Shown here: piece by piece, positions 1-64,000 of the stretch
Numbering within the stretch: the first letter of the stretch is position 1
Layout: every line of letters begins with the position of its first letter
DNA from: Patescibacteria group bacterium
GTDB lineage: Bacteria > Patescibacteriota > Minisyncoccia > Minisyncoccales > CAZWNE01
Direction: 5' to 3'
Assembly (NCBI GenBank): GCA_038078735.1
Contig: JBBTTI010000001.1
Location: 20,830-84,829 of the forward strand
DNA: 64,000 bases
Notes under the pieces: model-generated
The model's input: the letters and a program-made list of their open reading frames with translations, nothing else
Database searches by the model: none
What the model was told of the DNA's origin: nothing
Translations under genes and position numbers: made by a program

Positions 1-1
1 A

Positions 2-250
2 GAAAAAGATTGGAAAGAAATGGGAGTCAAAAATCCCCAAGAAGTTATTAATTATTTAAAATCTTATCGTTGGTCTAGTTATTTAGACTGTATAGGAATT
101 GCCAATTTTCCCTCAGTAACGAAAAGAGATTTTTTAATGGAGCTTTTCGGCGGTTCGGCGAATATTAAAAAATTTATCGAGAGTCGCATTTTAGAGGGGT
201 CAGAGACGAAAAAGAGTTACGAAAAAATTAAAGATTTAGTTTTAGAATAA
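2..250 (+). CDS. C-terminal part of an IS200-like/REP-associated Y1 (HUH) transposase homologue; 5' end lies outside the window
   Basis: Frame is open from position 2. YRWSSYLDCIG...FLMELFG aligns with YPWSSYQDVAK...IILNQFS at the C-terminus of the full-length paralogue at 8231-8899. Confidence 0.55.
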   Translation, partial: EKDWKEMGVKNPQEVINYLKSYRWSSYLDCIGIANFPSVTKRDFLMELFGGSANIKKFIESRILEGSETKKSYEKIKDLVLE

Positions 251-252
251 AA

Positions 253-281
253 ATACAGGGGTTGCACCCCTGTATTTTTTA
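253..281 (+). terminator. Hairpin ATACAGGGG-TTGC-ACCCCTGTAT followed by a T-run; also a REP-like palindrome
   Basis: Perfect inverted repeat directly after the stop codon. Arms resemble the ATACAGAGA..TCTCTGTAT palindrome family (23487, 59044). Confidence 0.5.
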
Positions 282-314
282 AGAAATAAGATTGAGCTGT
301 GTTAGAATAAACAA

Positions 315-1175
315 ATGGAAGATAAAAATAAGCGTTTGATTATTATTGATTCAAATTCGGTTATTCATCGGGCTTTTCATGCCTTGCCGCCTTTAACCAA
401 TAAAAAAGGAGAGGTGGTCGGCGCGGTTTACGGATTTTTATTGGTCTTTTTTAAGGCTATAAAAGATTTCCAGCCGGATTATATTGCGGCTTGTTTTGAT
501 TTTCATGCGCCAACTTTCCGCCATAAAAAATTTAAAGAGTATAAAGCCAATAGACCGCATGCCCCCGAAGAACTTTATTCACAGATTCCTAAAGTTAAAG
601 AAGTTTTAAAAAGTTTTGGCGTCCCGATTTTTGAGAAGGAGGGTTTTGAAGCGGATGACATCATCGGCACGATCGCTTCTTTATCTCCGGTTGAAACAAT
701 TATTTTAAGCGGCGATGCGGATAATTTACAACTAGTTGACGCTAAAACTCAAGTTTATTTATTAAGAAAAGGAGTTAAAGATATAGTTTTATATAACAGA
801 AAAGCGGTAGAAGAAAAATACGGAGGATTAACCCCCGAACAGCTAGTTGATTTTAAAGGGTTGAGAGGAGATCCTTCAGATAACATCCCCGGCGTAGCCG
901 GAATAGGAGAAAAGACTGCCACGAGCTTAATTTTGGAATTCGGCGGACTGGATCTAATATATAATAATCTGGCCTTAATTACATCAAAAGTTGAGGAAAA
1001 ATTAATCCGAAATAAAGAGCAGGCATATTTAAGTCGGGAATTGGCCACGATCGAAAAAAAAGTTCCGATTGATTTTGACTTGGCAAAATGCAGTTTTATT
1101 GATTACAAACAGGATGCGGTTAGGGAAGCTTTAGAAAAATTAGGATTTCATAGTTTAATTTCCCGTTTATGGTAA
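315..1175 (+). CDS. Stand-alone 5'-3' exonuclease (Pol I N-terminal/FEN-like domain)
   Basis: IIDSNSVIHRAFHALP, FEADDIIGT, GDADNLQLV, LRGDPSDNIPGVAGIGEKTA (H3TH) motifs. Confidence 0.85.
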   Translation: MEDKNKRLIIIDSNSVIHRAFHALPPLTNKKGEVVGAVYGFLLVFFKAIKDFQPDYIAACFDFHAPTFRHKKFKEYKANRPHAPEELYSQIPKVKEVLKSFGVPIFEKEGFEADDIIGTIASLSPVETIILSGDADNLQLVDAKTQVYLLRKGVKDIVLYNRKAVEEKYGGLTPEQLVDFKGLRGDPSDNIPGVAGIGEKTATSLILEFGGLDLIYNNLALITSKVEEKLIRNKEQAYLSRELATIEKKVPIDFDLAKCSFIDYKQDAVREALEKLGFHSLISRLW

Positions 1176-1232
1176 AATATAAATAATGTAAAGGCCGGAA
1201 ATATTTTTATTTAATTAACAAATAATAAAATA

Positions 1233-2159
1233 ATGAAAAGCAAAATTGTTATTGCAGTTGTTATCGCTTTCATCCTTTCTTTGGGAGGTTTGTACCAAGG
1301 ATTTCAAAACGGAAACGAACTCAAAAACGGATTGACGAAATTGACCGAAAGAATAGACGCTGAGGCTCAAAGGTTGAATAAAAGAACCACTACTAACATT
1401 TATTCCGGCGAACCGGTTGGTTATGTTATTGAATTTGAAAACGGAACAACCTTTTATGTTTCCGGAGATACTGGTCCTATGGCCGACATGACGATAATAA
1501 GGGATTATTTTAAACCGGAAGTGGCTGTCTTGCCTATCGGCGGATTCTTCACTATGGGTCCCACGGAAGCGGCTTTTTCCGCCTCTTTAGTCAAGCCTCA
1601 AAATTATGTGATCCCATACCATTATGGCAGTTATCCGATGTTAACCCAAAATCCAATTGAATTTAAAGATGCTCTCAAAAAGTATGATTTAGCTGATCGT
1701 TTTCTGGCGCCAAAAAATGGCGAGGAAAAAAATATAATGGGAGTAAAATTTGTTTGGTTGGGGCACGCTTCGCTTTTATTAATTTCTCCGGAGGGGAAAA
1801 ATATTTTGATTGATCCTGCCACTCCATTAGGGGTGTTTCCGGAAAAATACAAGGACTTTTCCGCTTTTGGCAAAGTTGATTTGGTTTTATTAACCCACGG
1901 TCATCCTGATCACACGGTGATTTCAGATTTGAATAAATTGGGCAAGATGTATAATCCAATATTTATAGCGCCCTATGAGCTCGGCACTTGGGTCCAGGAA
2001 CGTATTAATTTTCCGGAGTCGGTTTTTGCCTTAGCCAATAAAGGAGCCAACATTACCGCTCAAGAATTTGCAAAAATAGGATATCCCGTGGAAAAAATAG
2101 GCAAAATTAAAATTTATTTAGTGCCTGCAAGCCATTCTTCTTCTGTTGCTCCGCAGTAG
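1233..2159 (+). CDS. Membrane-anchored MBL-fold metal-dependent hydrolase (UPF0173-like), apparently circularly permuted
   Basis: N-terminal TM helix. Then a C-half-like block (FYVSGDTG...LPIGGFFTMGP...IPYHYGS), followed by an N-half-like block (FVWLGHASLL...LLTHGHPDH...ASHSSS). Confidence 0.65.
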   Translation: MKSKIVIAVVIAFILSLGGLYQGFQNGNELKNGLTKLTERIDAEAQRLNKRTTTNIYSGEPVGYVIEFENGTTFYVSGDTGPMADMTIIRDYFKPEVAVLPIGGFFTMGPTEAAFSASLVKPQNYVIPYHYGSYPMLTQNPIEFKDALKKYDLADRFLAPKNGEEKNIMGVKFVWLGHASLLLISPEGKNILIDPATPLGVFPEKYKDFSAFGKVDLVLLTHGHPDHTVISDLNKLGKMYNPIFIAPYELGTWVQERINFPESVFALANKGANITAQEFAKIGYPVEKIGKIKIYLVPASHSSSVAPQ

Positions 2160-3930
2160 CAAATTTCTAATGAGAAAGTATTCATTATATGCTCTTCTTT
2201 TCGGCACCCTTGCGTTTTTAGGGCTGACGGTTTCGGTTACTCTTTATTTTTCTATTCAAAAAGAGCGGAATGAACTGACTAAAACGGCAATTTCAGAAAA
2301 AATAAATTTAGCGGAAGCCATCAATGAAACGGCATTTTCTTCGGCTTGGAAATTCCGAGTTTCTTCTATTCCCGGTATAGAAAATTTGTTTATTGGTCAA
2401 ATGGCTAAAGCCAAGGATGTTGTTTATATAAAAATTGTTGGGTTAGACGGCGCAGTTCGCCTAAGCAGTCTGAAAGATGAGGTGGGAGAAATAATTAAGG
2501 ATGCAGATATCCGGAGAGCGTTATCATCCCAGGAAACAGTCACCAAAGACAGTTTTTTCAATGGAAAAGAAATTAAATTAATTATCTATCCGACCCAAAG
2601 TAATAACGCTATTTTTATCGGTTTTTCTCTGCAAGGCATAAAAGATATTATAGCCAGGACCACCATTCAAAGCATTGTTTTAGGAATAGGGTCTTTGTTT
2701 TTTATCCTTCTGGTGTTGTTTTTTGTTTTTCGCTCCATAACTAATCCTATCAAAAAAATAATTACTGTTTGCCGGGAGATTTCTAAGGGAAATTTAAACG
2801 CCAAAATTAAAGTGGGGTCAAGAAATGAAATTGGGGAGTTGGCAGATACTTTTAACGAAACAATCGGTAATTTGAGGCAGTCTTATATCGCCCTAAAGGA
2901 AGAAAAAGATAAAACTTTATCTATAATCACTAATTTTAGCGATGGCTTATTGGTTTTTGACAATGAAAATAAACTTTCTTTGATAAACCCTCAAGCTGAA
3001 TTATTTTTACAAATTAAAGCCGAAGAAATATCGAAAAGGTTGATGTCGGAACTTAAAAAACAGCCGGGGTTTAAGTTATTAATAGAAACACTAGAAAGAG
3101 AGTCTTTAAAAGTCTTTAGGAAAGAATTATTAATTAGGGATGATTTAATATTGGAGGTTTCAACTATTTTCATGGTAAGCGGAGGAGAAAAATTAGGGAT
3201 ATTAGTCATTCTGCACGATGTTACCCGCGAGAAAACAATTGAGCGGTTGAAGACAGAGTTTGTTTCGCTTGCCGCCCACCAATTAAGAACTCCTCTTTCC
3301 GGAATGAAGTGGGCTTTAAAGATGATGCTGGATGGAGATGCCGGAAAAATAACCAAAAAACAAACAGAATTAACTAATAAGGTTTATGAGTCGAATGAAA
3401 GAATGATTGATTTAGTAAACGATCTTTTAAATGTTGCCCGCATTGAAGAGGGAAGATATATTTTTAAACCGATATTCGCCGACATGGAAACGATTATTCA
3501 ATTTGTAGTTAACTCTTATAAAGAACAGGTTGAAAAGAAGGGCCTCGGGTTGGAATTCAAAGTATTGGAAAAAGAATTACCGCAAGTTAAAATAGATGTA
3601 GAGAAAATGAGGTTGGCTGTTCAAAATCTTATAGATAATGCCATAAAATATACTGTTTCCGGCGGCAGCATAACAGTTTCTTTGCGGCGCGCTGGCGAGA
3701 GTATAGAATGTCAGATTTCTGATACCGGTGTTGGTATACCGGACGATCAAAAAGCAAGGGTGTTTTCAAAATTCTTTCGGGGGACCAATGCGGTAAAAAT
3801 AGAAACGGATGGTTCCGGGCTCGGCCTCTTTATCGCTAAAAATATTATTGAAGCTCATGGCGGGAAAATTTGGTTTCAATCAGAAGAAGGCAAGGGGACG
3901 GCATTCTGTTTTTCTTTGCCGATTAAATAA
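2146..3930 (+). CDS. Sensor histidine kinase (TM, HAMP, PAS-like, HisKA, HATPase_c)
   Basis: H-box FVSLAAHQLRTPLS. N/G boxes NLIDNAIKYT, DTGVGIP, GSGLGLFIAK. Start could be the internal ATG near 2170. Confidence 0.85.
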   Translation: MLRSSKFLMRKYSLYALLFGTLAFLGLTVSVTLYFSIQKERNELTKTAISEKINLAEAINETAFSSAWKFRVSSIPGIENLFIGQMAKAKDVVYIKIVGLDGAVRLSSLKDEVGEIIKDADIRRALSSQETVTKDSFFNGKEIKLIIYPTQSNNAIFIGFSLQGIKDIIARTTIQSIVLGIGSLFFILLVLFFVFRSITNPIKKIITVCREISKGNLNAKIKVGSRNEIGELADTFNETIGNLRQSYIALKEEKDKTLSIITNFSDGLLVFDNENKLSLINPQAELFLQIKAEEISKRLMSELKKQPGFKLLIETLERESLKVFRKELLIRDDLILEVSTIFMVSGGEKLGILVILHDVTREKTIERLKTEFVSLAAHQLRTPLSGMKWALKMMLDGDAGKITKKQTELTNKVYESNERMIDLVNDLLNVARIEEGRYIFKPIFADMETIIQFVVNSYKEQVEKKGLGLEFKVLEKELPQVKIDVEKMRLAVQNLIDNAIKYTVSGGSITVSLRRAGESIECQISDTGVGIPDDQKARVFSKFFRGTNAVKIETDGSGLGLFIAKNIIEAHGGKIWFQSEEGKGTAFCFSLPIK

Positions 3931-3942
3931 GGAAATAATTAT

Positions 3943-5076
3943 ATGGCTCAAAGTATTTTTTCAAAATCGTCAGGCGATGCAGAGTCGTTTCCTCAAGACT
4001 TAGAGGGCCGGACTCGTTTTCCGCTTTTTGCCAAAATTATTGTCGTCTTTGTTCTTTTTGGGTTTTTGCCGTTATTAATCGCAACGAAAATTCAAGCGGG
4101 CTTTTTGATTTTACTTTTTATCGCGGCAATTTCCATCGGTATTTTTCTCTCAGTGCGGATTGTTATCAGACCTTTAAAAAAGTTATTAAACGGCGTACGT
4201 CAGCTTGCCCGCGGAGAGTATGGCGCGAAAATAGAAATAAAATCCAACGATGAGTTTTCGATATTCGCTGATTATTTTAATGAGATTAGTCAAAAATTAA
4301 AAATAACCATTGAAAGAGAAAAAGCTATTTCACAAATGAAGTCAGAATTTATTACTTTAGCCGCCCATCAGCTTCGCACTCCCCTTTCGGCGATAAAATG
4401 GGTGATGAAGATGATGATTAACGGCGATGTCGGCAAACTCACCCAAGAGCAAAAAGATTTTTTACAAAAAGGCTATGATTCCAACGAGAGAATTATTGGA
4501 TTGGTTAATGATATGCTGGATGTCGCTAAAATTGAAGAAGGGAGGTTTGGATATAATTTTGAATTTGGCGATATTGTCGCTGTGATTAAAGAGACATTAA
4601 ACGAACAGGTTCTCCGGTTCCAGGAGAAAAATATTAAAGTTATCTTTGAGCCGCCTGAAAAAGATTTCCCTAAAATAAAAATGGACTCCCAAAAAATTAA
4701 ATTAGCTCTGAAAAATATTTTAGAGAATTCTATTAATTACACTCTGGCCGGAGGGCAAATCCAAATAAATGCTGAACCATCTGGCAGAGATTATCTTGAA
4801 ATAAAAATACAAGACACGGGGGTGGGCATCCCCCATAGCCAGATGCCGCGGCTTTTTTCTAAATTTTTCCGCAGCGAGAATGTTATTAAAATGCAGACCG
4901 AAGGTTCCGGTCTAGGTCTTTTTATTGTTAAAAATATAATTAAAAGACATGGCGGTGAAATTTGGATAGAGTCAGAAGAGGGTAAGGGCACGACTGTTCA
5001 TTTTACCTTGCCATTTAAGGAAAGATTGATTCCGGAGAAAGAAGAGGCGCTTGAAGAATTTATCATCGGCTTTTAG
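3943..5076 (+). CDS. Sensor histidine kinase (TM, HAMP, HisKA, HATPase_c)
   Basis: FITLAAHQLRTPLS, NILENSINYT, DTGVGIP, GSGLGLFIVK. Paralogue of the upstream kinase. Confidence 0.85.
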   Translation: MAQSIFSKSSGDAESFPQDLEGRTRFPLFAKIIVVFVLFGFLPLLIATKIQAGFLILLFIAAISIGIFLSVRIVIRPLKKLLNGVRQLARGEYGAKIEIKSNDEFSIFADYFNEISQKLKITIEREKAISQMKSEFITLAAHQLRTPLSAIKWVMKMMINGDVGKLTQEQKDFLQKGYDSNERIIGLVNDMLDVAKIEEGRFGYNFEFGDIVAVIKETLNEQVLRFQEKNIKVIFEPPEKDFPKIKMDSQKIKLALKNILENSINYTLAGGQIQINAEPSGRDYLEIKIQDTGVGIPHSQMPRLFSKFFRSENVIKMQTEGSGLGLFIVKNIIKRHGGEIWIESEEGKGTTVHFTLPFKERLIPEKEEALEEFIIGF

Positions 5077-5123
5077 TTTGGTTTATTTGTGTTTTTTTTA
5101 TAATAAAGTAAAATATATAATAT

Positions 5124-5489
5124 ATGATAAATGTTCTCGTTGTTGAAGACGATAAATTTTTAAGGGAATTAATTTCTCAAAAACTCATTAAGGATGGTTT
5201 CAATGTCCATGGCGCCATTGACGGAGAAGAAGGATTAAAGATGGTAAAAGAATTCAACCCTTCTATTATTCTGCTTGATTTAATTTTGCCCGGCATGGAT
5301 GGTTTTGAAGTTCTTTCCCGAATTAAAAACGATCCCTCCATAGCGTCAATCCCGGTGATTGTTCTCTCTAATCTAGGCCAGAAAGAAGACGTGGAAAGGG
5401 GGCTGAAACTGGGCGCGGTTGATTACCTGATTAAAGCCCATTTTACTCCCGGCGAAATTATTGAGAAAGTGAGAAGTATTCTGAAATAG
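5124..5489 (+). CDS. Single-domain response regulator (CheY-like receiver)
   Basis: VLVVEDD...LLDLILPGMDG...LSNLG...DYLIKA receiver motifs; no output domain. Confidence 0.85.
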   Translation: MINVLVVEDDKFLRELISQKLIKDGFNVHGAIDGEEGLKMVKEFNPSIILLDLILPGMDGFEVLSRIKNDPSIASIPVIVLSNLGQKEDVERGLKLGAVDYLIKAHFTPGEIIEKVRSILK

Positions 5490-5548
5490 TCAAAGAGATA
5501 AATCTCTTTTCCATCTTCGTTTTTAATAAATTAAAAACTTGATAAATA

Positions 5549-6424
5549 ATGCCGGAACTTCCCGAAGTTGAAACTATTGTCAGAAGTTTGAATAAAACCG
5601 TCCTCGGTCGAAAGATCGAGGATGTTTGGTCTGATACAAAGAAAATAATCAAGCGCCCTCAAGGTTTTGGGCAGTTTAAAAAAGAAATTATTGGCCGAAA
5701 AATTGAGAGCGTTAAAAGGCGGGCAAAAAATATTTTAATCGGACTGTCGGGGAATAAAATTTTGCTTATTCATCAAAAAATGACAGGGCATTTATTGGCA
5801 GGGAGGTGGAAACTGGAAGATGGCAGATGGAAGCCCCTATTAAAAGGTCCGCTTGAAGATTCGGTTAATTTATATATTCATTTGATGTTTCAACTAAGCG
5901 GTGGAGGATTGATGCTCGCCCTTTCGGATTTAAGAAAGTTTGCCAAAGTAGAATTTTTGGATAAAGAAATTATAGAAAAAGAATTAAGCTCTTTAGGGCC
6001 GGAGCCTTTGGAAAAAAGTTTTACTTTTGAAAAATTCAAAGATTGTTTTAAGAATAAAAAAGGCAAAATAAAACAGATTTTAATGAAGCCGGAGATTATT
6101 GCCGGTATCGGCAATATCTATTCAGACGAAATTTTATGGGAGGCGAAAATCCATCCCTCCACTCAAGCGCAAATACTATCGAGGCCGAACCTCAATAGTG
6201 TTTACAGGGCGATGAAAAAGATTTTAAATAAAGCTATTGAATTACAGGGTGATAGTATGAGCGATTATCGTTTAATTACAGGAGAGAAGGGCGGTTATCA
6301 AAATGTCCAAAAAGTTTACCGGCAGGAAGGCAAACATTGTCCTCGCAAAGATGGCGGCGTTATAGAAAGATTAAAAATAGGCGGTCGTTCTGCTCACTTT
6401 TGTCCTATCTGCCAACGCATTTAA
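5549..6424 (+). CDS. mutM: Formamidopyrimidine-DNA glycosylase
   Basis: N-terminal MPELPEVET, H2TH region, C-terminal zinc finger CPRKDGG...RSAHFCPICQ. Confidence 0.9.
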   Translation: MPELPEVETIVRSLNKTVLGRKIEDVWSDTKKIIKRPQGFGQFKKEIIGRKIESVKRRAKNILIGLSGNKILLIHQKMTGHLLAGRWKLEDGRWKPLLKGPLEDSVNLYIHLMFQLSGGGLMLALSDLRKFAKVEFLDKEIIEKELSSLGPEPLEKSFTFEKFKDCFKNKKGKIKQILMKPEIIAGIGNIYSDEILWEAKIHPSTQAQILSRPNLNSVYRAMKKILNKAIELQGDSMSDYRLITGEKGGYQNVQKVYRQEGKHCPRKDGGVIERLKIGGRSAHFCPICQRI

Positions 6425-6455
6425 ATGTTAGTCAAAAATTGTTAAAATAAATCTG

Positions 6456-6476
6456 CTTAGGGACTTAGTCCCTAAG
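6456..6476. repeat. REP-like 21-nt palindrome CTTAGGGACT-T-AGTCCCTAAG (left flank of the truncated RAYT-like gene)
   Basis: Perfect 10-bp arms. A near copy is at 6922-6942 and a compensatory variant lies inside leuS at 46811-46831. Confidence 0.8.
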
Positions 6477-6485
6477 GAGAAATTA

Positions 6486-6926
6486 GTGAGCTTTGTATGT
6501 TATTGTTTCAATCCCAATCATTACCATTTTCTTTTACAGCAAATCTCAGACCGTGGTATAGAAAAATTTATGCACCGTTTAGGGTCGGGATACACAACTT
6601 ATTTTAATAAAAAATATAATCGCAACGGTTCTTTATTCCAGGGAACATTTAAGGCGAATCAGATTGATTCGGATGAATATTTATTATATGTCAGCGCTTA
6701 CGTTAATCTAAATAATAGAATTCACAAAATAGAAAAAGAAGTTTTTGATTCAAGCTGGGGTGAGTATTCTGAGGGTATTAAGAAAAATAGTGGTTTTTGT
6801 GATAAAAATATTATTCTAAATCAATTTGCCAATTTTCAGGAATATAAATCTTTTTCAGAAAACGTTGTGGCGACTGCTAGGGAAAGAAAGGAATTAGAAA
6901 AAATATTAAAAATCGATCTTACTTAG
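6486..6926 (+). CDS. N-terminally truncated IS200-like/RAYT Y1 transposase homologue
   Basis: PNHYHFLL (HUH) and YVSAYVNLN (Tyr motif) align with residues ~85-222 of the 8231-8899 paralogue. The first ~85 aa are absent. GTG start. Confidence 0.6.
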   Translation: MSFVCYCFNPNHYHFLLQQISDRGIEKFMHRLGSGYTTYFNKKYNRNGSLFQGTFKANQIDSDEYLLYVSAYVNLNNRIHKIEKEVFDSSWGEYSEGIKKNSGFCDKNIILNQFANFQEYKSFSENVVATARERKELEKILKIDLT

Positions 6927-6942
6927 GGACTTAGTCCCTTAA
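6922..6942. repeat. REP-like palindrome CTTAGGGACTTAGTCCCTTAA (right flank; overlaps the stop codon)
   Basis: Core AGGGACTTAGTCCCT is identical to 6456-6476. Confidence 0.75.
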
Positions 6943-6944
6943 AT

Positions 6945-7892
6945 ATGTTAATTTTTATTTACGGCGAGGATAACTTCAGGTCAAAACAGAAATTGCAGGA
7001 AATAATTGAGAAATATAAAAAAGTCCATAAAAACGGGCTTAATTTAATTATCATAGATTGCCAAAGCGCTGATTTTGTTGACTTTAAACGCGAGTTGGAA
7101 ACAGTTTCAATGTTCAAAGAAAAAAAACTTATTATTTTAAAAAACGCTATTTCTTCTGTTAAGTTCGAAGATCCGCTTTTGGATTGCAAAGATAGTTTAT
7201 TAAAATCTGAAGAAAATACGATTGTTTTTTTTGAAGACGGCAAGGCAGACTCGCGCAAGTCTTTTTTTAAATTTTTGGAGAAAAATTCAAAATCTCAAGA
7301 ATTCAAACCTCTTTCCTCTGCGCAATCGATGGTTTTCGCGAAGAAAGAATTCGAAAAATACGGAGCCAAAATCCAAAAAGAGGCTCTGGAGCAGCTGGTC
7401 ATTTTTTGCGCTAATGACCTTTGGCGGCTTTCCAACGAAATTAAAAAATTGGCCGCTTTTAAACTTAAAGATCAAAATTCGGAAATAGGGTTAAAAGACG
7501 TGGAGCAAATGGTCAATAGCGAAATTGAAACCGATATATTCAAGACAATTGACGCTATCGCCAGAAAAAATAAAAAACAGGCCCTGGAATTACTTCATAA
7601 ACATCTGGAAGACGGCGACTCCGTGCCTTATCTTCTTTCAATGATAAACTTTCAGTTCCGCAATCTTTTAATTATCAAAGACCTTTTAGAAAGAAGAGTG
7701 CAGTATCAATTAATCGCCCAAAAATCAGGCCTTCATCCATTTGTGGTTAGAAAAAGTTATGAGCTTTGCCAAAGATTCACTTTTCTTGAAATAAAAAAAA
7801 TCTACCAAAAAGTATTTGAGGCAGATGTTAATATTAAAACTGGCAGAATAGAACCGCAAACAGCCCTTGATTTGCTTATTTCAGGGATTTAG
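6945..7892 (+). CDS. holA: DNA polymerase III delta subunit
   Basis: Size and the N-terminal IFIYGEDNFR...KL pattern are typical of HolA; clamp-loader delta-like helical C-terminus. Confidence 0.7.
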   Translation: MLIFIYGEDNFRSKQKLQEIIEKYKKVHKNGLNLIIIDCQSADFVDFKRELETVSMFKEKKLIILKNAISSVKFEDPLLDCKDSLLKSEENTIVFFEDGKADSRKSFFKFLEKNSKSQEFKPLSSAQSMVFAKKEFEKYGAKIQKEALEQLVIFCANDLWRLSNEIKKLAAFKLKDQNSEIGLKDVEQMVNSEIETDIFKTIDAIARKNKKQALELLHKHLEDGDSVPYLLSMINFQFRNLLIIKDLLERRVQYQLIAQKSGLHPFVVRKSYELCQRFTFLEIKKIYQKVFEADVNIKTGRIEPQTALDLLISGI

Positions 7893-8142
7893 CTAAAGAC
7901 TTGGCTAAGCGGGATTTTTTTCTGTCAGCGGTATTTTTTTTAATTACTCCAACCTTAGCTGACTTATCAAGGATTTTAAAAACTTGGGGCATGAGATTTT
8001 TCGCTTCGTCTGTCTTTTTTTGAACGATCAAAATTTTCACCCCTTTCAAGAGGTTTTTTAATTTTTCTTTATAAATTGAATTTTGAGCTTTTCGTCTTAA
8101 ACTTTGTCTGAAAGCTTTTTTAGCCGATGATGTAATTGCCAT
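7876..8142 (-). CDS. rpsT: 30S ribosomal protein S20
   Basis: MAITSSAKKAFRQSLRRKAQN..., basic 88-aa protein. Confidence 0.9.
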   Translation of the reverse strand: MAITSSAKKAFRQSLRRKAQNSIYKEKLKNLLKGVKILIVQKKTDEAKNLMPQVFKILDKSAKVGVIKKNTADRKKSRLAKSLAKSLK

Positions 8143-8187
8143 ATTTGCTATATTATCATACTTTATTTTTTAATCAAGTATTCGTTA

Positions 8188-8214
8188 ATTGTTAGACGCT
8201 CAGCGTCTAACAAT
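8188..8214. repeat. REP-like palindrome ATTGTTAGACGCT-C-AGCGTCTAACAAT
   Basis: Perfect inverted repeat. The 21-nt core GTTAGACGCTCAGCGTCTAAC recurs identically at 8921-8941 on the other side of the RAYT gene. Confidence 0.85.
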
Positions 8215-8230
8215 CCTCCGTTGAGTGTTT

Positions 8231-8899
8231 TTATTCGAGAAAGAGATCTTTAATTTTTATTTTTGCGGTGCTTGTTTCTACAAATTTATAATAAGTATTA
8301 GTTTTAGAAAATTGATTAAGAATAATATTTGGCTTCAAGAGTTCTCCCCATCTGTTATTTTTAGCCACATCTTGATAGCTCGACCAAGGATAATTTATTT
8401 CTTTACTTTCCCATTGCTTTAATTCTCTTGGGTTGCGGTGAATATATGCGGAGAGATAAAGAAGTTGTTCGTCTGTTTCCACCGGAATAGCTCGAAAAGC
8501 TCCCTGGAAAAGATGTCCTTCTTTCTTATATTTTGCATTGAAGTATTTGGCGTAGCTAGTTTGTAGCCGCTGAAGGTAGTAAGAAATTCCATCACAATTA
8601 TTAGTTTTTTCTTGGACGAGGAGATGAAAATGATTAGGCATAATAGCGAAGGAGTTAAGTTCTATCTTTTTTGTCTCCACTATTTTCTGAATTATTTCTC
8701 GCGGTACATTAAACGTTGAGTATTTAATAAAATAAGAAGATTGGCGACCTATGTTGTAAAAGGGAATTGTTGCTTGGCAAAAAAGAGTAGAAAATAAAAA
8801 TCTCACATAGTCCTTGCTATCAATAAAGATAGATTCCCCATTATTGCTTCTGTTGCAAATATGATAGTACGAATTTTGGGCAAATTTAATTTTTCTCAT
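8231..8899 (-). mobile_element. Full-length IS200-like / REP-associated tyrosine transposase (RAYT-type Y1 HUH enzyme)
   Basis: PNHFHLLV (HUH), LLYLSAYIHRNP (catalytic Tyr helix). Bracketed by identical 21-nt palindromes. Confidence 0.8.
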
Positions 8900-8920
8900 A
8901 TATATCGTTTATTATACTAT

Positions 8921-8941
8921 GTTAGACGCTCAGCGTCTAAC
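8921..8941. repeat. REP-like palindrome GTTAGACGCTCAGCGTCTAAC
   Basis: Identical to 8191-8211. Confidence 0.85.
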
Positions 8942-8954
8942 ATTTAAAACCCCG

Positions 8955-8984
8955 TTGACACGACTTCTCACAAAGTGATAGTAT
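8955..8984 (+). promoter_or_regulatory. Sigma70-like promoter (TTGACA ... TG-n-TAGTAT)
   Basis: Consensus -35 at 8955-8960 and an extended -10 about 18 nt downstream. It precedes a ~125-nt leader and the 9111 ORF. Confidence 0.5.
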
Positions 8985-9110
8985 ATTCTAATACAGCACC
9001 TTGGCAATTTGGATCGAAATAAAATAAATGGGTGCTAGGAAAGGATGATGGCAATGACTGTCTAAAATTGCGACGTTAGATCCGGTTTAAGTCTAAAAAG
9101 GAGGAACCTC

Positions 9111-9479
9111 ATGCATAGAAAAAAATGGGTATTCCTATTTCCGATTCTGTTGGTGTTAGCCCTAATGTTCGCAACAGGTTTTCCCGTAGTAGCTTCAGCA
9201 GCCCCGGCCAGTACTGTGTCGGTCCTGCATGAGGGAGCAGTAACCACAGCTTCAATTGAAAATGGCGTGGCGATAGCTCCCAGCGTAGCGTTAATGTCAG
9301 CGGCTTTTGCTGACACCGGCCAGCCCGCAATTACCATAGCGGTGGCCCCTTTGGTGACATCTACGGCAACTTTTACCGCAGCGTTAAATACCGGATCTGG
9401 AGGGCTCCCTCTGAAGTTTCCGATATTGGTGGCTTCTGGCGCGGCCCGCACCCACACTGACCAGCTAACTACCGGATAA
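9111..9479 (+). CDS. Small secreted Ala/Thr/Val-rich protein, unknown function
   Basis: RBS AAAAAGGAGGAAC 5 nt upstream. Signal peptide MHRKKWVFLFPILLVLALMFATGFPVVASA. GC-richer than its surroundings. Followed by a strong terminator. Confidence 0.6.
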   Translation: MHRKKWVFLFPILLVLALMFATGFPVVASAAPASTVSVLHEGAVTTASIENGVAIAPSVALMSAAFADTGQPAITIAVAPLVTSTATFTAALNTGSGGLPLKFPILVASGAARTHTDQLTTG

Positions 9480-9512
9480 CCTCAGCCATTTCTCAAGTTT
9501 TTCTCGCCCTAA

Positions 9513-9557
9513 AAGGGTGAACACATCTGATCAAATGTGTTCACCCTTATTTTTTTG
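9513..9557 (+). terminator. Rho-independent terminator
   Basis: AAGGGTGAACACAT/ATGTGTTCACCCTT stem followed by a T-run. Confidence 0.8.
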
Positions 9558-9589
9558 GCTATTTTTGGTTTTTAAGATAAAATGGGAGC

Positions 9590-10786
9590 ATGGTGGGACT
9601 GATTAGAAAATTTATTCCGAAGTTTTTGATTAGCTGGTATCATTTTGGTTTGGCCTTTTTGGCCGCGATTTTGTACGGGTTTCCCAGTCGGAAATTAAAA
9701 ATTATTGGAGTAACCGGAACTAACGGGAAAACAACAGTGGTTGAATTAACCGCCAGAGTTTTAGAGGAAGCAGGCTTCAAAGTCGCTTTTTTGTCATCAA
9801 TCAGATTTAAAATCAACGAAAAAGAATGGCCCAATAAATTAAAAATGACAATGCCGGGCCGTTTTTTTATCCAAAAATTTTTAAAGCAGGCGTCAACAGC
9901 CGGTTGCCAATATTTTATTTTAGAGGTTACTTCCGAAGGAATTTTGCAGCATCGCCATAGGTTTATAAATTTTAACACAGCTGTTTTCACTAATTTATCG
10001 CCAGAGCATATTGAACGCCACGGCGGTTTTGAAAACTACAAAAAAGCCAAAGGAAAATTATTTCAGGCAGTCAAAAATATTCATATTATTAATCTTGACG
10101 ATAAAAACACAGATTATTTTTGGCAATTTCCCGCAAAGAAAAAAATAACATACCAAATGTCAGGAAATCTGATATCCATTAACGGATTTAATGGATATCC
10201 GATTTCCGCTAATCCGCAATTAAAATTATTAGGCGATTTTAATCTTTATAATGCGGCGGCGGCAATCTCCGTCGGCTTATCGCAAGGAATTAATTTAGAA
10301 ATTTGTAAAAAAGCCGTGGAAAGTTTTGAGGGGATTCCGGGTAGAATGGAATTGGTAATTTCTCAACCATTTAAGGTTTTTGTGGATTATGCTTTTACTC
10401 CCAATGCTTTGGAAAAAGTTTATCAAGCCGTGAAACCGAAAATTTGTGTTTTAGGCGCGGCTGGCGGAGGCAGGGATAAGTGGAAAAGAAAAGTGTTGGG
10501 CGAGATAGCCGGAAAATATTGTGGAGAAGTTATCATTACTAATGAAGATCCTTATGACGAAAATCCAATGGAAATAATTGAGCAAGTGGCAGAGGGCGCG
10601 GGCCCAAAAGCCAAAAAGATTTTAGATAGAAGAGAAGCAATAAGAGAAGCATTAAAACTGGCTAATCCTGGTGATACGGTGATTATTACCGGCAAGGGAT
10701 GCGAACCGTGGATATGCCTAGCTGGTGGCAAAAAAATCCCCTGGGACGACAGGCAGGTGGTAAAAGAAGAATTTGCAAAATTTTGA
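9590..10786 (+). CDS. murE: Mur ligase family protein (MurE-like UDP-MurNAc-tripeptide synthetase)
   Basis: P-loop GVTGTNGKTT, FTNLSPEHIERHGG, DYAFTP, ITNEDPY motifs. Confidence 0.75.
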   Translation: MVGLIRKFIPKFLISWYHFGLAFLAAILYGFPSRKLKIIGVTGTNGKTTVVELTARVLEEAGFKVAFLSSIRFKINEKEWPNKLKMTMPGRFFIQKFLKQASTAGCQYFILEVTSEGILQHRHRFINFNTAVFTNLSPEHIERHGGFENYKKAKGKLFQAVKNIHIINLDDKNTDYFWQFPAKKKITYQMSGNLISINGFNGYPISANPQLKLLGDFNLYNAAAAISVGLSQGINLEICKKAVESFEGIPGRMELVISQPFKVFVDYAFTPNALEKVYQAVKPKICVLGAAGGGRDKWKRKVLGEIAGKYCGEVIITNEDPYDENPMEIIEQVAEGAGPKAKKILDRREAIREALKLANPGDTVIITGKGCEPWICLAGGKKIPWDDRQVVKEEFAKF

Positions 10787-10810
10787 ATTTAAGTATAAGA
10801 TGCGCATACT

Positions 10811-10963
10811 ATGCAAAACAAAAAACTGCCGAATTCAATAAGGAAATTTATCCGCAAAGAAAAGACGAGGATTCGCCGGGAAATTTCAGATGCGAAAGAG
10901 CGGGAAAATTTTATCTCAGAATTGTATAAAAGATTTTCTCGTCCCCGTAGTTCAACTGGATAG
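10811..10963 (+). CDS. Possible small basic protein (50 aa)
   Basis: ATG ORF MQNKKLPNSIRKFIRKEKTRIRREISDAKERENFISELYKRF... No clear RBS. The 3' end runs into the tRNA-like fragment. Confidence 0.25.
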   Translation: MQNKKLPNSIRKFIRKEKTRIRREISDAKERENFISELYKRFSRPRSSTG

Positions 10964-10972
10964 AATGGAGGC
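10941..10972 (+). other. tRNA 5'-half-like fragment (acceptor strand, D-arm, 5' anticodon-stem strand)
   Basis: GTCCCCG-TA-GTTC-AACTGGATA-GAAT-G-GAGGC. Closely resembles the 5' half of tRNA-Arg at 11290. The acceptor strand is perfectly complementary to CGGGGAC at 11981-11987. Confidence 0.55.
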
Positions 10973-11046
10973 CTCCCTCTGGGCCGTAAGGCCCAAGCTC
11001 CGCTCCGTTGGAGCGTACGCTCCAGAGGACGGGCCTGAGGCCGAAG
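10973..11046 (+). repeat. GC-rich structured module, copy 1 (CTCCCTCTGGGCCGTAAGGCCCAA + 33-nt insert + CGGGCCTGAGGCCGAAG)
   Basis: Both halves are identical to the 41-nt copy at 11914-11954. Contains a TGGGCC-GTAA-GGCCCA hairpin. Confidence 0.8.
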
Positions 11047-11051
11047 CCAGT

Positions 11052-11381
11052 ATGTTTTATGTATATTTATTAAAAAGCATAAAAGACGAGAGTTTTTATA
11101 TAGGACAAACGGACGATATTAAGAAGAGACTTCAGAGACATAACAGCGGATTTGTCCAGACGACTAAAAATAGAGTGCCATGGATAGTGTTGGGGTATGA
11201 ACAATATGATACGCGGGAAAAAGCAAGATGGCGCGAATATGAGCTGAAACATAATTATTTAAAAAAGAAAAAATTTATCGAAAGATTTTGTCCCCATAGC
11301 TTAATGGATAAAGTAGCGGCCTCCGAAGCCGCGGATCGAGGTTCGACTCCCCGTGGGGGCATAATTATTATATGCAATTAA
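11052..11381 (+). CDS. GIY-YIG nuclease superfamily protein (COG2827/UPF0213-like)
   Basis: MFYVYLLKS...FYIGQTDDIKKRLQRHNSG...REYELK. The track ORF starts earlier (10890), but that part is the tRNA-like/GC-rich module. The frame has no stop until 11381, so it reads through tRNA-Arg. Confidence 0.75.
   Translation: MFYVYLLKSIKDESFYIGQTDDIKKRLQRHNSGFVQTTKNRVPWIVLGYEQYDTREKARWREYELKHNYLKKKKFIERFCPHSLMDKVAASEAADRGSTPRGGIIIICN
11290..11361 (+). tRNA. tRNA-Arg (anticodon CCG), 72 nt, CCA not encoded
   Basis: Manual cloverleaf: GTCCCCA/TGGGGGC acceptor (one G-U), D-arm GCTT-AATGGATA-AAGT, anticodon arm GCGGC-CTCCGAA-GCCGC, T-arm CGAGG-TTCGACT-CCCCG (one A-C mismatch). Confidence 0.8.
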
Positions 11382-11884
11382 TTTTACCGTCTCTAAAATA
11401 TAAAGCATCGTATATTGAAGCATTGGAAGAATCGAAAAACGAAACAGAAGAAACGCAATTGAATAAACCTGCAGAAAATCAATCATTCGAAGAATTTGTG
11501 CAACAGCTAAACGATAATGCGAAAGGTATAAATTTGCCGGAAGGATATGTGCCGGCGACAATGCTTTGGCTTATAGATAAAAATAAGGTGATTGGCCGGG
11601 TGCAAATACGCCACGAATTAAACGACTACTTAATGAAATACGGAGGACACATCGGTTATTATATCCGTCCGTCAAAAAGGATGATGGGGTATGGCACAAA
11701 AATACTTGAATTGGCGTTGGTATATGCGGAAAAGCTGGGTTTGTCGAAAGTCCTGATAACGTGCGACGACGACAATTTTGGTTCCCGACGTATCATTGAA
11801 GCAAATGGTGGTATACTAGAAAATATAATTACAGTCGAGAAAGGTAAGCCTAAAAGGCGACGGTATTGGATAACGATTCTATAA
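11372..11884 (+). CDS. GNAT-family N-acetyltransferase
   Basis: GHIGYYIRPSKRMMGYGTKILELAL...ITCDDDNFGSRRIIEANGG acetyl-CoA-binding core. Confidence 0.7.
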   Translation: MQLILPSLKYKASYIEALEESKNETEETQLNKPAENQSFEEFVQQLNDNAKGINLPEGYVPATMLWLIDKNKVIGRVQIRHELNDYLMKYGGHIGYYIRPSKRMMGYGTKILELALVYAEKLGLSKVLITCDDDNFGSRRIIEANGGILENIITVEKGKPKRRRYWITIL

Positions 11885-11908
11885 GTGGATAGAAAATATA
11901 TCCTAATG

Positions 11909-11988
11909 TCTCCCTCCCTCTGGGCCGTAAGGCCCAACGGGCCTGAGGCCGAAGGAGAAGATTGGCTGTTCAAATCAGCCCGGGGACA
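11909..11988 (+). other. tRNA 3'-portion-like fragment: anticodon-type stem TCTCC/GGAGA enclosing the 40-nt GC-rich module, 5-nt variable loop, T-arm, acceptor 3' strand
   Basis: GGCTG-TTCAAAT-CAGCC T-arm, then CGGGGAC-A. No matching 5' acceptor or D-arm is present locally. Confidence 0.55.
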
Positions 11989-12268
11989 CAGAATGGCGGG
12001 CTTGTTGACAAAGTATTTTGATTTAGTAAACTCAATAGCGAGGGGGTGCGGGTTTTTTACCTTAAGGACAAACGGTTTCTGATGGAGGAGGTTTAAATGC
12101 ATGCACTGGTTAAAGTCCAAACCAGATTTAAGTAAAAGAACCGATTTTATTAGGGCCGGTCTCCCTCACTAAAAAGCTGTTAAGCCTTACTTGACAGTTT
12201 TTTTGTTGGTGGAATTTATGGTATATTGATTTTAGAAAGGTCGTTTTCAAAATTAAACTAAAAATTTT

Positions 12269-12526
12269 ATGGCAAACGAAGAAGGAAAATTAATCGGCAA
12301 AATCTCCCATTATTTTTCTAATATTGAAGTGGCGGTTATTGATTTAAACGGCGCATTAAAAATAGGAGATAATATCAGAATCATCGGTGGCGAAGTTGAC
12401 TTTGACCAAGCGGTTGATTCAATGGAAATTGACCGGAAGAAAGTTGAAAAAGCGGGAAAGGGCGATTCGGTGGGAATGAAAGTTAGTCAGAAAGTAAGAG
12501 AAGATTATAAAGTATATAAATTGTAA
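12269..12526 (+). CDS. Small beta-barrel protein resembling translation-factor domain II
   Basis: GKISHYFSNIEVAVIDL...IGDNIRIIG...GDSVGMKV pattern; assignment by eye only. Confidence 0.4.
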   Translation: MANEEGKLIGKISHYFSNIEVAVIDLNGALKIGDNIRIIGGEVDFDQAVDSMEIDRKKVEKAGKGDSVGMKVSQKVREDYKVYKL

Positions 12527-12535
12527 TTTTTTTAT

Positions 12536-12928
12536 ATGGAGCTGGAGATTATTTTACAGCTAGTTTTAGCTACATTTTTAGGTGCCTTATTAGGTATAGA
12601 AAGGGAATATAAAAGAAAAGAAGCCGGACTTCAAACTTATAGTTTGGTAGCTTTGGGCACTTGTCTTTTCACCTTAGTCTCTTCTCGGTTTGTTGGTTTT
12701 AATCCAGCCTTATTAGCAGTGGGCATTGGTTTTGTCGGCGCAGGCGTGATTTTTCACCGCGAAAATTCAACTCAAGGATTAACTACAGCTGCCGGGCTTT
12801 GGACAACAGCGGCGATTGGTATAGCCGTAGGCGCCAAGTTTTATTTTTTGGCTATCTTTACTTCTTTCCTGGCAATTTTAATTCTTACCGGTTTCGGAAT
12901 TCTGGAAAGCAAAATTTTCAAAAAATGA
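12536..12928 (+). CDS. MgtC/SapB family membrane protein
   Basis: LGIEREYKRKEAGLQTYSLVALG and GLTTAAGLWTTAAIGIAVG motifs; 4 TM helices. Confidence 0.8.
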   Translation: MELEIILQLVLATFLGALLGIEREYKRKEAGLQTYSLVALGTCLFTLVSSRFVGFNPALLAVGIGFVGAGVIFHRENSTQGLTTAAGLWTTAAIGIAVGAKFYFLAIFTSFLAILILTGFGILESKIFKK

Positions 12929-14172
12929 TATTTATAGCCGATTTTCATATTCATAGCAGATATTCCCGGGCTACGAGCAAAGATATGGATTTAGAGGCCC
13001 TTGATAAATGGGCGAAAATCAAAGGAATTAAGGTTTTAGGCACGGGCGACTTTACTCATCCCGAATGGCTTAAAAATTTAAAAGCAAAACTAGAGCCAGC
13101 TGAAGCTGGTCTTTTTAAGTTGAAGACAGAAACAGACGGAGTTCGTTTTATTTTGACAAGCGAGATAAGTTGTATCTATAAAAAAGCAGATAAGGTTAGA
13201 AAAATTCATATTATTGTTTTTGCTCCTTCATTTGAAACAGTTGATAAAATTAATGCTTGTTTGAACAAAATCGGCAATTTAAAATCAGACGGCCGGCCGA
13301 TTCTGGGATTAGATGCCAAAGAATTAGCGAAAATTATTTTAGACGCTTCCAAGGATTGTTTAGTTATTCCTGCTCATGCCTGGACTCCTTGGTTTTCAAT
13401 TTTTGGATCAAAATCAGGGTTTAACTCAATTGAAGAATGTTTCGGAGAATATTCAAAATATATTTATGCGATAGAAACCGGACTAAGTTCGGATCCTTTG
13501 ATGAATTGGCAATTATCAATGCTTGATAAAGTTGCCTTAATCAGTAATTCAGACGCTCATTCTCCGCAGAAAATCGGCAGAGAGGCGAATGTTTTTAATG
13601 CGGAAATAAGTTATTCCGCGATTACCGACGCTATAAAATCAAAAGATCCTGAAAAATTTCTTTATACAATTGAATTTTTTCCCGAAGAGGGCAAGTATCA
13701 TTTTGACGGGCATAGAAATTGCGAAGTTTCTTTATCGCCGAAAGAATCAAAAAAATATAATAATCTTTGTCCTAATTGCGGTAAACCATTAACTATCGGC
13801 GTTTTAAACAGGGTGGCGGAGTTAGCTGACAAGCCGGAAGGATTCAAGCCGCCAAACGCCATTCCTTTCAAGAGTTTGGTACCTTTGGCGGAAATTATTG
13901 CCGAAACTTTAGGCCGCGGAGTAGCGACAAAAGAAGTTATTAAACATTATCAGAATCTAATCGGTAAACTTGGTCCGGAATTTAATATTTTATTAAACGC
14001 TTCAATAAAAGATTTAAAATCAGCCACTCTGCCTGAAATTGCCGAAGGAATTATTCGAGTGAGGGAAGGCAAGATTTCCGTGGAGCCGGGTTATGACGGC
14101 GTTTACGGCAAAGTTCATATTTTTTCTAAGGGCAAGCAAAGAAAACCGATAAAACAAGGGCTTTTGTTTTAA
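12925..14172 (+). CDS. PHP-domain endonuclease Q-like protein (TIGR00375 family)
   Basis: MIFIADFHIHSRYSRATS...GTGDFTHPEW...IPAHAWTPWFS...NSDAHSP plus a CPNCG zinc motif. The track start at 12799 overlaps mgtC; ATG 12925 is preferred. Confidence 0.75.
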   Translation: MIFIADFHIHSRYSRATSKDMDLEALDKWAKIKGIKVLGTGDFTHPEWLKNLKAKLEPAEAGLFKLKTETDGVRFILTSEISCIYKKADKVRKIHIIVFAPSFETVDKINACLNKIGNLKSDGRPILGLDAKELAKIILDASKDCLVIPAHAWTPWFSIFGSKSGFNSIEECFGEYSKYIYAIETGLSSDPLMNWQLSMLDKVALISNSDAHSPQKIGREANVFNAEISYSAITDAIKSKDPEKFLYTIEFFPEEGKYHFDGHRNCEVSLSPKESKKYNNLCPNCGKPLTIGVLNRVAELADKPEGFKPPNAIPFKSLVPLAEIIAETLGRGVATKEVIKHYQNLIGKLGPEFNILLNASIKDLKSATLPEIAEGIIRVREGKISVEPGYDGVYGKVHIFSKGKQRKPIKQGLLF

Positions 14173-14279
14173 CTCTTTACATATTAAATGATTCGTGTAT
14201 TATAAAAATATCCTTAAAGTAGCTGTTCTAGTTTAGGGTTAAAAGGTCGTTTTATTCGCACTAGTAGTTATATTTATTT

Positions 14280-14462
14280 ATGGCTTTCAAAGATTTTGGT
14301 CCCAAAAGGGACTTTCCTCCCAGAGAGATGATCAAGGGCAACTGGAAGTGTTCAGAATGCGGAGCGGAGATTACCGAGCTCCCATTCGAGCCAGCCGCCG
14401 ACAGACCTATCTACTGCAGAGAATGCTGGAGGAACAAGAGATCAGACAGATTTCAAAGATAA
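14280..14462 (+). CDS. Small CxxC...CxxC zinc-ribbon protein
   Basis: CSECGAEITELPFEPAADRPIYCRECW. Confidence 0.6.
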   Translation: MAFKDFGPKRDFPPREMIKGNWKCSECGAEITELPFEPAADRPIYCRECWRNKRSDRFQR

Positions 14463-15416
14463 TCCTCTGATTGTTAAAACCGTCCCGTTCGGGGCGGTTT
14501 TAATTTCGAATTTATTATCAATAAATTTTTCAATTATTCGCATATTGATTTGGCAGCGGTCGGTAACTTCCGAAACCGTAACTCGTGATTTGCCGCTGGC
14601 CATGGCTAAATAGGGTAAAATTTGATCAGCCATATATTTATCTAAACAGGCGTTTGATTTTTGTTCTTTTAACAATTCTAGGGCCGCTTCTTTACCAATG
14701 TCTTCAGCTTTTTTCCCTAATTTACCTAACCCGTCGGCGCCGATTATTGTGTTTTGAAATTCGGCAATTAAGCAAATTTGGCTGCCCGGGCATTGAGCAG
14801 GATAATATTCTATTTTTTCTTCCATCGGTAAATTTAATCCTCCCAAAATTTCTCTTGCTCCGGTGATCTGTTTTTCTGCCGTTTTTTTCTCTTCGTCGGA
14901 TTCTGAAGCCCCGGAAATTACCAAGACTTTTTTTAAATCCCCTCTCTCGGTAAGGTTCAAATTTTTAAGCTTTGAAGGAAAGATATTCACTTCTACTTTG
15001 GCTCCTCCTTCCGGATAATAGCCTCTTTTTAAAATATTAATTTCAATTTTAACTCCCATTTTTTCTAAAATCTTTAAAAAAACATAGCGAAAATAATCAA
15101 TGGTTGGCGAAAAAAATGTGTCAGTCGTCCCGCCTCCAAAAATAATTTTTATTGGTACAGGGGAGAACAGGGCGGGTAAAATCAGGGCCTGTAAAACCAA
15201 AACAATACTCTCGGCCGCCGGAATATTTACGGAGAACCGTTCTCCGTAAATATCTCCGGGATAAAAACAATTACCTTCTATCCGGCCATTGCAAAGCCGG
15301 GCTAATGTTTGAATATTTAAAAGGTCTTGGGGCAAGACATTAAAAATCCGGCAAGGTTTTTTAGTTACTGCCGATAAAGCGCAGACTAATCCTGCTGGGC
15401 CATCAATTTCAATCAT
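14442..15416 (-). CDS. RNA 3'-terminal phosphate cyclase-like protein (RtcA/Rcl1 fold)
   Basis: MIEIDG..., GYYPEGGAKVEV, YMADQILPYLAMASG. The N-terminal GEGGGQ-type motif and the expected His in the C-terminal motif are not obvious. Confidence 0.6.
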   Translation of the reverse strand: MIEIDGPAGLVCALSAVTKKPCRIFNVLPQDLLNIQTLARLCNGRIEGNCFYPGDIYGERFSVNIPAAESIVLVLQALILPALFSPVPIKIIFGGGTTDTFFSPTIDYFRYVFLKILEKMGVKIEINILKRGYYPEGGAKVEVNIFPSKLKNLNLTERGDLKKVLVISGASESDEEKKTAEKQITGAREILGGLNLPMEEKIEYYPAQCPGSQICLIAEFQNTIIGADGLGKLGKKAEDIGKEAALELLKEQKSNACLDKYMADQILPYLAMASGKSRVTVSEVTDRCQINMRIIEKFIDNKFEIKTAPNGTVLTIRGLSLKSV

Positions 15417-15454
15417 ATTTTTATTTTAGCACAACGTAATCTATAATTAGAGTA

Positions 15455-16441
15455 ATGAAGGACATTGATTTAATTTGTAAACTAAATAAAGATTGGCGGC
15501 CGGATAATATTAAAATCAAGAAAGCCGGCGGTCAGACAAATAGGAATTTTATTGTTCAACACAAAAATAAAAAGTTTTTTGTTCGGCTTCCCTGGGAAAC
15601 CAGCGTGATTGACAGAAACACCGAGGGAAAGAATATTTTAGCTTTAAGCCGCAATAAAAAATTGCGAGAAATTTTACCGAAATATTATATTTATATCTTA
15701 AGGGGTAAAAATATCTTATCTCCAAAGGGTGAAAAATTTAACCTGCCCGACGGCACGATGGTGGCAGAGTATATCCTGGGGAGGATATTTACGGCTTCTT
15801 TATTTAAAATAAAGAAATATCAGGAAAGATTGGCGCGCATGTTTTATGTTTTCCATACCAGTGGCGCGCGTTTTAATAATAAATATAATGTTTTTCGCGA
15901 TGAAATTGAAAAATACAGAGTGGCTGCCAAAAAATATCCCATTCAAAAAATTATTAGCCCAGAGATAATTGAAAATCTGAATAAAATCGAAAAAGAAGCT
16001 GCGCTGATGGTTCCTATCAAAAAAAGAGTTCCTGCGCATAATGATTTTATATTCCAAAATTTCTTAACAGGAAATAACGGGAAAATTTATCTTTTAGACT
16101 TTGAATACGCCGGAATGAGCGAGAAAGGAGGAGCTCTTTACGATTTCGCATTTTTATTCGCCGATAATCTTTTTCGCAAGCCGACGATAACTAAAGAATT
16201 GTTTGAAAAATTTTTAAGAGTGGCTGATAAAATATACAGGCAATCACTCGATCGAAATCAAATTTGGTGGTTAGTGGCAACGGTTGCTGTGATGCAAGTT
16301 TGGTGGGGACTGCTTCGTTATTTTGACGTTAAAACAAAAAAGGAAAAGAAATATTTCAAAGATTATGTTTTGAAAAGAGCAAAGGGAATTTTAGATTTAT
16401 ACAAAATTATAAGTAAAAAAAATGGGGCTAGTTCATGCTAG
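15455..16441 (+). CDS. Choline/ethanolamine-kinase or APH-family small-molecule kinase
   Basis: Brenner motif HNDFIFQN and LLDFEYAG. Confidence 0.7.
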   Translation: MKDIDLICKLNKDWRPDNIKIKKAGGQTNRNFIVQHKNKKFFVRLPWETSVIDRNTEGKNILALSRNKKLREILPKYYIYILRGKNILSPKGEKFNLPDGTMVAEYILGRIFTASLFKIKKYQERLARMFYVFHTSGARFNNKYNVFRDEIEKYRVAAKKYPIQKIISPEIIENLNKIEKEAALMVPIKKRVPAHNDFIFQNFLTGNNGKIYLLDFEYAGMSEKGGALYDFAFLFADNLFRKPTITKELFEKFLRVADKIYRQSLDRNQIWWLVATVAVMQVWWGLLRYFDVKTKKEKKYFKDYVLKRAKGILDLYKIISKKNGASSC

Positions 16442-17210
16442 CCCCAGTGAAACGGCGAATAATATTCGCTACCCCTTTAGCATAGGAGAATGGTGAAACA
16501 TATCCACCTTTGGAAACCACGATCTCTTTACACTCCCTTGAGGCATTTTGCGGACACCCAACGTATCTGACTAAATTTAGCATAGGACTGTCGCCATCGC
16601 TGTCTCCGATTCCAAGTGTTTGAGATATGGGAATACCCGTGACCTCTTCAACTTGAAGCACTCCAGTTCCTTTGTCTATGCCGCCAGGTGAGATGTCCAC
16701 GGTATCAGTAGAGTGGTGAACTACTACCCATTCTGCTTGGAGAGGGCCTTTCAATTTTTTCTGAACTTCTGTATAAAACTCCTCTATTGAGAAAGTCGCT
16801 TTGGCGGTCATTTCTAGCGCGATGTTGAGTTCGTTTCCTTTATAGAGTCTTATCGCTTCCTTGTATTTGGCGAGTATTTGCCGCACCACAACATCACGAA
16901 TTTGACCCTCGAAGTAACCCTTGACGTCGGATTTTAGGCGCGGGTTTGGCTTCCATATTTCATTCAGAATATGAAAAATTCCCAAACCATTTTCGCAAAT
17001 AGACCACCCATTGGGACTGCCGATCATATGGAGAATAGCCCTTACATAAGGCATCTCCCTTCCAGAGCAGGCTCCCATAAGGAACGGTGGTTTTTCGCTC
17101 CTGGTTAATTCCGCGAGGTGCGAAAGTTCGTATAGGCCCTCATAGAGTTCACGAGAAGGCGGTCCCATAACGCAGCCGTTTAGGTCAACTAAAATATTTC
17201 GTACTTCCAT
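16428..17210 (-). CDS. HAD-IIB-like hydrolase homologue with atypical motif I
   Basis: ILVDLNGCV (DxN in place of DxD), GIGDSDGDSPML motif IV. GC-richer than its neighbours. RBS AAGGAGAAG. Confidence 0.55.
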   Translation of the reverse strand: MEVRNILVDLNGCVMGPPSRELYEGLYELSHLAELTRSEKPPFLMGACSGREMPYVRAILHMIGSPNGWSICENGLGIFHILNEIWKPNPRLKSDVKGYFEGQIRDVVVRQILAKYKEAIRLYKGNELNIALEMTAKATFSIEEFYTEVQKKLKGPLQAEWVVVHHSTDTVDISPGGIDKGTGVLQVEEVTGIPISQTLGIGDSDGDSPMLNLVRYVGCPQNASRECKEIVVSKGGYVSPFSYAKGVANIIRRFTGASMN

Positions 17211-17303
17211 ACTTCTCCTTATCCAATATTTTTTGTTGCAATACTAAATTATGAATAACATAATCTTTTATAATCTGTCAAATTGTGTTATCGTATTCTT
17301 AAC

Positions 17304-17891
17304 ATGAGAAAAACTATTTTCCGAAGAAAAACAAAAGAAACGGATATAAAAATTGAGCTAAATATTGATGGTAAGGGTGAGGCTGAAATTAATACGCCCA
17401 TTAACTTTCTTAACCATCTTTTAAGCGGTTTTGCCAAACACGGGCTTTTTGATTTAAAAATTAAGGCTTCGGGTGATATTGAAATTGATCAGCATCACAC
17501 GGTGGAAGATATCGGCATTTGTTTAGGCGCAGCTTTTAAACAAGCTTTAGGAGATAAAAAGGGGATCAATCGGGCGGGCTATTTTGTTTTTCCCCTGGAT
17601 GAAGCTCTTTCGGTGGTGTCGGTTGATATCTCTGGCAGAGCTTATTTAGATTTTAATTGTAAATTCAAGAAAGAAAAAATAGGTGAATTGGATTCAGATT
17701 TAATAAAAGAATTTTTTTGGGGATTTGTCAGACATTTGGAGGCCACTTTGCATATTAGGATTTTAATCGGCGAGAATGAGCACCATAAAGCCGAATCCCT
17801 TTTTAAAGCCTTCGGCAAGGCGATGAAAATGGCCTGCTCTAAAGATAAAAGAGTTTTAAAAGAGCTACCAAGCACTAAAGGTTTAATTTAA
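17304..17891 (+). CDS. hisB: Imidazoleglycerol-phosphate dehydratase
   Basis: RKTKETDIKIELNIDG, DQHHTVEDIGICLG, GENEHHKAESLFKAFG. Confidence 0.9.
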   Translation: MRKTIFRRKTKETDIKIELNIDGKGEAEINTPINFLNHLLSGFAKHGLFDLKIKASGDIEIDQHHTVEDIGICLGAAFKQALGDKKGINRAGYFVFPLDEALSVVSVDISGRAYLDFNCKFKKEKIGELDSDLIKEFFWGFVRHLEATLHIRILIGENEHHKAESLFKAFGKAMKMACSKDKRVLKELPSTKGLI

Positions 17892-17894
17892 AGT

Positions 17895-18950
17895 ATGGTC
17901 AAAGATCGCATCAGAAAAATGAGCCGGTACAACCCTCCTTTAGAAGGAAGGAGTTCTAACGATTTCTTGCTTTTGGATTTTAATGAAAGAACCACCCCTG
18001 CCAGTCCGAAAGTTAAAGAGGCTTTAAAAAAATTTATTGAGTCGGATAGGTTGCAGGTTTATCCCGAATATGGCGATTTGGAAGCAAGAATTGCCGAATA
18101 TGCCGGCGTAAAAAATGGCCAGGCAATGGTAACTAACGGCGGCGATCAGGGGATTGATATTGTCTGCAGAGGGTTTTTGGATGAGGGCGATAAAGTTATT
18201 ATTCCCTTTCCTTCTTTTGCTATGCATTATCAATCGGCCGGCATTCAGGGGGCGGAAATTTTGGAGCCAAAATATAACAACAATGGAGAACTCGCCTTAG
18301 GAGAAATATTGTCTTTATTAGACGATGCGAAAGTAAAATTAATTATTCTTTGTAATCCCAATAATCCTCTCGGCAGTATTATCTCAATTAACGACGTAGA
18401 AAAGATTTTAGAAAAAGCTAAAGAAAGAAACATTGCCGTTTTGCACGATGAAGCTTATTTTGAATTCTCAAAAATTACCGCCAAAGACTTAATAGAAAAA
18501 TATGACAATCTTTATATTATCAGAACATTTGCTAAAGCCTTCGGCTTGGTGGCAGGCAGGGCAGGATATGTTATTTCACAAGAGAAAAACATTCAGGAAT
18601 TATTAAAAATCAGGGGACCTTATGATGTAAATATGTTTGCTAAAACCGCTATTTTAGCGGCTCTTTCCGACATTGATTATATGCAAGCGTATATTAAGGA
18701 AGTGATGGAAGTTTCTAAGCCAAGATTAGAAAAATTTTTAAAGGAAAAAGGAATTTTCTTTTATCCAAGTCGGGCCAACTATATTCTTTTAATATTAAAA
18801 AATCCGAAGGAAATAGTGGAAAAATTAAAATCTAAGGGGATTTTAGTCAGACCAAAACCTGATCATGAGGGTAAAGACGCGGTAAGGATAAGTATCGGCA
18901 CAATGGAAGATACCGAACGGCTTATTGCGGTTTTAAAAGAGATATTGTAA
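17895..18950 (+). CDS. hisC: Histidinol-phosphate aminotransferase
   Basis: Class-II aminotransferase pattern: NPNNPLG, RTFAKAFGLVAGRAGY (PLP Lys), YPSRANYIL. Confidence 0.85.
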   Translation: MVKDRIRKMSRYNPPLEGRSSNDFLLLDFNERTTPASPKVKEALKKFIESDRLQVYPEYGDLEARIAEYAGVKNGQAMVTNGGDQGIDIVCRGFLDEGDKVIIPFPSFAMHYQSAGIQGAEILEPKYNNNGELALGEILSLLDDAKVKLIILCNPNNPLGSIISINDVEKILEKAKERNIAVLHDEAYFEFSKITAKDLIEKYDNLYIIRTFAKAFGLVAGRAGYVISQEKNIQELLKIRGPYDVNMFAKTAILAALSDIDYMQAYIKEVMEVSKPRLEKFLKEKGIFFYPSRANYILLILKNPKEIVEKLKSKGILVRPKPDHEGKDAVRISIGTMEDTERLIAVLKEIL

Positions 18951-18966
18951 GATTAAACCTGCGCAA

Positions 18967-19845
18967 ATGGAAAAAATTAAAGAAGTTTTAATTGAATACC
19001 TGACAGAAACAGTCAAAGAAGTAAAAAAACGGGCAGCTCTCGGCCAAGGCCGGGAGGTTTTGGGCGAGGTCATTAATCGGCCGGAAGATTTGGAAATCGG
19101 CATTGACCGGGTGGGAGAAGATATTTTAGGGAGCCTTTTAAAGAAAAACCAATTAAAGGCTACTATCTACTCTGAACCGGAAGATCGGGATATTGAAAAC
19201 GGCAATGATTTTTACGGCTCTATTGATCCTTTTGACGGATCAGCGCTTTATATGAAAGGGTTTGAACATAATTGGTACACTGCTTTAAGCTTTTATGATA
19301 AAGAGAAAAAACCGATAGCCACAGGAATCGCCGACATTCTAAATGAAAAGTTTTATATAATGGAAAATAGCAGAGCCTATTTATTAGACATTAAAACCGG
19401 CGAAGAAAAAAATATTTCTCCCTCAAAGAGGGAAAATCTGACCGAACCGATTGTCTTAGCGAGCTATATGATGAAGTCAATTTATTCCGCCAAATTTTTG
19501 GAATTTTTCGGAGATATAGTAAAAAATATGCATCCCAAAGCTCTTTTATATCCCCAAGGAGGTTCTTTCATCTATGCTTATTTGGCCTGCGGCCTTGTTG
19601 ACGCCTATGTAATGTTTAATGAACCGAGATCAGAGGTTGATCCCGGATTTCCTATAGCTAAAGCTGCCGGTTGTCAGATAGTCAGCGTTGATTCCGACGG
19701 CCGGTATCGGGATTATGAATTTTTGCCCGCGCGCCAGCACGATAAAGTTGACTTGTTAATTGCTTCAAATAATTCTAAAATAAGAGATCAATTAATAAAA
19801 GAATATGTCAAAAAATATGACGAAAAATACTCTTTTAAGCCTTAA
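18967..19845 (+). CDS. Inositol-monophosphatase-family phosphatase (possible histidinol-phosphatase by context)
   Basis: IDPFDGS metal-binding motif. Adjacent to hisB-hisC. Confidence 0.55.
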   Translation: MEKIKEVLIEYLTETVKEVKKRAALGQGREVLGEVINRPEDLEIGIDRVGEDILGSLLKKNQLKATIYSEPEDRDIENGNDFYGSIDPFDGSALYMKGFEHNWYTALSFYDKEKKPIATGIADILNEKFYIMENSRAYLLDIKTGEEKNISPSKRENLTEPIVLASYMMKSIYSAKFLEFFGDIVKNMHPKALLYPQGGSFIYAYLACGLVDAYVMFNEPRSEVDPGFPIAKAAGCQIVSVDSDGRYRDYEFLPARQHDKVDLLIASNNSKIRDQLIKEYVKKYDEKYSFKP

Positions 19846-20686
19846 ACCAATTCAAAAATTAATAAATGGCATCGGTAGGGATATTAAAAAATATTTCGGC
19901 AAAGATAAAAGTTGCATTGTCGGATTGGAAGATGATGGCGTGTTCTACGGAGAGGGTCTCTATCAATGGCTGATTGGAGAAAAAGTTGATGTAGTTTTTA
20001 CTATAATGGATGACGATGGAAAGGGGCTGGAAGAAGAAAAAGTAAGAGGAAGAAAGATTTTATTAATTGATAATGACGTTGTTAGCGGCAAGGGGTACAA
20101 AAGAGCAATGGAAGCGATGCGTTCGGTAAAAGAGCGGCTTAAAATAAAAGATATAAAATATGCGGTTTTGTGCGATAGGACCGGCTTGGCTGATTTTTCA
20201 GTTGAAAATTATTCCGCTTACGCCCCTTGGAGTCTAGAGAGAATAGATGCCATAGATTTAAAAATTATTCAGGATCTTGCCAAGGATGGCAGAAAATCGT
20301 TTGTTGATATTGCCAAAAAAACCAGATTAAGCTCGGTCGGGATTAAAAATCGGGTGGAACGTTTAGTTGCTGACGGCGTTTTGAAAATTCAGGGCATGCT
20401 TAATATGGATAAAGTTTATTCGGTTAGCGCCCATATTGAAATTGAAGCCGACAGCGCTACCGTTAACCGTTTATTAAACAAATTTGAGAAATCGCCCCTA
20501 GTTTATCATTTGGTAAAAATTTCCGGCAGATATAATTTGATGGCGAGTATCGTTGCTCCTAATCTGGAGAGTATTGAAAATTTTATTGACAAAGAGATAA
20601 GAAAAACTGAAGGAGTAAAACATATTGAGATTCATGTGGGAGAACTGCCGATAATTCCCAAAACTTGGAAACCGCCAATCTCTTGA
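19805..20686 (+). CDS. Fusion of a phosphoribosyltransferase-like domain and an Lrp/AsnC-family regulator
   Basis: KILLIDNDVVSGKG PRT-like loop. AsnC HTH: LKIIQDLAKDGRKSFVDIAKKTRLSSVGIKNRVERL. Confidence 0.6.
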   Translation: MSKNMTKNTLLSLKPIQKLINGIGRDIKKYFGKDKSCIVGLEDDGVFYGEGLYQWLIGEKVDVVFTIMDDDGKGLEEEKVRGRKILLIDNDVVSGKGYKRAMEAMRSVKERLKIKDIKYAVLCDRTGLADFSVENYSAYAPWSLERIDAIDLKIIQDLAKDGRKSFVDIAKKTRLSSVGIKNRVERLVADGVLKIQGMLNMDKVYSVSAHIEIEADSATVNRLLNKFEKSPLVYHLVKISGRYNLMASIVAPNLESIENFIDKEIRKTEGVKHIEIHVGELPIIPKTWKPPIS

Positions 20687-20694
20687 CTTACCCC

Positions 20695-20722
20695 TTGACA
20701 AGGTCTCTTGATTTTGTAAACT
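20695..20722 (+). promoter_or_regulatory. Sigma70-like promoter (TTGACA-16 nt-TAAACT with upstream TG)
   Basis: Precedes a ~200-nt leader ending in hairpin ATCCCCCTCGAGAGGGGAT+TTTT just before greA. Confidence 0.45.
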
Positions 20723-20930
20723 AAAGTATACAAGCAAGAAAAGTTTAGAAAATAAAGAAAAAAAGATGTTGAATATAGATAATCAAAGAAAAAATCTTAT
20801 CAAGATAGCCAACTCTTATAAATTGGTTTATTTGACTGGTATTTTTTGCGCAGTGATTCGTTGAGGGGATAAATAAAAAGATTATAAAAAATAAAAACTA
20901 TCCCCCTCGAGAGGGGATTTTTCTAAAAGT

Positions 20931-21404
20931 ATGGCTCCAAAAAAGTTTTATTTAACAAAAGAAGGGTTGGAAAAGACAAAAAAAGAGTACGAAGATTTAA
21001 AAAATCTTAAACTCTCCAAAACCAATGGCGAAGTTCCTAAGATTTGGCATTCAGAAGATTTGAATCCCGAATATCTTGCTTTTCAGGAGGATCTGGAATT
21101 TTTAGAATCACGGCTGAATGACTTGGAACATATAATTAAAAATGCCGAATTGATCAAGTCGCCAAACAGAGAAGAGCAAAAAAATATTAATTTAGGGGCG
21201 ACGGTGATGGTGCAGGTTAACGGTCAGATGGATGAATTTACTTTAGTGGGCACTTTAGAGGCCAATCCTTCTTTAGGCATGATTTCTAATGAGTCTCCGG
21301 TCGGTCAGCAATTATTAGGCCATAAAATTGGAGATGAAGTTGTCGTCTCTTCGCCAATTAAAACTATTTATAGAATAAAAAAGATAAAATATAAAACAAT
21401 TTAA
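20931..21404 (+). CDS. greA: Transcription elongation factor GreA
   Basis: N-terminal coiled coil (LTKEGLEKTKKEYEDLK) and C-terminal SNESPVGQQLLGHKIGDEV. Confidence 0.85.
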   Translation: MAPKKFYLTKEGLEKTKKEYEDLKNLKLSKTNGEVPKIWHSEDLNPEYLAFQEDLEFLESRLNDLEHIIKNAELIKSPNREEQKNINLGATVMVQVNGQMDEFTLVGTLEANPSLGMISNESPVGQQLLGHKIGDEVVVSSPIKTIYRIKKIKYKTI

Positions 21405-21463
21405 ACGAAAAAGAGGAAATTCTCCTCTTTTTTGTTTGGTTCAAAAAATGTTAAGATTAAAAT

Positions 21464-22096
21464 ATGGAAAATGTGCTTGATTTTTTGATTGAAATCGGGA
21501 AGTTAAAAAAGATGTTAAGGCAAGGATGGGTATTAAGGGGGATTAAAAATCCGGAATGCATTGCTTCTCATACTTTCCGCATGGCTGTTATGGCCTGGCT
21601 TTTAGGCGAAGAGCGGAAGCTTAACATATGCAAAATAATTAAAATGTCTCTTATTCATGATATTTGCGAGGTTTATGCGGGCGACGCCACTCCATATCAT
21701 CCGTTTTTGTTAAATAATAAAAAATTACCTAAAGGCCTGACGGAAACATGGCCGAGATTTTCCAAAAAAGAAAAAGAAAAAATTTTTTACGAAAAACACA
21801 AAAAAGAGGACAAAGCGTTAAGGGCAATTATTTTAAAACTCCCGCCGCTTTTAAGAAATGAAATAGTCAGTCTTTGGGACGATTACGAAAAAGGGCTGAC
21901 TCCCGAAGGAAGATTTGTCCGCCAGCTTGACCGAGTAGAAAATTTATTACAAGCATTGGAGTATCGGCAAGAAGGAAAAAATTTTTCTATGAATCCGTGG
22001 TGGATTCAAATAGAGGAATTAGTGGACGACCCGGTTTTAATTGACTTCATTAAAGTTTTAGAGAGAAAATTTAATAAAAAATGCTTAAATCATTAA
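21464..22096 (+). CDS. HD-domain phosphohydrolase (YfbR-like)
   Basis: SHTFRMAVMAW...IHDICEVYAGD. Confidence 0.7.
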   Translation: MENVLDFLIEIGKLKKMLRQGWVLRGIKNPECIASHTFRMAVMAWLLGEERKLNICKIIKMSLIHDICEVYAGDATPYHPFLLNNKKLPKGLTETWPRFSKKEKEKIFYEKHKKEDKALRAIILKLPPLLRNEIVSLWDDYEKGLTPEGRFVRQLDRVENLLQALEYRQEGKNFSMNPWWIQIEELVDDPVLIDFIKVLERKFNKKCLNH

Positions 22097-22707
22097 ATAA
22101 GGTTATTAAAATTTTAATTGCTTCTGACTTTCTGCTTCAGTCGGGCTGGGGTTTGATCGGTCCGATTTTTGCTATTTTTTTAATCGGACAAATTAAAGGC
22201 GGCAGCTTGGAAATGGTTGGGTTTGTCGCTGCCATCTATTGGATTGTCAAATCAATTGCTCAGCCATTTATCGCCCATCAGCTGGATAAAAATCATGGCG
22301 AGAAAGATGATTTTATTTTTTTAGTTGTCGGAATGTATGTGGCTAATTTAATTCCCTTAGGCTATATTTTTTCCACTGAACCATGGCATATTTTTACTTT
22401 GGAATTTATCAGAGGGCTAGCGATGGCCTGCGTTATCCCTACTTGGGCAGGTATTTTCACCAGACACATAGATAAGGGCAGAGAGGCCTTTTCTTGGAGT
22501 CTAGAGAGCACCGGTATCGGCTTTGCCGCCGGAATTGCCGGAGCCTTTGGCGGGATTATGGCCAGTACCCTAGGTTTCAACGTGGTTTTTATTTTACTCG
22601 TCATTTTCGGAACGCTTTCGTCTTCGGCCTTACTTCTAATCCGTCATCAGATTTATCCTAAAAATAAATTTACTCCCCGCCTTCCACCCACCGAAAAACC
22701 ATTCTAA
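22081..22707 (+). CDS. Six-TM, half-size MFS-like membrane protein
   Basis: About 6 hydrophobic helices; only ~208 aa. Confidence 0.5.
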   Translation: MLKSLNKVIKILIASDFLLQSGWGLIGPIFAIFLIGQIKGGSLEMVGFVAAIYWIVKSIAQPFIAHQLDKNHGEKDDFIFLVVGMYVANLIPLGYIFSTEPWHIFTLEFIRGLAMACVIPTWAGIFTRHIDKGREAFSWSLESTGIGFAAGIAGAFGGIMASTLGFNVVFILLVIFGTLSSSALLLIRHQIYPKNKFTPRLPPTEKPF

Positions 22708-22867
22708 AGGCGATGAGAACTTCGTTCTCATCTTCACCTTCACCATGCTGTGTAGGGCTCGGTATTTGACAAATTTGATAAAGTATGCTACGTAAAAAGA
22801 ATACGCAGTAAATTTTACTGCCGCATAAATACATTAGTAGCGCGAAAAGCGTAAAAGGAGAGTCGTC

Positions 22868-23392
22868 ATGACAACTATTGTCGCAGACGAAGTGCTGGGT
22901 AGGTTCGCCCGGCAGCAAAATGATTGGTTCAGGAGGGTAAGGGAAGGGTCTCTTGACCCCGAGGAGGTTGGTCGTGTGGTCCAAAGCGTAATAGACCGCG
23001 GTCATCTTTTCGCTTACGACAAACGGAAAGACGGTTGGAAGTTGGTGGAGGATGTGGATTTTACTCCCATTGACCCGGCTAAGTTGGATTTCATCTCGTT
23101 TCTGAAGCCGGGTGAGGGTTCTATTGGTGGCAACGAAATGGTTCGTCGGGCTCGCGAGCTCCATGCCAATTTCGGCCAACGTCATGCGGAATATCTGCTG
23201 GAACACCAGCGGGAGATCCCGCAAGAGTTCCGGAAATACTATATAGTGTTTACCGGAACAATCTGGCGCATTCCAGACGGCGGCCTGAGTGTGGCTTGTC
23301 TCCTCTGGGATGGCGGGCGGTGGATTCTGGACTTCCATTGGCTCGAGAATGATTGGGGTTCCGGTGACCGTTTGCCCCGTTCCCGCGAGTAG
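22868..23392 (+). CDS. Paralogue of the DGR target protein; carries a VR-like Trp-rich C-terminus but no cognate TR in this window
   Basis: RBS AAAAGGAGAG. Shared blocks with 61720-62358: GW..VED, GNEMVRRAR, IPQEFRK, IVFTGTIWRIPDGG, LLWDGGRW, WLENDW. GC-rich island. Confidence 0.7.
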   Translation: MTTIVADEVLGRFARQQNDWFRRVREGSLDPEEVGRVVQSVIDRGHLFAYDKRKDGWKLVEDVDFTPIDPAKLDFISFLKPGEGSIGGNEMVRRARELHANFGQRHAEYLLEHQREIPQEFRKYYIVFTGTIWRIPDGGLSVACLLWDGGRWILDFHWLENDWGSGDRLPRSRE

Positions 23393-23413
23393 ATCTTTGA
23401 TACTTCGTCGTTT

Positions 23414-23445
23414 AAAACCCCGACAAAATTTTTGTCGGGGTTTTT
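23414..23445 (+). terminator. Rho-independent terminator
   Basis: AAAACCCCGACAAAA/TTTTGTCGGGGTTTT hairpin. Confidence 0.8.
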
Positions 23446-23486
23446 CTTTCGTCAAAAAATGTTATTATTAAAATTTGCGATAAAAA

Positions 23487-23513
23487 ATACAGAGAACGGG
23501 TCTCTGTATGTTT
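23487..23513. repeat. Palindromic repeat ATACAGAGA-ACGGG-TCTCTGTAT(GTTT), intergenic copy
   Basis: 27 nt identical to 59044-59070 inside tsaD. Confidence 0.85.
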
Positions 23514-23639
23514 TTTTATTTGGGTAAAAAGTTGACAAAAGACGTTTATTTGTTAATCTTTGCGTAAGGCTCGCGCTGTAGATGTCAAACATCTACAGCT
23601 TTTTTTTATTTTTTTAATGGTTTTATGATAAAATAAAAT

Positions 23640-25343
23640 ATGATCAATCAGGAGCTGGCGAAAATATTCTATGAGATTGCCGATTATTTAGAAATGGATA
23701 AAATTCCTTTCAAGCCTTTTGCTTGGCGGAAAGTTGCCAATGTTTTAGAAGCAATGGAAGAAGATGTCGGCGATATTTATGAAAAAGGGGGGAGAGGGGC
23801 TTTGGAGGAAATTCCGGGAGTCGGAAAAAGCATTGCCGAGAACATTGAAGAGTATCTGAAAACCGGCAAGGTCAGATATTACGAAGAATTCAAAAGGAGT
23901 TTGCCGATAAATTTGCCGGAGCTGATTGCCGTTGAAGGGCTGGGGCCAAAAAAGGTAAAGGTTCTTTATGAAAAATTAAGAGTCAGCAATCTGAAAGACT
24001 TAGAAAAAGCCGCTAAAGCGCATAAAATCGCTCCTTTATTCGGCTTTGGCGAAAAAACAGAAAAGAATATCTTAGAAAGCATTAATTTTTTGAAAAAGAG
24101 TAAGGGTCGTTTTTTATTGGGTGAAATTTTGCCAAAAGTCAAAGAGGTTTATGATAAATTAAAATCCTTGAAAGGAGTGGAGGCGATCAGCGAGGCGGGT
24201 TCTTTGAGAAGAAGAAAGGAAACAATCGGCGATGTTGATTTTTTAGTAATTTCTAGAACTTCCAAATCAGTTATGGATTTTTTTGTTGGATTACCCGGTG
24301 TCGTCAAAATTTGGGGCAAAGGCAATACTAAGGCCTCGGTAAGATTTAAAGATGGTTTTGATATGGATATCAGGGTCTTACCACAAAAATCATACGGCGC
24401 CGGACTTCAATATTTTACCGGTTCAGTTGAGCATAATATTGCTTTGAGAAAAATAGCCATAGATAAGGGACTGAAACTTTCCGAGTACGGATTATTCAAG
24501 GGATCAAAAATGATTGCCTCGGAAACAGAAGAAGATATCTACCGGGCCTTAGGCATGGACTGGATAGCGCCGGAATTAAGAGAAAATCAGGGAGAAATAG
24601 ATGCTGCCCAAAATAATCAACTCCCGGTGTTGATTAATCTTAAAGACATTAAGGGCGATTTGCATATTCATGAAAAAGATGATTCCATAGATGAGCTTGT
24701 CGAAGAGGCGAGAAAGATGGGGTATGAATATCTGGGGATTTCCGACCACACAAAATTTTTACGCATTGAGCATGGACTGGATGAAAAACAATTAATCCGG
24801 CGCAATAAAGAGATTGATAAACTTAACCAAAAATATAAAGACTTTAAAATTCTAAAAGGTTGCGAAGCAAATATTTTAGGGGACGGCTCAATTGATATCA
24901 AAGACGAGGTTTTAGCTCAAATGGATTATGTTATTGCTGGAATTCATTCTGGTTTTAAAATGTCTAAAGACCAAATGACAAAAAGAATAATAAAGGCGAT
25001 ACAAAATCCAAATGTAGATATTTTTTCCCATCCGACCGGCAGACTGATTAAAGAACGCGATGAATACCAGACTGATCTCGGAAAAATTATGGAAACAGCC
25101 AAGGAAGCCGGTACTATTTTAGAAATTAACGCCTCTCCTGCAAGATTGGATTTAAATGACCAAAATATAAGAAAGGCAAAAGAAATGGGAATAAAAATGG
25201 TTATTAATACTGATGCCCATAGCAAAGACCAATTAAGATTTATGGAATTTGGCGTGGCTCAAGCCAGAAGAGGCTGGGCCGAGAAGGAAGATATCATTAA
25301 TTGCTGGCCATTGGAAAGATTATTAAATTTTTTTAAAAAGTAA
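23640..25343 (+). CDS. polX: Family X DNA polymerase with C-terminal PHP domain
   Basis: HhH (GVGKSIAE, GLGPKKV), GSLRRRKETIGDVDFLV, PHP HxH (DLHIHE) and NTDAHS. Confidence 0.85.
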   Translation: MINQELAKIFYEIADYLEMDKIPFKPFAWRKVANVLEAMEEDVGDIYEKGGRGALEEIPGVGKSIAENIEEYLKTGKVRYYEEFKRSLPINLPELIAVEGLGPKKVKVLYEKLRVSNLKDLEKAAKAHKIAPLFGFGEKTEKNILESINFLKKSKGRFLLGEILPKVKEVYDKLKSLKGVEAISEAGSLRRRKETIGDVDFLVISRTSKSVMDFFVGLPGVVKIWGKGNTKASVRFKDGFDMDIRVLPQKSYGAGLQYFTGSVEHNIALRKIAIDKGLKLSEYGLFKGSKMIASETEEDIYRALGMDWIAPELRENQGEIDAAQNNQLPVLINLKDIKGDLHIHEKDDSIDELVEEARKMGYEYLGISDHTKFLRIEHGLDEKQLIRRNKEIDKLNQKYKDFKILKGCEANILGDGSIDIKDEVLAQMDYVIAGIHSGFKMSKDQMTKRIIKAIQNPNVDIFSHPTGRLIKERDEYQTDLGKIMETAKEAGTILEINASPARLDLNDQNIRKAKEMGIKMVINTDAHSKDQLRFMEFGVAQARRGWAEKEDIINCWPLERLLNFFKK

Positions 25344-25347
25344 GTCT

Positions 25348-25800
25348 ATGGAAAAATCAGCCGGAGCAATAATTTTTAGGAATCAAGGCGATCAAGTCTT
25401 GTTTTTACTTTTGCATTACCCTAACAGATCATCAAGGGTTAAAAGGGAACATTGGGATTTTTCCAAGGGCCATATAGAAAAAGGCGAGAATGAGGTAGAT
25501 GCGGCTAAAAGGGAGATAAAAGAAGAAACCGGCTTGGCGGATATTAAAATTCTTGACGGTTTTCAAGAAATAATAAAATATTATTTTACGGTCGGCAAAA
25601 AAACTATTTTTAAAACAGTCATTTTTTATTTAGCCGAAACAAAAACTAAAGACATAAAAATTTCAGACGAGCACGTCGGCTTTAAATGGCTTCCCTACAA
25701 GGAGGCATTAAAACAGCTGACTTTCAGTAAGCCAAAAAACATTCTCAAAAAAGCCAGTGGCTTTCTTTTAGACAGCAAAGGAGTTAAAATAATAAAATAA
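25348..25800 (+). CDS. NUDIX hydrolase
   Basis: Nudix box GHIEKGENEVDAAKREIKEETGL. Confidence 0.85.
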   Translation: MEKSAGAIIFRNQGDQVLFLLLHYPNRSSRVKREHWDFSKGHIEKGENEVDAAKREIKEETGLADIKILDGFQEIIKYYFTVGKKTIFKTVIFYLAETKTKDIKISDEHVGFKWLPYKEALKQLTFSKPKNILKKASGFLLDSKGVKIIK

Positions 25801-25817
25801 GAGAAAGGAGTAGTAAA

Positions 25818-25979
25818 ATGCTTAGTACTTTGTTATGTCTAAAATGCAATATCTCTCATCCGCTCACTCAAGAATTTTGTTCTTCTTGTGGTTGTCCCTT
25901 AGTGATTGAGATCATCGGTTCGTCCCCTAGAAATCCGGGCCACGATGAGGAATTGCCCAAAATAGCTCACCGAGTGTGA
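25818..25979 (+). CDS. Possible 53-aa zinc-ribbon peptide (below the ORF-track cutoff)
   Basis: RBS AAAGGAG 7 nt upstream. CLKC...CSSCGC. Ends in the bidirectional hairpin AGCTCAC/GTGAGCT. Confidence 0.4.
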   Translation: MLSTLLCLKCNISHPLTQEFCSSCGCPLVIEIIGSSPRNPGHDEELPKIAHRV

Positions 25980-25989
25980 GCTATTTTTA

Positions 25990-26334
25990 TTATTTCACTG
26001 CTTCGATGATTTTTTCAAAGATTTGAGGGTTATCTTGGACTAAACCGGCTAAGATTTTTCTGTCCAGTTCAATTTTGTTTTTCTTTAAGCCGAAAATAAA
26101 TTTGCTGTAGCTTGTTCCCTGTAATTTACAGGCGGATGAGATGGTGGTTTGCCAAGCCCTGCGAAAATCCCTTTTTCTGACTTTTCTGTCGCGGTAATGA
26201 TAAGACAGGGCCTTCATCACGGCTTGCTTGGCGGCGGCAATTTTGGATTTTCTGCCCCAGTGAAAACCCTTGGTATAAGCCAATAAATGCCTTCTTCTTT
26301 TTTGCGAAAATATTCCTCCTTTTACTCTAGACAT
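25990..26334 (-). CDS. rplT: 50S ribosomal protein L20
   Basis: MSRVKGG...RRRHLLAYTKGFHWGRK...YRDRKVRKRDFRRAW. Confidence 0.95.
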   Translation of the reverse strand: MSRVKGGIFSQKRRRHLLAYTKGFHWGRKSKIAAAKQAVMKALSYHYRDRKVRKRDFRRAWQTTISSACKLQGTSYSKFIFGLKKNKIELDRKILAGLVQDNPQIFEKIIEAVK

Positions 26335-26340
26335 AAATTT

Positions 26341-26520
26341 TTAACAGTGAAGCCATTTTTTAATCGCTTTGACCTCGGTTTTAGAAACTTTAACCCACTT
26401 CCGACTTTGCCGGACTCTTTTTCCCGATTTTTTCGCTCGGTAATGATCAAGACCGGTATGTCTTCTTAAAATTTTTCCGTTTTTGGTGAATTTAAAACGT
26501 TTTAAAATTGATTTGCGCAT
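26341..26520 (-). CDS. rpmI: 50S ribosomal protein L35 (59 aa, below the ORF-track cutoff)
   Basis: Manual translation MRKSILKRFKFTKNGKILRRHTGLDHYRAKKSGKRVRQSRK... Lies between infC and rplT. Confidence 0.85.
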   Translation of the reverse strand: MRKSILKRFKFTKNGKILRRHTGLDHYRAKKSGKRVRQSRKWVKVSKTEVKAIKKWLHC

Positions 26521-26542
26521 AAATTCGCATATTTGCGATAAA

Positions 26543-27061
26543 TTAGTTATTCGTTGATTTTGATATTAACATTGAAAAGCCCTTCATTTCTCTTTTCAAT
26601 TCTCTTTCAACTTTAATCGGAGTCATTTTCCCTAAGATTTCCAAAAATTGTTTTATTTTTCCGGTGGCGAAATTAGCCAAAGCTTTTTCCCGCCCCCTTA
26701 AAACCATTTCGATCCTTACCCTGTTCCCCTCTTTTAAAAATTTTTCCGCCAGTTTTGCCCGGGTTTCCATATCATGAGGCGAAATATTGAAGGTTAGTCT
26801 TATCCCTTTCATTTCTCCTCCTTTTTTCCCGCCACTGGCCGCTTTTTCTTTTTTTTGCAGCCAGTAAAGATATTTTCCATAGTCCATCAGTTTGCAAACA
26901 GGAGGATCAACTTTCTCTGTTATCTGGATTAAATCTAAATTGCGCTCCCGGGCCATTTGGAGCGCTTCGCCCAGCGGCACAATTCCAATCTGATTTTCCG
27001 CATCATCTATCAGGCGAACCGTATCAGTTTTTATTTGGTTGTTTAATAATGGCCTTTTAAT
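26543..27061 (-). CDS. infC: Translation initiation factor IF-3; probable non-ATG (ATT or TTG) start
   Basis: NNQIKTDTVRLIDDAENQIG...LDLIQI...CKLMDYGKY. The first 12 codons of the track ORF lie inside the tmRNA 3' end. Confidence 0.85.
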   Translation of the reverse strand: MKRPLLNNQIKTDTVRLIDDAENQIGIVPLGEALQMARERNLDLIQITEKVDPPVCKLMDYGKYLYWLQKKEKAASGGKKGGEMKGIRLTFNISPHDMETRAKLAEKFLKEGNRVRIEMVLRGREKALANFATGKIKQFLEILGKMTPIKVERELKREMKGFSMLISKSTNN

Positions 27062-27067
27062 CAAGTG

Positions 27068-27420
27068 TGGAGGTGGCGAGTGTGAGCTCGCATCCAAGAA
27101 TTATTCTAAAGATAGTTCTACAAATGTATCTCATTTGCTTTAAGCAAGAAGTTTAAAATGAGAAAAATCTTCCTACTTTGAGTTCTTTGATTGTTCAATA
27201 GTTTTTCTAAACCCGCTGAAAAGTTATCTATCTCGCTGATATAACACCCCCTATAGCACCTAGCGAGAATCCGAGAAGGGGATGCCGCCTTAAGCTAAAG
27301 CTAAAGCGGGTTGTTTGTTGAATAGATTAGCATTTATTCTAGCTTCTCAAAGTTTTATGAGATTTGAGAAAACTCAAATTGCCTATCTTTATCAAATTCC
27401 CGTCGAAGCAATTCACCCCC
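27068..27420 (-). ncRNA. ssrA: tmRNA (ssrA), ~353 nt, CCA not encoded
   Basis: 5' GGGGGTGAATTGCTTCGACGGGAATTTG. Tag frame GCT AAT CTA TTC AAC AAA CAA CCC GCT TTA GCT TTA GCT TAA (ANLFNKQPALALA*). 3' T-arm-like GCGAG..CTCGC, then CACCTCC-A pairing with the 5' end, including G3-U. Confidence 0.85.
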
Positions 27421-27868
27421 TTTTTAACTCTCTGGCTATCTCTCTGTCCAGTTCCCGTTTACTGATCTTTTCCCTTTTGTCATATTTCTTTTTTCCCTTA
27501 GCTACCCCGAATTCCAGCTTTATCTTTCCGTCGTTAGTATATACCTTCAGGGGTATTAAAGTCAAGCCTGACTGCTTGGATTTGCCGATTAAATAAAGGA
27601 TTTCTTTTTTTCTCAAAAGCAGTTTTCTTGAACGCTGGGGTTCGTAATCGCCGGGCATATTTTTCGGCTGATAAGGAGGAATATTGGCGCCAACCAGAAA
27701 AGCTTCGCTGTTTTTATCAATAACAACATACGAACCGGCCAAATTAACTCGGTTCATTCTGATTGATTTGACTTCTTGGCCAATCAAAGACATCCCGGCT
27801 TCAAATTTCTCCAGGATTTCATAGTTAAACCCCGCTTTTCTATTCTCGGCAAAGATTTTTATCATCAC
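27413..27868 (-). CDS. smpB: SsrA-binding protein
   Basis: NRKAGFNYEILEKFEAGMSLIGQEVKS...RSRKLLLRKKE. Confidence 0.95.
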   Translation of the reverse strand: MMIKIFAENRKAGFNYEILEKFEAGMSLIGQEVKSIRMNRVNLAGSYVVIDKNSEAFLVGANIPPYQPKNMPGDYEPQRSRKLLLRKKEILYLIGKSKQSGLTLIPLKVYTNDGKIKLEFGVAKGKKKYDKREKISKRELDREIARELKRG

Positions 27869-27894
27869 CTTTAGTTTAACACAGCTTTACGCTA

Positions 27895-27922
27895 TTGACA
27901 AATTTTCTAAAACGTGTATAAT
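27895..27922 (+). promoter_or_regulatory. Strong sigma70-like promoter (TTGACA-16 nt-TG-TATAAT)
   Basis: Consensus -35 and extended -10. Followed by a ~110-nt leader before the 28038 ORF. Confidence 0.6.
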
Positions 27923-28037
27923 TTTAATATTATCGGGGTAGGTCGATAAAGTTCTTTATACTCTATCGCATATCGCACTGAGGTCTGCGACCACGAAGAG
28001 TGGCGTAAATAAAACCCAGGCGAAAAAAGGAAAAAGA

Positions 28038-28511
28038 ATGCTTATTATAATCAATGGCAAAATTCAGGAAAAAAGTGATCTATTCAAAACGGAAACGGTA
28101 GAATGTGGCACTCAGAATAATCCCCGCTCTTACAAGACATATTTTTTAGGAGACATTCAAATTAAAAATGATCACGATGGCAATTTTTATTTGAATGTCG
28201 ACGACCTTGCTGGCGTTGTACCATACCAAATTCCACCGCAAATGATTACTGGATTTTCTATAATGAGCGGCCTTAGCGGAACGCGACGACTTCGGGGTAT
28301 TTACGTGCTTGGTAAATCTAAAGCAGTTGTAGATGGTGTAAGGGATGGGATTATTAAGGTTAATGGAGCATCTATAGAAGATGTCCGTAGCCTTTATAGT
28401 AAGATCCGTGCTGGTACAATTCTTCCCGCCGAAAGCTGGGAAGCAGAACAGATTAAGCCCACATTCAAGCAGAGACTAAGCTACGCCCTGCATCAAGTTT
28501 TCCTGAGATAA
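28038..28511 (+). CDS. Hypothetical protein (157 aa)
   Basis: ORF between a consensus promoter and a strong terminator; no recognisable motifs. Confidence 0.5.
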   Translation: MLIIINGKIQEKSDLFKTETVECGTQNNPRSYKTYFLGDIQIKNDHDGNFYLNVDDLAGVVPYQIPPQMITGFSIMSGLSGTRRLRGIYVLGKSKAVVDGVRDGIIKVNGASIEDVRSLYSKIRAGTILPAESWEAEQIKPTFKQRLSYALHQVFLR

Positions 28512-28517
28512 CAGAAA

Positions 28518-28550
28518 GAGCCTCGAGTGTCCTACCAACACTCGAGGCTC
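28518..28550 (+). terminator. Stem-loop terminator (12-bp stem GAGCCTCGAGTG/CACTCGAGGCTC)
   Basis: Perfect stem 7 nt after the stop; T-rich tail. Confidence 0.7.
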
Positions 28551-28593
28551 TAACTATTTTTTAATCACTTAGAAACGGAGTTTCTAAGTGTAT

Positions 28594-28614
28594 GTTGGAC
28601 ATTCAACGTCTAAC
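28594..28614. repeat. Degenerate REP-like palindrome GTTGGACATTCAACGTCTAAC
   Basis: Related to the GTTAGACG..CGTCTAAC family (8191, 8921, 38606). Confidence 0.5.
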
Positions 28615-28625
28615 AATAAACATAT

Positions 28626-28877
28626 TTATTTATAAACTTCTTTTCTGTGGCCAATTTTAAAGAAAATTGTTTCTCCTTCTCTAAAATAAAAAAATACTCG
28701 ATATCGCCGAGTAATCCTGAAAGAAAAAGAACCAGGCAGTTCTTTTATTCTTTTCGTATGTAATCTTGCGTCAAACCAGTTTACGATAAAAATTTTCTCT
28801 TGTTTTTTAAATAATTTTTTAATCTCTTTCGGCAAATCATCAAGGTCTTTTAAAAAATCTTTGGTATATATAATCAT
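28626..28877 (-). CDS. RelE/ParE-family type II toxin
   Basis: ...SFSFRITRRYRVFFYFREGETIFFKIGHRKEVY, the typical RelE C-terminal pattern. Confidence 0.75.
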   Translation of the reverse strand: MIIYTKDFLKDLDDLPKEIKKLFKKQEKIFIVNWFDARLHTKRIKELPGSFSFRITRRYRVFFYFREGETIFFKIGHRKEVYK

Positions 28878-29065
28878 TATTTTGGCGGATATTTTTGTAG
28901 GGCCATTAGGTGAGCTTTTTTAATTTGACCTCCGTTTTTATATTCTTTTATACTTTCTTCGGGAATAAAAACTAAAAACTTCTGAAGTTGATTTCGCATT
29001 AATTGTACTTCTTGAAGAATTTGGTCTAGTTTTAATTTTCCGTTTTGGGAAATAGTGTTAGCCAT
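28877..29065 (-). CDS. Putative cognate antitoxin
   Basis: 62-aa ORF overlapping the toxin start by 1 nt. Confidence 0.5.
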   Translation of the reverse strand: MANTISQNGKLKLDQILQEVQLMRNQLQKFLVFIPEESIKEYKNGGQIKKAHLMALQKYPPK

Positions 29066-29155
29066 ATAATTTTAGTATAACCCCTATAGTTTTAAAGTCA
29101 AATTTTGTCTCTTCTTATCCTTTAGTTTTTAAGCGAAATAAGTTAAAATATCAAT

Positions 29156-30718
29156 ATGGCGCTCCGCGAAGAAATCAAAAAATTAACGGAAAAAGCGGTA
29201 AAAGAACTTTATGGGGAGCTTGCCTCGCCACAAGGCAAGGTTAGAATTGATCAGCCGGAGAATGCGGAGTTTGGCGATTACTCCACTAATGCGGCGATGT
29301 TGCTTAAGAAAAATCCTCAAGAAATCGCTAATGTCATAAAGTCAGATTTTTTGGAAAAAATAGAGGTAAAAAACGGATTTATCAATTTTTTTATCGCTAA
29401 AGAGTATTTGCAAAAACAAGTTAGCGAGATTTTAAAACAAGGGCAATCCTTCGGCAAGCTCAGGACTGGCTGCGGCCAGAAAATTAACGTTGAATTTATT
29501 TCAGCCAATCCAACCGGACCATTAACTTTAGGCAATGGTCGAGGCGGTTTTTGCGGAGATGTTTTGACAAATATTTTAGAAAAATCCGGGTATAAAGTAA
29601 CACGCGAATATTATCTTAACGATCGGGGCGAACAAATTATAAAATTAGGCCATTCAGTTTTAGGCGACGAAGAAGCTGTATATAAGGGGAAATATATTGA
29701 AGAGTTAAAAAGAGATGTTAAGAAGGGAAATAATATTGGCGAGGCTGGTAGTCAAGCCGCAAAAATTATTTTGGAGAAAATGATCAAACCGGCAATTAAG
29801 AAAATGGGAATAAAATTTGACACATGGTTTTCCGAGAAGAGTTTATATCAAAAAAGTGAGATTAAAAAAACTTCGGATCTTTTAAAAAAGAAAAGTTTGG
29901 TTTATGAAAACGAGGGAGCTCTTTGGTTTAAATCGACTCAATTTGGCGATGACAAAGACCGGGTTTTAATTAAAGAGAACAAAGAGGAAACTTATTTTTT
30001 ATCAGACATCGCTTATTTAAAAAACAAATTTGATCGTGGTTTTAAAAAGTTAATATTTTTCTGGGGAGCAGATCACTATGGCTATGTGGCGCGATTGAAA
30101 GCTGCAGCCGAGGCGTTAGGTTACAGAAAAGATCAGATAGATATAATTATTATGCAATTAGTGCGCTTGATGCAGGGGGGCCAAGAAGTCAGAATGGCAA
30201 AACGCACTGGAATTTATGTAACCATAGATGAGCTGATTGATGAAGTTGGCTTGGATGTCGCCAGATATTTCTTTTTAACCAGAAGTTCGGATACTCATTT
30301 GAATTTTGATTTGGATTTAGCCAAAGAACAATCAGAAAAAAATCCAGTTTTTTATATCCAATACGCATACGCGAGAATACACAGTATTCTCGCGAAATTC
30401 AAAAATCAAAATTCAAAAATCAAGATTACAACTAAAAATTTAAAATTATTAAGCCACCCTTCGGAACTCAATTTAATTAAGCAATTGATCAGATTACCGG
30501 AAATAGTAGGAGATACCGCTGGAGATTATCAGGTTCAGCGTTTGCCCCAATACGCAATAGATTTAGCGGTAGCTTTTCACCAATTTTACAGGGATTGTAA
30601 AATCCTGAGCGAAGCCGAAGGATTGCAGAAAGCTCGCTTGGGTTTGGTTTTGTCAACCAAAATAACTTTAAAAAACACTCTGGATTTAATGGGCATTTCC
30701 GCTCCGGAAAGGATGTAA
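29156..30718 (+). CDS. argS: Arginyl-tRNA synthetase
   Basis: SANPTGPLTLGNGRG (HIGH-like), DHYGYVARL, YIQYAYARIHSIL, DALR-type C-terminus ending in M. Confidence 0.95.
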   Translation: MALREEIKKLTEKAVKELYGELASPQGKVRIDQPENAEFGDYSTNAAMLLKKNPQEIANVIKSDFLEKIEVKNGFINFFIAKEYLQKQVSEILKQGQSFGKLRTGCGQKINVEFISANPTGPLTLGNGRGGFCGDVLTNILEKSGYKVTREYYLNDRGEQIIKLGHSVLGDEEAVYKGKYIEELKRDVKKGNNIGEAGSQAAKIILEKMIKPAIKKMGIKFDTWFSEKSLYQKSEIKKTSDLLKKKSLVYENEGALWFKSTQFGDDKDRVLIKENKEETYFLSDIAYLKNKFDRGFKKLIFFWGADHYGYVARLKAAAEALGYRKDQIDIIIMQLVRLMQGGQEVRMAKRTGIYVTIDELIDEVGLDVARYFFLTRSSDTHLNFDLDLAKEQSEKNPVFYIQYAYARIHSILAKFKNQNSKIKITTKNLKLLSHPSELNLIKQLIRLPEIVGDTAGDYQVQRLPQYAIDLAVAFHQFYRDCKILSEAEGLQKARLGLVLSTKITLKNTLDLMGISAPERM

Positions 30719-30872
30719 TTGACAATATTGTATTAATAAAGCAAACTTAGATCGTCTAAACGGAGCATATCTCGGAAGTAAATTCTGGGAAGCGGCAGGA
30801 AGAGGCACTCTTCTCGTCTCAGGCGGAGCGTAATAATAATGCCATGGCATAAATATTACATATTTATATTTT

Positions 30873-31445
30873 ATGAAAAAGATTACTAAAATTAAAGCAA
30901 AATTTTATTCAAAAGAAATTTTAAAGTATTTACTTTTGGCCGGAGCGATTAGTATTGCCGCTTCTTCGCCTTACTTTATTCCTCAACTAATAAAGAATAT
31001 CAAACGAAATAGACGCCACAGTCTAAATGGGAAAAAATTTACGGACGCATTTAGTTATTTAAAAAAGAAAGGACTTATTGAAGTCGAAAAAGATGGTCAC
31101 GATATCAATATTACACTGACTGAAGATGGTAGAAAAAGGGCGGGGAAATATCAAATAGACGATTTAAGAATCAAGGAACCGGAGAGGTGGGATAAAAAAT
31201 GGAGAGTAGTAATTTTTGATGTTCCTCACGGAGATAGAGTAAAAAGAAACGCTTTTAGATACAAATTGAAGAGTTTTGGATTTTATTCTTTGCAAAAAAG
31301 TGTTTGGATCCACCCTTTTGATTGCGAGGAGGAAATAAAACTTCTTCGGGAATTTTTCGGCTTAAACGATAAACAGATTCAAACTCTTTTAGTAGAAAAG
31401 ATGGAAAAAGACTGGTTCCTTAAAAAGTTTTTTAAATTGTCGTGA
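30873..31445 (+). CDS. PaaX-like/Cas2-fold-containing putative regulator with an N-terminal TM segment
   Basis: WDKKWRVVIFDVPHGDRVKRNAFRYKLKSFGFYSLQKSVWIHP. Confidence 0.5.
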   Translation: MKKITKIKAKFYSKEILKYLLLAGAISIAASSPYFIPQLIKNIKRNRRHSLNGKKFTDAFSYLKKKGLIEVEKDGHDINITLTEDGRKRAGKYQIDDLRIKEPERWDKKWRVVIFDVPHGDRVKRNAFRYKLKSFGFYSLQKSVWIHPFDCEEEIKLLREFFGLNDKQIQTLLVEKMEKDWFLKKFFKLS

Positions 31446-31525
31446 TTAAATAGTAACATTTGTGCCATGGCATAATTATTACGTATTGTTTGATTAGCGG
31501 GTAAAAAAATGATATTTTAATATAT

Positions 31526-32072
31526 ATGCGATTTAAAAATAAATATTTTATTCTGCGGCACGGAGAGAATAACTATATGATAGAAAATAAGGATTTTATT
31601 TATCCTGCCGGAGTTGCGCCATCAGTAAAGTTAACCAAAAAAGGGATAGAACAGATCAAAAAAGCCGCTCAAGAATTAAAAAAAGAAGGAGTCGTTTTGA
31701 TTTATTCTTCTGATTTTTTCAGGACTCGCCAAACGGCTAAGATCGTGGCAAAAGAATTAGGAATTAAAAAAATTAATTTTGACAAACGATTGCGAGATAT
31801 AAATTTAGGTATATACCACGGCAGAACAAAAAAAGAATTTTATGAATTTATTGATTATAAAAACAGAAAATTTTCAACAAAACCGCTAAAGGGCGAAAGT
31901 TGGGATGATGTTAAAAAAAGAGTAGTGAGCTTTATTAAAGATATTGATAAAAAAAAGTAAAAACAAAAATATTTTGATTATCGGCCATGGCGATCCTTTA
32001 TGGCTGTTAGAAGGAGCGGTAAGGAGATTAAGTCCCTATATTAAAGTCGGGGAATTGAGAAAATTAAATTAA
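31526..32072 (+). pseudogene. Histidine-phosphatase (phosphoglycerate-mutase-like) gene interrupted by a frameshift in an A8 run
   Basis: RHGENNY catalytic motif in frame 1 (stop at 31958). NILIIGHGDPLWLL continues in the +1 frame to 32072. Removing one A of 31949-31956 fuses them. Confidence 0.7.
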
Positions 32073-32074
32073 TT

Positions 32075-34891
32075 ATGGACCTAAATTTTCCGCAATTAGA
32101 AAAAAAAATATTAAAATTCTGGAAAGCAAAAAAGATTTTTGAAAAGCTTCAGAAGAAAAACCAAGGTAAAAAACGCTGGTCTTTTTTAGATGGGCCGATT
32201 ACAGCTAATAATTCAATGGGCGTTCATCACGCTTGGGGGCGGACTTATAAAGATTTATTCCAAAGATATAAAGCGATGCAGGGTTTTGATCAGAAATTTC
32301 AAAACGGCTTTGACTGCCAAGGTCTTTGGGTGGAGGTTGAAGTAGAAAAAGAACTCGGATTTAAGACAAAAAAAGATATTGAGATTTATGGCATAGATAA
32401 GTTTGTTGAAAAATGCAAAGAGCGTGTTTTGAAATATTCAAAAATTCAAACCGAACAGTCAATCCGGCTTGGCCAGTGGATGGACTGGGACAATTCCTAT
32501 TACACAATGTCGGATGAGAACAATTACGCTATTTGGAATTTCCTGAAGAAATGTTGGAACGACGGGAATTTGTATAAAGGCAGGGATGCGGTGCCGTGGT
32601 GCCCGAGATGCGGCACAGCCATTTCCCAACATGAGATATTGACTGAAGACTACAAAGAAGTTACTCATGATTCTTTGTATCTGGAATACCCGATTATAAA
32701 TAAAAAGGATGAGTTTTTGCTTGTTTGGACAACTACGCCTTGGACTTTGCCAGGCAATGTGGCTGTTGCTGTAGATCCTAAAAAAGACTATGCTCTTGTT
32801 TCCGGTTCCGTTGCCGGCAATAAGTATTATATTTTAAAGGATTTAGCCGCCAGTTTGGATTTGAAAGTTTTAGAAATTTTAAAAGGAGAAAAATTAGTCG
32901 GCTTGGAATACCAATCTCCTTTTGACCAGCTGTCTAGGGTTAAAAAATCTTTAGAAAATTATATCCACAGAGTAATTTCTGCCGATCCGCAGATTTTGCC
33001 GATCAGCCAAACTGAAGGGACCGGTCTTGTCCATATTGCTCCCGGCGCAGGCAGCGAAGATTTTAGATTAGGCAAAAAATTGGCCATTCCGGTTATTGAG
33101 CTTATAAATGAAGAAGCTAATTATCTTGACGGGCTTGATGAGTTTTCCGGCAAAAACGCCAAAAATGATCCAGCCATAATCATTGATTATTTAAAAAATA
33201 AAGATGGCGGCAAGTATCTTTTTGAGATAAAAAAAATCAGCCACAGGTATCCTGTTTGTTGGCGATGCAAAGAAGAATTGGTTTGGCGGGTGGTTGATGA
33301 ATGGTATATTTCAATGGACAAATTGAGAGAACCTTTAATGGAAATAGCCAAAAAGATTAAATGGCTGCCGTCTTTCGGCTTAGACCGCGAGCTTGATTGG
33401 CTGAAAAATATGCAAGACTGGCTTATTTCAAAAAAACGCTATTGGGGGCTGGCCCTGCCTATTTTTGAATGCAAAAAGTGCGGTAATTTTGAAGTCATCG
33501 GCTCCAAAGAGGAATTAGAAGAAAGAGCAGTTGACGGCTGGCAAAAATTTGCCGGCCATTCTCCCCATAGGCCGTGGGTAGATGAAGTAAAAATAAAATG
33601 TTCAAAATGCGGAGAAATCGTTTCAAGAGTGCCTGATGTCGGCAATCCCTGGCTTGATGCCGGCATTGTTTCCTTTTCAACAATGGATGAGTCGTGGTTT
33701 CCGGCAGATTTTATTTGTGAGTCGTTCCCCGGCCAATTCAAAAATTGGTTTTACTCTTTAATTGTTATGAGTACGGTTCTTAAGGAGACTAATCCGACAA
33801 AAACTATTTTTGGCTATGCTTCGGTGCGCGATGAAAAAGACGAAGAAATGCATAAGTCAAAGGGCAATGCTATTTGGTTTGATGAGGCGGTTGAAAAAAT
33901 AGGAGCCGATGTCATGCGCTGGATGTATGCCAAACAAAACCCGGTTGATAATTTAAGATTTGGCTATAATGCCGCCGAGGAAACAAAAAGAAAACTTCTG
34001 ACCATTTATAATGTTATTGAATTTTTTATTACCTATATTCCGCACGAACAATATCCCAAAAAAGAAGAGACGCCTAAAAGTAAAAATATTCTTGATAAGT
34101 GGATTATCTCGCGATTGAATAATATTATTGCAAAAGTAACAAAAAGTTTGGACGATTTTGACGCCATGCGGGCAACATTAACTATCGAGGATTTTTTTAT
34201 AAACGATTTATCTCTTTGGTATGTGAGAAGGTCAAGAAAACGTTTCCAAAAATCCCAAGACAAAGAAGAAATCCAAACTCTTTGGAGCGTTCTTATTAAT
34301 ATAATAAAACTTATGGCTCCGATTATGCCGTTTTTTGCCGAAGAAAATTATGGAAAACTGCGGTCAAAAGAAATGCCGGAATCAGTCCATCTGATTGATT
34401 GGCCAAAAGCTCAAGAGAAATATATTGATCTGGAATTAGAAGAGAGTATGGCAAAAACGAGGGAGATAGTTGCTTTAGCCTTAGCTGAAAGAGCGGAACT
34501 TGGCATCAAAGTCAGACAACCGCTCGCTTCGCTGTGTATAAAAGAGAAGCTTGATGAGGGGATGTTGGAGTTGATAAAAGATGAAGTGAATGTTAAAAAA
34601 ATCATTCTCGGGGAGTGTTTAAAATTAGACACTGAAATCACTCCTGAACTTAAAGAAGAGGGATTAGTCAGAGAAATTATTCGGAACATACAGGATGCCA
34701 GAAAAAAGGCAAATTTAAAACCGCAAGACAAAGTTTTGATGAATTATTCCGCAGCGCCTGATTTGGATAAGGTTATAATTAAGAATAAGAAAATAATTTT
34801 AGAGGAGACAAAATTAAAGGACTTGGTTTTTGACAAAGCAATAGCGTTAAACAATCAACAATGTTCATTCATTATCGCGGCCGAGGGTTAA
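32075..34891 (+). CDS. ileS: Isoleucyl-tRNA synthetase
   Basis: PITANNSMGVHHAWGR (HIGH), KSKGN-type KMSKS (MHKSKGNAI), editing-domain TTTPWTLPGN. Confidence 0.95.
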   Translation: MDLNFPQLEKKILKFWKAKKIFEKLQKKNQGKKRWSFLDGPITANNSMGVHHAWGRTYKDLFQRYKAMQGFDQKFQNGFDCQGLWVEVEVEKELGFKTKKDIEIYGIDKFVEKCKERVLKYSKIQTEQSIRLGQWMDWDNSYYTMSDENNYAIWNFLKKCWNDGNLYKGRDAVPWCPRCGTAISQHEILTEDYKEVTHDSLYLEYPIINKKDEFLLVWTTTPWTLPGNVAVAVDPKKDYALVSGSVAGNKYYILKDLAASLDLKVLEILKGEKLVGLEYQSPFDQLSRVKKSLENYIHRVISADPQILPISQTEGTGLVHIAPGAGSEDFRLGKKLAIPVIELINEEANYLDGLDEFSGKNAKNDPAIIIDYLKNKDGGKYLFEIKKISHRYPVCWRCKEELVWRVVDEWYISMDKLREPLMEIAKKIKWLPSFGLDRELDWLKNMQDWLISKKRYWGLALPIFECKKCGNFEVIGSKEELEERAVDGWQKFAGHSPHRPWVDEVKIKCSKCGEIVSRVPDVGNPWLDAGIVSFSTMDESWFPADFICESFPGQFKNWFYSLIVMSTVLKETNPTKTIFGYASVRDEKDEEMHKSKGNAIWFDEAVEKIGADVMRWMYAKQNPVDNLRFGYNAAEETKRKLLTIYNVIEFFITYIPHEQYPKKEETPKSKNILDKWIISRLNNIIAKVTKSLDDFDAMRATLTIEDFFINDLSLWYVRRSRKRFQKSQDKEEIQTLWSVLINIIKLMAPIMPFFAEENYGKLRSKEMPESVHLIDWPKAQEKYIDLELEESMAKTREIVALALAERAELGIKVRQPLASLCIKEKLDEGMLELIKDEVNVKKIILGECLKLDTEITPELKEEGLVREIIRNIQDARKKANLKPQDKVLMNYSAAPDLDKVIIKNKKIILEETKLKDLVFDKAIALNNQQCSFIIAAEG

Positions 34892-35571
34892 TTTTCAAAA
34901 AAGAAGAGCGGGGCGAGGCAGATTTGTTATTTACTGTTTACACCAAGGATTTCGGCAAATTGGAAATATTGGGAAAATCCGTCAGAAAGATCGCTTCTAA
35001 GTTAAGACCGTCGGCGGAAGTTTTTTATTTATCGGAAATTGAGTTTATTCAAGGGAAAATTCAGAAAACTTTGACCGATGCCACTTTGGTTGATAAATTT
35101 TCCGGAATTAGGGGAGATTTAAAAAAAATAAGAATTGCTCACAAAATTTCTGAAGTTTTGGATAATTTGATAAAAGGACAGGAACCGGATGAAAAAATCT
35201 GGCGCCTTCTAATTGAAACATTTCAAAAACTAAATGATTTGAAATTACCAGCCCAAGGCTGGTCCGCCTCGGGCGGAGAAATTATTTACTGCTATTTTTA
35301 TTGGAATTTTATTTCCATTTTAGGATACCGGCCGGAATTATATCATTGCGTCCGTTGCCGGAAAAAAATAATAACCGAGAGGAATTATCTCGTCCCTGAA
35401 GAGGGCGGAATAATTTGCGGCAGTTGTAAATCTGAAGGCAGGAACATAAGCCCTGAAGCGATAAAAATTTTAAGGATTATTTTAAAAAGGGATTGGGCCA
35501 CTTTATTTAAATTGAAATTTGAGGCACAATACTTAAAGGAGTTAATATGCGTAAATTATTCATCGTCTTAA
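34861..35571 (+). CDS. recO: DNA repair protein RecO
   Basis: GLIFKKEERGEADLLFTVYTKDFGKLEILGKSVRK and zinc motif CVRC...CGSC. Confidence 0.8.
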   Translation: MFIHYRGRGLIFKKEERGEADLLFTVYTKDFGKLEILGKSVRKIASKLRPSAEVFYLSEIEFIQGKIQKTLTDATLVDKFSGIRGDLKKIRIAHKISEVLDNLIKGQEPDEKIWRLLIETFQKLNDLKLPAQGWSASGGEIIYCYFYWNFISILGYRPELYHCVRCRKKIITERNYLVPEEGGIICGSCKSEGRNISPEAIKILRIILKRDWATLFKLKFEAQYLKELICVNYSSS

Positions 35572-37211
35572 TAATATTAGCGGCAATAGGAGGATTGGTT
35601 GGTTTTTGGAATTATCAAAGGAATACTTATTCTAAAGATGTTTTAAAATTGGAAATTTTAGGGCCAGATCAGGTGATTTTAGGGGAAATTTCAGAATATA
35701 CCGTCAAGTATAAAAATAACGGTAATTTTCGTTTAGATAATCCGGAATTAATTTTTGCGCCACCCGATCACTCGCTTTCGGGCGATCAGGTCGTTGGAAG
35801 GCAAATTTTAGGCAAAGAGAAACTAGGCGAGGCAATTTATCCCGGAGAAGAAAAAGCTTTCACTTTTTCAGTACGGCTATTAGGCAAAGAAGGAGAGGCA
35901 AGGACTGCCAAGGCGACTTTGTCTTATCAGCCGAAGGGATTAAAGGCAAGATATGAATCGTCGACTACTTTTACCTCTAATATTAAATCAGTTCCCTTAA
36001 CCCTAGAGTTTGATTTGCCAAGCAAAGCTGAATCAGCGCAAGATTTTACATTCAGATTGAATTATTTTTCCAATATAAATTCTCTTTTAACGGACTTAAG
36101 GGTCCAATTGGAGTATCCTGTTGATTTTGAGTTCTTGGAATCGTCTCCAAAATCGTTGGATAAAACCGAATGGGATATCCCTGTTTTAAATAAATCGCAA
36201 GGCGGCAGAGTAGAAATTTCCGGCAAAGTTTCCGGAGACGTGGGCTCGGCAAAAATTTTTAAAGCAAAATTAGGCATCTGGAAAAATGGAGAATTTGTCT
36301 TGTTGAAGGAGGCTGAAGGCGGAGTGGAAATTACCAAGGCATCAGTCTTTTTGCGCCAGGAAATTAATAATAATCCTAAATATCCGGCTTCCCCCGGCGA
36401 TTGGCTGCACTATGAAGTTTTTTTCAAAAATATCGGGGATGACGCTTTGACTAATTTATTTATTGTTAATAAGTTAGAGGGCGATGCGTTTGATTTTAAT
36501 ACGATTAAATCTGATTCGGGTATTTTTAAATCCGGAGACAACTCAATTGTTTTTGACTGGAAAAGGGTGGCAAAACTTCAATATTTAGCGCCGACTGAAG
36601 AGGGCAAGGTTGATTTTTGGGTAAGAGTGAAAGACGATTTAGGCAACGTTAAAAATCCGGTTTTAAGAAACAAGGTTTTTGCTTCTCAGGTTGAAGAAGA
36701 ATTTGTCACCAAAATTGGCTCTAAAATGGAAGCGATCCAAAAAGGTTATTTTCAGGATGAGGTTTTTGGCAATTCGGGTCCTCTGCCGCCAAGAGGAGGA
36801 GAAACTACCACTTATACCATACTTTGGCAGGCAAAAAATTATTATTCAGATGTCAGAGATGTAAAAATGAAAGCTACTTTACCCCAAGGAGTGGAATTAA
36901 CCGGGAAAATATTCCCGGAAGAAGAAGCTCAAAAATTTACTTTTGATTCAGAGTCTAGGGAGATTGTTTGGTCTCTGGGAAATTTGGAACGAGGAAAAGG
37001 AGTTTTGAACTCCCCTCCTAATTTTTCTTTTCAAGTTGCTTTTACTCCAACAGTATCTCAAAGAGGCCAGACGCCGAATATCATCGGCCAAGTTCAGATT
37101 ACCGGCGAAGACACTTGGACAGAGTCTACTTTAGAAGCAACAGCGCCCGTTATAAATACCACCTTGCCCGATGATAAGACCATCACCCCGGCGCTTGGAA
37201 TAGTGCAGTAA
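35547..37211 (+). CDS. Membrane-anchored hypothetical protein with repeated beta-rich (DUF11-like) segments
   Basis: N-terminal TM helix, then recurring Y-x-V-x-[FY]-K-N-x-G patterns. Confidence 0.5.
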   Translation: MRKLFIVLIILAAIGGLVGFWNYQRNTYSKDVLKLEILGPDQVILGEISEYTVKYKNNGNFRLDNPELIFAPPDHSLSGDQVVGRQILGKEKLGEAIYPGEEKAFTFSVRLLGKEGEARTAKATLSYQPKGLKARYESSTTFTSNIKSVPLTLEFDLPSKAESAQDFTFRLNYFSNINSLLTDLRVQLEYPVDFEFLESSPKSLDKTEWDIPVLNKSQGGRVEISGKVSGDVGSAKIFKAKLGIWKNGEFVLLKEAEGGVEITKASVFLRQEINNNPKYPASPGDWLHYEVFFKNIGDDALTNLFIVNKLEGDAFDFNTIKSDSGIFKSGDNSIVFDWKRVAKLQYLAPTEEGKVDFWVRVKDDLGNVKNPVLRNKVFASQVEEEFVTKIGSKMEAIQKGYFQDEVFGNSGPLPPRGGETTTYTILWQAKNYYSDVRDVKMKATLPQGVELTGKIFPEEEAQKFTFDSESREIVWSLGNLERGKGVLNSPPNFSFQVAFTPTVSQRGQTPNIIGQVQITGEDTWTESTLEATAPVINTTLPDDKTITPALGIVQ

Positions 37212-37221
37212 ATTTAAAATT

Positions 37222-38499
37222 ATGCAAGATTTAATGGATAAAATTATTAGTTTATGCAAGAGGCGGGGTTTTGTTTTCCCTGGTTCGGAAATCTACGGCG
37301 GATTGTCTAACTCGTGGGATTACGGCCCGTTAGGCACGGAACTTAAAAATAATATCAAGCAGCTTTGGTGGAAAAGATTTGTTCAGAGCCGCGATGATAT
37401 GGTGGGCATAGACTCTTCGCTTATTATGAATCCCAAGGTTTGGGAGGCATCGGGTCATTTGAAAGAGTTTACCGATCCGCTTGTTGAATGTAAAAATTGC
37501 CATAATAGATTTCGCGAAGATTCTTTAGAGGAAACGAAATGTCCAGATTGCGGCAAAAAAGAATTTACTTCTTCAATGCAGTTTAATTTGATGTTTAAGA
37601 CATTTATCGGCCCGGCGGAAGAAAAAAACAATATTGCTTATTTCCGTCCGGAAACTGCCCAAGCAATGTTCGTTGATTTCAAAAATGTTTTAGACACCTC
37701 TAGAAAAACTTTGCCCTTTGGAATTGCTCAAATCGGCAAAGCTTTCCGCAATGAGATTACTCCGGGGAATTTTATTTTTAGAACGCGCGAATTCGAACAA
37801 ATGGAAATAGAGTATTTTATCCGCCAAGAAGATTGGGAAAAATATTTTGAATACTGGAGAAAAGAAATAATAGAATGGATTAAAGATTTGGGAGTTGATA
37901 TTAAAAATATCCATGAAAATGAAATTTCCGATAAGGAACGGGCTCACTACTCTAAAAGAACCATAGACTTTGATTATGATTTTCCTTTTGGTCGGAAAGA
38001 ATTATACGGCTTGGCTTATAGAACCGATTTCGATTTGAAAAACCACTTCAAAGAACCGCCGTATAAAGAGGAGGGCGTCAATGCGTTCTATCCGCACGTC
38101 ATAGAGCCGACATGGGGAGTTGATCGTTCGGTTTTAGTGGCGCTTCTGGAGGCGTATAAAGAAGAAGATAAAAGAATCGTTTTAAAGTTGCCCGTGAAAC
38201 TGGCTCCCTACAAAGCCGCAGTTTTCCCGCTCTTGGCGAATAAACCGGAACTCGTAAAGCTGGCTAAAAAAATTTATGATGATCTGCGGAAAGATTTTAT
38301 GGTGGCTTTTGACGATCGGGGGAATATCGGCAAGCGTTATTATTCGCAAGATGAAATCGGCACGCCGGCCTGCATTACCGTTGACTTTGATAGTTTAGAA
38401 AAAAATGATGTCACTATCCGCGACCGCGACACTATGAAACAAGAAAGAGTTAAGATTAAAGACTTAGCGAATATTCTAAAAGATAAACTAAACCGTTAA
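37222..38499 (+). CDS. glyQS: Glycyl-tRNA synthetase (dimeric class II)
   Basis: RRGFVFPGSEIYGG, FRPETAQAMF, GKAFRNEITP, GVDRSVL. Confidence 0.95.
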   Translation: MQDLMDKIISLCKRRGFVFPGSEIYGGLSNSWDYGPLGTELKNNIKQLWWKRFVQSRDDMVGIDSSLIMNPKVWEASGHLKEFTDPLVECKNCHNRFREDSLEETKCPDCGKKEFTSSMQFNLMFKTFIGPAEEKNNIAYFRPETAQAMFVDFKNVLDTSRKTLPFGIAQIGKAFRNEITPGNFIFRTREFEQMEIEYFIRQEDWEKYFEYWRKEIIEWIKDLGVDIKNIHENEISDKERAHYSKRTIDFDYDFPFGRKELYGLAYRTDFDLKNHFKEPPYKEEGVNAFYPHVIEPTWGVDRSVLVALLEAYKEEDKRIVLKLPVKLAPYKAAVFPLLANKPELVKLAKKIYDDLRKDFMVAFDDRGNIGKRYYSQDEIGTPACITVDFDSLEKNDVTIRDRDTMKQERVKIKDLANILKDKLNR

Positions 38500-38605
38500 G
38501 CTGGACAGAAAAGATATTATGTCTACGAAAAATCGCCAAGCGAGCGGTTTTTATTTTGAAAAACTGAATTTTCTGATATAATTAAGTAATGATTAGTCGG
38601 GTAGT

Positions 38606-38626
38606 GTTAGACGCCAGACGTCTAAC
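38606..38626. repeat. REP-like palindrome GTTAGACG-CCAGA-CGTCTAAC
   Basis: Same arms as the palindromes flanking the RAYT gene at 8231-8899. Confidence 0.75.
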
Positions 38627-38648
38627 ATCCATAAGAAACTTATTGAAT

Positions 38649-38780
38649 ATGAGAAAGAATAATAAAAAAATTGTATATTTGTCTTTTGAGCGTTATTTAG
38701 CCCAACAGATGAAAGATAAGGTATTTAGAGAGGCATACGAGAAAGAAGGTCAGTATCTTAAGATTGAATTTGTTAAATAA
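38649..38780 (+). CDS. Possible 43-aa antitoxin-like remnant
   Basis: MRKNNKKIVYLSFERYLAQQMKDKVFREAYEKE...; weak, by-eye resemblance only. Confidence 0.25.
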   Translation: MRKNNKKIVYLSFERYLAQQMKDKVFREAYEKEGQYLKIEFVK

Positions 38781-38781
38781 T

Positions 38782-40062
38782 ATGTTTCGCAAAACTACGT
38801 TAAAAAATGGGTTGAGGATAATTACCGTGCCGCAGGATAATACGGAAACGGTGACGGTTTTAGTGTTGGTCGGGACCGGTTCAAAATATGAAACCAAAGA
38901 TATCTCCGGCATTTCTCATTTTTTGGAGCATTTATTTTTTAAAGGAACAAAAGAAAAACCGACGGCCTTAGCTGTAATTGAACCCTTAGATAAAGTCGGT
39001 GGCGTTTACAACGCTTTCACTTCCCAAGAATGCACAGGCTTTTACGCTAAAGTTGAGGCGTCGCATTTCGAATTAGCCTTGGAATGGGTTTCGGACATTC
39101 TTTTAAACTCCACTTTTCCGGCCAAGGAAATTGAAAAAGAAAAAGGGGTGATTATTGAAGAAATAAATATGTATTATGACGATCCAAGGAGATATGTCCA
39201 AACTTTATGGACGAAACTTTTATACGGCGATCAGCCGGCCGGCTGGGATGTTGCCGGGACGAAAGAAACGGTCTCTAAAATTAACCGGCAAAATCTCGTA
39301 GATTATGTCAATAATCATTACACTTCTTCCAGCGTTATCGTTTGTATTGCCGGAAAAATTAACGAATCTGAAGGACTGGCCAAAGTAGAAAAATATTTTT
39401 CGAAAATAAAAATTAAACAGACAGAGGAAAAATTAAAAGTTATTGAGAAACAGGATAAGCCGGGATGCTTAATTCATTATAAGAAAACCGACCAGACTCA
39501 TTTTTGTTTGGGAGCTCGGGGATATAATATTTTTCATCCTCAAAAATACGCTCAAGAATTATTGGCAACAATTTTGGGAGCCGGAGGGATGATGAGCAAT
39601 CGGCTTTTTACCGAGGTAAGGGAAAAATTAGGATTGGCTTATTATATTTCAACGGAAACTGACACCAGCACTGACACGGGGTTTTTAGTCACCAATGCCG
39701 GTGTGGACAATACAAGGGTGAAAAAAAGCATCCAAACTATTTTAAAAGAGTATAAAAAAATTTCTCAAATTAAAGTTTCCGCTCAAGAGCTTAAAAAAGC
39801 CAAAGATAATATCAAAGGGAAAACAGCTATTTATTTAGAGCCGTCTGACTCCCAGGCCTCTTTTTTCGGATTTCAGGAACTTTTAGAAAAGAAAATTTTA
39901 ACCCCAAATGATTTTTTCCGGGAAATTGATAAAGTTTCCCAAAGTGATATCCTGAAAGTAGCTAAAGATATTTTTCAGCCGGGAAAATTAAATTTGGCTT
40001 TAATCGGCCCGTTTAAAAACGATGAACCAAACATTAGACATATCTTGGCAAACAATTTTTAA
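38782..40062 (+). CDS. M16-family (pitrilysin-like) zinc peptidase
   Basis: HxxEH motif GISHFLEHLFFKGT. Start moved to MFRKTTLKNGLRI. Confidence 0.85.
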   Translation: MFRKTTLKNGLRIITVPQDNTETVTVLVLVGTGSKYETKDISGISHFLEHLFFKGTKEKPTALAVIEPLDKVGGVYNAFTSQECTGFYAKVEASHFELALEWVSDILLNSTFPAKEIEKEKGVIIEEINMYYDDPRRYVQTLWTKLLYGDQPAGWDVAGTKETVSKINRQNLVDYVNNHYTSSSVIVCIAGKINESEGLAKVEKYFSKIKIKQTEEKLKVIEKQDKPGCLIHYKKTDQTHFCLGARGYNIFHPQKYAQELLATILGAGGMMSNRLFTEVREKLGLAYYISTETDTSTDTGFLVTNAGVDNTRVKKSIQTILKEYKKISQIKVSAQELKKAKDNIKGKTAIYLEPSDSQASFFGFQELLEKKILTPNDFFREIDKVSQSDILKVAKDIFQPGKLNLALIGPFKNDEPNIRHILANNF

Positions 40063-41035
40063 AGTTGTTTTAATCGGATTTTCCCTTTATCTTGTATTTT
40101 TACTAAGGGATATTTTGGTTTTAGTGATATTTGCCTTAATTATTTCCGTTTTGTTTAATCCCGCCATTGAATTTTTGCAAAGATACAAAATTCCCAGAGT
40201 TTTAGCTACTATCCTAATTTATACCGGAGTGTTCGGTATTCTAGGTTTTTTTGTTTATTTAACTATTCCAATTTTTGTCAATGAACTTAAGCAATTCTCT
40301 CAGTTTTTCCCTCAGTACTTTGAAAAATTAGCTCCGCCCTTAAAGGGATTGGGGCTTGAAACGTTTGATAGTTTTGACAGTTTTGTTGACGGATTGGGAG
40401 GGTTGGCGATAAAAGCATCTTCTAATATATTTTCCGCAGTTTCAATTATTTTTGGCGGTATTTTTTCCACCATCACTATTTTTACTATTGCAATTTTTCT
40501 TTCCTTTGAACAAAATGCTATTGAGAAAACAGTCGGTATTTTTTCTCCTAAAAAATACGAAGAGTATGTCTTAATCCTTTGGAAAAAATCTCAAGCAAAG
40601 GTTTCCGGTTGGTTTGGCTCAAAAATCCTTACCGGTTTGTTTGTGGGACTGCTTACTTTCGCTGCCTGTAAAATTTTAGCTGTGAAATATGCCATTTCTT
40701 TTGCTTTTCTCGCCGGAATTTTAAATATTATTCCGATCATAGGTCCGATTGTTACGGGAATTATTATATTTGTTTTTACAGGATTAGATTCATGGACAAA
40801 AGCTGCTTTCGTTCTGATTATTTTTTTTCTTATACAGCAAATCGAGGGCAATATTATAACTCCGATTTTAACCAGGAAATTTGTCGGAATACCGGCAGTG
40901 CTGGTGTTCATCGCTTTACTGATCGGCAGCCAGCTCTGGGGAATTTTAGGGGCAATTCTAGTTATTCCCTTAGCTGGCGTAATCTTTGAATTTTCCAGAG
41001 ATTTTTTAAAAAAGAGAAAAGAATCCATTGAATAA
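40022..41035 (+). CDS. AI-2E family transporter (PerM/UPF0118)
   Basis: 8 TM helices; FFLIQQIEGNIITP motif. Confidence 0.75.
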   Translation: MNQTLDISWQTIFKVVLIGFSLYLVFLLRDILVLVIFALIISVLFNPAIEFLQRYKIPRVLATILIYTGVFGILGFFVYLTIPIFVNELKQFSQFFPQYFEKLAPPLKGLGLETFDSFDSFVDGLGGLAIKASSNIFSAVSIIFGGIFSTITIFTIAIFLSFEQNAIEKTVGIFSPKKYEEYVLILWKKSQAKVSGWFGSKILTGLFVGLLTFAACKILAVKYAISFAFLAGILNIIPIIGPIVTGIIIFVFTGLDSWTKAAFVLIIFFLIQQIEGNIITPILTRKFVGIPAVLVFIALLIGSQLWGILGAILVIPLAGVIFEFSRDFLKKRKESIE

Positions 41036-41678
41036 AATGGCTGTTTTATATATTGTTGCCACTCCTATCGGCAATCTTCAAGATATAACTTTTAGAGCCG
41101 TTGAAACCCTTAAAAGGGTTGATTTAATTTTGTGTGAAGATACGAGAGTAACTCAAAAATTACTCAGCCATTACGAAATTAAAACACCAACATTGAGCTA
41201 CCATCAGCACAGCAAATTAAATAAAATAGAATATATATTAGATCTTTTAAAACAAGGCAAAAACTTGGCCCTGGTTTCCGATGCCGGCACTCCGGGCATT
41301 TCCGACCCTGGTAATAAACTTATTGCCGAATTTACACAGGTGCAACCTGTGCCTGGGCCATCTGCTTTAACTGCGGTAGCAAGTATTGCTGGTTTTCCGA
41401 TGGATAGATTTTTATTTCTGGGATTTCCGCCGATAAAGAATAAAAGGAAAAAATTTTTTGAAGAGGTCGCCACTTCAAGATATCCGGTAATTTTTTACGA
41501 ATCACCCTATCGTATTATTAAAACTTTAAATGAGATTGAACCCCTGAGAGATATTGTGGTTGGTCGCGAATTGACTAAGAAATTTGAAACAGTTTATCGC
41601 GGTAAAGCTAAAGACGTTTTAAACCAGTTGACAAAAGAGGAAATTAGAGGAGAATTTGTGGTAATAATAAACAGATGA
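41028..41678 (+). CDS. rsmI: 16S rRNA (cytidine1402-2'-O)-methyltransferase
   Basis: LYIVATPIGNLQDITFRA...ILCEDTR...SDAGTPGISDPG. Confidence 0.9.
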   Translation: MNKMAVLYIVATPIGNLQDITFRAVETLKRVDLILCEDTRVTQKLLSHYEIKTPTLSYHQHSKLNKIEYILDLLKQGKNLALVSDAGTPGISDPGNKLIAEFTQVQPVPGPSALTAVASIAGFPMDRFLFLGFPPIKNKRKKFFEEVATSRYPVIFYESPYRIIKTLNEIEPLRDIVVGRELTKKFETVYRGKAKDVLNQLTKEEIRGEFVVIINR

Positions 41679-43069
41679 AAAATAAATTTTATATCACAAC
41701 CAGCATTGCTTATACAAATGCGTCTCCGCATATCGGCTTTGCCTTAGAAGCGATCCAGGCGGATGTTTTAGCCCGTTATCATCGAAATTTAAGTGAGGAT
41801 GTTTTCTTTTTGACCGGGACCGATGAGCATGGCGCGAAAATCGCCAAGGCGGCAGAAAAATCAGGTAAAAACCCGCAAGAATTCACCGATGAAATTTCTG
41901 CCAAATTTCATGGATTAACTAAGGGTTTAAATTTATCTAATGACGATTTTATCAGAACCACCGATCAGGCGCGGCATTGGCCGACAGTAAAAGATATTTG
42001 GTTGAAACTGAAAAAAAATAACGATATTTATAAAAAAAATTACAAAGGCCTTTATTGTCTAGGCTGTGAGGCTTTTATCACTCAAAAAGATTTAATTGAC
42101 GGAAAATGTAAGATCCATCTTAAAGAACCGGAAGCCATTGGCGAGGAAAATTATTTTTTCAGGCTTTCGAAATATTCAAACAAAATAGAAGAGTTGATTA
42201 AAAAAGATGAGGTAAAAATAATTCCCCAAGAAAAGAAAAACGAAATGTTAAACTTTGTCAGGCAGGGATTAGAGGACATCAGTTTTTCAAGGCCGAGTAA
42301 AGATTTGAAATGGGGCATACCTGTGCCAGATGACGATTCTCAAACAATCTATGTTTGGGCAGACGCTCTTGTGAATTACCTTCTCCCGAAGAAATATTGG
42401 CCGGCCGATATCCATTGTCTGGGAAAAGATATCTTAAGATTTCACGCCACAATTTGGCTGGGAATGCTTTTATCTTCAAAATTGCCCTTGCCAAAATCAA
42501 TTTTTGTCCACGGCTTTATAACTTCTAACGGCCAAAAAATGTCGAAATCATTAGGGAACGTAGTCGATCCGTTTGAATTAATTAGAAAATACGGCGCAGA
42601 CGCAGTTCGTTATTTTCTTTTGCGGGAAATTCCAGCAACCGAAGACGGAGACTTTACTATTGAAAAATTTGAGCAAAGATACAATGCTGATTTAGCCAGT
42701 GGGCTGGGAAATTTGGTGGCGAGAGTAATAACATTGGCCGAAAAATTCAAAATTCAAATCTCAAAATCCAAAATAAATCCAAAATTCGAAATTCAAATAA
42801 ATAAAACTCGAGAGAAATATAAAAAGGCGCTTGAGGAATTTAAATTTAACGAAGCTTTAATTGCGATTTGGGAGTTAATCAGTTTTTGCGACAAAATTAT
42901 AAACGAAGAAAAACCTTGGGAGGGAGGAAAAGAAAAAATTATAGATGATTTACAAATAACAATCATCGAAATTGCAAATTTAATAAAGCCATTTATGCCC
43001 GAAACCTCGGGAAAAATAATAGAGCAGATAAAAAATAGGGTTAGTCAGTCATTATTCCCGCGAATTTAA
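41675..43069 (+). CDS. metG: Methionyl-tRNA synthetase (short form)
   Basis: YTNASPHIGF (HIGH-like), KMSKSLGN. Confidence 0.95.
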   Translation: MKNKFYITTSIAYTNASPHIGFALEAIQADVLARYHRNLSEDVFFLTGTDEHGAKIAKAAEKSGKNPQEFTDEISAKFHGLTKGLNLSNDDFIRTTDQARHWPTVKDIWLKLKKNNDIYKKNYKGLYCLGCEAFITQKDLIDGKCKIHLKEPEAIGEENYFFRLSKYSNKIEELIKKDEVKIIPQEKKNEMLNFVRQGLEDISFSRPSKDLKWGIPVPDDDSQTIYVWADALVNYLLPKKYWPADIHCLGKDILRFHATIWLGMLLSSKLPLPKSIFVHGFITSNGQKMSKSLGNVVDPFELIRKYGADAVRYFLLREIPATEDGDFTIEKFEQRYNADLASGLGNLVARVITLAEKFKIQISKSKINPKFEIQINKTREKYKKALEEFKFNEALIAIWELISFCDKIINEEKPWEGGKEKIIDDLQITIIEIANLIKPFMPETSGKIIEQIKNRVSQSLFPRI

Positions 43070-43072
43070 AAT

Positions 43073-44002
43073 ATGATTTCTGTTTCTCAAATATTTTGGG
43101 TTTTATTTGTAATTTTTATCTTAGGAGCCGTTATTTTTGACCTTTATTTACAAGGAAGAAGGAAAAAAGAACTTTCCATGAGGGAGGCGGGTTTTTGGAC
43201 ATTAGGATGGATAGGTTTGGCGTTATTTTTCAATCTGCTAATTTATTTTTTCTTGGGGCATGAAAAAGCTTTGGAATTTTTCGCCGCTTATTTGTTGGAA
43301 AAATCGCTTAGTTTAGACAACCTTTTTGTTTTTTTGGTAATTTTTTCTTATTTTGATCTTTCCGTAATTGCCCAGCAGAAAATCTTAAAACTGGGAATTT
43401 TGGGCGCTTTTTTAATGAGAGCCGTTTTCATTTTCGGGGGCATTTGGCTCTTACAGAGATTTGATTTTCTTTTTTATATTTTTGGCGCTTTTTTGATTTT
43501 TACAGCGCTTAAGCTTCTTCTTCAAAAAGGGGAAAAAATAAACCCCCAGAAAAGCTTATTTTTGAAGATTGTAAGAAAATTTATTCCCATGGCAGACGAT
43601 TGCAAGGAAAATAAATTTTGTATAAAAAAAGAAGGAAAGCTCCATTTTACCCCTCTTTTTATTGCCTTGATTTTGATTGAAGGATCGGATTTGGTTTTTG
43701 CTTTAGATTCCGTGCCCGCAGTTCTAGCCATCACGCAAGATCCGTTTTTGGCCTATACTTCCAATGCCTTTGCCATACTCGGCTTAAGGGCTCTTTATTT
43801 TTTCTTAATCACTTTTTTGCCAAAATTCATTTACTTGGAAAAAGCCATAATAGCTTTATTGGCGTTTGTCGGCTTGAAAATGATTTTAAACCAGTTTTAT
43901 CATATTCCCCTGGCTTTTTCGATCGGCTTTATTTTATCGGTTTTGATAATTTCCATTTTATTGTCTTATAAAAAATTAAAAGAAAATGAAAGTGCTAATT
44001 GA
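43073..44002 (+). CDS. TerC-family integral membrane protein
   Basis: LLEKSLSLDNLFVF and EGSDLVFALDSVPA motifs. Confidence 0.8.
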   Translation: MISVSQIFWVLFVIFILGAVIFDLYLQGRRKKELSMREAGFWTLGWIGLALFFNLLIYFFLGHEKALEFFAAYLLEKSLSLDNLFVFLVIFSYFDLSVIAQQKILKLGILGAFLMRAVFIFGGIWLLQRFDFLFYIFGAFLIFTALKLLLQKGEKINPQKSLFLKIVRKFIPMADDCKENKFCIKKEGKLHFTPLFIALILIEGSDLVFALDSVPAVLAITQDPFLAYTSNAFAILGLRALYFFLITFLPKFIYLEKAIIALLAFVGLKMILNQFYHIPLAFSIGFILSVLIISILLSYKKLKENESAN

Positions 44003-44825
44003 TACGCACGCCCACGTGAATTTCAATGCTTTTAAGGATGATGCCGACGAAGTGATTGGCCGGTCTTTGGCTGGAGGAGTTCAAATGATAAATGTCGGTT
44101 CGCAGTATTCTACCTCAAAGAGAGCGGTAGAAATGGCTGAGAAATATGAAAGCGGAGTTTATGCGGCCATTGGGCTTCATCCGATTCATTTAGCCGATGG
44201 CATTTTTAAAACAAAATTAGACGAAGAAGAAGTAATTATTCCGACCAAAAATGAAGAATTTGATTCTGAAAAATATAAAAAACTCGCCAAATCTTCCAAA
44301 GTTGTTGCCATCGGTGAAATCGGCTTAGATTATTATTACCGGCCAAAAACTAAAACAAAACTCGAGGAATTCAAAGAATTGCAGAGAACGGTTCTCTGTA
44401 AACAGCTGGATTTGGCAAAAGAATTAAATTTGCCGGTTATTTTTCACTGCCGTTCAGCGCATAACGACTTAATAAACGAGATCCGATCTCGCGACGAAAT
44501 CGGATCTCCTAAAATACGCGGGGTAATCCATTGTTTCACAGGAACTTGGGAGGAGGCGCAGAAATATTTGGAAATGGGTTTTTATTTAGGGTTTAATGGA
44601 ATAATCTTTAAGCTTGATTTAAACGACGTGATTAAAAAAACTCCCCTAGAAAGAATTGTTTTAGAAACCGATTGTCCGTATTTAACTCCGAAGCCCATGG
44701 AAGGCCGCAACGAGCCTTTATACGTGAAATATGTCGCTGAAAAAATTTCGGAACTAAAAAATGTAAGCATTGAAGAAATATCTCAAGCTACCACTCAAAA
44801 TGCCAGAAAACTCTTTAGAATTTAA
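43986..44825 (+). CDS. tatD: TatD-family metal-dependent hydrolase
   Basis: LIDTHAHVNF, GEIGLDYYY, IFHCRSA, ETDCPYL. Confidence 0.9.
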   Translation: MKVLIDTHAHVNFNAFKDDADEVIGRSLAGGVQMINVGSQYSTSKRAVEMAEKYESGVYAAIGLHPIHLADGIFKTKLDEEEVIIPTKNEEFDSEKYKKLAKSSKVVAIGEIGLDYYYRPKTKTKLEEFKELQRTVLCKQLDLAKELNLPVIFHCRSAHNDLINEIRSRDEIGSPKIRGVIHCFTGTWEEAQKYLEMGFYLGFNGIIFKLDLNDVIKKTPLERIVLETDCPYLTPKPMEGRNEPLYVKYVAEKISELKNVSIEEISQATTQNARKLFRI

Positions 44826-44850
44826 TATCACGAGAACGGTTCTCGTGATA
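44826..44850. repeat. Perfect palindrome TATCACGAGAAC-G-GTTCTCGTGATA immediately after the tatD stop
   Basis: 12-bp arms and no T-run, so REP-like rather than a classical terminator. The GAGAAC..GTTCTC core recurs at 22713-22733. Confidence 0.6.
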
Positions 44851-44906
44851 AATTAGACAAAAACCAGCTTGAGAGAGCTGATTTTTTATGTTAAATTAAG
44901 TATATT

Positions 44907-47279
44907 ATGGAACAATACAACCCGCAGAGAATTGAAGCGAAATGGCAAAAATTTTGGGAGAAGAAAGGGTTTTATAAAACTGAAGATTCGAGTAAAAAAC
45001 CTAAAAAATATATTTTAGTTGAATTTCCTTATCCTTCTGGCGACGGCCTTCATGTCGGCCACGTCAGAAGTTATTCTGCTTTAGACGCGGTCTGCCGAAA
45101 AAAAAGAATGGAAGGGTTTAATGTTTTGTTCCCGATTGGCTGGGATGCTTTTGGTTTGCCGACAGAAAATTATGCCATAAAAAATGGCATCCATCCGAGC
45201 GCGGCCACGGGAAAAAATATAGCTAATTTTAAAAGACAGCTTAAGAGTTTGGGTCTGTCATTTGATTGGTCAAGGGAGATAAATACAACTGATCCCGAAT
45301 ATTATAAATGGACTCAATGGATCTTTTTAAAACTTTTTGAGAAAGACATGGCTTATCAAGCGGAAATTCCGGTTAACTGGTGCCCTTCTTGCAAAATTGG
45401 TTTGGCTAATGAAGAAGTAGTTGATGGAGCTTGCGAAAGATGTCATACGCCAGTCGGAGAGAAAACATTAAAGCAATGGATGATACGAATTACCAAGTAT
45501 GCCGACAGATTGATAGACGATTTGAAGAATGTTGATTTCCCCGAGCGCGTTAAATCCCAAGAAATAAATTGGATAGGAAAATCAGAAGGCGCAGAAATTA
45601 AATTTAAAATTGTCATAGGTGACACCTATGACAATTTACCAGTTTTTACAACAAGGCCAGATACGTTATTCGGCTGTACTTATTTAGTTTTATCGCCGGA
45701 ACATTCGTTAATCGAAAATTTAAAATTAAAAATTGAAAATTGGGACGAAGTCCAAAAATATCGCAAAGAAGCGAAAAAGAAAAGCGAGCTGGAAAGAACG
45801 GAATTAACTAAAGATAAAACCGGTGTGGAATTAAAGGGAATAAAAGCGATAAATCCGGCAAACAATGAAGAAATTCCTGTTTTTGTGGCAGATTATGTTT
45901 TATCTTCTTATGGAACCGGCGCCATTATGGCGGTTCCGGCTCATGATCAGCGCGATTTTGATTTTGCCAAAAAATATAATCTGCCGATTAAAATTGTTGT
46001 TGACGATAAGGAACGCTTGGTTGATTCTGGAAAATTTAACGGGATGGAGTCAGATGTTGCTAAATGGGAAATTACTAAGTTTGTTGGCGGGAAGAAAACA
46101 ATAAATTACAAATTAAGGGATTGGGTTTTTTCAAGGCAACATTATTGGGGAGAGCCCATTCCAATTATTCATTGCTTGAAATGCGGCCAAGTGCCGGTGC
46201 CGGAAAAAGATTTGCCGGTAGAGCTTCCTTACGTTGAAAAATACCAGCCAACAGGAACCGGCGAATCGCCCTTGGCAGTTATCACGGATTGGGTTAATGT
46301 TAAATGTCCGAAATGCGGCGGCCAGGCTAAGCGGGAAACTGACACTATGCCTAATTGGGCCGGATCTAACTGGTATTATTTAAGATATCTAGATCCGAAA
46401 AATAATAAAGCCTTGGCTGATGTTAAAAAAATAAAATACTGGATGCCTCTTGATTGGTATAACGGCGGTATGGAACATACCACTTTGCATCTTTTATATT
46501 CCAGATTTGTTTACAAATTTTTATATGACATCGGGATAGTGCCGTCTTCCGAGCCTTACCAAAAAAGAACTTCCCATGGCATGGTTTTAGCCGAAGACAA
46601 CAGGAAAATGTCCAAGTCTTTTGGCAATGTCATTAACCCGGACGATATTGTCAAAAAATTTGGCGCTGATTCATTACGTCTTTATGAAATGTTTATGGGG
46701 CCATTTGATCAGGCAATTGCTTGGAGCACGAACGGCTTAAGAGGTTGTTACAGATTTTTAAATAAAGTTTGGCAATTACAATTTAAAGTTAAAAGAGACT
46801 TAGTCTCCCACTTAGAGACTAAGTCTCTAAGTCGCTTGTTACATCAAACGATTAAAAAGGTGACGGAGGATATAGAAAGTTTAAATTATAATACGGCAAT
46901 TTCAGCCTTGATGATTTTAGTTAATCAATCAGACCAAATAACAAAAAATAGTTTTGAAATTTTATTGAAATTGCTGGCGCCATTTGCGCCGCATATTGCT
47001 GAGGAATTATGGAGCAATTTAGGCAATAAAAATTCTATTTTTGAAGAATCTTGGCCGAAATACGACGAAAAATTAATGCAGGAAGATAAAATCAACTTGA
47101 TTATTCAGATTAACGGCAAATTCCGAGATAAGATTGAGGTCGAGGCTGAAATCTCCGAAGGCGAAGTTAAAAAATTGACTTTAAATCGGGAAAAAGTTAA
47201 ACAATGGGTAGCAGGTAAAGAGATTAAAAAAATAATTTTTATTAAAAATAAACTAATCAATATTGTATGTGCGGAATAG
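44907..47279 (+). CDS. leuS: Leucyl-tRNA synthetase
   Basis: PYPSGDGLHVGHV (HIGH), KMSKSFGN, CP1 editing TTRPDTLFG. Confidence 0.95.
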   Translation: MEQYNPQRIEAKWQKFWEKKGFYKTEDSSKKPKKYILVEFPYPSGDGLHVGHVRSYSALDAVCRKKRMEGFNVLFPIGWDAFGLPTENYAIKNGIHPSAATGKNIANFKRQLKSLGLSFDWSREINTTDPEYYKWTQWIFLKLFEKDMAYQAEIPVNWCPSCKIGLANEEVVDGACERCHTPVGEKTLKQWMIRITKYADRLIDDLKNVDFPERVKSQEINWIGKSEGAEIKFKIVIGDTYDNLPVFTTRPDTLFGCTYLVLSPEHSLIENLKLKIENWDEVQKYRKEAKKKSELERTELTKDKTGVELKGIKAINPANNEEIPVFVADYVLSSYGTGAIMAVPAHDQRDFDFAKKYNLPIKIVVDDKERLVDSGKFNGMESDVAKWEITKFVGGKKTINYKLRDWVFSRQHYWGEPIPIIHCLKCGQVPVPEKDLPVELPYVEKYQPTGTGESPLAVITDWVNVKCPKCGGQAKRETDTMPNWAGSNWYYLRYLDPKNNKALADVKKIKYWMPLDWYNGGMEHTTLHLLYSRFVYKFLYDIGIVPSSEPYQKRTSHGMVLAEDNRKMSKSFGNVINPDDIVKKFGADSLRLYEMFMGPFDQAIAWSTNGLRGCYRFLNKVWQLQFKVKRDLVSHLETKSLSRLLHQTIKKVTEDIESLNYNTAISALMILVNQSDQITKNSFEILLKLLAPFAPHIAEELWSNLGNKNSIFEESWPKYDEKLMQEDKINLIIQINGKFRDKIEVEAEISEGEVKKLTLNREKVKQWVAGKEIKKIIFIKNKLINIVCAE
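46795..46831. repeat. Two tandem REP-like palindromes inside leuS (GAGACTTAGTCTC; CTTAGAGACT-A-AGTCTCTAAG)
   Basis: The second differs from the RAYT-flanking 6456-6476 palindrome only by a compensatory G/C to A/T arm change and the central base. Confidence 0.8.
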
Positions 47280-49093
47280 TCGGTTATATAGGTAAAAAAA
47301 ATGCCGTTCCAATTTTAATGGAAGGGCTTAAAAGAGAAAGCTACCGAGGATATGATTCCAGCGGTATTGTTGTTTTATGCGGCAATGAAATTACCAGCGT
47401 TAAGGCGGTGGGCAAATTAGAAGAATTAGAAACAAAAATTATTCCCTGCGATATAAATGGAAATGTCGGTTTGGGCCATGTCCGCTGGGCAACTCACGGC
47501 GAGGTGACCGAAGAAAATGCCCATCCGCATCACGACTGCAAAAACAATATTTGGCTGGTTCATAACGGGATTATTGAAAATTATAAAGAATTGAAAAAAA
47601 AGTTGGAAGAAAAAGGCCATAAATTTGTTTCGCAAACAGATACCGAAGTTTTACCTCACTTGGTTGAAAATTTTTTCCAAGGGAATCTGGAAGATGCGGT
47701 TCGCAAAGCTTTGAAATTGATTAAAGGCACTTACGGTATTGCCGTAATAGCCAAAGAAGATCCCGGAAAAATTGTCGTCGCCAGAATGGCCAGTCCTTTA
47801 GTCATCTCCGTTAACGGCGCAGGCGGTTTTGTCGCTTCAGACTCTGCGGCTATTCTTTCTCATTCAAATAAAGTGGTTTTTCTGGAGGATGGAGAAATTG
47901 CCGTGATTACTCCTGAAGAATTTACAATTACCGACTTGATGAATCATCAAAAAGCCAAAGAGCCCATAGAACTAGATTGGACGATTGAAGAAGCCCAAAA
48001 AGGCGGCTATCCCCATTTTATGCTCAAAGAAATTATGGAGCAGCCGGAGAGTATAGAAAATTCTTTGCGCGGCAGATTGATTTTAGAAGATGGCAAGGCA
48101 AGGTTGGGAGGATTAGCTTCTGTCCAAGATAAATTAAGAGATATTGAAAGGCTGAACATTATTGCTTGCGGCACTGCTTATTATGCCGGGCTGGTGGGAG
48201 AATATATGCTTGAAGAATATGCCGGTGTGCCGGTTGAAGTAGACTTAGCTTCAGAATATCGTTATCGGAAGCCTATCATTGATAAGAAAACAGCGGTTTT
48301 AGCTATTTCTCAATCCGGTGAAACCGCTGACACTTTAGCCGCCCTAAAAGAAGCGAAAGAAAAAGGAGCAATGATCTTAGGGTTAGTTAATACCATTGGT
48401 TCCAGTGTCACCAGAGAAACAGAGGCCGGAGTTTATAATCACGCCGGACCGGAACTTGGCGTTGCTTCTACCAAAGCCTTTACTTCGCAATTGGCAATTT
48501 TAGCTCTTTTGACTTTGTATTTGGGCAGACAGCGTCAGCTTTCTTTAGTTATGGGGCAAAGAATTGCTAAAGAGCTAGCCTTAATTCCTGAATTAGTCGG
48601 GAAAATATTGAAAGACAGCTCTAAGATTGAGGCAGTGGCTAAAAAATATAAAAATTGCGGAAACTTTTTATTCTTAGGCAGAAAATATAACTTCCCTATC
48701 GCTTTAGAAGGAGCCTTAAAACTAAAAGAAATATCTTATGTCCATGCCGAGGGTTACGGCGCCGGGGAAATGAAGCACGGCCCAATTGCTTTGATTGATG
48801 AAAATTTTCCGACAGTGACTATTTGTCCGTCAGATTCGGTCTATGAAAAAATGGTTTCTAATATTGAAGAAATAAAAGCCAGAAAAGGCAAGGTTATTGC
48901 TATAGCTACCGAAGGCAATGAGGAAATAAAAAACCTGGCAGACGATGTAATTTATATCCCCAAAACTCTGGAAATGCTGACGCCGATTTTGTCTATTATT
49001 CCTTTGCAGTTATTTGCCTATTATATGGGGACGCTAAGAGAGTGCGACGTGGATCGTCCCCGCAACCTGGCAAAATCCGTCACCGTAGAGTAA
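47267..49093 (+). CDS. glmS: Glutamine--fructose-6-phosphate aminotransferase
   Basis: MCGIVGYIG N-terminus, two SIS domains, C-terminal ...KSVTVE. Confidence 0.95.
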   Translation: MCGIVGYIGKKNAVPILMEGLKRESYRGYDSSGIVVLCGNEITSVKAVGKLEELETKIIPCDINGNVGLGHVRWATHGEVTEENAHPHHDCKNNIWLVHNGIIENYKELKKKLEEKGHKFVSQTDTEVLPHLVENFFQGNLEDAVRKALKLIKGTYGIAVIAKEDPGKIVVARMASPLVISVNGAGGFVASDSAAILSHSNKVVFLEDGEIAVITPEEFTITDLMNHQKAKEPIELDWTIEEAQKGGYPHFMLKEIMEQPESIENSLRGRLILEDGKARLGGLASVQDKLRDIERLNIIACGTAYYAGLVGEYMLEEYAGVPVEVDLASEYRYRKPIIDKKTAVLAISQSGETADTLAALKEAKEKGAMILGLVNTIGSSVTRETEAGVYNHAGPELGVASTKAFTSQLAILALLTLYLGRQRQLSLVMGQRIAKELALIPELVGKILKDSSKIEAVAKKYKNCGNFLFLGRKYNFPIALEGALKLKEISYVHAEGYGAGEMKHGPIALIDENFPTVTICPSDSVYEKMVSNIEEIKARKGKVIAIATEGNEEIKNLADDVIYIPKTLEMLTPILSIIPLQLFAYYMGTLRECDVDRPRNLAKSVTVE

Positions 49094-49115
49094 AATAATT
49101 TATATATGGAGTATA

Positions 49116-49138
49116 ATCCCGACATCGGGTGTCGGGAT
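49116..49138 (+). terminator. Hairpin ATCCCGACA-TCGGG-TGTCGGGAT downstream of glmS
   Basis: 9-bp perfect stem; weak T-tail. Confidence 0.5.
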
Positions 49139-49142
49139 AAAT

Positions 49143-49171
49143 TTGACAGAACAAATAAAGCGTGCTAAATA
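49143..49171 (+). promoter_or_regulatory. Sigma70-like promoter (TTGACA-17 nt-TAAATA)
   Basis: Followed by a leader hairpin CGCATAGTA..TCTGCTGTGCG and RBS AAGGAGGAAC. Confidence 0.5.
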
Positions 49172-49231
49172 AAGTTCACGCATAGTAAATTTTTCTGCTG
49201 TGCGAGAACCTTAAATAAGGAGGAACAGTCC

Positions 49232-49843
49232 ATGAAGAATGGAACAGTCCACCACAAGGCAACCGATGGGCAGCGAAGGGATATCGCTGCCACTATAGTT
49301 GCTGCCATACCACACGATCTCTCATTTAAAGAGGCTCAGGAAATAATCGGTGGTAAAGGTCCTTTTATAGCCAACATCCGGGAGGTATTCACGAGTCGAC
49401 GATTAACTATTGTACCGGCTGGTGGTGTGTGGTTTAATCTCGAGGTTATTGATGTCGATCCTATGACGGTTGTTGCTCTTGCTAACTACGAGGTTAAAGA
49501 TTGGAAATATCTCGGTCCTCAATATACGGGCAAGCGGGTACGCAGGGTGAAGCTCATTCATTTGGGTCATAATAATAATCTTAATGAGGCAAGAGCAAGA
49601 GCAGATGGGATGGGCTACCGACTTGTTGGTGGCCAAATGATGGAACCTTTTAGAAATAAGTTTCCTAAATATAATGATACCGGGCCCATAGTTTTTGGAG
49701 GTGATGAGTGGTTAAATCCACACGGTGAGACACGTGTCGTGGCCTACCTCCACGATATTAGTAATTATGAGTTGCTGAGAGCATTTCGCAAATCTAATTC
49801 TCTTTTCGACAAAGTCTGCCGATGGATGGTTACCTTAAAATAA
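49232..49843 (+). CDS. Distant paralogue of the DGR-target family, without a Trp-rich VR-like tail
   Basis: Strong RBS. GC-richer island. NEARARADG..., PIVFGGDEWLNPHGETRVVAYL is colinear with IVFTGTIWRIPDGGLSVACLL and IFFDGTVLRDPDGSRCVLYL. Confidence 0.55.
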   Translation: MKNGTVHHKATDGQRRDIAATIVAAIPHDLSFKEAQEIIGGKGPFIANIREVFTSRRLTIVPAGGVWFNLEVIDVDPMTVVALANYEVKDWKYLGPQYTGKRVRRVKLIHLGHNNNLNEARARADGMGYRLVGGQMMEPFRNKFPKYNDTGPIVFGGDEWLNPHGETRVVAYLHDISNYELLRAFRKSNSLFDKVCRWMVTLK

Positions 49844-49941
49844 GGGGCATTGAGCAAAAGTCCTCTCATGGTACTTCGGTACTCGTGGGGGGACTTTTTT
49901 ATTTTCAAATCATTATTTTTTGTGATATATTGGAAGATATT

Positions 49942-51543
49942 ATGGAGAAAACAATTTTAATTGGTGGAAAAGCGGGACAGGGTACGGCGGTTACTTCACA
50001 TTTAATTGCGAAGATTTTTTGCCATTTAGGCTATTATGTTTTTAATTACCGCGATTATCCATCTTTAATTACCGGCGGCCACAATTTTAACGTTATAAGT
50101 ATTTCCGATAAACCTATTTCTTCCCATAAAGATAAGTTTGATATTATCTTGGCTTTAGACCAAAAGACTATTGATCTTCATAAGAAAAATTTAAACAAAG
50201 GAGGAATAATTTTTGACGGTAAAGGTTTAAAACCGATTTTTGGCAATAATGTTTTGATCGGCAAGCTTTTTAAATATTTTGGCGTTGATAAAAGTCCTAT
50301 ATTTAAGGCTTTTGAGGAAGAATTCAAGGAAAAAGCTGAAATGGCTAAAACAGCGATAGAGGAAGGATATAATTCAATTGAAATTAAAGAGAAATTAGTG
50401 AAAAACGGCAAAGAAAAATACTTACTTTCTGGTAATGAGGGATTATCTTTGGGAGCGATTGCCGCAGGAATGGATATTTACATTGCTTATCCAATGACTC
50501 CGGCTACTTCCATTTTGAGTTTTTTGGCTAAAAGGCAGCTAGAGCAGAACATTTTAGTTTTGCAATTGGAAAACGAAATCGCTGTTGTTGACGCAGCTAT
50601 CGGCGCTTCTTTTGTCGGGGCGAAAACAATGGTGGGCACTTCCGGCGGCGGCTTCGCTTTAATGACCGAATCTTTAAGCTTAGCCGGCATGGTGGAATTG
50701 CCCTTGGTGATTTTCTTAGGTCAGAGGACTGCTCCCTCAACCGGAGTTGCCACCTATACTGGCCAAGGTGATTTGAAGTTTGCCTTAAATCCCGGCCAGG
50801 GCGAATTTCCCAGAGTAGTTGTCGCTCCGGGAGACGCCAAAGAAGCTATTATTAGAACCCAGGAATCTTTTTATTTGTCTTCAAAATATCTGGCGCCAAT
50901 AATTATATTAGGAGACAAGCATTTAAGCGAATCAAGCTATAGTTTTGACAATATAGCTAAATCATCCATAAGTAATTCCAGATTTATTTTAGATAAAATT
51001 CCTTTGAATTATAAAAGCTATCAAATCACAAAAACCGGCGTGTCGCCGCGATTGGTTCCGGGTCAAGGGCCGGTGGTTCGCGCCAATAGTTATGAGCACA
51101 CTGATTTTGGCAATACCACAGAAAATGCGGAATGGATAATAAAAATGAACGATAAGCGTCAGAGAAAACAGGAGTCTATTGCTAAAGAAACTAAAAAATT
51201 AAATCCCGTTAGCATCTACGGAAAAGGACGTAATTTAATTATTGGCTGGGGATCAACTAAAGGCGCTATTATTGATGCTTTGCCGAAATTAAAAAATTTC
51301 CGATTCCTGCAGATTTCTTATTTAATGCCTTTTCCGAAAGAAGAGGTTTTGAAAGAAATTAAGAAGTCCCTGCCTGCCGGCAGGCAGGCAAAAAAGATTA
51401 TTTTAGTAGAAAATAATTCCACCGGATTGCTTGGAGATGTTATCGCCGAACAAACAGGATTTATTATTAAAAATAAAATTTTAAGATACGACGCCAGACC
51501 ATTTACTGCGGAATACTTAATTAACGAAATCCATGGAAAATAA
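49942..51543 (+). CDS. 2-oxoacid:ferredoxin oxidoreductase, fused gamma-alpha subunit
   Basis: GGKAGQGTAV (gamma) then GNEGLSLGAIAAGMDIYIAYPMTPATSIL (alpha). The track start at 49822 overlaps the previous gene; MEKTILIGG is preferred. Confidence 0.8.
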   Translation: MEKTILIGGKAGQGTAVTSHLIAKIFCHLGYYVFNYRDYPSLITGGHNFNVISISDKPISSHKDKFDIILALDQKTIDLHKKNLNKGGIIFDGKGLKPIFGNNVLIGKLFKYFGVDKSPIFKAFEEEFKEKAEMAKTAIEEGYNSIEIKEKLVKNGKEKYLLSGNEGLSLGAIAAGMDIYIAYPMTPATSILSFLAKRQLEQNILVLQLENEIAVVDAAIGASFVGAKTMVGTSGGGFALMTESLSLAGMVELPLVIFLGQRTAPSTGVATYTGQGDLKFALNPGQGEFPRVVVAPGDAKEAIIRTQESFYLSSKYLAPIIILGDKHLSESSYSFDNIAKSSISNSRFILDKIPLNYKSYQITKTGVSPRLVPGQGPVVRANSYEHTDFGNTTENAEWIIKMNDKRQRKQESIAKETKKLNPVSIYGKGRNLIIGWGSTKGAIIDALPKLKNFRFLQISYLMPFPKEEVLKEIKKSLPAGRQAKKIILVENNSTGLLGDVIAEQTGFIIKNKILRYDARPFTAEYLINEIHGK

Positions 51544-52366
51544 AGATTTAAATACAAAAGAAGAGAATACTTGGTGCCCGGGGTGTCCGGATTTCAGTAT
51601 TTTGGAGTCAACCAAAAGGGCTTTAGTTGAATTGGTCAATGAAAATAAAATTGAAATCAAAAATACGGCTATCGTCACCGGCATCGGTTGCCATGCTAAA
51701 ATTTTTGACTATTTAGAGTTGAATAGTTTTTCCGGATTGCATGGCCGGGTCTTGCCGATTGCTTTGGGGATGAAAATCGGAAATCCAAAATTAACGGTTA
51801 TCGGCTTTGGCGGCGATGGCGACACTTACTCTGAAGGTATGGAGCATTTTATCCATAATTGCCGATATAACTCGGATATGACGATGATTGTTAATAATAA
51901 TCAGGTTTTTGCCTTAACTGTTGGCCAACCCACGCCAACATCGGAAAAGGGCCCTTTAAAGCCCTTAAACCCCATTGCCCTAGCTTTAACGGCCGGAGCC
52001 AGTTTTGTCGCCCGAGGATCAGCTTTAGATATAGAACATTTGAAAAATCTTATTAAGGAAGCGATTTTGCATAAAGGATTTTCTTTTATTGATATTTTAC
52101 AGCCTTGTATTGTTTTCCATAATACTGTTCCTTATTTCCAGAAAAATATTTATAAGTTAGACCCGATTCGCGATCTGACTAATTCAAAAGAGGCCATGGA
52201 GAGAGCCGAGGAATGGGATTATTGTTTTGATAGGGATCAAAAAATTCCCATCGGCATTTTTTATAAAAAAGAAAGGCCGGTTTTTGAAGAACAACTGCCG
52301 CACAATACTTGGTATACTCAAAAAAGAAAAACCGACTGGCAAGACCTTACCAAAGATTTTCACTAA
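51533..52366 (+). CDS. 2-oxoacid:ferredoxin oxidoreductase beta subunit (TPP-binding)
   Basis: WCPGCPDFSIL, GIGCH, GFGGDGDTYSEG. Confidence 0.85.
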   Translation: MENKDLNTKEENTWCPGCPDFSILESTKRALVELVNENKIEIKNTAIVTGIGCHAKIFDYLELNSFSGLHGRVLPIALGMKIGNPKLTVIGFGGDGDTYSEGMEHFIHNCRYNSDMTMIVNNNQVFALTVGQPTPTSEKGPLKPLNPIALALTAGASFVARGSALDIEHLKNLIKEAILHKGFSFIDILQPCIVFHNTVPYFQKNIYKLDPIRDLTNSKEAMERAEEWDYCFDRDQKIPIGIFYKKERPVFEEQLPHNTWYTQKRKTDWQDLTKDFH

Positions 52367-52405
52367 AAAAGTGGGGCCTCTGACCTCCACTTTTGTTTAA
52401 TAAAA

Positions 52406-52433
52406 TTGACAATTAAAGAATTAACGATATACT
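52406..52433 (+). promoter_or_regulatory. Sigma70-like promoter (TTGACA-16 nt-TATACT)
   Basis: Directly upstream of RBS AGGAGGA and the 52452 ORF. Confidence 0.55.
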
Positions 52434-52451
52434 GTTCATTAGGAGGATAAA

Positions 52452-52757
52452 ATGTCATTAATAGATCTTTTTGAAAATAGACTAAAGCTGGGACAAGAAT
52501 TGAGTGAGGAGGAGCTTGAGGAAATTGATCGAATGAGAGCTACAGAGACAGAGAATAAAGAGCTGTCTGCCCGCCTTGTAGACATAATAGGATTGAACTT
52601 AAGAGTTCGTGTTTCTAATTACATCGAGGCCTTGAAGGAAACATATGACAAAATAGAGCTAGAATATCAGAATCCTAATACTTCGGACAAGCGTAAAGTT
52701 GAGTTAGCCGTGCTGGGTCAGAAGGTTTCCGAGGGTTTAAACATATTAACACGATGA
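52452..52757 (+). CDS. Hypothetical acidic coiled-coil-like protein (101 aa)
   Basis: Consensus promoter, strong RBS and terminator AGCAGGG..CCCTGCT+T-run (52782-52820). Confidence 0.5.
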   Translation: MSLIDLFENRLKLGQELSEEELEEIDRMRATETENKELSARLVDIIGLNLRVRVSNYIEALKETYDKIELEYQNPNTSDKRKVELAVLGQKVSEGLNILTR

Positions 52758-52840
52758 TATTCTGTCGGGAATCGGCGTAATAGCAGGGGGAAAAATTATC
52801 TCGCCCTGCTTTTTTATTTTTAGGTAAATTGTTAAACATT

Positions 52841-52861
52841 GTTAAACATTCAATGTCTAAC
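52841..52861. repeat. REP-like palindrome GTTAAACATTCAATGTCTAAC (preceded by a duplicated GTTAAACATT)
   Basis: AT-shifted variant of the GTTAGACG..CGTCTAAC family; partner copy at 53690-53710. Confidence 0.6.
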
Positions 52862-52989
52862 AACTCTATAGAATAGCAGAATAATATAATAGTAATATCA
52901 TTGCTATAGCATAGATATTACTATTGCATGTGGAGTTTTAAATTAGCTGATTTTTAGTAAAGGGAGCCGATCTGTGATATAAACAATAT

Positions 52990-53274
52990 ATGAATATTAA
53001 AGATATAAAAAATAAAATCAATCCGATTTTAAAACGCAATGATGTCAAAAGGGCGGCGGTTTTTGGTTCAGCCGCAAGGGGTGAAGCGAAAAAAAATAGC
53101 GACGTTGATATTCTTATAAAATTTAAAAAAGATAACAAAACATTGTTTGATTTAGTTGGATTAAAAATTGAATTAGAAGAAAAACTTAATAAAAAGGTAG
53201 ATGTTTTAACTTACGATTCTATCCATCCGCTTTTAAGAAATATTATTTTAAAAGAGCAAAAAATAATTTTATGA
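52990..53274 (+). CDS. MNT-type nucleotidyltransferase antitoxin
   Basis: AAVFGSAARGEAKKNSDVDILI (GSxxRGx..DxD). Confidence 0.85.
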   Translation: MNIKDIKNKINPILKRNDVKRAAVFGSAARGEAKKNSDVDILIKFKKDNKTLFDLVGLKIELEEKLNKKVDVLTYDSIHPLLRNIILKEQKIIL

Positions 53275-53612
53275 GGAAAAATATAAGAATATTTCTCCTT
53301 CATATCTTAGAAAGCATAGAAAGGATAGAAAGTTTTACAGCGGGGATATCTCGCGAGAAGTTTTTAGAGTCGGAAATGATTCAAGACGCAGTTATTAGAA
53401 GATTAGGAATTATTGGAGAAGCAGTTAAAAATTTACCCCAAAGTTTTAAAAATAATCACCAGGAAATTGAATGGAAAAAAATTGCGGGGACAAGAGATAT
53501 TATTATTCATGAATATTTCGGAGTAGATTTAAAGCTTACTTATAAAATTATTGAAAAAGATATCCCAGAATTAAAAGAAAAAATATCAGAGCTATTAAGA
53601 AAAATTAGTTAA
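53271..53612 (+). CDS. HepT/DUF86 HEPN-domain toxin
   Basis: RDIIIHEYFGVD (Rx4-6H HEPN motif). 4-nt overlap with the MNT gene. Confidence 0.85.
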   Translation: MRKNIRIFLLHILESIERIESFTAGISREKFLESEMIQDAVIRRLGIIGEAVKNLPQSFKNNHQEIEWKKIAGTRDIIIHEYFGVDLKLTYKIIEKDIPELKEKISELLRKIS

Positions 53613-53618
53613 ATTAGT

Positions 53619-53674
53619 TAAACTCTTTCTATTTTGGCGCCGAGGAGGCGGAGTTTTTCGTCGAGTTTTTCATA
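53619..53674 (-). repeat. Duplicate of the last 56 nt of murA (encodes YEKLDEKLRLLGAKIERV*)
   Basis: 54/56 identity with 54332-54387; both differences are synonymous. Confidence 0.85.
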
Positions 53675-53689
53675 ATCTCGATCAAATAT

Positions 53690-53710
53690 GTTAAACATCC
53701 GATGTCTAAC
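53690..53710. repeat. REP-like palindrome GTTAAACATCCGATGTCTAAC
   Basis: Same family as 52841-52861. Confidence 0.6.
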
Positions 53711-53754
53711 ATGTAAAAGCTTGACTGGGGATAACTTTTTGCTATACTAAAAAT

Positions 53755-53846
53755 GTGCTTGTGGGGCGTCAGCCCTATTCGGCTAAATACATAAGCCGAA
53801 GGCAGGCACAACAAAAACACCGCTTTAAGGCGGTATTTTTGTTTTT
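53755..53846 (+). ncRNA. Candidate small RNA (~90 nt) between a consensus promoter and a bidirectional terminator
   Basis: TTGACT-16 nt-TATACT at 53721-53748. Nested hairpins GGGC/GCCC and TTCGGCT/AGCCGAA closed by GTGCTTG/CAGGCAC. Terminator ACCGC..GCGGT+T-run. Confidence 0.35.
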
Positions 53847-54324
53847 AATCTTCATCTGGACTTCCCTTCATCGTTGTGAAAAATTTCGTGTCGCGATATT
53901 GATTAGTTACCCAAGCGGGGACAATGCTCCAAAAATGCATCGCGCCATTATCGCCAATCTTTCTAATTATCACTTTAATTTTTCTTCCGTCAATTATGGC
54001 GATGATTCCCCAATAATTTACACTCAGGCTCTTTTTGATTCTTTTTTTATAGCTTTTTACGTCAAACTCTTTTATGGTTTCTTCGAATTCTTGATAAGTT
54101 GTAGAAATTTTTACTAATTTTATTGCTAATGGTAATAATTTGAATCTTAAAATTTGGGAGGATCTTTCCCTTTCAGAACGAGCATTTTTAAAAACGATAT
54201 GATTGAATCCTTCAGAAGTAAAATAAATTTTTTGATTAAAGGCGGGAGAAAAAACACTACCTGTCGAACTATAAAATTTCTGCGTATCCTCTTTTAATTT
54301 ACTGTAATTAGATAAATCATCCAT
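53845..54324 (-). CDS. Hypothetical protein (159 aa) carried on the insert at the murA 3' end
   Basis: Intact ORF; no motif I can name. Confidence 0.5.
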   Translation of the reverse strand: MDDLSNYSKLKEDTQKFYSSTGSVFSPAFNQKIYFTSEGFNHIVFKNARSERERSSQILRFKLLPLAIKLVKISTTYQEFEETIKEFDVKSYKKRIKKSLSVNYWGIIAIIDGRKIKVIIRKIGDNGAMHFWSIVPAWVTNQYRDTKFFTTMKGSPDED

Positions 54325-54330
54325 AATAAG

Positions 54331-55590
54331 CTAAACTCTTTCTATTTTGGCGCCGAGGAGGCGGAGTTTTTCATCGAGTTTTTCGTAGCCCCGCTCTATT
54401 TGGGAAACGTTGTCAATTTGAGTTTGGCCTTTGGCAATCAGACCGGCTAAAATAAGAGCCGCTCCCGACCGGATGTCGTTAGAATCTATTTTATTGCCGG
54501 TCAGCTCGGTTTTGCCGAAAATTAAAGCTCGGTGGGGGTCGGTAATTTCGATGTCGGCTCCCATTTTTCTTAATTCATGCAAATGCTGGAATCGATTTTC
54601 GTAAAGAGGATCGTGAATCAGGCTTTTCCCTTGAGCCTGAGTAAGCAGGACCGAAACTGCCGGCTGTAAGTCGGTTGGAAATCCGGGATAAGGAAGAACT
54701 TGAATTTTTGTGGGGAAGAATTCTTTTGCCGGTTTGATTAAAACTTCATTAGCGCCAATTTCAAAATTTACGCCGATTTCTTTCATTTCTCCCCAGAACA
54801 TTGTCAGATGGTCGGGATCAATATTTTTAATTTTTCCCGTTCCCCCTGTAATGGCAAAAGCGATAAAAAAAGTGCCAATTTCCAGCGGGTCGGGTGAAAT
54901 TTTAAATTCAGCCCCATTTAATTTCTTTCCGCCTTCAATTTCAATATTATGAGTGCCGATACCTTGAATATTAACTCCCATTTTTCTCAACATATTTCCC
55001 AAATCTTGGACTTGAGGTTCAGCGGCGGCAATTTCAATTCTAGTTTTGCCCTGGGCTTGGCTGGCCACCATCATAGAAATTTCCGTAGCCGTAACTGAGA
55101 ATTCTTTTAAAACAATATGTTTTCCTTCCAGAATTTCCGGCGCTTCAAAGCAGTAGAAGCCATCTTTTTCTTCCACTTTTACTCCAAAGTTTTGCAGAGC
55201 TTTCAGGTGGGTAGAGATTGGCCGTAATCCGATTTTATCTCCGCCGGGATGAGGAACTTTAAATTTTTTAAATCTGGTTATAAGAGAGCCTATCAGTAAA
55301 ACCGAAACTCTCATTTTTTCAAAAAGATCGCTTGGTATTTTTTCCGGATTGATATTTTTAGGATCAATTTTTACTTTTCTATCGTTCAGCCATTCAACTC
55401 CGGCACCCATTTGCTTCAAAATTTCAATTTGATCTAAAACGTCGGAAACTCTGGGTAAATTATCAATAATTGACGGCTCTTCGGAAAGTAAAACCGCCGC
55501 CAAACAGGCGCCGGCCGAGTTTTTATATCCGGAAATTTCCACTTCCCCGGAAAGTGGCACCCCGCCCTGAATGAGAAATTTAGATGCCAT
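54331..55590 (-). CDS. murA: UDP-N-acetylglucosamine 1-carboxyvinyltransferase
   Basis: MASKFLIQGG..LSGEVEISGYKNSA, HPGGDKIGLRPI, FPTDLQP. Confidence 0.95.
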   Translation of the reverse strand: MASKFLIQGGVPLSGEVEISGYKNSAGACLAAVLLSEEPSIIDNLPRVSDVLDQIEILKQMGAGVEWLNDRKVKIDPKNINPEKIPSDLFEKMRVSVLLIGSLITRFKKFKVPHPGGDKIGLRPISTHLKALQNFGVKVEEKDGFYCFEAPEILEGKHIVLKEFSVTATEISMMVASQAQGKTRIEIAAAEPQVQDLGNMLRKMGVNIQGIGTHNIEIEGGKKLNGAEFKISPDPLEIGTFFIAFAITGGTGKIKNIDPDHLTMFWGEMKEIGVNFEIGANEVLIKPAKEFFPTKIQVLPYPGFPTDLQPAVSVLLTQAQGKSLIHDPLYENRFQHLHELRKMGADIEITDPHRALIFGKTELTGNKIDSNDIRSGAALILAGLIAKGQTQIDNVSQIERGYEKLDEKLRLLGAKIERV

Positions 55591-55636
55591 AAAACTTGTT
55601 TTTAAGTCAATTTTAGTCTATTCTAAAAAATAAGCT

Positions 55637-56545
55637 ATGTCAAAGAAACTAAAAAATATTATCTGTTTAGGGGGAGGCAATGCCATGCCTAAGGCGGTTC
55701 TTGCCGGTCTCAAAAAATACCCGGTAAACTTATCCGTTATTTGCGCTATGTTGGATTCTGGAGCATCGGCCGGCCGTGAAAGAGAGATTTATAAAACCAA
55801 TATATCTTTTGGCGATATCCGTCGAGCATTCCTCGCTTTGTCCGGAGCCAGCCAAGATGTTAAAGACGCCTTTAACGTTCGTTTTAAAAATGGCCCTTAT
55901 GCCGGTGCGGTTGTCGCTAATATTTTAGGCACAGCCGTAGCGAAAGAAGGCGATTACGAAAAAGCGCTTAGGGTCTATGGGGAAGTTTTTAAAATTTCTT
56001 CTCGGTATCATATTTTACCCTCAACCCTTGATGACGCCACTCTCTATGCCGAATTGGAAAACGGTCAAATTATAAAAGGAGAGGCTAATATTGACGTTCC
56101 TAAACATAACTCAAAAATCAGCAAGGTTTATTTAAAACCAAAACCCGGAGCATATCCTGAAGCAGTAGAGGCGATAAAAAAAGCTGATTTGATAATTATC
56201 GGACCCGGCGACTTATATTCTTCTTTAATGCAAATTTTATTGATTGATGGTATTTCAGCCGCTATTAATAAAAGCAAGGCCAAAAAAGTTTATATTTGTA
56301 ACATAATGACAAAAAAAGGAGAAACTGACGGATTTTCTGTTTTAGATTTTACAAATGAAATAGAAAAATATTTAAAAGGCAGGGTTGATTTTATTATCCA
56401 TAACAATAAAGAGGGAAATGTTAGAATTAATGATGATTTGAAAAATAATAAAAAGTTTATTGGAAAAAACTTATTAAAATCAGGAACAGTTGAACATAAT
56501 CCAAATAAATTAGCAAAAATTATTTTAAAACTATGCAAGCTGTAA
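55637..56545 (+). CDS. YvcK/CofD-family (UPF0052) protein
   Basis: ICLGGGNAMPK...GPGDLYSSLMQILL. Confidence 0.7.
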   Translation: MSKKLKNIICLGGGNAMPKAVLAGLKKYPVNLSVICAMLDSGASAGREREIYKTNISFGDIRRAFLALSGASQDVKDAFNVRFKNGPYAGAVVANILGTAVAKEGDYEKALRVYGEVFKISSRYHILPSTLDDATLYAELENGQIIKGEANIDVPKHNSKISKVYLKPKPGAYPEAVEAIKKADLIIIGPGDLYSSLMQILLIDGISAAINKSKAKKVYICNIMTKKGETDGFSVLDFTNEIEKYLKGRVDFIIHNNKEGNVRINDDLKNNKKFIGKNLLKSGTVEHNPNKLAKIILKLCKL

Positions 56546-57684
56546 TTTTAGCCGCCGGTGAGTCGTCTCGCTTTTGGCCATTAAATCAAAAACATAAATC
56601 GCTCATTAAAATAATGGGCCGGCCTTTAATTTATTGGACGATAAAAGGACTGGCGGAAAACGGGATAAAAAATATAGCCATAATTATCAGCCCGGGTTCG
56701 TCTTTAGAAGAGGATTTGAAGCCCATCTCTCAAGAATTAGACCTTAATTTTTCCTTTATTGTCCAAGAAAAGCCCTTAAGCACGGGCAATGCTATATTTT
56801 TGGCTAAGGATTTTATAAAAGAGCCGTTTTTCATTGTCTGGGGAGCAGAGGTTTTAACTGGAGAAATAGTTGGTAAAATTTTAGAAAAAAATCATTCCCG
56901 GGCAGTTTTGGTGGGAGCTGAAACTGATACCCCTTGGGATTACGGCGTTTTTAAATTGGAGGGAGAGAAAGTGGTAGAAATAGTAGAAAATCCCAAACAG
57001 GGCGAAGAACCTTCTAAAATTAAAAAAGTTGGGATTTACTTTTTAGAGCCTAGTTTTTTTGATTATTACCAAAAAATTTCAAAGCATCACGAAGCTGATT
57101 TTATTGAGGCTCTTAATCTTTATTTAAAAGACAAAAAAACCGAACTGTTGCTTTGGCCGGAAGATGTTCTTTCTTTGAAATATCCCTGGGATTTATTTCC
57201 TATTTTAGAATACTTATCAAAAGACGTTAAAGATAAAATTTATATTGGGAAGAATTGTCAAATCAGCCCGAATTGCCATCTTCGCGGCCCTGTTTCCATC
57301 GGCGATAATTGCAAAATCGGCAATGGCGTGGAAATAAAAAATTCAATTATTGGCGATGGTACGCGTATTCCCCATCTAAGTTATATCGGCGATTCTATTA
57401 TCGGGGAGAATTGCAATTTGGGCGCCGGGACAATTACCGCTAATCTTCGTTTTGATAAAAAAACAATCAAGGCTAAAGTTAAAGGTGATCTTCTGGACAC
57501 AGGACGAGAAAAGTTTGGTTGCGTTATTGGCAATAATACTCAAACTGGCATCAATGTTTCTTTAATGCCGGGAATTTTAATCGGTTCTAATTGCCAAATT
57601 GGTCCGACCTCCTTAGTCAGAGAAAACATTGAAGACAACACAACTTTTTACAGCGAATTCAAGGGAGTGAAAAAGTCCACTTGA
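56533..57684 (+). CDS. Sugar-phosphate nucleotidyltransferase with C-terminal left-handed beta-helix (GlmU-like architecture)
   Basis: AVILAAGESSRFWPL N-terminus; hexapeptide repeats IGDNCKIGNGVEIKNSIIGDG... Confidence 0.75.
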   Translation: MQAVILAAGESSRFWPLNQKHKSLIKIMGRPLIYWTIKGLAENGIKNIAIIISPGSSLEEDLKPISQELDLNFSFIVQEKPLSTGNAIFLAKDFIKEPFFIVWGAEVLTGEIVGKILEKNHSRAVLVGAETDTPWDYGVFKLEGEKVVEIVENPKQGEEPSKIKKVGIYFLEPSFFDYYQKISKHHEADFIEALNLYLKDKKTELLLWPEDVLSLKYPWDLFPILEYLSKDVKDKIYIGKNCQISPNCHLRGPVSIGDNCKIGNGVEIKNSIIGDGTRIPHLSYIGDSIIGENCNLGAGTITANLRFDKKTIKAKVKGDLLDTGREKFGCVIGNNTQTGINVSLMPGILIGSNCQIGPTSLVRENIEDNTTFYSEFKGVKKST

Positions 57685-57714
57685 CAGGGCTTTTTGCTAT
57701 GCTATTTTAAATAA

Positions 57715-57895
57715 ATACACCTTTTAATAACAGAATTCTTGAGGATGAATGCTCCTTTCACAATGGGTAGCCAAAGAAAACTCGCTCCTTTCAAGCGGGT
57801 GAGTAAAAGGCTACCTGGCCATAATTTACATGGAGGGAAGGTCTCTCCGCTATCGTCCCCACTCATAGTTTTAGAGTGGGGGCTATTTTTTTGGA
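57715..57895 (+). promoter_or_regulatory. Candidate structured leader/attenuator upstream of tsaC-tsaD-glyA-folD
   Basis: TTGACA at 57681. Helices GGTAGCC/GGCTACC and CTCC/GGAG. Ends in terminator CCCCACTC..GAGTGGGG+T7, about 25 nt before tsaC. Confidence 0.4.
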
Positions 57896-57917
57896 GTTTT
57901 TTAGTTTTTGATTTAGA

Positions 57918-58466
57918 ATGAGGAATATGGAAAATATAGAATTAGCCGTGGAAATTATAAAAAATGGAGGAGTGATTATCTGCCCAACCGATACGGTTTA
58001 CGGTTTAATTTGTGACGCGACCAATAAAAAAGCAGTCGCCAAAGTTTTTAAAATAAAAAAGAGGCCAAAAAATAAGCCTTTGCCGATTTTTATTAAAGAC
58101 CTAAAAATGGCAAAAGAATTAGCGCAGATTGATGAAAAACAAGAGAAATTTTTAAGAAAAGTTTGGCCCGGTGCGGTCACGGTTATATTAAAATCGCGAA
58201 AGCAAAAAGATAAAACTATCGGCCTTAGAATTCCAAATTACAAGTTATTGCTCGGCTTAGCCGAGCAACTCAATAGGCCGTTAACTGGGACTTCAGCGAA
58301 CTTGTCCGGCCAACCAGCGTCGGGCAATATTAAAAAAGTTTTAAAGCAATTTGAAAATCAAAAATACCAGCCTGATTTGGTAATAGATGCCGGCAATCTG
58401 CCGAAAAGTAAGCCATCAAAAATAATTGATTTAACTGTATGCCCGCCAAAAATACTAAGACCATGA
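57918..58466 (+). CDS. tsaC: L-threonylcarbamoyladenylate synthase (YrdC/TsaC type)
   Basis: GGVIICPTDTVYGLICDA...RIPNY...TSANLSGQP. Confidence 0.9.
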   Translation: MRNMENIELAVEIIKNGGVIICPTDTVYGLICDATNKKAVAKVFKIKKRPKNKPLPIFIKDLKMAKELAQIDEKQEKFLRKVWPGAVTVILKSRKQKDKTIGLRIPNYKLLLGLAEQLNRPLTGTSANLSGQPASGNIKKVLKQFENQKYQPDLVIDAGNLPKSKPSKIIDLTVCPPKILRP

Positions 58467-59485
58467 AAATTTTAGCCATAGATACATCTTGTGACGACAC
58501 CGCAATCGCCGTATTAGAAATTAGAAATTTGAAATTAGAAATTTTGTCTAACGTCGTGTCGTCGCAAGTGAAACTTCATGCTAAATATGGAGGGGTTTAT
58601 CCTATGTTGGCCAAGAGAGAGCATCTGAAAAATTTACCTCTTGTTTTTAAGCGCGCCCTTCGACAGGCTCAGGGTAAACTATCTGATATAGATTATGTCG
58701 CGGTGACCGTCGGCCCGGGGCTTGAACCTTGCCTATGGCAAGGGATTAATTTTGCCAAAGAGCTGTCAGAGAAACTAAAAAAACCATTAATTTCAGTCAA
58801 TCACATAGAGGGCCACATCTTGGCCAATTTAATTGAGGGGAATCGGATTCCACTCAAATTACCGGCTATCTGTTTGGTTGTTTCCGGGGGGCATACACAG
58901 CTGATTTTAATGAAAGGAATCGGGAAATACAGATTGGTTGGCGAAACGAGAGACGACGCCGCTGGTGAATGCTTTGACAAAGCTGCTCGGATTTTGGGGC
59001 TAGGTTACCCGGGCGGCCCCATAATTTCTAAATTAGCAAAAACATACAGAGAACGGGTCTCTGTATGTTTACCGAGGCCGATGATGTATACGAAAGACTA
59101 TGATTTTAGTTTTTCTGGGTTAAAAACGGCAGTTTTGTATAAAACTAAAGAATTTAAAAAAATAAACTCTAAAATAAAAACTGAATTCTGCCACGAAATC
59201 CAACAAGCGATTATTGATGTTTTAATTAAAAAAACCATAAAAGCAGCTAAAGATTTCAGGGTAAAATCAATAATCTTAGGTGGCGGTGTCACGGCTAATC
59301 GAGAGTTAAGAAAACAATTTGGAGAAAGAATTAATAAAGAAATCCCGGATACTAAATACTTGATACCAGATACTAAATACTCGACTGACAACGCCGCTAT
59401 GATCGCAGTCGCAGCTTATTTTCACAGAAACAAAAAAGTTAAAAACTTTCAAAACATCAAAGCAAATGGTAATCTAAGTTTATGA
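58463..59485 (+). CDS. tsaD: tRNA N6-adenosine threonylcarbamoyltransferase
   Basis: MKILAIDTSCDDTA, VNHIEGH, GGHTQL, GYPGGP, FSFSGLKT, STDNAAMIA. Confidence 0.95.
   Translation: MKILAIDTSCDDTAIAVLEIRNLKLEILSNVVSSQVKLHAKYGGVYPMLAKREHLKNLPLVFKRALRQAQGKLSDIDYVAVTVGPGLEPCLWQGINFAKELSEKLKKPLISVNHIEGHILANLIEGNRIPLKLPAICLVVSGGHTQLILMKGIGKYRLVGETRDDAAGECFDKAARILGLGYPGGPIISKLAKTYRERVSVCLPRPMMYTKDYDFSFSGLKTAVLYKTKEFKKINSKIKTEFCHEIQQAIIDVLIKKTIKAAKDFRVKSIILGGGVTANRELRKQFGERINKEIPDTKYLIPDTKYSTDNAAMIAVAAYFHRNKKVKNFQNIKANGNLSL
59044..59070. repeat. Palindromic repeat ATACAGAGA-ACGGG-TCTCTGTAT(GTTT), in-frame copy inside tsaD
   Basis: 27/27 identical to intergenic 23487-23513. Encodes TYRERVSVC between the conserved GYPGGP..SKLA and PRPM blocks. 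Confidence 0.85.
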
Positions 59486-60813
59486 ATTTAAAACAATCCG
59501 ATCCAAAAGTTTATGAGCTGATTGAGGCTGAAAAACAAAGGCGCCGAGAGGGTTTAGAAATGATTCCTTCAGAAAATCACACCTCGCCGGCTGTTCTGGA
59601 AGCGCTTGGCTCTATTTTAACTGACAAGTATGCCGAAGGTTATCCCGGTCGGCGTTATTACGGCGGCAACCAGATTATTGATCAGGTTGAAACTTTGGCT
59701 ATTGAAAGAGTAAAACAGGCTTTTGGCGTGCCTTATGCCAATGTCCAGCCGTATTCGGGCAGTCCGGCAAACTTTGCTGTTTATCTGGCGGTTTGTCAGA
59801 ACGGGGACACGATAATGGGGCAAAATCTTTCAGACGGCGGCCATCTCACTCATGGTTGGAAAACTAACTGGTCTTCAAGATTTTTTAAAAGTGTTCCTTA
59901 CCATGTGAAAGCTGACGGCTATATTGATTTGGAAGAAGTGAGAACTTTGGCCAGAGAGCATAAGCCGAAATTAATTTGGTGCGGAGCCACAGCTTATTCG
60001 AGGGAAATTCCTTTCGAGGAATTATCAAAAATTGCCGATGGAGTCGGAGCTTATTTAGCAGCTGATATTGCCCATATCGGTGGCCTGATTGTTGCCGGTG
60101 TTCATAAAAGTCCGGTGTCTTTTGTTCATATTATTACTTCTACTTCCCACAAAACCTTGAGAGGACCAAGGGGCGGATTTATAATGATTACTCAAAAGGG
60201 GTTAGATAAGGATCCGGATTTGGCTAAAAAAATGGATAGCGCTGTTTTCCCCGGTGGCGCGCAAGGCGGCCCGCACGAACACCAGATAGCGGCCATAGCC
60301 GTTGCCTTAGGCGAGGCTTTAAGACCTGAATTTAAAGAATACGGGAAACAAATTGTTAAAAATTCTAAAGTCTTGGCCGAAGAATTAATGAAAAAAGGGG
60401 TAAAGTTAGTTTCTAATGGCACCGATAACCATATGATGCTGATTGATCTGACTCTTTATGGGAATGGCATGGGAGTATTTTTGGAAAAAGCTTTAGATTC
60501 GGCCGGTATTACTGTAAACAAAAATACTATTCCCTTAGAACCGTCTTCGCCATTTTATCCGAGTGGCGTAAGATTAGGGACTCCGGCAATTACTACCAGG
60601 GGAATGAAAGAAGGGGAAATGAAAATAATTGCCGGTTGGATAGCTGAAGTTGTCAATGAAATAAAAAATTATAAATTGCCGGGCAATAAAGAAGAAAGGC
60701 AAGAATATTTAAAAAGATTTAAAGAAGAAATTGCTAAAAACGAAACATTGAAAAAAATAAAACAGCAAGTTTTGGAACTAAGTAAAAGATATCCTATCCC
60801 AGCAATAAATTGA
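59482..60813 (+). CDS. glyA: Serine hydroxymethyltransferase
   Basis: LEMIPSENHTSPAV, TSTSHKTLRGPRGG (PLP Lys). Confidence 0.95.
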   Translation: MNLKQSDPKVYELIEAEKQRRREGLEMIPSENHTSPAVLEALGSILTDKYAEGYPGRRYYGGNQIIDQVETLAIERVKQAFGVPYANVQPYSGSPANFAVYLAVCQNGDTIMGQNLSDGGHLTHGWKTNWSSRFFKSVPYHVKADGYIDLEEVRTLAREHKPKLIWCGATAYSREIPFEELSKIADGVGAYLAADIAHIGGLIVAGVHKSPVSFVHIITSTSHKTLRGPRGGFIMITQKGLDKDPDLAKKMDSAVFPGGAQGGPHEHQIAAIAVALGEALRPEFKEYGKQIVKNSKVLAEELMKKGVKLVSNGTDNHMMLIDLTLYGNGMGVFLEKALDSAGITVNKNTIPLEPSSPFYPSGVRLGTPAITTRGMKEGEMKIIAGWIAEVVNEIKNYKLPGNKEERQEYLKRFKEEIAKNETLKKIKQQVLELSKRYPIPAIN

Positions 60814-61592
60814 TGGTTTTATTAGACGGGAAAAAAATAGCTGATGAAATTTTGGCTAATTTAAAAACCCGCGGGAAAAAAATAAAACTGGCGGTAATTT
60901 TAGTCGGGGAAGATTCGGCTTCCCTAATTTTTATTGAACAAAAACGAAAAGCTTGCGAAAAAGTAGGAATAGATTTTGAGCTATTTAAGTTTTCAGCAGA
61001 GATCGGGTCTCTGTTACTTAAAGAAGAAATTAAAAAAATTATTGGTGATCCTAAAAATTCTGGAGTAATTATCCAACTTCCTCTGCCCGAGCAATTTAAT
61101 ACCGGAGAATTTTTGAATTTAATTCCTGAAGAAAAAGATGTTGATGTTTTGTCCGAAAAGAGTTTCGGAAAATTTTCCAGAGGCGAATCATTGATTCTGC
61201 CGCCGACTGTCGGAGCCATTTCAGTTCTTTTTAAAAGTTATAAAATAGAAATAGAGAATAGGAATATTGTTATTGTTGGTGCTGGCCGTCTAGTCGGCAA
61301 GCCCTTAGTCGCCTGGCTAAAATTACAAGGGGCTAAGTTTTCCGTATTAGACGAGTCGGTTAAAGATATTTCCTCTTATACCGCTAAAGCCGATATTCTA
61401 ATTTCTGGCGTTGGCGAACCGAACTTAGTTATGGGCAATATGGTTAAAGAAGGGGTAGTAGTGATTGATTTTGCTAAAGATATTGATTTTGAATCAGTTT
61501 CTAAAAAAGCCAGTTATATCACCCCTGTCCCCGGCGGCATCGGCCCGATAACCGTCGCCTGTCTGTTGGAAAACTTGACTAAACTATCATAG
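60810..61592 (+). CDS. folD: Methylenetetrahydrofolate dehydrogenase/cyclohydrolase
   Basis: LDGKKIADEI, VGEDSAS..., VVIVGAGRLVGKPL, TPVPGGIGPITVA. Confidence 0.9.
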   Translation: MMVLLDGKKIADEILANLKTRGKKIKLAVILVGEDSASLIFIEQKRKACEKVGIDFELFKFSAEIGSLLLKEEIKKIIGDPKNSGVIIQLPLPEQFNTGEFLNLIPEEKDVDVLSEKSFGKFSRGESLILPPTVGAISVLFKSYKIEIENRNIVIVGAGRLVGKPLVAWLKLQGAKFSVLDESVKDISSYTAKADILISGVGEPNLVMGNMVKEGVVVIDFAKDIDFESVSKKASYITPVPGGIGPITVACLLENLTKLS

Positions 61593-61602
61593 AGTGCTAT
61601 TA
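61574..61602 (+). promoter_or_regulatory. Sigma70-like promoter for the DGR target gene (TTGACT-17 nt-TATTAT), overlapping the folD stop
   Basis: Near-consensus hexamers with 17-nt spacing. Confidence 0.5.
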
Positions 61603-61637
61603 TATAAATAGCTTTTTTTATTTTTCACTTGCGAGTA

Positions 61638-61684
61638 GCCATAGCCAGAAACCACTGACTCTTTCGGTGTTTTCTGGCTATGGC
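61638..61684 (+). promoter_or_regulatory. Long leader hairpin (GCCATAGCCAGAAA ... TTTCTGGCTATGGC) in the 5' UTR of the DGR target
   Basis: 14-bp perfect arms plus an inner CAC/GTG. No T-run. Lies between the promoter and RBS AGAAGGAGGAG. Confidence 0.6.
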
Positions 61685-61719
61685 TGCAAGAAGTGGCCAT
61701 AAGCAGAAGGAGGAGAACA

Positions 61720-62358
61720 ATGAGTAAGCCTATTACAATTGGTCAGTCTCACAACGTTATCTCGATCCTGGCAAACAATGCGGATTGGAATGCCCTTGCA
61801 AACAGCGGAGATGCTTTACAGGCAATAATTGACCATCCGCAAGAGTCTGGCGAGCAGTTTACCCTGTTTCTCAAGAATAGCGGCAAGATGATTGTCGGCG
61901 AACCGAGAATTATTCCCATCGACCGCACCGCGCCTTTTGACCCGGTAAAACTCTTGGGCCAGGGCTGGACCATCGAGGAGCAGGACGAGCGTTCCCTTGC
62001 CCTGACCCAGGTGAATCTCGCCAACGTCTGGCTTGAGCACATGCTCAACAAGGGCGAAGACTGGATTACGGGCGAAGAGAAGCTGAGGCGCCTGAAGAAA
62101 GCGAACAGCATCCGCCTGGATGCCAAGGTTTTCCAGACCCTTTGGGAAGATAAATCATTGATTCCCGAGGCCTGGAAAAAGAAGACCAAAGGAAATGCTG
62201 CATATATCTTCTTTGATGGGACCGTTCTGCGCGACCCTGATGGTTCTCGCTGTGTCCTCTACCTGTGCTGGAGAGATGGCCAGTGGCGCTGGAACTACTA
62301 CTGGCTCGACAGCGACTGGAGCGCTAGCGATCCGTCCGCTGTCCTCGCAAGTATCTAA
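61720..62358 (+). CDS. DGR variable (target) protein, 212 aa
   Basis: ATG 61720 with a strong RBS (the track GTG start at 61693 is less likely). The C-terminal 42 codons are the VR. Confidence 0.85.
   Translation: MSKPITIGQSHNVISILANNADWNALANSGDALQAIIDHPQESGEQFTLFLKNSGKMIVGEPRIIPIDRTAPFDPVKLLGQGWTIEEQDERSLALTQVNLANVWLEHMLNKGEDWITGEEKLRRLKKANSIRLDAKVFQTLWEDKSLIPEAWKKKTKGNAAYIFFDGTVLRDPDGSRCVLYLCWRDGQWRWNYYWLDSDWSASDPSAVLASI
62225..62350 (+). repeat. DGR variable repeat (VR)
   Basis: 114/126 identical to the TR. All 12 differences lie opposite TR adenines. Confidence 0.9.
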
Positions 62359-62382
62359 TTTTGCCCTTTGAACTTCGTCTGT

Positions 62383-62416
62383 AAATCCCCGAAACATTAT
62401 GTTTCGGGGATTTTTT
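62383..62416 (+). terminator. Hairpin AAATCCCCGAAAC/GTTTCGGGGATTT + T-run, 33 nt after the VR (a terminator and/or the DGR target-recognition hairpin)
   Basis: 13-bp perfect stem, 5-nt loop. Confidence 0.75.
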
Positions 62417-62666
62417 ATTTTGTGATAAAATAAAGTTGGCAATAGGCGAATACGCGGACGGCTACGGCTTTCCGCTGCCGAACCCAGTATTCATGCGCTC
62501 GGAATATTTCTGGCTACGGCTTGAGATAGGGCGGCGCACGAGGATTCCAAAAAACTAAAGATACTTGGTATAGAATGCTATGGCATTTTCGATGCCGGAT
62601 TAGATTCAACCCGGAGATCGCCATTATGGCTTCAGGGGGTGGTGGCATAGGTGGCATTCTATACAT

Positions 62667-62792
62667 TTCTGCGCGACCCTGATGGTAATCGCTATGTCCT
62701 CTACCTGTACTGGAAAGATGGCCAGTGGAACTGGAACTACAACTGGCTCGACAACGACTGGAACGCTAACAATCCGTCCGCTGTCCTCGCAA
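62667..62792 (+). repeat. DGR template repeat (TR)
   Basis: Same orientation as the VR. AAC/AAT/TAT/TAC/AAA codons at exactly the positions that differ in the VR. Confidence 0.9.
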
Positions 62793-62802
62793 CTTTCTTT
62801 AT

Positions 62803-63210
62803 TTACCCGCCCAATTTTAGGCGGGTTTGTTTTACAAGCTGGCCCTGCCAGCCGCCGAGCATTTTCCCTAGTTCGTCTATTTTTAAGGATAGAGCTATGT
62901 ATTTTTTATCATCCAGGGATTTTGTTTCCCAGCACATCATTAAGAATATTTTAAGAGTGTCTATTTTTCTTCGTGCTAAACGGACGTAAGGCAATTTTTC
63001 TTCTTTGTTAAGAAATCCGGCGGTAGTTATTGCTTCTATGGCGTTAACAAAAAGATTGTCGATTTTCTGCCCGAGCGAATACCGGTGCGTTTTTGGTATA
63101 ATCGGATAATATTGGTACCAAAGAAGATAAGCGCTTTTCGCCTTCTGTAAAATTGGCAAAAGGGCGGGGCGGGGGGGGTTAGAAGTATGAATAAAATTAA
63201 GCTGGTTCAT
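62803..63210 (-). CDS. avd: Avd-like accessory variability determinant (four-helix-bundle family)
   Basis: YYPIIPKTHRYSLGQKIDNLFVNAIEAI...KIDTLKIFLMMCWE...IDELGKMLGGWQ pattern. Lies on the strand opposite to the TR and RT. Confidence 0.75.
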   Translation of the reverse strand: MNQLNFIHTSNPPRPALLPILQKAKSAYLLWYQYYPIIPKTHRYSLGQKIDNLFVNAIEAITTAGFLNKEEKLPYVRLARRKIDTLKIFLMMCWETKSLDDKKYIALSLKIDELGKMLGGWQGQLVKQTRLKLGG

Positions 63211-64000
63211 AATTATGATTATATCATTTCCATTGAAAACCTGCTTTTGGCGTGGAAGGAATTTTTAAAAGGGAAAAGGCATCGCAAAGATATGCAGGAG
63301 TTTGAATTCCGGCTGATGAATAATATCATTTCTCTGCACGATGATCTAGCCGCTAAAACCTATATTCATGGCGGTTATCATGCCTTCAAAATTTATGACC
63401 CGAAACTGCGGGACATCCACAAAGCAAGCGTACGGGACAGATTGTTGCATCATGCCGTCTACAGGGTTTTATATCCATTCTTTGACAGAATTTTTATATC
63501 AGATTCTTTTTCCTGCCGGCTCGGCAAGGGCACTCATAAGGCAATTAATAGATTTAGAGATTTTAGCCGTAAAGTATCTAAAAATAATACGAAAACAGCG
63601 TGGGTTTTGAAGTGCGACATTAGAAAGTTTTTTGCCTCGATAGACCAGAAGATACTGATTGATATTATAAAAGATTTCATACCAGACAAAGATATTGTTC
63701 GGCTCATTTCTGAAATTATCGGCAGTTTTTATTCAACCAAGGAAGGCAAGGGTCTGCCCCTTGGCAATCTTACTTCCCAGCTGCTGGTCAATATTTATAT
63801 GAATAAATTTGACCAATTTGTAAAACACAAACTCAAAGCAGAATATTATATCCGCTATGCGGACGATTTTGTCATTTTATCGAAAAATAAGGAATGGCTC
63901 AGATTGGCGTTGAAGGAAATGGGTAATTTTCTGCAAGATAAGCTAGACTTGCAATTGCACCCGAATAAAGTATCAATAGAAACCCTTGCTTCCGGAGTAG
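63188..64000 (+). CDS. DGR-type reverse transcriptase (3' end beyond the window)
   Basis: Manual translation: RDIHKASVRDRLLHHA, SFSCRLGKGTHKA, KCDIRKFFASIDQ, GLPLGNLTSQLLVNIYM, YIRYADDFVIL. Not in the ORF track because there is no stop before the window edge. Confidence 0.9.

Follow-up and report, generated by a model that had tools for sequence, protein, structure and literature searches.

The closest known system to the genes described here is the REPtron (E. coli TnpA-REP, RayT/YafM and the REP/BIME elements; subclasses 2.2 and 2.5 of Quentin, RAYT groups 2 and 3 of Bertels), in which a gene for a nuclease of the Y1 HUH fold with the class-2 Y---NP motif lies between its own palindromes (PMC6006769, PMC3479197, PMC5581495). 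Every paralogue is paired with a hairpin family of its own, at tens to hundreds of copies per type and with solo copies dispersed mostly between genes; intragenomic gene copies share low identity, are syntenic in relatives and evolve under purifying selection. IS200/IS605 TnpA (IS608, ISDra2) has the same Y1 fold and one-strand subterminal hairpins near both gene ends, presumably with chemistry on single-stranded DNA hairpins, and is distinguished by Y---Q and DH[VI]H motifs (PMC6006769), near-identical mobile copies, asymmetric ends, frequent presence of tnpB and lack of dispersed solo hairpins. Two further groups are relevant. For TnpA-Y1 subclass 2.1/TIRYT, REP-like hairpins are reported absent (PMC6006769), the only repeats being long terminal inverted repeats of the GGGG[AT][CG]A[CG] type (PMC6006769, PMC3733652), and a C-terminal HTH-like domain is described (PMC6006769; Di Nocera et al. 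2013, PMC3733652). In TnpA-REP subclass 2.4 of Cyanobacteria and Bacteroidetes, REPs occur in frame inside the tnpA-REP gene (PMC6006769).

We analysed a stretch of 64,000 nucleotides (the window) from the tiny genome (~0.7 Mb) of a groundwater Patescibacteria bacterium, a host outside the Proteobacteria of the canonical REPtrons, and conclude that it probably carries a REPtron-like system of RAYT-like Y1 genes, each matched to its own palindrome. Direct reading of the sequence bore out the three Y1 genes and palindromes of the original prediction (Table 1), and its REP/RAYT-like interpretation was supported by each of the checks it proposed (dispersal of the palindromes, placement of the proteins, covariation of the two) and holds across the family. 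Below, H1, H2 and H3 denote the upstream, internal and downstream hairpins of a Y1 gene.

Table 1. Y1 genes and cognate or related hairpins in the window
Feature	Position	Strand	Sequence	Remarks
C-terminal 83 codons of Y1 copy 3	1-250	+		start left of window (seen in L002)
H3, downstream cognate hairpin of copy 3	253-275	.	ATACAGGGGTTGCACCCCTGTAT	249-279 including A/T extension
H2, internal in-frame hairpin of ancestral copy-2 gene	6456-6476	.	CTTAGGGACTTAGTCCCTAAG	encodes LRDLVPK
N-terminally truncated Y1 copy 2	6486-6926	+		Pfam Y1_Tnp match; alignment with full-length relatives
H3, degenerate downstream hairpin of copy 2	6922-6942	.	CTTAGGGACTTAGTCCCTTAA	overlaps stop codon
H3, downstream hairpin of copy 1	8191-8211	.	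GTTAGACGCTCAGCGTCTAAC	19 nt past stop codon
Full-length Y1 (HUH) nuclease, copy 1, P0001	8231-8899	-		222 aa; Pfam Y1_Tnp match
Decayed H2 remnant in copy 1	8708-8728	.	ATTAAATACTCAACGTTTAAT (gene strand)	encodes IKYSTFN
H1, upstream hairpin of copy 1	8921-8941	.	GTTAGACGCTCAGCGTCTAAC	21 nt ahead of ATG
Type-3-like solo hairpin	23487-23509	.	ATACAGAGAACGGGTCTCTGTAT	intergenic
Type-2-like solo hairpin	28568-28588	.	CTTAGAAACGGAGTTTCTAAG	
Type-1-like solo hairpin	28594-28614	.	GTTGGACATTCAACGTCTAAC	member of three-hairpin cluster 28517-28614
Solo intergenic hairpin	38606-38626	.	GTTAGACGCCAGACGTCTAAC	cognate of paralogue P0123
Solo hairpin	45607-45637	.	TGTCATAGGTGACACCTATGACA (core)	in frame within LeuRS coding sequence; cognate of P0207
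Type-2-like hairpin	46811-46831	.	CTTAGAGACTAAGTCTCTAAG	within LeuRS coding sequence
Type-1-like solo hairpin	52841-52861	.	GTTAAACATTCAATGTCTAAC	left of MNT/HepT gene pair
Type-1-like solo hairpin	53690-53710	.	GTTAAACATCCGATGTCTAAC	right of MNT/HepT gene pair
23-nt hairpin identical to that at 23487	59044-59066	.		in frame within TsaD coding sequence

Copy 1 (Pfam Y1_Tnp, E 3e-12) has an NHFH motif at residues 89-92, the catalytic Y152 within YIHRNP and a WSSY tail, and the asparagine, both histidines and the tyrosine (N89, H90, H92, Y152) are invariant across alignments. In copy 2 (E 8e-7) the HUH motif reads NHYH and the Y motif has decayed to YVNLNN; homology runs from near 6432, with ~70 N-terminal codons gone, and relatives of ~217 aa cover 99% of it. 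Copy 3, which had been described as a partial gene followed by a palindrome, is indeed so followed and is partial only by the window edge: the complete gene in L002 encodes 240 aa with a Pfam Y1_Tnp match and an NCBIfam RAYT score of 35 bits, and has the H3 sequence repeated upstream and a variant of it within the coding sequence. The fragment ending at 250, searched alone, gave 0 Pfam or NCBIfam matches.

At least 7 Y1 genes are present in this genome, at unrelated sites between housekeeping genes. Paralogues within one genome are 35-72% identical with a dN/dS of 0.06-0.12, about 0.1 for copy 1 (dS saturated, above 1.3), and their coding sequences show the signature of purifying selection. 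The family motifs NH[FY]H and Y---NP are those of class 2 of Quentin et al. 2018 (PMC6006769), and all paralogues score higher with the NCBIfam RAYT model (35-47 bits) than with the IS200 model (16-20 bits), reaching neither cut-off (80 bits for RAYT, NF047646; 55 for IS200). The AF2 model of P0001 (pLDDT 91.4) has a RAYT-like predicted fold with intact motifs; its top Foldseek match is 4ER8 (TM 0.66 on target), the E. coli TnpA-REP bound to a REP hairpin, which is the nearest structure to the predicted fold, followed by IS200/IS605 TnpA. These results set the proteins apart from canonical IS200 TnpA. They also bear on the alternative that the genes are ordinary autonomous IS200/IS605-type insertion sequences, in which the hairpins would form the subterminal left and right ends and transpose together with the gene. 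Such elements would account for the fixed short distances of the hairpins from both gene ends, for both window hairpins lying on the same strand, as with LE and RE of IS608, for the many genes at unrelated sites, and for the switch in identity between the copy 1 locus and L011 at the outer edge of H3 (8191-8211). We nevertheless consider this unlikely: apart from the motifs and the low IS200 scores, the divergence of the paralogues contrasts with the ~99% identity of active IS200 copies, locus synteny is kept in relatives whose neighbor genes are only 58-72% identical, solo hairpins exceed flanking ones 3 to 1, and a third, internal hairpin is foreign to insertion sequences.

The three palindrome types occur in the window well beyond chance as estimated by dinucleotide shuffles: GTTRRAC-N7-GTYYAAC at 6 sites (0.02 expected), CTTAGRRAC-N3-GTYYCTAAG at 4 (0.02 expected) and ATACAGRG-N7-CYCTGTAT at 3 (0.03 expected). 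They are short and near-perfect, with arms of 9-15 bp and a loop of 1-5 nt, and fold as single-stranded DNA with -11 to -13 kcal/mol and z-scores of -6 to -7, degenerate copies being weaker; H3 of copy 1 gives -11.9 kcal/mol (z -7.3), H3 of copy 3 -13.4 kcal/mol (z -7.3) and H2 of copy 2 -11.1 kcal/mol, and H3 of copy 2, with 2 mismatches to CTTAGGGACTTAGTCCCTAAG (…CCCTTAA), folds weakly at -4.5 kcal/mol. The copy-1 hairpin is exact at both ends of its gene, and since both copies have the centre C on the + strand they are direct copies.

A flank survey of 83 homologues from 80 species-level genomes, with 300 control ORFs, showed that this association is a property of the family: 1) an exact 15-mer or longer is common to both flanks in 50/83 homologues and 0/300 controls, and a 15-mer with up to 2 mismatches in 69/83 and 28/300, respectively. 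2) A strict perfect-stem test is positive in 25/84 against 0/567. 3) H1 lies a median of 22 nt upstream of the start codon, and H3 is at or across the stop codon in 14/48 genes. 4) Flanking pairs are direct in 26 cases, as in the window, and inverted in 18. 5) The two flank hairpins of one gene differ by a mean of 1.0 nt, against between-gene differences of 3.1 nt for close proteins and 11 nt for distant ones, which shows concerted evolution of the hairpin copies. Covariation of palindrome arms with the adjacent protein, one of the proposed checks, was likewise recovered (Mantel r 0.34 between hairpin sequence and protein divergence, reached by 0/2000 permutations), and the proposed pairing of each paralogue with a distinct hairpin family extends to per-gene cognate hairpins throughout the family. 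P0022 has an imperfect palindrome on one side and its exact reverse complement on the other, so the two are copies of one sequence.

Symmetric covariation would arise equally for a palindromic double-stranded operator with a bound dimer, and is therefore compatible with a regulatory role of the palindromes: they could serve as promoter operators, as terminators or to stabilise mRNA, and be recognised by the Y1 protein or some other factor in double-stranded DNA or in RNA rather than cleaved. Further, a promoter-like TAGACG-17-TATAAT (8939..8911) is overlapped by H1 of copy 1, a T-run follows the GC stem of the type-3 hairpin, and solo copies are mainly intergenic; given the promoter overlap and the position of H3 at stop codons, hairpin conservation could be partly regulatory. 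The mismatch spectrum of the hairpins showed no bias of G·T over A·C and does not single out a folded strand. As the whole explanation, however, regulation seems quite improbable, because identical hairpins lie within coding sequences (H2, LeuRS, TsaD), a T-run is missing from types 1 and 2, which the terminator scan leaves unflagged on the gene strand, pairing of the entire arm down to so small a loop is unusual for an operator, and the protein, a conserved HUH nuclease, is under purifying selection and has its catalytic tyrosine intact.

Palindromes also occur away from gene flanks, as the REP/RAYT-like interpretation holds. The GTDB loci contain 19 additional cognate hairpin copies in 673 kb, metagenome contigs have 33 solo and 11 gene-flanking copies, and the P0016 hairpin recurs alone at L007 8632-8658; solo copies are mostly intergenic, with some inside genes. 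In the window all solo copies that had been listed were found, and the list proved incomplete, lacking those at 28568, 46811, 23487, 59044 and 45607. The copy at 38606, which had been assigned to the copy-1 type, differs from it in sequence (loop CCAGA): 38605-38627 is identical at 23/23 positions to the hairpin of P0123, a paralogue located on a different contig of this MAG (rpoC-ftsK locus). Similarly, 45607-45637 contains the 23-nt P0207 hairpin, so that both solo copies are identical to hairpins of paralogues elsewhere in the MAG or population. The hairpin at 46811 differs from that at 6456 by a compensatory G-C to A-T change, and the one at 52841 has a duplication of its 5' arm immediately upstream. 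The TsaD and LeuRS hairpins fall in variable loops without clear length change; they resemble Rickettsia palindromic elements and other intragenic REPs (PMC3733652) in being in-frame palindromes inside housekeeping genes, and differ in that the Rickettsia-type elements add residues (PMC3733652).

A new feature, carried by roughly a quarter to 40% of the family, is H2: besides H1 and H3, these genes have a third cognate hairpin in frame within the coding sequence, ~25-33 codons ahead of the HUH motif. It is found at the same protein position in at least 19/48 genes with a defined flank hairpin (~25/81 overall), with perfect H1/H2/H3 triples in P0250 and P0207. Truncated copy 2 had been thought to be bracketed by palindromes; both are present, but the left one, now the 5' edge of the gene, is this internal hairpin rather than a flank. 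Its full-length relatives read LLRNLV[SP]K at the H2 position, and P0250 has the identical layout. Copy 2 now starts a few codons upstream of H2 and resembles the product of a deletion between hairpins. Within copy 1 the decayed remnant agrees with the flank hairpin at 14/21 positions and has lost folding as single-stranded DNA (z +0.4); the L011 orthologue has an intact H2 at this position. At the mur-ligase locus, L134 has a solo hairpin and no Y1 gene where the window and L169 have hairpin-Y1-hairpin, and the solo hairpin looks like another deletion between hairpins. This locus could also be read in the opposite direction, with the hairpins as an independent repeat family of other origin that only serves Y1 cassettes as a preferred integration site, in the way that REPs are targets of some insertion sequences; insertion with hairpin duplication would give one copy per side. 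That scenario, which we regard as very improbable, leaves unexplained both the protein-hairpin covariation and an in-frame H2 that tracks the flanks across distant clades.

The REPtron-like system favored here departs from canonical REPtrons in several respects: the hairpins lack the unpaired 5' GT[AG]G foot, the guide tetranucleotide of canonical REPs; copies per exact type are few (2-4 seen in ~100 kb of this genome); the two flanking hairpins often share one orientation, unlike the inverted REPINs flanking classical RAYTs; the protein is ~60 aa longer and below the NF047646 cut-off; and there is the conserved in-frame internal hairpin. By reading, the family motifs look most like those of subclass 2.1/TIRYT (NH[YF]H, FQ replacing WQ, Y[IV]H.NP and SS after the Tyr helix), with which the family also shares a length of ~220-240 aa and about two or more diverged copies per genome. 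Unlike in that subclass, cognate hairpins are the rule, and Pfam finds no HTH domain in the window Y1 proteins. Subclass 2.4 likewise has a cognate palindrome inside the nuclease gene with the reading frame unbroken, and symmetric 'double-foot' hairpins; in the Patescibacteria, H2 instead keeps one fixed position upstream of HuH that distant clades have in common, and does not lengthen the gene as an insertion would.

We propose that the Y1 genes encode RAYT-like HUH/tyrosine single-strand-DNA nucleases, and that palindromes in single-stranded DNA, for example at replication, would form hairpins in vivo. The cognate enzyme would bind such a hairpin, cut the adjacent DNA via its catalytic tyrosine and rejoin the ends. 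This cut-and-rejoin activity may copy, move or overwrite hairpins, keeping same-type copies alike, and now and then the DNA between two hairpins would be lost; we infer that both the deletions and the homogenisation of the hairpins are made by the enzyme. The REP/RAYT type of system would thus extend to Patescibacteria, in an unusual three-hairpin form.

Each of the three Y1 (HUH) genes in the window, namely copy 1 (P0001), the truncated copy 2 and copy 3, which ends at 250(+), is accompanied by palindromes of its own type. Direct reading of the sequence found these palindromes where the original prediction had placed them, and the four additional sites that it named (38606, 28594, 52841 and 53690) are likewise present, their inner stems being distinguished by compensatory changes (GCT/AGC, ATT/AAT and ATC/GAT). 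In the window, which has a G+C content of 37.8% and carries most of its genes on the + strand, 6, 4 and 3 sites match the degenerate patterns of the three types against 0.02-0.03 expected from dinucleotide shuffles, and the intact copies folded as single-stranded DNA reach -11 to -13 kcal/mol (z about -7). Chance and assembly artefact are ruled out by a shuffle expectation of ~0.02 and by the recurrence of the same locus in six independent assemblies. Intrinsic terminators were not supported: the scan flagged 6456 on just one strand, that opposite the gene, and left 249-279 unflagged. At the gathering threshold Rfam recovered from the whole window only a tmRNA and one tRNA, both of them ordinary, and the hairpins match no known RNA family.

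Positions of the palindromes and of neighbouring features in the window
Feature	Position	Description
Type-1 palindrome GTTAGACGCTCAGCGTCTAAC	8191-8211 and 8921-8941	exact at both sites, with gaps of 19 nt and 21 nt to ORF 8231-8899(-)
Type-2 palindrome CTTAGGGACTTAGTCCCTAAG	6456-6476	adjoins ORF 6486-6926
Type-2 copy, 2 mismatches	6922-6942	overlaps stop codon of ORF 6486-6926; weak fold
Type-3 palindrome ATACAGGGGTTGCACCCCTGTAT	253-275	directly after ORF ending at 250
Internal hairpin of copy 1	8708-8728	decayed; no fold
ATGTTAGTCAAAAATTGTTAAAA	6425-6455	between mutM stop codon and copy 2 hairpin
Stack of three different hairpins	28517-28614	head to tail after ORF 28038-28511
Family with core GAGAAC-N(1-3)-GT(T/C)CTC	15223, 23487, 44382, 44826, 59044	
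Type-1-like hairpins	52841-52861 and 53690-53710	same orientation, on either side of ORFs 52990-53274 and 53271-53612 (nucleotidyltransferase/HepT)
Palindromes in frame in LeuRS	45607-45637 and 46794-46832	
Palindrome in frame in TsaD	59040-59070	
Palindrome in frame in RtcA	15223-15253	
Palindrome in frame in TatD	44382-44398	
tmRNA gene	27065-27420(-)	
tRNA-Arg(CCG) gene	11289-11362(+)	

The same rule extends across the protein family, for which a protein-profile scan with one genome per species gave 543 confirmed stretches, 80 loci being kept. A 15-mer common to the 150-nt upstream and downstream flanks was found with at most 2 mismatches in 69 of 83 evaluable homologues, compared with 28 of 300 control ORFs taken at those loci; an exact shared 15-mer was present, by our count, in 50 of the 83 and in none of 300 control ORFs, and a strict perfect-stem test was passed by 25 of 84 Y1 genes and 0 of 567 controls, the ORFs in the control sets being mechanical calls. 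The words shared between flanks are palindromes whose sequence varies from gene to gene. The median distance from the end of the upstream hairpin (H1) to the start codon is 22 nt, and that from the stop codon to the beginning of the downstream one (H3) is 4 nt; the stop codon itself is overlapped in 14 of 48 genes, and some Y1 ORFs (e.g. those of the homologues P0063 and P0117) extend into the hairpin. The flanking pairs are direct in 26 cases, inverted in 18 and ambiguous in 4.

The two hairpins flanking one gene differ by a mean of 1.0 nt, and the distance between hairpins of different genes is 3.1, 7.7, 9.4 and 11.1 nt over successive bands of protein divergence. In the test that the original prediction had proposed, the palindrome arms covary with the adjacent protein, the Mantel Spearman r of 0.34 between hairpin and protein distances being reached by 0 of 2000 permutations. 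In the homologue P0022 the flanks are exact reverse complements of one imperfect palindrome, implying that the copies are maintained as one sequence and not merely as "some hairpin". Had one specific strand been folded, G·T mismatches should outnumber A·C ones, but 8 G·T and 11 A·C were counted; the test therefore leaves hairpin and double-stranded palindrome undistinguished, and such a spectrum is compatible with the alternative that the palindrome may be bound by a dimer in its double-stranded form.

Many of these genes also carry a cognate hairpin within their coding sequence (H2). Copy 3 is complete in the locus L002, where it encodes 240 aa, has the identical palindrome upstream and contains the variant ATACAGGGGTACGACCCCTGTA in coding sequence specifying KKYRGTTPVNS. 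A systematic search located H2 in frame, some 25-33 codons ahead of the HUH motif. Of the 48 genes whose flank hairpin is defined, at least 19 carry it, and of all 81 about 25 do; distant clades whose hairpin sequences are unrelated are among them, and the encoded peptide varies with the hairpin (VKHSVFN, VQHSMLD, ERGFASF, LQGSTLE). Perfect triples of H1, H2 and H3 occur in the homologues P0207 and P0250. In-frame REPs within tnpA-REP genes are known only for subclass 2.4 (PMC6006769), from which the present genes differ in having the hairpin at one fixed position upstream of HuH. This internal hairpin also bears on copy 2, which had been described as a truncated gene bracketed by palindromes. 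Both sites exist, but copy 2 from 6432 on, hairpin included (LLRDLVPK), aligns to an internal LLRNLV[SP]K of its full-length relatives of about 217 aa; its supposed upstream palindrome is therefore H2, and the gene has lost everything from a few codons upstream of it. The short stretch between this hairpin and mutM resembles decayed type-1 half-arms.

That the palindromes are purely regulatory remains an alternative in view of the overlap of H1 with a promoter-like TAGACG-17-TATAAT and the location of H3 at the stop codon, but identical hairpins occur within coding sequences, which speaks against it. A further rival reading is that Y1 cassettes merely target pre-existing hairpins; it leaves both H2 and the covariation unexplained. 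As a separate observation, palindromes of the hairpin families lie in frame in essential genes (LeuRS, TsaD, RtcA and TatD). Those of TsaD (KTYRERVSVCL) and LeuRS (KIVIGDTYDNL) fill variable loops, with no clear change of length relative to homologues. An insertion of extra length is ruled out for TsaD, since two homologues can be aligned across the site, differing by 1 aa, and lack a palindrome there. Judged from such alignments, the hairpins in essential genes seem to have replaced existing sequence and not simply to have been inserted.

Palindromes also occur away from the flanks of Y1 genes; their confinement to these flanks was the circumstance that the original prediction had named as counting against it. 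A metagenome scan with the type-1 pattern TGTTAGACRYNNNRYGTCTAACA returned 80 loci, and among hairpins with at least 900 nt on either side solo copies outnumber flanking ones, 33 being in loci without a Y1 gene (21 of them intergenic by a crude ORF call) and 11 flanking one. The GTDB loci contain 19 extra cognate copies in 673 kb, for which we estimate a chance expectation well under one. Individual cases from the same MAG or population include 38605-38627 in the window, identical at 23 of 23 positions to the downstream hairpin of the paralogue P0123; the first LeuRS palindrome, which includes the 23-nt core of the P0207 hairpins; and 8632-8658 of the locus L007, a solo copy of the hairpin of the paralogue P0016.

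Several further patterns accompany these hairpins. A direct duplicate of a half-arm, sometimes with part of the loop, lies 2-5 nt outside many of them (22 of 83 metagenome cases), e.g. at 52830-52861 in the window, upstream of 3438 in L096, downstream of 4687 in L091 and, among the metagenome loci, in L114, L131, L152, L162 and L163; it could be a footprint of copy-making or a target-site feature. Classical REPINs are inverted; the close type-1 doublets seen here, with 4-46-nt spacers (L123, L126, L147, L164, L167 and L177), are mostly direct, that of L147 being inverted. An inverted doublet, GAGGTTCGGCCTC-CAAGG-GAGGCCGAACCTC, lies within a ComEA-like ORF at 968-998 of L007, and its unit matches the cognate hairpin of a distant homologue in the locus L056. 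In the window, the stack of three hairpins, a GC-rich 14-bp stem followed by a type-2-like and a type-1-like hairpin, resembles a BIME-like mosaic, and the nucleotidyltransferase/HepT toxin-antitoxin pair between two type-1-like hairpins resembles a hairpin-bounded cassette with non-Y1 cargo. The further GAGAAC palindrome family had no Y1 partner among the sequences analysed.

The window, part of a 143-kb contig, derives from a Patescibacteria MAG of Hainich groundwater, near Ca. Nealsonbacteria. This one MAG contains the Y1 genes P0001, P0016, P0022, P0123 and P0124 (consecutive NCBI accessions); counting copies 2 and 3, the genome of roughly 0.7 Mb has at least 7 Y1 genes. P0207 lies on a contig of the same sample with equal coverage. 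Their neighbourhoods are unrelated and of housekeeping character (rpsT/mur ligase, PBP/dnaN, secA, rpoC/ftsK and ribosomal-protein genes), and the proteins are 35-72% identical in pairwise comparisons. Type-1 paralogues show dN/dS of 0.06-0.12 at dS of 1.3-3.4, a saturated range in which dN/dS is rough, and because dN/dS is low where dS is saturated, the paralogues are old, functional duplicates. Despite the protein divergence the outer arms GTTAGAC and GTCTAAC are identical across them.

Related loci show how the arrangement is inherited. In L169 the gene order is mur ligase, Y1, rpsT-holA, with the Y1 73% identical to copy 1 and the neighbours 58-72% identical, which fits vertical descent, and in L134 a lone hairpin lies 40 nt upstream of the mur-ligase gene, with no Y1 gene. 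The locus L011 is a mosaic, its rpsT-holA segment being ~99% (about 99.5%) identical to the window and its Y1 gene only 70% (dS 2.3). Between L011 1130-2290 and window 7850-9000 the identity is ~72% over Y1 and both hairpins and then ~99.5% in rpsT and holA, the switch coming no more than a few bases from the outer edge of H3. Such a switch points to a junction formed by recombination at the hairpin, though the 2.5-kb contig may instead be chimeric.

These Y1 genes are currently annotated simply as "transposase". Profiles place them nearer to the RAYT side. Copies 1 and 2 match Pfam Y1_Tnp (PF01797; best 47 bits). Under the NCBIfam RAYT model (NF047646, curated cut-off 80 bits) five full-length paralogues score 35-47 bits and the truncated copy 2 scores 20.5 bits; under the IS200 model (NF033573, cut-off 55 bits) scores are 16-20 bits, below the RAYT score for every full-length paralogue, neither cut-off being reached by these. 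PADLOC gave no defence family match and PHROGs only a weak "transposase" match. The proteins share the motifs NHFH or NHYH, LFQG, YIHRNP or YIFTNP, and WSSY, with N89, H90, H92 and Y152 invariant in alignments; the Y---NP motif is YIHRNP in copy 1, YIFTNP in copy 3 and degraded to YVNLNN in the truncated copy 2. Sequence-only searches of the PDB could not rank structures (single-sequence E 0.28; profile ~19 bits for both TnpA-REP and ISDra2), so a comparison of folds was needed. An AlphaFold model built with 62 homologues (pLDDT 91.4) has as its best Foldseek match 4ER8 (E 1e-5, TM 0.66 on target), the structure of E. coli TnpA-REP in complex with a REP hairpin, followed by ISDra2 and IS608 TnpA (TM about 0.55).

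A comparison with known systems shows that: 1) As in REPtrons (PMC6006769, PMC5581495), the genes have flanking palindromes of their own, the hairpin families are specific to paralogues, solo copies are dispersed, and inheritance resembles that of housekeeping genes; shared too are a Y1 HUH fold with a single catalytic Tyr, Y---NP and protein-REP co-evolution. 2) Unlike in canonical REPtrons, the feet of the three hairpin types (GTTAG, CTTAG and ATACAG) are all fully paired, no unpaired conserved tetranucleotide (the 5' GT[AG]G guide) occurs at the foot of 48 hairpin pairs, and the NF047646 cut-off is missed. Only 2-4 copies per exact hairpin type are seen within about 100 kb of this genome. 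3) Quentin et al. 2018 (PMC6006769) take Y---NP as the mark of class 2, on the RAYT side, and by our reading of motifs rather than by the published HMMs the set appears nearest to subclass 2.1 (TIRYT): NHFH, LFQG, YIHRNP, WSSY and 222-247 aa here correspond to NH[YF]H, FQ, Y[IV]HLNP, an SS tail and ~238 aa there. Subclass 2.1 is reported without REPs, with long TIRs instead and a C-terminal HTH-like tail (PMC6006769), whereas here hairpins are the rule and Pfam detects no HTH domain in the Y1 proteins. 4) The subterminal hairpins, 19-21 nt from the gene ends, recall IS200/IS605, and an ordinary IS200-like element remains a rival; unlike LE and RE, however, both are mutually identical, NH[FY]H and Y---NP replace the Y---Q and DH[VI]H of IS200/IS605 TnpA (subclass 1.1), and the paralogues are diverged where IS200/IS605 has several near-identical copies. 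Besides these motifs and copy divergence, synteny, the solo excess and H2 stand against such an element.

A REPtron-like system is the best-supported reading of the Y1 genes and their hairpins. The layout of genes and hairpins and its statistics, the covariation and dispersal, the protein fold with its motifs, and the purifying selection are shown directly. Each Y1 nuclease would recognise its own hairpin on single-stranded DNA and cut and rejoin beside it, whereby hairpin copies would spread and be homogenised and DNA between two hairpins would occasionally be deleted. We infer hairpin extrusion, binding and catalysis by these nucleases; the truncated copy 2 and the L134 solo hairpin are probably deletion products, and the homogenisation is presumably enzyme-driven. 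It is a good deal less likely that H1, the 5' part of the gene, H2, the catalytic part and H3 form a working self-editing cassette, which rewrites its own gene and the loops of LeuRS and TsaD. The nuclease would then cut and rejoin at any cognate hairpin pair, deletion from H1 to H2 or from H2 to H3 switching its own gene off and deletion from H1 to H3 removing the gene and leaving a solo hairpin, and hairpin sequence would overwrite short loop-coding stretches (LeuRS, TsaD) with length unchanged. If true, a resident ssDNA nuclease would rewrite coding DNA in a minimal genome.

Nearly all descriptions of REP/RAYT systems are based on complete genomes from Proteobacteria, Cyanobacteria and Bacteroidetes, and the literature that we searched held no paper on such systems in Patescibacteria or the Candidate Phyla Radiation (CPR). 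Our results point to a clade of RAYT-like genes that is very large and spans the CPR, with >1200 and >2400 protein clusters in two of its sub-clades, and that follows the "own hairpin" rule. The short perfect hairpins with their clear covariation offer natural matched protein-DNA pairs for studying how Y1 enzymes read their targets, and with the in-frame internal hairpin coding sequence is, unusually, shaped by a constraint of DNA structure. Finally, that an organism which has shed most non-essential genes keeps no fewer than 7 diverged Y1 copies under purifying selection in a ~0.7-Mb genome argues either that they play a part at host level or that they are a genetic parasite of unusual durability.

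Follow-up and report, generated by a model that had tools for sequence, protein, structure and literature searches.

Results

Organisation of the locus

Two tRNA relics, each carrying the same GC-rich module, bracket genes for a GIY-YIG nuclease, an intact tRNA-Arg(CCG) and a GNAT acetyltransferase within a 64-kb window, the whole stretch of DNA that was analysed (Table 1). The host is bacterial, as it possesses a tmRNA, and is Nealsonbacteria-like. Related loci compared with the window carry L-numbers (L006, L043 and so on).

Table 1. Features of the tRNA-Arg(CCG) locus, with positions counted from the first letter of the 64-kb window
Feature	Position	Strand	Basis or remark
Left relic (LE), tRNA-Arg positions 1-31	10941..10972	+	Sequence reading: acceptor GTCCCCG, D-arm, anticodon-stem 5' strand GAGGC
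Module, 74-nt form, within the anticodon loop of the left relic (CT/CC...GGCC/GAA)	10973..11046	+	Exact repeats, model R1
Nested inverted diverged module copy, 32 nt, inside the left module	10997..11028	-	Inverted repeat and model R1
Anticodon-stem 3' strand GCCAG, degenerate (3/5 pairs with GAGGC)	11046..11050	+	End of left relic
GIY-YIG nuclease ORF	11052..11381	+	PF01541; conserved core 11052-11288 (79 aa)
Intact tRNA-Arg(CCG), working copy of the cassette	11289..11362	+	ARAGORN; Rfam RF00005
GNAT acetyltransferase ORF	11372..11884	+	PF13302, PF00583
Right relic (RE), upstream part: D-loop relic AAGTGGATAGAA and ~12-nt insert	11883..11908	+	Repeat D15; GNAT stop codon overlaps
Right relic, anticodon arm TCTCC/GGAGA (5/5 pairs) around the 41-nt module (11914-11954)	11909..11958	+	
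Right relic, 3' part: AGATT, T-arm GGCTG-TTCAAAT-CAGCC, CGGGGAC, discriminator A	11959..11988	+	Sequence reading

An earlier note on this DNA had described a tRNA 5' half and a tRNA 3' portion with these three genes between them; the genes are confirmed by ARAGORN, Rfam and Pfam domains, and the two tRNA pieces by reading of the sequence. The 5' piece (10941-10972) reads GTCCCCG-TA-GTTC-AACTGGATA-GAAT-G-GAGGC, and the 3' piece (11954-11988) reads GGAGA-AGATT-GGCTG-TTCAAAT-CAGCC-CGGGGAC-A. Their acceptor strands, GTCCCCG (10941-10947) and CGGGGAC, are complementary at 7/7 positions as had been claimed, a match with a chance of 4^-7 (~6e-5) per given pair. The 3' portion, however, extends further upstream than had been recognised: the D-loop relic at 11883-11894 is 92% identical to 10954-10965, and this upstream part resembles the left relic of L007 (AATGGATAGAATATCTCC). 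The right element is therefore a near full-length tRNA relic, the 5' end of which lies under the GNAT stop codon. The left relic ends (11050) 1 nt before the ATG of the nuclease gene, and the right relic 33 nt before the block 12022-12183. Both retain a complete anticodon arm, so that tRNA positions 27-43 are duplicated.

The intact tRNA-Arg(CCG) is module-free and scores 57.6 bits with Rfam RF00005 against a gathering score of 29, and no tRNA was called by Rfam in the left relic at E<=10. The whole locus is 100% identical in contigs of four other assemblies and 99.1% identical in a fifth, and is therefore no assembly artefact.

The nuclease, the working tRNA and the GNAT gene

The GIY-YIG domain (PF01541, E=2e-13) begins in a frame that runs from the ATG at 11052 without a stop before the tRNA and reads through the latter to 11381. 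The closest solved relatives of the protein belong to UPF0213 (1ZG2, E=5.4e-9 over residues 2-74; 1YWL, E=1.7e-5), followed by SLX1, and similarity to the UPF0213 proteins BH0048 and EF2693 spans their whole length of ~80-100 aa. The two-domain build of characterised GIY-YIG homing enzymes, with a catalytic domain, a linker and a C-terminal DNA-binding domain, is not found here; the protein consists of a catalytic domain of ~80 aa alone. No NCBIfam model matches the nuclease, and PADLOC returned weak partial matches of the GIY motif to a candidate system. Eleven orthologues of 82-98 aa are intact ORFs without variation in the YVY, YIGQT, R, HN and E motifs, which indicates that the nuclease is under selection. 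A 138-aa ORF called at 10965-11381 is a mis-called, N-terminally extended version of the GIY-YIG ORF.

CGG codons are in normal use in the window (88 in 42 long ORFs, 14% of Arg codons), so the cognate tRNA is needed, and this fits the presence of a working copy in every cassette. The same figure led us to drop the idea that tRNA-Arg(CCG) is a cheap target through rarity of CGG. The GNAT gene (PF13302, E=1e-12) is absent from the empty site described below and from the other cassettes, and we regard it as a passenger that sits downstream of the working tRNA and ahead of the right relic.

The module

The earlier note had placed the same GC-rich module beside each tRNA piece, and two exact direct repeats of 25 nt (10972-10996 and 11913-11937) and 18 nt (11029-11046 and 11937-11954) bear this out. 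An extra insert in the 5' copy, given there as 33 nt, is present but measures 32 nt (10997-11028) and is itself an inverted, diverged module; the inverted repeat I2 joins 10976-10996 with 11008-11028. Model R1 scores 78.4 bits (E=1e-18) on the right module, 34.6 bits (E=1e-6) on the left module and 31.4 bits (E=9e-6) on the minus strand at 10989-11036, and the same nested match is present in L007. The 20-mer CTCTGGGCCGTAAGGCCCAA occurs at two sites only in the 64 kb, compared with at most one in any of 100 shuffles (mean 0.00).

In both relics of the window the module interrupts the anticodon loop at the same point, CTCC^GAA. The perfect 5-bp stem reported around the 3' copy is formed by TCTCC (11909-11913) and GGAGA (11954-11958), and it likewise holds that CTCCGAA is left once the module is removed. 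CTCCG fits the I-TevI-like pattern CNNNG and TCCGA the Hpy188I-like pattern TCNGA, patterns whose information is too low for either match to count as evidence.

Across loci the module is conserved to a degree that its surroundings are not. It is identical at 41/41 positions in the window, L006, L009 and L011, and its 74-nt form is 99% identical between the window and L007, whereas nuclease genes of loci with the conserved module share 63-71% and their intact tRNAs 62-75% nucleotide identity (where measured). The anticodon stems around the module covary (TCTCC/GGAGA, CATCC/GGATG, TTCCC/GGGAA, TAGCC/GGCTG and others), with changes on both sides in 4/5 of the stem pairs, while the module's own stems never vary. 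It follows that many different real tRNA arms carry one invariant insert. The invariance of the stems also means that no hairpin covariation is found within the module, which has no bearing on an RNA fold either way.

The length of the insert ranges from 24 to 74 nt, and its position in the target is constant, 6-12 nt before the cassette junction. Its orientation is variable: in L044-47 model R1 gives 45 bits on the minus and 21 on the plus strand, and the left copy of L048 favours the inverted orientation (31.8 vs 23.8 bits). Nested inverted copies occur in the window and L007, and tandem expansion also occurs. Model R1 detects no module elsewhere in the 64-kb window or in ~180 kb of loci, and the module is absent from every intact tRNA-Arg(CCG) called by ARAGORN and from the empty-site allele. 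No promoter was predicted at the module-bearing arm upstream of the nuclease gene.

Search for introns and split tRNAs

A permissive Rfam search of 10500-12500 found no intron or ribozyme, and nothing but the intact tRNA at E<=10. ARAGORN, with introns of up to 3 kb and lowered thresholds, returned spurious tRNA-Leu calls only. Neither the intron suggested by the earlier note nor a split tRNA thus found support in these searches, and the note's caveat that the halves are not simply spliceable is correct: artificial constructs, in which the direct repeat was collapsed or CTCC joined to GAA, gave no credible tRNA, as the anticodon stem fails because GAGGC does not pair with GGAGA. A hammerhead-like reading of CUGAGG...GAA was ruled out by inspection and by the Rfam result.

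An empty site in a related genome

An uninterrupted counterpart of the locus is present in L043, the MurE of which is 75% identical and which shares both flanks: positions 10610-10939 of the window correspond to 5003-5337 of L043, and positions 12022-12183 to 6609-6771 (89%), after the L043 tRNA. Where the right relic sits in the window, L043 has one plain tRNA-Arg(CCG) (6445-6518), without GIY-YIG gene, module or GNAT gene. A NIF3 gene, unrelated and absent from the window, also lies between the L043 flanks. Three further loci with related MurE (L041, L042 and L049) were considered as empty sites and rejected, being not syntenic downstream, which leaves L043 as the sole syntenic empty site found.

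The left relic agrees with the naive L043 tRNA at 25/31 positions and with the window's intact tRNA at 24/31; the corresponding values for the right relic are 23/31 and 23/28. As the relics are no closer to the L043 tRNA than to the working tRNA of the window, resident and donor pieces are indistinguishable.

Recurrence across Patescibacteria

At 12 other tRNA-linked loci from several Patescibacteria lineages the same arrangement is found in full or in part: a module-bearing tRNA 1-43 is followed by a GIY-YIG gene, an intact tRNA-Arg(CCG) and a 3' relic with the module. Two further lineages possess the same design on a protein gene. When loci were fetched by nuclease homology alone (L006, L007, L008, L044, L048 and L050, besides four more contigs near-identical to L044), all seven related loci shared a design in which a truncated 5' duplicate of the downstream gene is followed by a module-like palindrome, the GIY-YIG gene and the intact gene. 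A search by module pattern alone found the nuclease gene adjacent in 7/8 loci and an intact tRNA-Arg(CCG) in 8/8. Among the matches of the pattern scans, 18/23 from genomes and 5/9 from metagenomes proved, once their flanks had been read, to be due to chance in GC-rich genomes, and these were set aside.

In nine left relics across loci the tRNA homology gives out near position 41-43, and the ATG of the nuclease gene lies 1-20 nt further on. Six loci have the left module copy only. The 3' half of the right relic of L008 equals the intact tRNA of L009 (local alignment score of 35 over the 37-nt half). In L011 and L048 the relics agree with a working allele as far as the T-arm and depart from it in the acceptor strand. 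L034 has nested relics, the outer acceptor strands of which pair (GCATCCG/CGGATGC), and the two flanking relics within L008 do not match in their acceptor strands. At the protein-gene target of L044 the displaced 5' copy is diverged except close to the junction. The anticodon arm of the working tRNA is identical to that of the relic in 4/13 tRNA-linked loci (L011, L017, L020 and L033). IMG/VR, searched with the module and with the nuclease, yielded nothing, and thus gives no sign of a phage origin.

Discussion

Proposed overwriting of a tRNA gene

We interpret 10941-11988 as a resident tRNA-Arg(CCG) gene that was overwritten by a small selfish cassette of nuclease and working tRNA, with two dead relics left behind, and we assign this interpretation a probability of about 0.7. 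The best reading of the process is a serial, homing-type replacement of tRNA-Arg(CCG) by a cassette with a UPF0213-like, single-domain GIY-YIG nuclease. Two of the explanations offered in the earlier note come close to this. The option of two pseudogenes agrees with our view of both flanking pieces as pseudogene relics, given the plain tRNA in L043 and the recurrence at 12 loci. The option of an intron-containing tRNA disrupted by a GIY-YIG-driven insertion is right in that a GIY-YIG-associated insertion displaced tRNA-Arg(CCG), as L043 and the same 12 loci indicate, but wrong in that the module is no intron.

The nuclease would cut or nick the anticodon loop of the naive target, or DNA close to it, and the break would be repaired from a cassette-bearing donor, for which the tRNA halves in the relics would be the only homology arms available. 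With these halves as arms, relics, module, nuclease gene and replacement tRNA would be copied together, and inner parts of the tRNA may be co-converted during repair. A simple cut-and-copy event does not predict that positions 27-43 are duplicated in both relics. Likewise, where the working tRNA possesses an uninterrupted arm identical to that of the relic, the immunity of its sequence is left unexplained and a self-targeting paradox arises.

We infer that the module acts at the DNA level. On the one hand, the module may serve as a plug, by which the target site is destroyed wherever a copy of the anticodon arm is retained. On the other hand, by analogy with the autorepression of I-TevI, it may be a non-cleavable operator for the nuclease.

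A wider scheme can be put forward tentatively, although we hold it to be somewhat less probable than its negation. Single-domain GIY-YIG nucleases of the UPF0213 type, which make up a large family, would drive a two-part selfish system in Patescibacteria, with a cut at the anticodon loop of tRNA-Arg(CCG) or at a WWD-coding motif of a surface-protein gene, and with the palindromic module as a trans-acting plug in each retained copy of the target. The cassette would carry the 5' part of the target or the whole gene, as homology arm and as replacement, and an essential tRNA gene would as a result be overwritten serially from one lineage to the next.

Alternative explanations

An alternative without any homing would regard the UPF0213 GIY-YIG gene and tRNA-Arg(CCG) as an old housekeeping pair, with relics that arose by local tandem duplication, slippage and decay where a tRNA locus is prone to recombination. 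UPF0213 proteins are indeed widespread chromosomal proteins, and the left relics of L017, L020 and L033 do not differ from the working tRNA in its 5' half, which is what a simple tandem duplication would give. However, the gene pair is missing from the syntenic relative L043, cassettes lie in unrelated genomic contexts, relic alleles are found as working tRNAs of other genomes, and mosaics exist. Moreover, the identical 41-nt insert is present in many different tRNA backgrounds, and the same nuclease family shows the same design of duplication and palindrome at a protein gene. We therefore regard this alternative as unlikely.

The att-like duplication raised by the earlier note would make the GIY-YIG, tRNA and GNAT genes an islet that integrated site-specifically into a tRNA gene, with the module-bearing arms as attL and attR. 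Anticodon arms of tRNA genes are classic crossover sites of integrases, and the element is bounded by direct repeats in the window, L008 and L033. Against this stands that no integrase or recombinase gene is present in the element, nor was one called within a few kb of it at the five loci with gene tables. An intact tRNA is restored at neither junction, both junction copies being interrupted. Since the naive site is module-free, the repeat is no duplicate of an attB. Within a single locus the two copies of the module are set in different anticodon stems, and six loci carry the left copy alone. Integration of this type is very unlikely.

Overwriting by the cassette also has to be weighed against an independent origin of the module, as a REP/MITE-like palindrome (mobilised e.g. 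by a RAYT-like Y1 transposase) that landed in decaying tRNA duplicates, with the GIY-YIG gene as a bystander. The GC-rich, quasi-palindromic nature of the module, its nesting and tandem expansion and its occurrence in both orientations are what such an element would show, and a RAYT-like ORF (8231-8899) lies 2 kb upstream. This ORF has its own palindromes (ATGTTAGACGCT and AGCGTCTAACAT, at 8188-8214 and 8919-8943), which are unrelated to the module, and we dropped it as the agent of mobilisation for that reason. No further copy of the module exists in the 64 kb, the module always occupies the same position in its target, and at L006, L007, L008 and L048, where it lies beside a GIY-YIG cassette, the called genes include no Y1 transposase. 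All of this renders a wandering palindrome highly improbable.

Finally, that the module is a tRNA intron, or that the pieces form a split tRNA ligated (e.g. by an RtcB-type enzyme) into a second tRNA-Arg(CCG), is barely credible: the pairing of the acceptor strands, the exact placement of the module in the anticodon loop with CTCCGAA remaining on its removal, a full-length tRNA-Arg with the module in L033, an RtcA gene 2.5 kb from the locus and RtcB and an archease fusion encoded by relatives are outweighed by the bacterial nature of the host, by modules that are direct repeats and not a complementary leader and trailer, by mismatched acceptor strands in L008 and single relics at several loci, by a working tRNA-Arg(CCG) that is always alongside, by a module-free naive allele and by modules that also occur in inverted orientation and next to a protein gene as target. 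No tRNA is assembled from the two halves.

Significance

Recognition of the relics removes a tempting misreading, as there is no bacterial split or intron-bearing tRNA here. A minimal GIY-YIG nuclease with a replacement tRNA-Arg(CCG) and module-tagged relics is a recurrent mobile design in the Candidate Phyla Radiation, apparently undescribed, as a literature search found no matching prior description. If cleavage is confirmed, at least one branch of the UPF0213 family would gain a biological role. Such confirmation would also show that an essential tRNA gene can undergo repeated horizontal overwriting, and the cassette would represent a very small, naturally re-targetable nuclease system with a 41-nt cognate DNA element. 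For annotation, tRNA-like fragments and mis-called, N-terminally extended GIY-YIG ORFs are to be expected at such loci.

Comparison with known systems

Split tRNAs of the Nanoarchaeum type come from archaeal hosts that have a splicing endonuclease, and their complementary GC-rich leader and trailer pair in trans; they differ from the pieces described here, which have direct-repeat modules and a bacterial host, and which are mismatched or unpaired at other loci. Likewise, REP/REPIN elements with RAYT are dissimilar, since the module does not match the RAYT-flanking palindromes and occupies two sites in 64 kb. Group I introns in tRNA genes of Patescibacteria are found in the anticodon loop (PMC13011429), in the same phylum and at the same kind of site. 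The main text of that work mentions neither GIY-YIG nor CCG, and Arg occurs only as Arg(GCG) in a table (PMC13011429). Unlike these introns, the insert here has no group I core, measures 24-74 nt and interrupts copies that are fragments.

In AT-rich mitochondrial genomes, GC clusters, double-hairpin elements and short inverted repeats have come under suspicion of being mobile and of having a link with recombination (PMC3787672). The module resembles the GC clusters as a short GC-rich hairpin palindrome in an AT-rich genome, found in either orientation, nested or in tandem. In contrast to them it shows no dispersal within the 64 kb (its two copies there are both in the cassette), and it goes with one nuclease family and occupies one precise target position.

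A resemblance in architecture is seen with the mobile endonuclease ORFs of fungal mitochondria (Allomyces atp6; Glomus), in which a replacement portion of the target moves together with the nuclease gene. The Allomyces case was reportedly described by Paquin et al. in 1994. As in these 'hybrid genes', the resident portion is left as a pseudogene, and the replacement copy has remained similar only near the junction, which is seen here in L044. Whereas the fungal elements bring in a 3' part, the cassettes described here bring the 5' part or the entire gene; in addition, the target is mainly a tRNA gene, the host is a bacterium, and a specific palindrome marks the junction.

I-TevI represses its own gene through an operator that resembles the homing site and is without a cleavable sequence at the right distance (PMC2988022). 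As a pure analogy, a target-like arm lies directly upstream of the nuclease ORF here, 1-20 nt before the ATG; unlike that operator, copies of the module are also found downstream of the cassette.

The free-standing GIY-YIG nucleases of T4-like phages provide a further parallel: in T4, segB lies between genes for tRNA-Arg and tRNA-Ile and causes the tRNA region to be inherited preferentially (PMC2988022). As in such intronless homing by Seg enzymes, the nuclease gene lies beside its target and not in an intron, its presence is polymorphic (here through the empty site in L043), and neighbouring markers are co-converted, to which the mosaic relics and the turnover of alleles correspond here. The differences are equally clear. 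In place of the two-domain enzymes Seg and I-TevI there is a single catalytic domain of the UPF0213 type with ~80 aa, and in place of a phage the chromosome of cellular Patescibacteria. Unlike in T4, the target gene is itself displaced and replaced, and a palindromic module marks every displaced copy.

Anatomy of the locus

Two pieces of a tRNA-Arg(CCG) bracket a GIY-YIG nuclease gene (PF01541), an intact tRNA-Arg(CCG), which is called by ARAGORN and scores 57.6 bits with Rfam, and a GNAT ORF; this observation of the earlier note, including the modules joined to the tRNA pieces, is confirmed. The 5' half reads GTCCCCG, TA, D-arm GTTC/GAAT, G and GAGGC, the 3' part reads GGAGA, AGATT, T-arm GGCTG-TTCAAAT-CAGCC, CGGGGAC and A, and the acceptor strands pair 7/7, as had been described. 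The common GC-rich module also stands, made up of one 25-nt and one 18-nt direct repeat, both exact, but the extra piece of its 5' copy has 32 nt instead of 33 and is a diverged, inverted module copy. A 20-mer of the module has only these two occurrences in the window, and none of 100 shuffles contained it more than once (mean 0.00). Both tRNA pieces (hereafter relics) retain the whole anticodon arm, and the 3' element extends further upstream, to a relic of the D-loop. Contigs of four other assemblies carry the locus with 100% identity, and a fifth with 99.1%. These contigs come from groundwater metagenomes, the closest named relatives of the adjoining MurE are Candidatus Nealsonbacteria / Patescibacteria, and the host is a bacterium because a tmRNA is present.

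An intron-bearing or split tRNA, as considered in the earlier note, is rejected. The intact tRNA is the sole match of a permissive Rfam search of 10500-12500, ARAGORN with introns of up to 3 kb finds no credible tRNA, and the modules are direct repeats, not complementary as regards a split tRNA. The caveat that simple joining of the halves is insufficient proved correct: repeat-collapsed or CTCC/GAA-spliced constructs give no acceptable tRNA fold, because GAGGC does not pair with GGAGA. The reading as a GIY-YIG-driven disruption leaving two pseudogene pieces gains support from an empty site and from recurrence, and extends to further loci.

Features of the locus, its neighbourhood and related loci (W, window; other handles denote related loci or, for P0052, a relative)
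Feature	Position	Strand	Remark
Palindrome ATTGTTAGACGCT/AGCGTCTAACAAT	W 8188-8214		perfect; flanks the RAYT-like ORF
RAYT-like / IS200-type Y1 transposase ORF	W 8231-8899	minus	NF047646, E=4e-11, under family cut-off
Palindrome ATGTTAGACGCT/AGCGTCTAACAT	W 8919-8943		perfect; flanks the RAYT-like ORF
122-aa ORF	W 9111-9479		G+C ~55% vs ~37% around
Left relic	W 10941-11050
tRNA 5' half	W 10941-10972
Inverted module copy	W 10997-11028
Nuclease ORF	W 11052-11381
Right relic	W 11883-11988
D-loop relic	W 11883-11894
tRNA 3' part	W 11954-11988
Promoter-like site	W 12005-12032		TTGACA-16-TAAACT
Candidate small RNA or leader	W 12005-12205
Non-coding block	W 12022-12183
85-aa gene	W 12269-12526
RNA 3'-phosphate cyclase (RtcA) gene	W 14442-15416	minus	~2.5 kb downstream of locus
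tmRNA	W 27065-27420
3' relic (T-arm)	L006 4335-4378
RtcB adjoining LAGLIDADG ORF; MurE-archease fusion	L042 6305-7741; P0052
Protein-gene cassette	L044 2758-3400 (also L045-L047)		duplicate, palindrome, nuclease, intact gene
Protein-gene cassette	L050 1850-2587		duplicate, palindrome, nuclease, intact gene

No link of RtcA, RtcB or archease to the tRNA relics was found. The 122-aa ORF, without a Pfam match, encodes an Ala/Thr/Val-rich product with a signal-peptide-like start. The palindromes flanking the RAYT-like ORF are its own and unrelated to the module.

The empty site

The related locus L043, whose MurE is 75% identical to that of the window, shares with it DNA polymerase III delta, S20, MurE, a ~50-aa ORF, a ~85-aa ORF, MgtC and a PHP-type protein. 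At the position of the right relic it carries a single plain tRNA-Arg(CCG), without nuclease, module or GNAT, and between the common flanks a NIF3 gene that is absent from the window. Flank homology ends at window position 10939 and restarts at 12022, so that the entire finding lies within the non-shared interval. The shared downstream block begins 33 nt after the right relic in the window vs 90 nt after the tRNA in L043. A model built from eight module-bearing arms (R1) found no module in L041-L043 or L049, nor elsewhere in the window.

The non-coding block at this restart is 89% identical to L043 vs ~77% for neighbouring coding DNA; its fold (z = -3.6) comprises a long hairpin and a stem that, with its U-run, resembles a terminator. 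Rfam gives no match to the block at E<=10, and a promoter-like site accompanies it. This region is a candidate for an unannotated small RNA or for the leader of the 85-aa gene.

Recurrence and probable repeated replacement

Nuclease homologues (53-72% identity, 81-106 aa) were traced back to their own contigs. Three of these loci (L006, L007, L008) have a common order of tRNA 5' half with the module in its anticodon loop, nuclease ATG at most 20 nt further on, and intact tRNA-Arg(CCG). Searching GTDB genomes and JGI metagenomes for the exact module pattern added true matches in L009 (Doudnabacteria), L011 and L017 (Saccharibacteria), L020, L033, L034, L037 and L038; the other matches, chance matches in GC-rich genomes, were discarded. 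A map of twelve loci, with L048 read from its sequence as the thirteenth, reveals one design: tRNA positions 1-43 plus module, GIY-YIG gene, intact tRNA-Arg(CCG), and a module-bearing tRNA from 27 to 76, or longer, with one or both relics per locus. None of the mapped loci has a module in the working tRNA. In L033 a full-length module-bearing tRNA-Arg, otherwise equal to the working copy, lies 3' of two cargo ORFs, and L037 has lost the nuclease gene and kept the left relic and the working tRNA. The 3' relic of L006 is a T-arm whose T-loop (TTC...GATT) holds a different 16-nt GC hairpin, CCTGCCGGCAGGCAGG, followed by CGAGCGC-A, which pairs with GCGCTCG of the left relic.

Several relics are mosaic. 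In L008 the 3' half of the right relic is in essence the tRNA that serves as working copy in L009 (local alignment score 35 over the 37-nt half) and in L034. In L011 and L048 the right relic agrees with a working allele over the whole stretch between anticodon stem and T-arm, both included, and differs in the acceptor strand. Relics are nested in L034, with the outermost acceptor strands pairing, and L007 and L011, which have an upstream gene in common, are in different states. From locus to locus the anticodon stems enclosing the module show free covariation, like real tRNA stems, while the module's own stems are invariant; thus a single invariant insert has entered many different tRNA-Arg(CCG) alleles, always at the same position.

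In L044-L047 and L050 a member of this nuclease family lies 5' of a large surface-protein gene, and upstream of the nuclease the 5' end of that gene is duplicated in truncated form. The duplicate, in L044 ~50% diverged except for ~30 nt adjoining the junction, has a module-like palindrome at its end; next come another 6-7 nt of the target (GTGGGAT), then the nuclease ATG. The palindrome is inverted and placed at TGG^TGGGA, a WWD-coding motif; with R1 that of L044 scores 45 bits on the minus vs 21 on the plus strand, and that of L050 equals, in reverse complement, the short module's 15-nt core. Likewise, the left relic of L048 has a palindrome in its D-loop that fits R1 best inverted (31.8 vs 23.8 bits). 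It is thus the nuclease rather than the tRNA that the palindrome goes with, and either orientation serves.

Nuclease and module

The conserved part of the nuclease comprises 79 aa; among solved structures it is closest to the single-domain UPF0213 proteins 1ZG2 and 1YWL, then to SLX1. Its catalytic motifs are invariant across eleven orthologues. The nuclease is thus no classical homing enzyme with two domains, although it acts as the probable driver of a homing cassette. The window ORF has no stop before the tRNA and reads through all of it. The ORF ends inside the tRNA gene in 7/10 tRNA-linked loci, several at U8-A9-G10 (TAG), so RNase P processing of a co-transcript would remove the stop codon; listed with the window for this overlap are L006, L007, L017, L020, L033, L034 and L038. 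Gene callers stretch the nuclease ORF upstream over the module (138-aa call from 10965).

The module has 24, 40, 41, 47 or 74 nt and is composed of alternating GGGCC and GGCCC arms, the 47-nt form containing three tandem GGGCC-NGA-GGCC units. It is 41/41 identical in the window, L006, L009 and L011, and the 74-nt form differs by one base between the window and L007; where measured, nucleotide identity is 63-71% for the linked nuclease genes and 62-75% for the working tRNAs. The short module contains a perfect palindrome, CCTCCGG-G-CCGGAGG, and has GGAGGCC at its 3' end, whose reverse complement, GGCCTCC, corresponds to the end of a GGC-type anticodon stem followed by CTCC; inspection suggests that the module may have arisen by fold-back at a break in the anticodon loop. 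That the module keeps its primary sequence, is used in both orientations, nests, grows in tandem and is confined to the cassette points to a probable role at the DNA level rather than as mRNA leader or intron.

A probable homing-type cassette with target replacement

The anatomy, the empty site, the recurrence, the mosaic and nested relics, the re-targeting to a protein gene and the module conservation are established. They support the reading of the locus as a homing-type cassette with target replacement, unusual in its minimal nuclease, which a palindrome of striking conservation accompanies. The nuclease would break or nick a naive target at or near the module position, and repair would copy from the donor, for which the tRNA halves preserved in the relics would probably act as homology arms, because sequences outside the tRNA genes differ between genomes. 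Inner tRNA parts would be co-converted and distal acceptor strands remain resident, which would explain why in the window the acceptor strands pair 7/7 and the anticodon-stem strands do not. The anticodon arm of the working tRNA is uninterrupted, and since CGG codons are in ordinary use, the cassette must bring a working copy. On the one hand, the module may shield the retained target-arm copies from recutting. Alternatively, it might be a non-cleavable binding site just 5' of the nuclease gene, by analogy with the I-TevI operator (PMC2988022).

Comparison with known systems

Group I introns are known from Patescibacteria tRNA genes (PMC13011429); in the main text of that paper GIY-YIG and CCG are both absent, and the sole mention of Arg is Arg(GCG), in a table. 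In the literature on GIY-YIG with tRNA-Arg, UPF0213/YhbQ/COG2827 and related topics we found no description of the cassette. The closest systems are the free-standing GIY-YIG endonucleases of T4, of which segB lies between tRNA-Arg and tRNA-Ile (PMC2988022), and the mitochondrial endonuclease ORFs that give rise to hybrid genes and move in the company of GC-rich hairpin repeats (PMC3787672).

Follow-up and report, generated by a model that had tools for sequence, protein, structure and literature searches.

A REPIN-like palindromic doublet in frame within leuS of a Patescibacteria genome and its probable origin in a RAYT-linked repeat family

How two perfect palindromes come to be translated as part of a leucyl-tRNA synthetase (LeuRS) is the question raised by leuS (44907-47279, forward strand) in a 64,000-nt stretch of a Patescibacteria contig, here called the window. 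ORF and Pfam evidence identify this host gene, whose product of 790 residues carries tRNA-synt_1, an editing domain and Anticodon_1 (from residue 641). The original prediction had seen in leuS a variant of a palindrome at 6456-6476, next to a RAYT-like ORF, with a paired G>A/C>T change that keeps the hairpin intact, and had taken this compensatory change as an argument for selection on DNA or RNA structure. We located the palindromes exactly at both sites, and in frame in leuS, and agree on their kinship; our findings lead, however, to a different view of how the paired change came about.

Within leuS, 46795-46807 reads GAGACTTAGTCTC and 46811-46831 reads CTTAGAGACTAAGTCTCTAAG, the palindromes encoding KRDLVSHLETKSLSRL. 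Together they make up a REPIN-like palindromic doublet of 39 nt (46794-46832, forward strand), the edges of which coincide with leuS codon boundaries and whose 13 codons give RDLVSHLETKSLS at residues 630-642. A T-loop copy is followed by an A-loop copy at 20-nt spacing, the former (46795-46807, forward strand) being a 13-nt core palindrome, GAGACT-T-AGTCTC, devoid of outer arms and the latter (46810-46832, forward strand) a full 23-nt palindrome, ACTTAGAGACT-A-AGTCTCTAAGT, with 11-bp arms. Both copies combine into a long hairpin (46794-46828, forward strand) that pairs 46794-46807 with 46815-46828 through 14-bp arms around a 7-nt loop, CCACTTA, and that is the minimum-energy fold as RNA (-23.4 kcal/mol, z -5.4) as well as DNA (-13.3 kcal/mol, z -5.5). 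On each strand, just one of the three frames through the doublet is free of stops. Since no U-run comes after the hairpin, its reading as a transcription terminator was rejected, and Rfam at gathering thresholds returned only tmRNA and one tRNA in the window, none of them at the palindromes. The leuS palindrome departs from that at 6456-6476 not only by the paired G>A/C>T change but also in its loop base (A versus T), which indicates opposite orientation. That both belong to one family, as had been proposed, is borne out by a degenerate 21-nt pattern with four matches in the window (0.00 expected from its shuffles) and by the 13-nt core, which matches five times (0.07 expected). Three other assemblies of the strain, from independent sequencing runs, are identical to the window across the covered regions (34907-49660), with no strain polymorphism found among them there; the doublet is the same in all of them and thus not an assembly error.

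The doublet lies in a hypervariable linker directly ahead of the anticodon-binding domain, and this part of the earlier reading holds well: across some 120 LeuRS relatives the length of the linker varies between about 12 and over 40 residues, and in two relatives this position is occupied by short tandem repeats. Nor did we see the peptide conserved where the palindrome is missing; it occurs in none of the 119 LeuRS relatives examined, and no palindrome was found in leuS of the closest of them. The AF2 model of LeuRS places a helix at residues 608-630, a loop of low pLDDT at 631-638 and another helix at 639-657, so that in this model the element is predicted to make up a helix-loop-helix connector, from the end of one helix through the low-confidence loop into the beginning of the helix that follows. 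As for the notion of a plainly inserted segment of 12-16 residues, it does not stand, because the net gain over relatives is just 2-4 residues for the 13-residue leuS element. A simple insertion model was rejected on these grounds, the gain being smaller than the element in leuS and likewise in pth (6 residues, see below), and also because removal of the element from the AF2 model leaves no connector. With a gain this small, cut-and-paste insertion fits only if older sequence was lost at the same time. No empty site was seen among the relatives compared, the nearest LeuRS being 71% identical, so what we say about insertion, its boundaries and its age is by inference.

A link to a transposase is seen at other copies in the window. 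A RAYT-like gene with a Y1_Tnp domain (6486-6926, forward strand) is truncated at its 5' end and lacks some 75-80 N-terminal residues, yet retains both the HUH motif (NHYHF) and the Tyr motif (SAYVNLN); the ORF is 47% identical to a full-length RAYT homolog, and the homology reaches upstream to 6441. Its broken 5' end is where the GGGACT-type palindrome CTTAGGGACTTAGTCCCTAAG (6456-6476, forward strand) resides, and this copy, previously considered a simple RAYT flank, matches an in-frame hairpin that is normally inside full-length RAYT genes. Another GGGACT-type palindrome (6922-6942, forward strand), with an imperfect outer arm, forms the 3' flank of the remnant, and an intergenic variant, CACTTAGAAAC-GGA-GTTTCTAAGTG (28566-28590, forward strand), keeps the outer ACTTAG/CTAAGT and has its inner stem altered on both arms. 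In about 75 kb of this genome, the inventory consists of two RAYT-associated copies, the leuS doublet, a doublet in pth and the one intergenic variant. The remnant is the sole ACTTAG-type RAYT in these 75 kb, where no intact RAYT cognate to the AGAGACT or AGAAGCT variants was found. Copy number is low here, a handful in 75 kb, as it is at three loci of other genomes (L038-L040) with few copies, mostly adjoining RAYT.

Comparison with public collections establishes that the ACTTAG...CTAAGT family (consensus ACTTAGnGACTnAGTCnCTAAGT, usually with TA.../...TA flanks) is tied to one RAYT clade, comprising about 2,900 proteins and widespread in Patescibacteria. Matches are mostly from Patescibacteria and several adjoin RAYT genes; at seven loci (L008, L011, L016, L017, L038, L039, L040) a full-length RAYT gene is flanked on both sides by its cognate palindrome variant, and in the window itself the copies at 6456 and 6922 bound just the 5'-truncated one. 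Proteins of the clade match Pfam Y1_Tnp and are invariant for the NH(Y/F)H and SAY motifs in our alignment, albeit with scores of merely 20-43 bits against a cut-off of 80 for NCBIfam REP_Tyr_transpos, which marks them as a distant RAYT clade. Most of the genes contain a third copy of their own palindrome, in frame at about residue 60, and this internal hairpin is conserved clade-wide; in L011 it takes the form of a doublet. We found no published description of such an internal copy, and our literature search on RAYT, REP or REPIN in Patescibacteria or the candidate phyla radiation yielded nothing relevant.

The paired G>A/C>T change can be placed in this wider family. At the G/A stem position 22 of 25 independent exact-pattern matches obey Watson-Crick pairing, each of the four pair types occurring among them, and across the family 6 of the 11 stem pairs are altered on both sides, a score that was reached by none of 500 shuffles. 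The result is a series of stem swaps (G-C, A-T, T-A, C-G and further ones) matched to individual RAYT genes, and such covariation supports a propagation that would depend on the hairpin. Hence, a paired change that preserves the hairpin is real as family covariation, but evidence of selection at the leuS locus did not emerge from it. The AGAGACT type is the cognate repeat of the RAYTs in L008 and L017, and the leuS 23-mer is identical (23/23 nt) to copies in L010 and L017. Because this type is established elsewhere as RAYT-cognate and because both leuS copies carry it, we judge compensatory evolution in situ to be unlikely, and the step from compensatory change to selection on structure in leuS falls away. 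Most likely, going by the sequences compared, the variant was inherited from a sister repeat lineage and was neither evolved nor selected in leuS.

Nor is leuS alone in hosting the family in frame. On the same contig, a doublet of 45 nt lies in pth, its 20-nt spacing equal to that in leuS and its arms 20 bp long; it encodes LLRSLASKREAKLLS, amounts to a 15-residue element with a net gain of 6 residues and is stop-free in only one of three frames per strand. In argS of a Nomurabacteria genome (L012), YLETKSLSG is encoded, and once more just ahead of the anticodon-binding domain, while ybeY of a Moranbacteria genome (L006/L013) encodes SLSDLVAKS and a further copy lies within an ORF of 358 residues (L014). 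Decayed copies in coding sequence are seen as well, in L014 and inside the RAYT gene of L008.

Taken together, we consider it likely that the leuS segment is a non-autonomous, REPIN-like doublet of a RAYT-linked family that sits in frame in a tolerant linker. RAYT-dependent single-strand transposition or repeat-templated repair may have placed the copy in leuS, where it would have replaced an earlier loop rather than purely added to it. Its survival there may be owed to a length that is a multiple of three, to the use of the sole stop-free frame and to a linker in which nearly any sequence is tolerated. Propagation of the family, with only hairpin-forming copies being recognised and copied, would then account for the perfect hairpin and its 'compensatory' A-T pair, and the AGAGACT sub-lineage had probably come down in this form; the element itself presumably contributes neither to LeuRS function nor to leuS expression. 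Transposition is what we infer here, and that hairpins of 14 bp and 11 bp are perfect in a linker under weak constraint might also be a sign of local maintenance.

Such maintenance is the essence of a scenario in which the hairpin is kept because it slows translation at the boundary between catalytic and anticodon domains, alters mRNA stability or offers a RAYT-like binding site, with the paired change as local compensation. It would be in line with perfect complementarity and a strong fold (z about -5.4), with the argS copy of another genome at the analogous linker before the anticodon domain and with the RAYT genes themselves, whose clade-wide in-frame hairpin tells that family hairpins in coding sequence are maintainable. 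To our minds, it is nonetheless unlikely, for the element is missing from all 119 LeuRS relatives, closest included, its other hosts and sites (pth, ybeY, the 358-residue ORF) are unrelated, the A-T variant pre-exists in the family and is not specific to leuS, a terminator role is denied by the lacking U-run, and decayed coding-sequence copies exist (L014 and the L008 RAYT gene).

Less probable still, we would argue, is an origin of the palindromes on the spot, through replication or repair, with template switching in the hairpin symmetrising near-palindromes independently of any transposase, so that paired changes would come about automatically and without selection. The window has a surplus of such structures: its coding sequence holds 10 perfect hairpins with stems of at least 10 bp where codon shuffling predicts 0.67, one of them on the conserved ArgRS motif YARIHSILA, and leuS contains a perfect palindrome of 31 nt (45607-45637) with no second copy in the window. 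Net length gains below element lengths fit in, too. What this mechanism leaves unexplained, however, is the match of 23/23 nt to a RAYT-cognate repeat of other genomes and, equally, the architecture and 20-nt spacing shared by leuS and pth. Symmetrisation could still act secondarily, keeping inserted copies perfect. Coincidence, through chance or base composition, or an assembly artefact has nothing but the general abundance of palindromes in this genome in its favour and we regard it as refuted, given 0.00 matches expected in window shuffles, identical sequence in independent assemblies and 22 of 25 Watson-Crick matches in public collections, mostly from Patescibacteria and several of them adjoining RAYT genes.

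Our preferred reading, a RAYT-linked doublet in a tolerant linker, can be taken one step further if the internal hairpin of the RAYT genes is seen as the source. The cognate hairpin of this clade might be built into the gene in frame (at about residue 60) as a conserved component, with hundreds of homologs displaying covariation of its reverse-complement codon pairs, and might act in cis as a site of autoregulation or self-cleavage/recombination. Remnants broken exactly there (6441-6926 in the window, L007, L024) would be the products, and a repeat in coding frame would be pre-adapted to translation, which could have let it spread into linkers of leuS, argS, pth and ybeY. We put this forward tentatively, as a possible but rather doubtful extension. 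If true, translated copies in linkers of essential genes could remain RAYT targets, hot spots of rearrangement and sites of protein-loop innovation.

The leuS doublet is a new case, in a little-studied phylum, of a known habit of such repeats, namely that of ending up inside genes. It suggests that selfish repeats of the REP/RAYT type are at work in Patescibacteria, the genomes of which are tiny and gene-dense, so that, for want of intergenic space, copies would end up in length-tolerant loops of essential genes. This may provide a concrete source for the unusual loop insertions, specific to particular lineages, that are frequent in Patescibacteria proteins and calls for caution in annotation and alignment-based phylogeny. 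In addition, a natural covariation series matched to RAYT genes could reveal how transposases read hairpins.

RAYTs are enzymes of the HUH/Y1 type whose substrates are hairpins of single-stranded DNA. With REP/REPIN-RAYT systems (Nunvar 2010; Bertels & Rainey 2011, PMC3116915; Ton-Hoang/Messing 2012, PMC3479197) our family shares short palindromes either side of a single HUH/Y1 transposase gene and stems that differ from lineage to lineage without loss of the hairpin. Its 23-nt perfect palindrome and the 14-bp doublet hairpin agree with a stem-loop former of about 20-40 nt, the size typical of REP-RAYT repeats, and, as in REPINs (Bertels & Rainey 2011), inverted doublets fold into a longer hairpin (leuS, pth and the internal doublet of L011). 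Intragenic REPs, mostly dimers, have been described in frame in genes that include those for tRNA synthetases (Di Nocera et al. 2013, PMC3733652), and our copies resemble them in lying in frame inside genes. Unlike the GTAG- or CGTC-tagged REPs of that study, though, they have ACTTAG/CTAAGT as conserved ends, with GTAG turning up sporadically (as in L017). They further differ from classical high-copy REP/REPIN populations by being few in the DNA read (about 75 kb of this genome; L038-L040) and from described REP/RAYT hosts by phylum, which here is Patescibacteria.

IS200/IS605 elements with their 'peel and paste' TnpA Y1 belong to the same enzyme superfamily (Pfam Y1_Tnp), and recognition of a DNA hairpin is presumed in our case also; here, however, left and right ends do not differ in structure, the gene being bordered on both sides by identical short palindromes; the dispersed copies are gene-free and mobility is putative. 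Closer in outcome are the RPEs of Rickettsia (Ogata et al. 2000, as cited in PMC3733652), palindromic repeats that, like ours in leuS, pth, argS, ybeY and also RAYT genes, are in frame in housekeeping genes and add a surface peptide to proteins presumably still functional. The leuS element is tied to a RAYT clade and has 39 nt. RPEs are longer (roughly 100-150 bp) and presumably unrelated to it in sequence; they are not known outside Rickettsia, nor is a transposase known to be associated with them. The likeness between the two may therefore be seen as one of analogy only, with palindromic repeats of separate kinds ending up as translated segments of housekeeping proteins.

The leuS open reading frame (44907-47279) encodes a 790-aa protein with Pfam tRNA-synt_1, a LeuRS editing domain and, from residue 641, Anticodon_1, and it houses two palindromes, GAGACTTAGTCTC at 46795-46807 and CTTAGAGACTAAGTCTCTAAG at 46811-46831, which, together with their relative CTTAGGGACTTAGTCCCTAAG at 6456-6476, lie exactly where the original prediction had placed them. 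A perfect-hairpin scan gives the second palindrome 11-bp arms (46810-46832) and pairs the two copies with each other in a 14-bp stem (46794-46807 with 46815-46828, loop CCACTTA), which is also the predicted minimum-energy fold (RNA -23.4 kcal/mol, z -5.4; DNA -13.3 kcal/mol, z -5.5). The composite doublet (46794-46832) measures 39 nt, that is 13 codons on codon boundaries, and encodes KRDLVSHLETKSLSRL. Chance is ruled out for the palindrome matches, with 4 in the window for a 21-nt degenerate pattern (0.00 expected) and 5 for the 13-nt core pattern (0.07 expected). Nor are the leuS palindromes an assembly artefact, since independent assemblies from three other sequencing runs are identical there; the source contig comes from Hainich groundwater. 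Chance or artefact as an explanation is therefore negligible to our minds.

Scanning GTDB representative genomes and JGI metagenomes with CTTAGNGACTNAGTCNCTAAG returned 9 and 13 loci, respectively, and 7 of the 9 GTDB loci belong to named Patescibacteria. In four loci from other genomes or metagenomes (L008, L011, L016, L017) the palindrome stands on both sides of a gene for a ~220-aa protein resembling REP-associated tyrosine transposases (RAYT), and in three more members, retrieved as DNA (L038, L039, L040), the gene is likewise enclosed on either side by a stem variant of its own. In the window, ORF 6486-6926, with a GGGACT-type palindrome at either end (6456, 6922), is 47% identical to the proteins of the first four loci, lacks their first 75-80 residues and matches Pfam Y1_Tnp only from profile position 44 onward. 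A search with the L008 protein found 2,886 relatives (E<=1e-10); the few with a source name are Patescibacteria, and some carry the source label "REP element-mobilizing transposase RayT". Since NCBIfam REP_Tyr_transpos is the top-scoring model with scores far under its cut-off, we regard these proteins as a distant RAYT clade. Three RAYT-like genes lie within ~10 kb. The second, full-length (8231-8899, minus strand, 222 aa), lies between copies of another palindrome, TGTTAGACGC-TCA-GCGTCTAACA (8188-8214, 8919-8943; third copy at 38605-38627). The third (240 aa; window 1-279, L030:3142-3979 on the same contig) straddles the window start between ATACAGGGG-TTGCA-CCCCTGTAT palindromes, the upstream one lengthened to 27-bp arms.

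Most RAYT genes of the clade repeat their flanking palindrome a third time, in frame, near residue 57-63, as confirmed at the DNA level in L011:678-711, L016:1228-1250, L038:10181-10201, L039:10171-10193 and L040:9300-9324. An internal hairpin also occurs in the different-family RAYT straddling the window start (L030:3414-3434); the L008 copy has decayed, and the L017 RAYT and the window's second RAYT have none. Among 120 RAYT homologs compared as proteins, 75 show a palindrome-encodable 7-mer at this site (for example LGSSAPK, LRSSASK, LRNPVSK, LGHRMSK) of the form L-[RG]-x-x-x'-[SP]-K, where the codons of the inner residues x and x' are partners by reverse complement. In the papers searched we found no description of such an in-frame internal RAYT hairpin. 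The window remnant (6441-6926) starts exactly at the internal hairpin (6456-6476) and keeps the C-terminal part only, and two remnants elsewhere (L007:3064-3263, L024:7299-7498) keep only the N-terminal 61-64 residues and end at it. Because all three break exactly there, the internal hairpin looks, from sequence, like a place where deletions or recombination events repeatedly have their breakpoint.

At the variable stem pair, A-T in leuS and G-C at 6456, 22 of 25 exact-pattern matches are Watson-Crick (A-T 9, G-C 5, C-G 5, T-A 3) against a chance expectation of 25%. Among 31 distinct 23-mers the stem changes on both sides in 6 of 11 pairs, a covariation reached by 0 of 500 shuffles, and 95% of cells are paired. 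That percentage is inflated, since a 23-mer needed 9 or more of its 11 positions paired to be included and most columns could not vary in the collection scans; the diversity of pair types is not inflated by this. The hairpin matters to the ACTTAG...CTAAGT family. As to the original prediction that the compensatory change argues for selection on DNA or RNA structure, covariation thus holds for the family, but selection within leuS does not follow: two other loci (L010, L017) have copies that match the leuS variant ACTTAGAGACT-A-AGTCTCTAAGT at all 23 nt, and both leuS copies have the A-T state. The RAYTs of L008 and L017 have this variant as their cognate repeat. On an economical reading the doublet descends from a repeat lineage of AGAGACT type, a pair of independent double substitutions inside leuS being much less likely, and on that descent the paired change informs on propagation of the repeat family rather than on leuS.

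A protein from a "Patescibacteria group bacterium" MAG matches this LeuRS at 100% identity, the next closest LeuRS at just 71%, and across 120 relatives the stretch from RFLxKVWxL to LxHxTIKK ranges from ~12 to >40 residues. The alignment comparison proposed with the original prediction finds the RDLVS and LETKS peptides in none of these 120, and in the closest relative all of leuS is free of hairpins with stems of 9 bp or more. In two other relatives, also Patescibacteria, short DNA repeats in tandem occupy the same linker: AATTTTCAATTTTCAA, which codes for NFQFS... (L027:4780-4910), and AAATCCAAAATCC, which codes for KSKIQNP... (L028:4900-5040). Repeats in general seem to accumulate at this position. 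The AlphaFold2 model (mean pLDDT 85.5) places helices at 608-630 and 639-657 around loop 631-638, its locally least confident block (pLDDT 62), so the 13 element residues would close one helix, make up the loop and open the next helix. A plain insertion does not fit, as the linker, with its 13-residue element, exceeds that of the nearest relatives by just 2-4 residues, SLSRL aligning to their ELE[KR]L.

Further copies lie in frame in other genes. A 45-nt AGAAGCT-type doublet with 20-bp arms, TACTTAGAAGCTTAGCTTCTCGCTTAGAAGCTAAGCTTCTAAGTA, sits in pth ~3.8 kb past the window end (L031:18291-18335, same contig) and encodes LLRSLASKREAKLLS; it shares the leuS layout (T-loop then A-loop copy, 20-nt spacing) and differs by two more stem pairs altered on both arms. 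Its 15 residues add only 6 relative to M. tuberculosis Pth. Since the net gains in both proteins fall below element size, the doublet would have replaced older loop sequence, either through insertion and then loss of neighbouring codons or in one repeat-templated repair event. Other copies occur in argS of a Nomurabacteria genome (YLETKSLSG, just ahead of the anticodon-binding domain as in leuS), ybeY of a Moranbacteria genome (SLSDLVAKS) and, with one mismatched pair, a 358-aa ORF in L014. In each orientation a single copy has one stop-free frame only, which reads L-[RG]-D-L-V-x-K in the T-loop form and L-[EG]-T-K-S-x in the A-loop form; the leuS and pth doublets are stop-free in 1 of 3 frames per strand.

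We consider it probable that the leuS segment is a passenger REP doublet of this RAYT-associated family, and that it became fixed in a permissive loop because neither its length nor its frame interrupts the gene. A RAYT would be the mobilising enzyme, presumably acting on single-strand hairpins in the manner of characterised RAYT and IS200/IS605 enzymes, and the doublet may be neutral for LeuRS. A local function of the hairpin in leuS is unlikely, as the element is missing from LeuRS relatives and its host sites are unrelated to each other. Less likely still, the palindromes were symmetrised in place by template switching, which leaves the identity to a RAYT-cognate repeat unexplained but may still add to the general palindrome excess in the window, whose coding sequence (50.8 kb) contains 10 perfect hairpins with a stem length of at least 10 bp against 0.67 expected (mean of 100 codon shuffles; maximum 3).

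Other palindromes of the window include a second one in leuS (45607-45637; perfect, 31 nt, 15-bp arms, AAATTGTCATAGGTG-A-CACCTATGACAATTT), with no further copy in the window, whose peptide KIVIGDTYDNL is a beta-hairpin in the AF2 model and lies in a variable loop 2 aa longer than in relatives. A third family, whose core is GAGAAC-n-GTTCTC and whose outer stems covary (15232, 22715, 23492, 44384, 44832, 59049) has copies inside rtcA (GERFSV), tatD (QRTVLC) and tsaD (RERVSV) and in intergenic DNA, those at 23492 and 59049 being identical over 23 nt. The 25-nt argS palindrome (30370-30394, 11-bp arms) overlies the conserved motif YARIHSILA and not a variable loop; it cannot be an insertion. At the window's end (62803-64000, on into L031:13322-14713) a bAvd-like gene adjoins a reverse transcriptase gene (RVT_1), which is the signature of a putative diversity-generating retroelement.

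REPs inside genes were already reported by Di Nocera et al. 2013 (PMC3733652), over half of them dimers encoding 20-30 residues, with tRNA synthetase genes among the hosts, and the same paper recalls the in-frame RPEs of Rickettsia. For Patescibacteria, a new phylum for RAYT/REP, our literature search turned up no paper on either. In contrast to the REPs of Di Nocera et al., the ACTTAG...CTAAGT family has no GTAG or CGTC tag, its apparent copy number is low and its RAYT clade is distant. Intragenic REPs, tRNA synthetase hosts included, are thus already known, and the Patescibacteria doublet is a further example.
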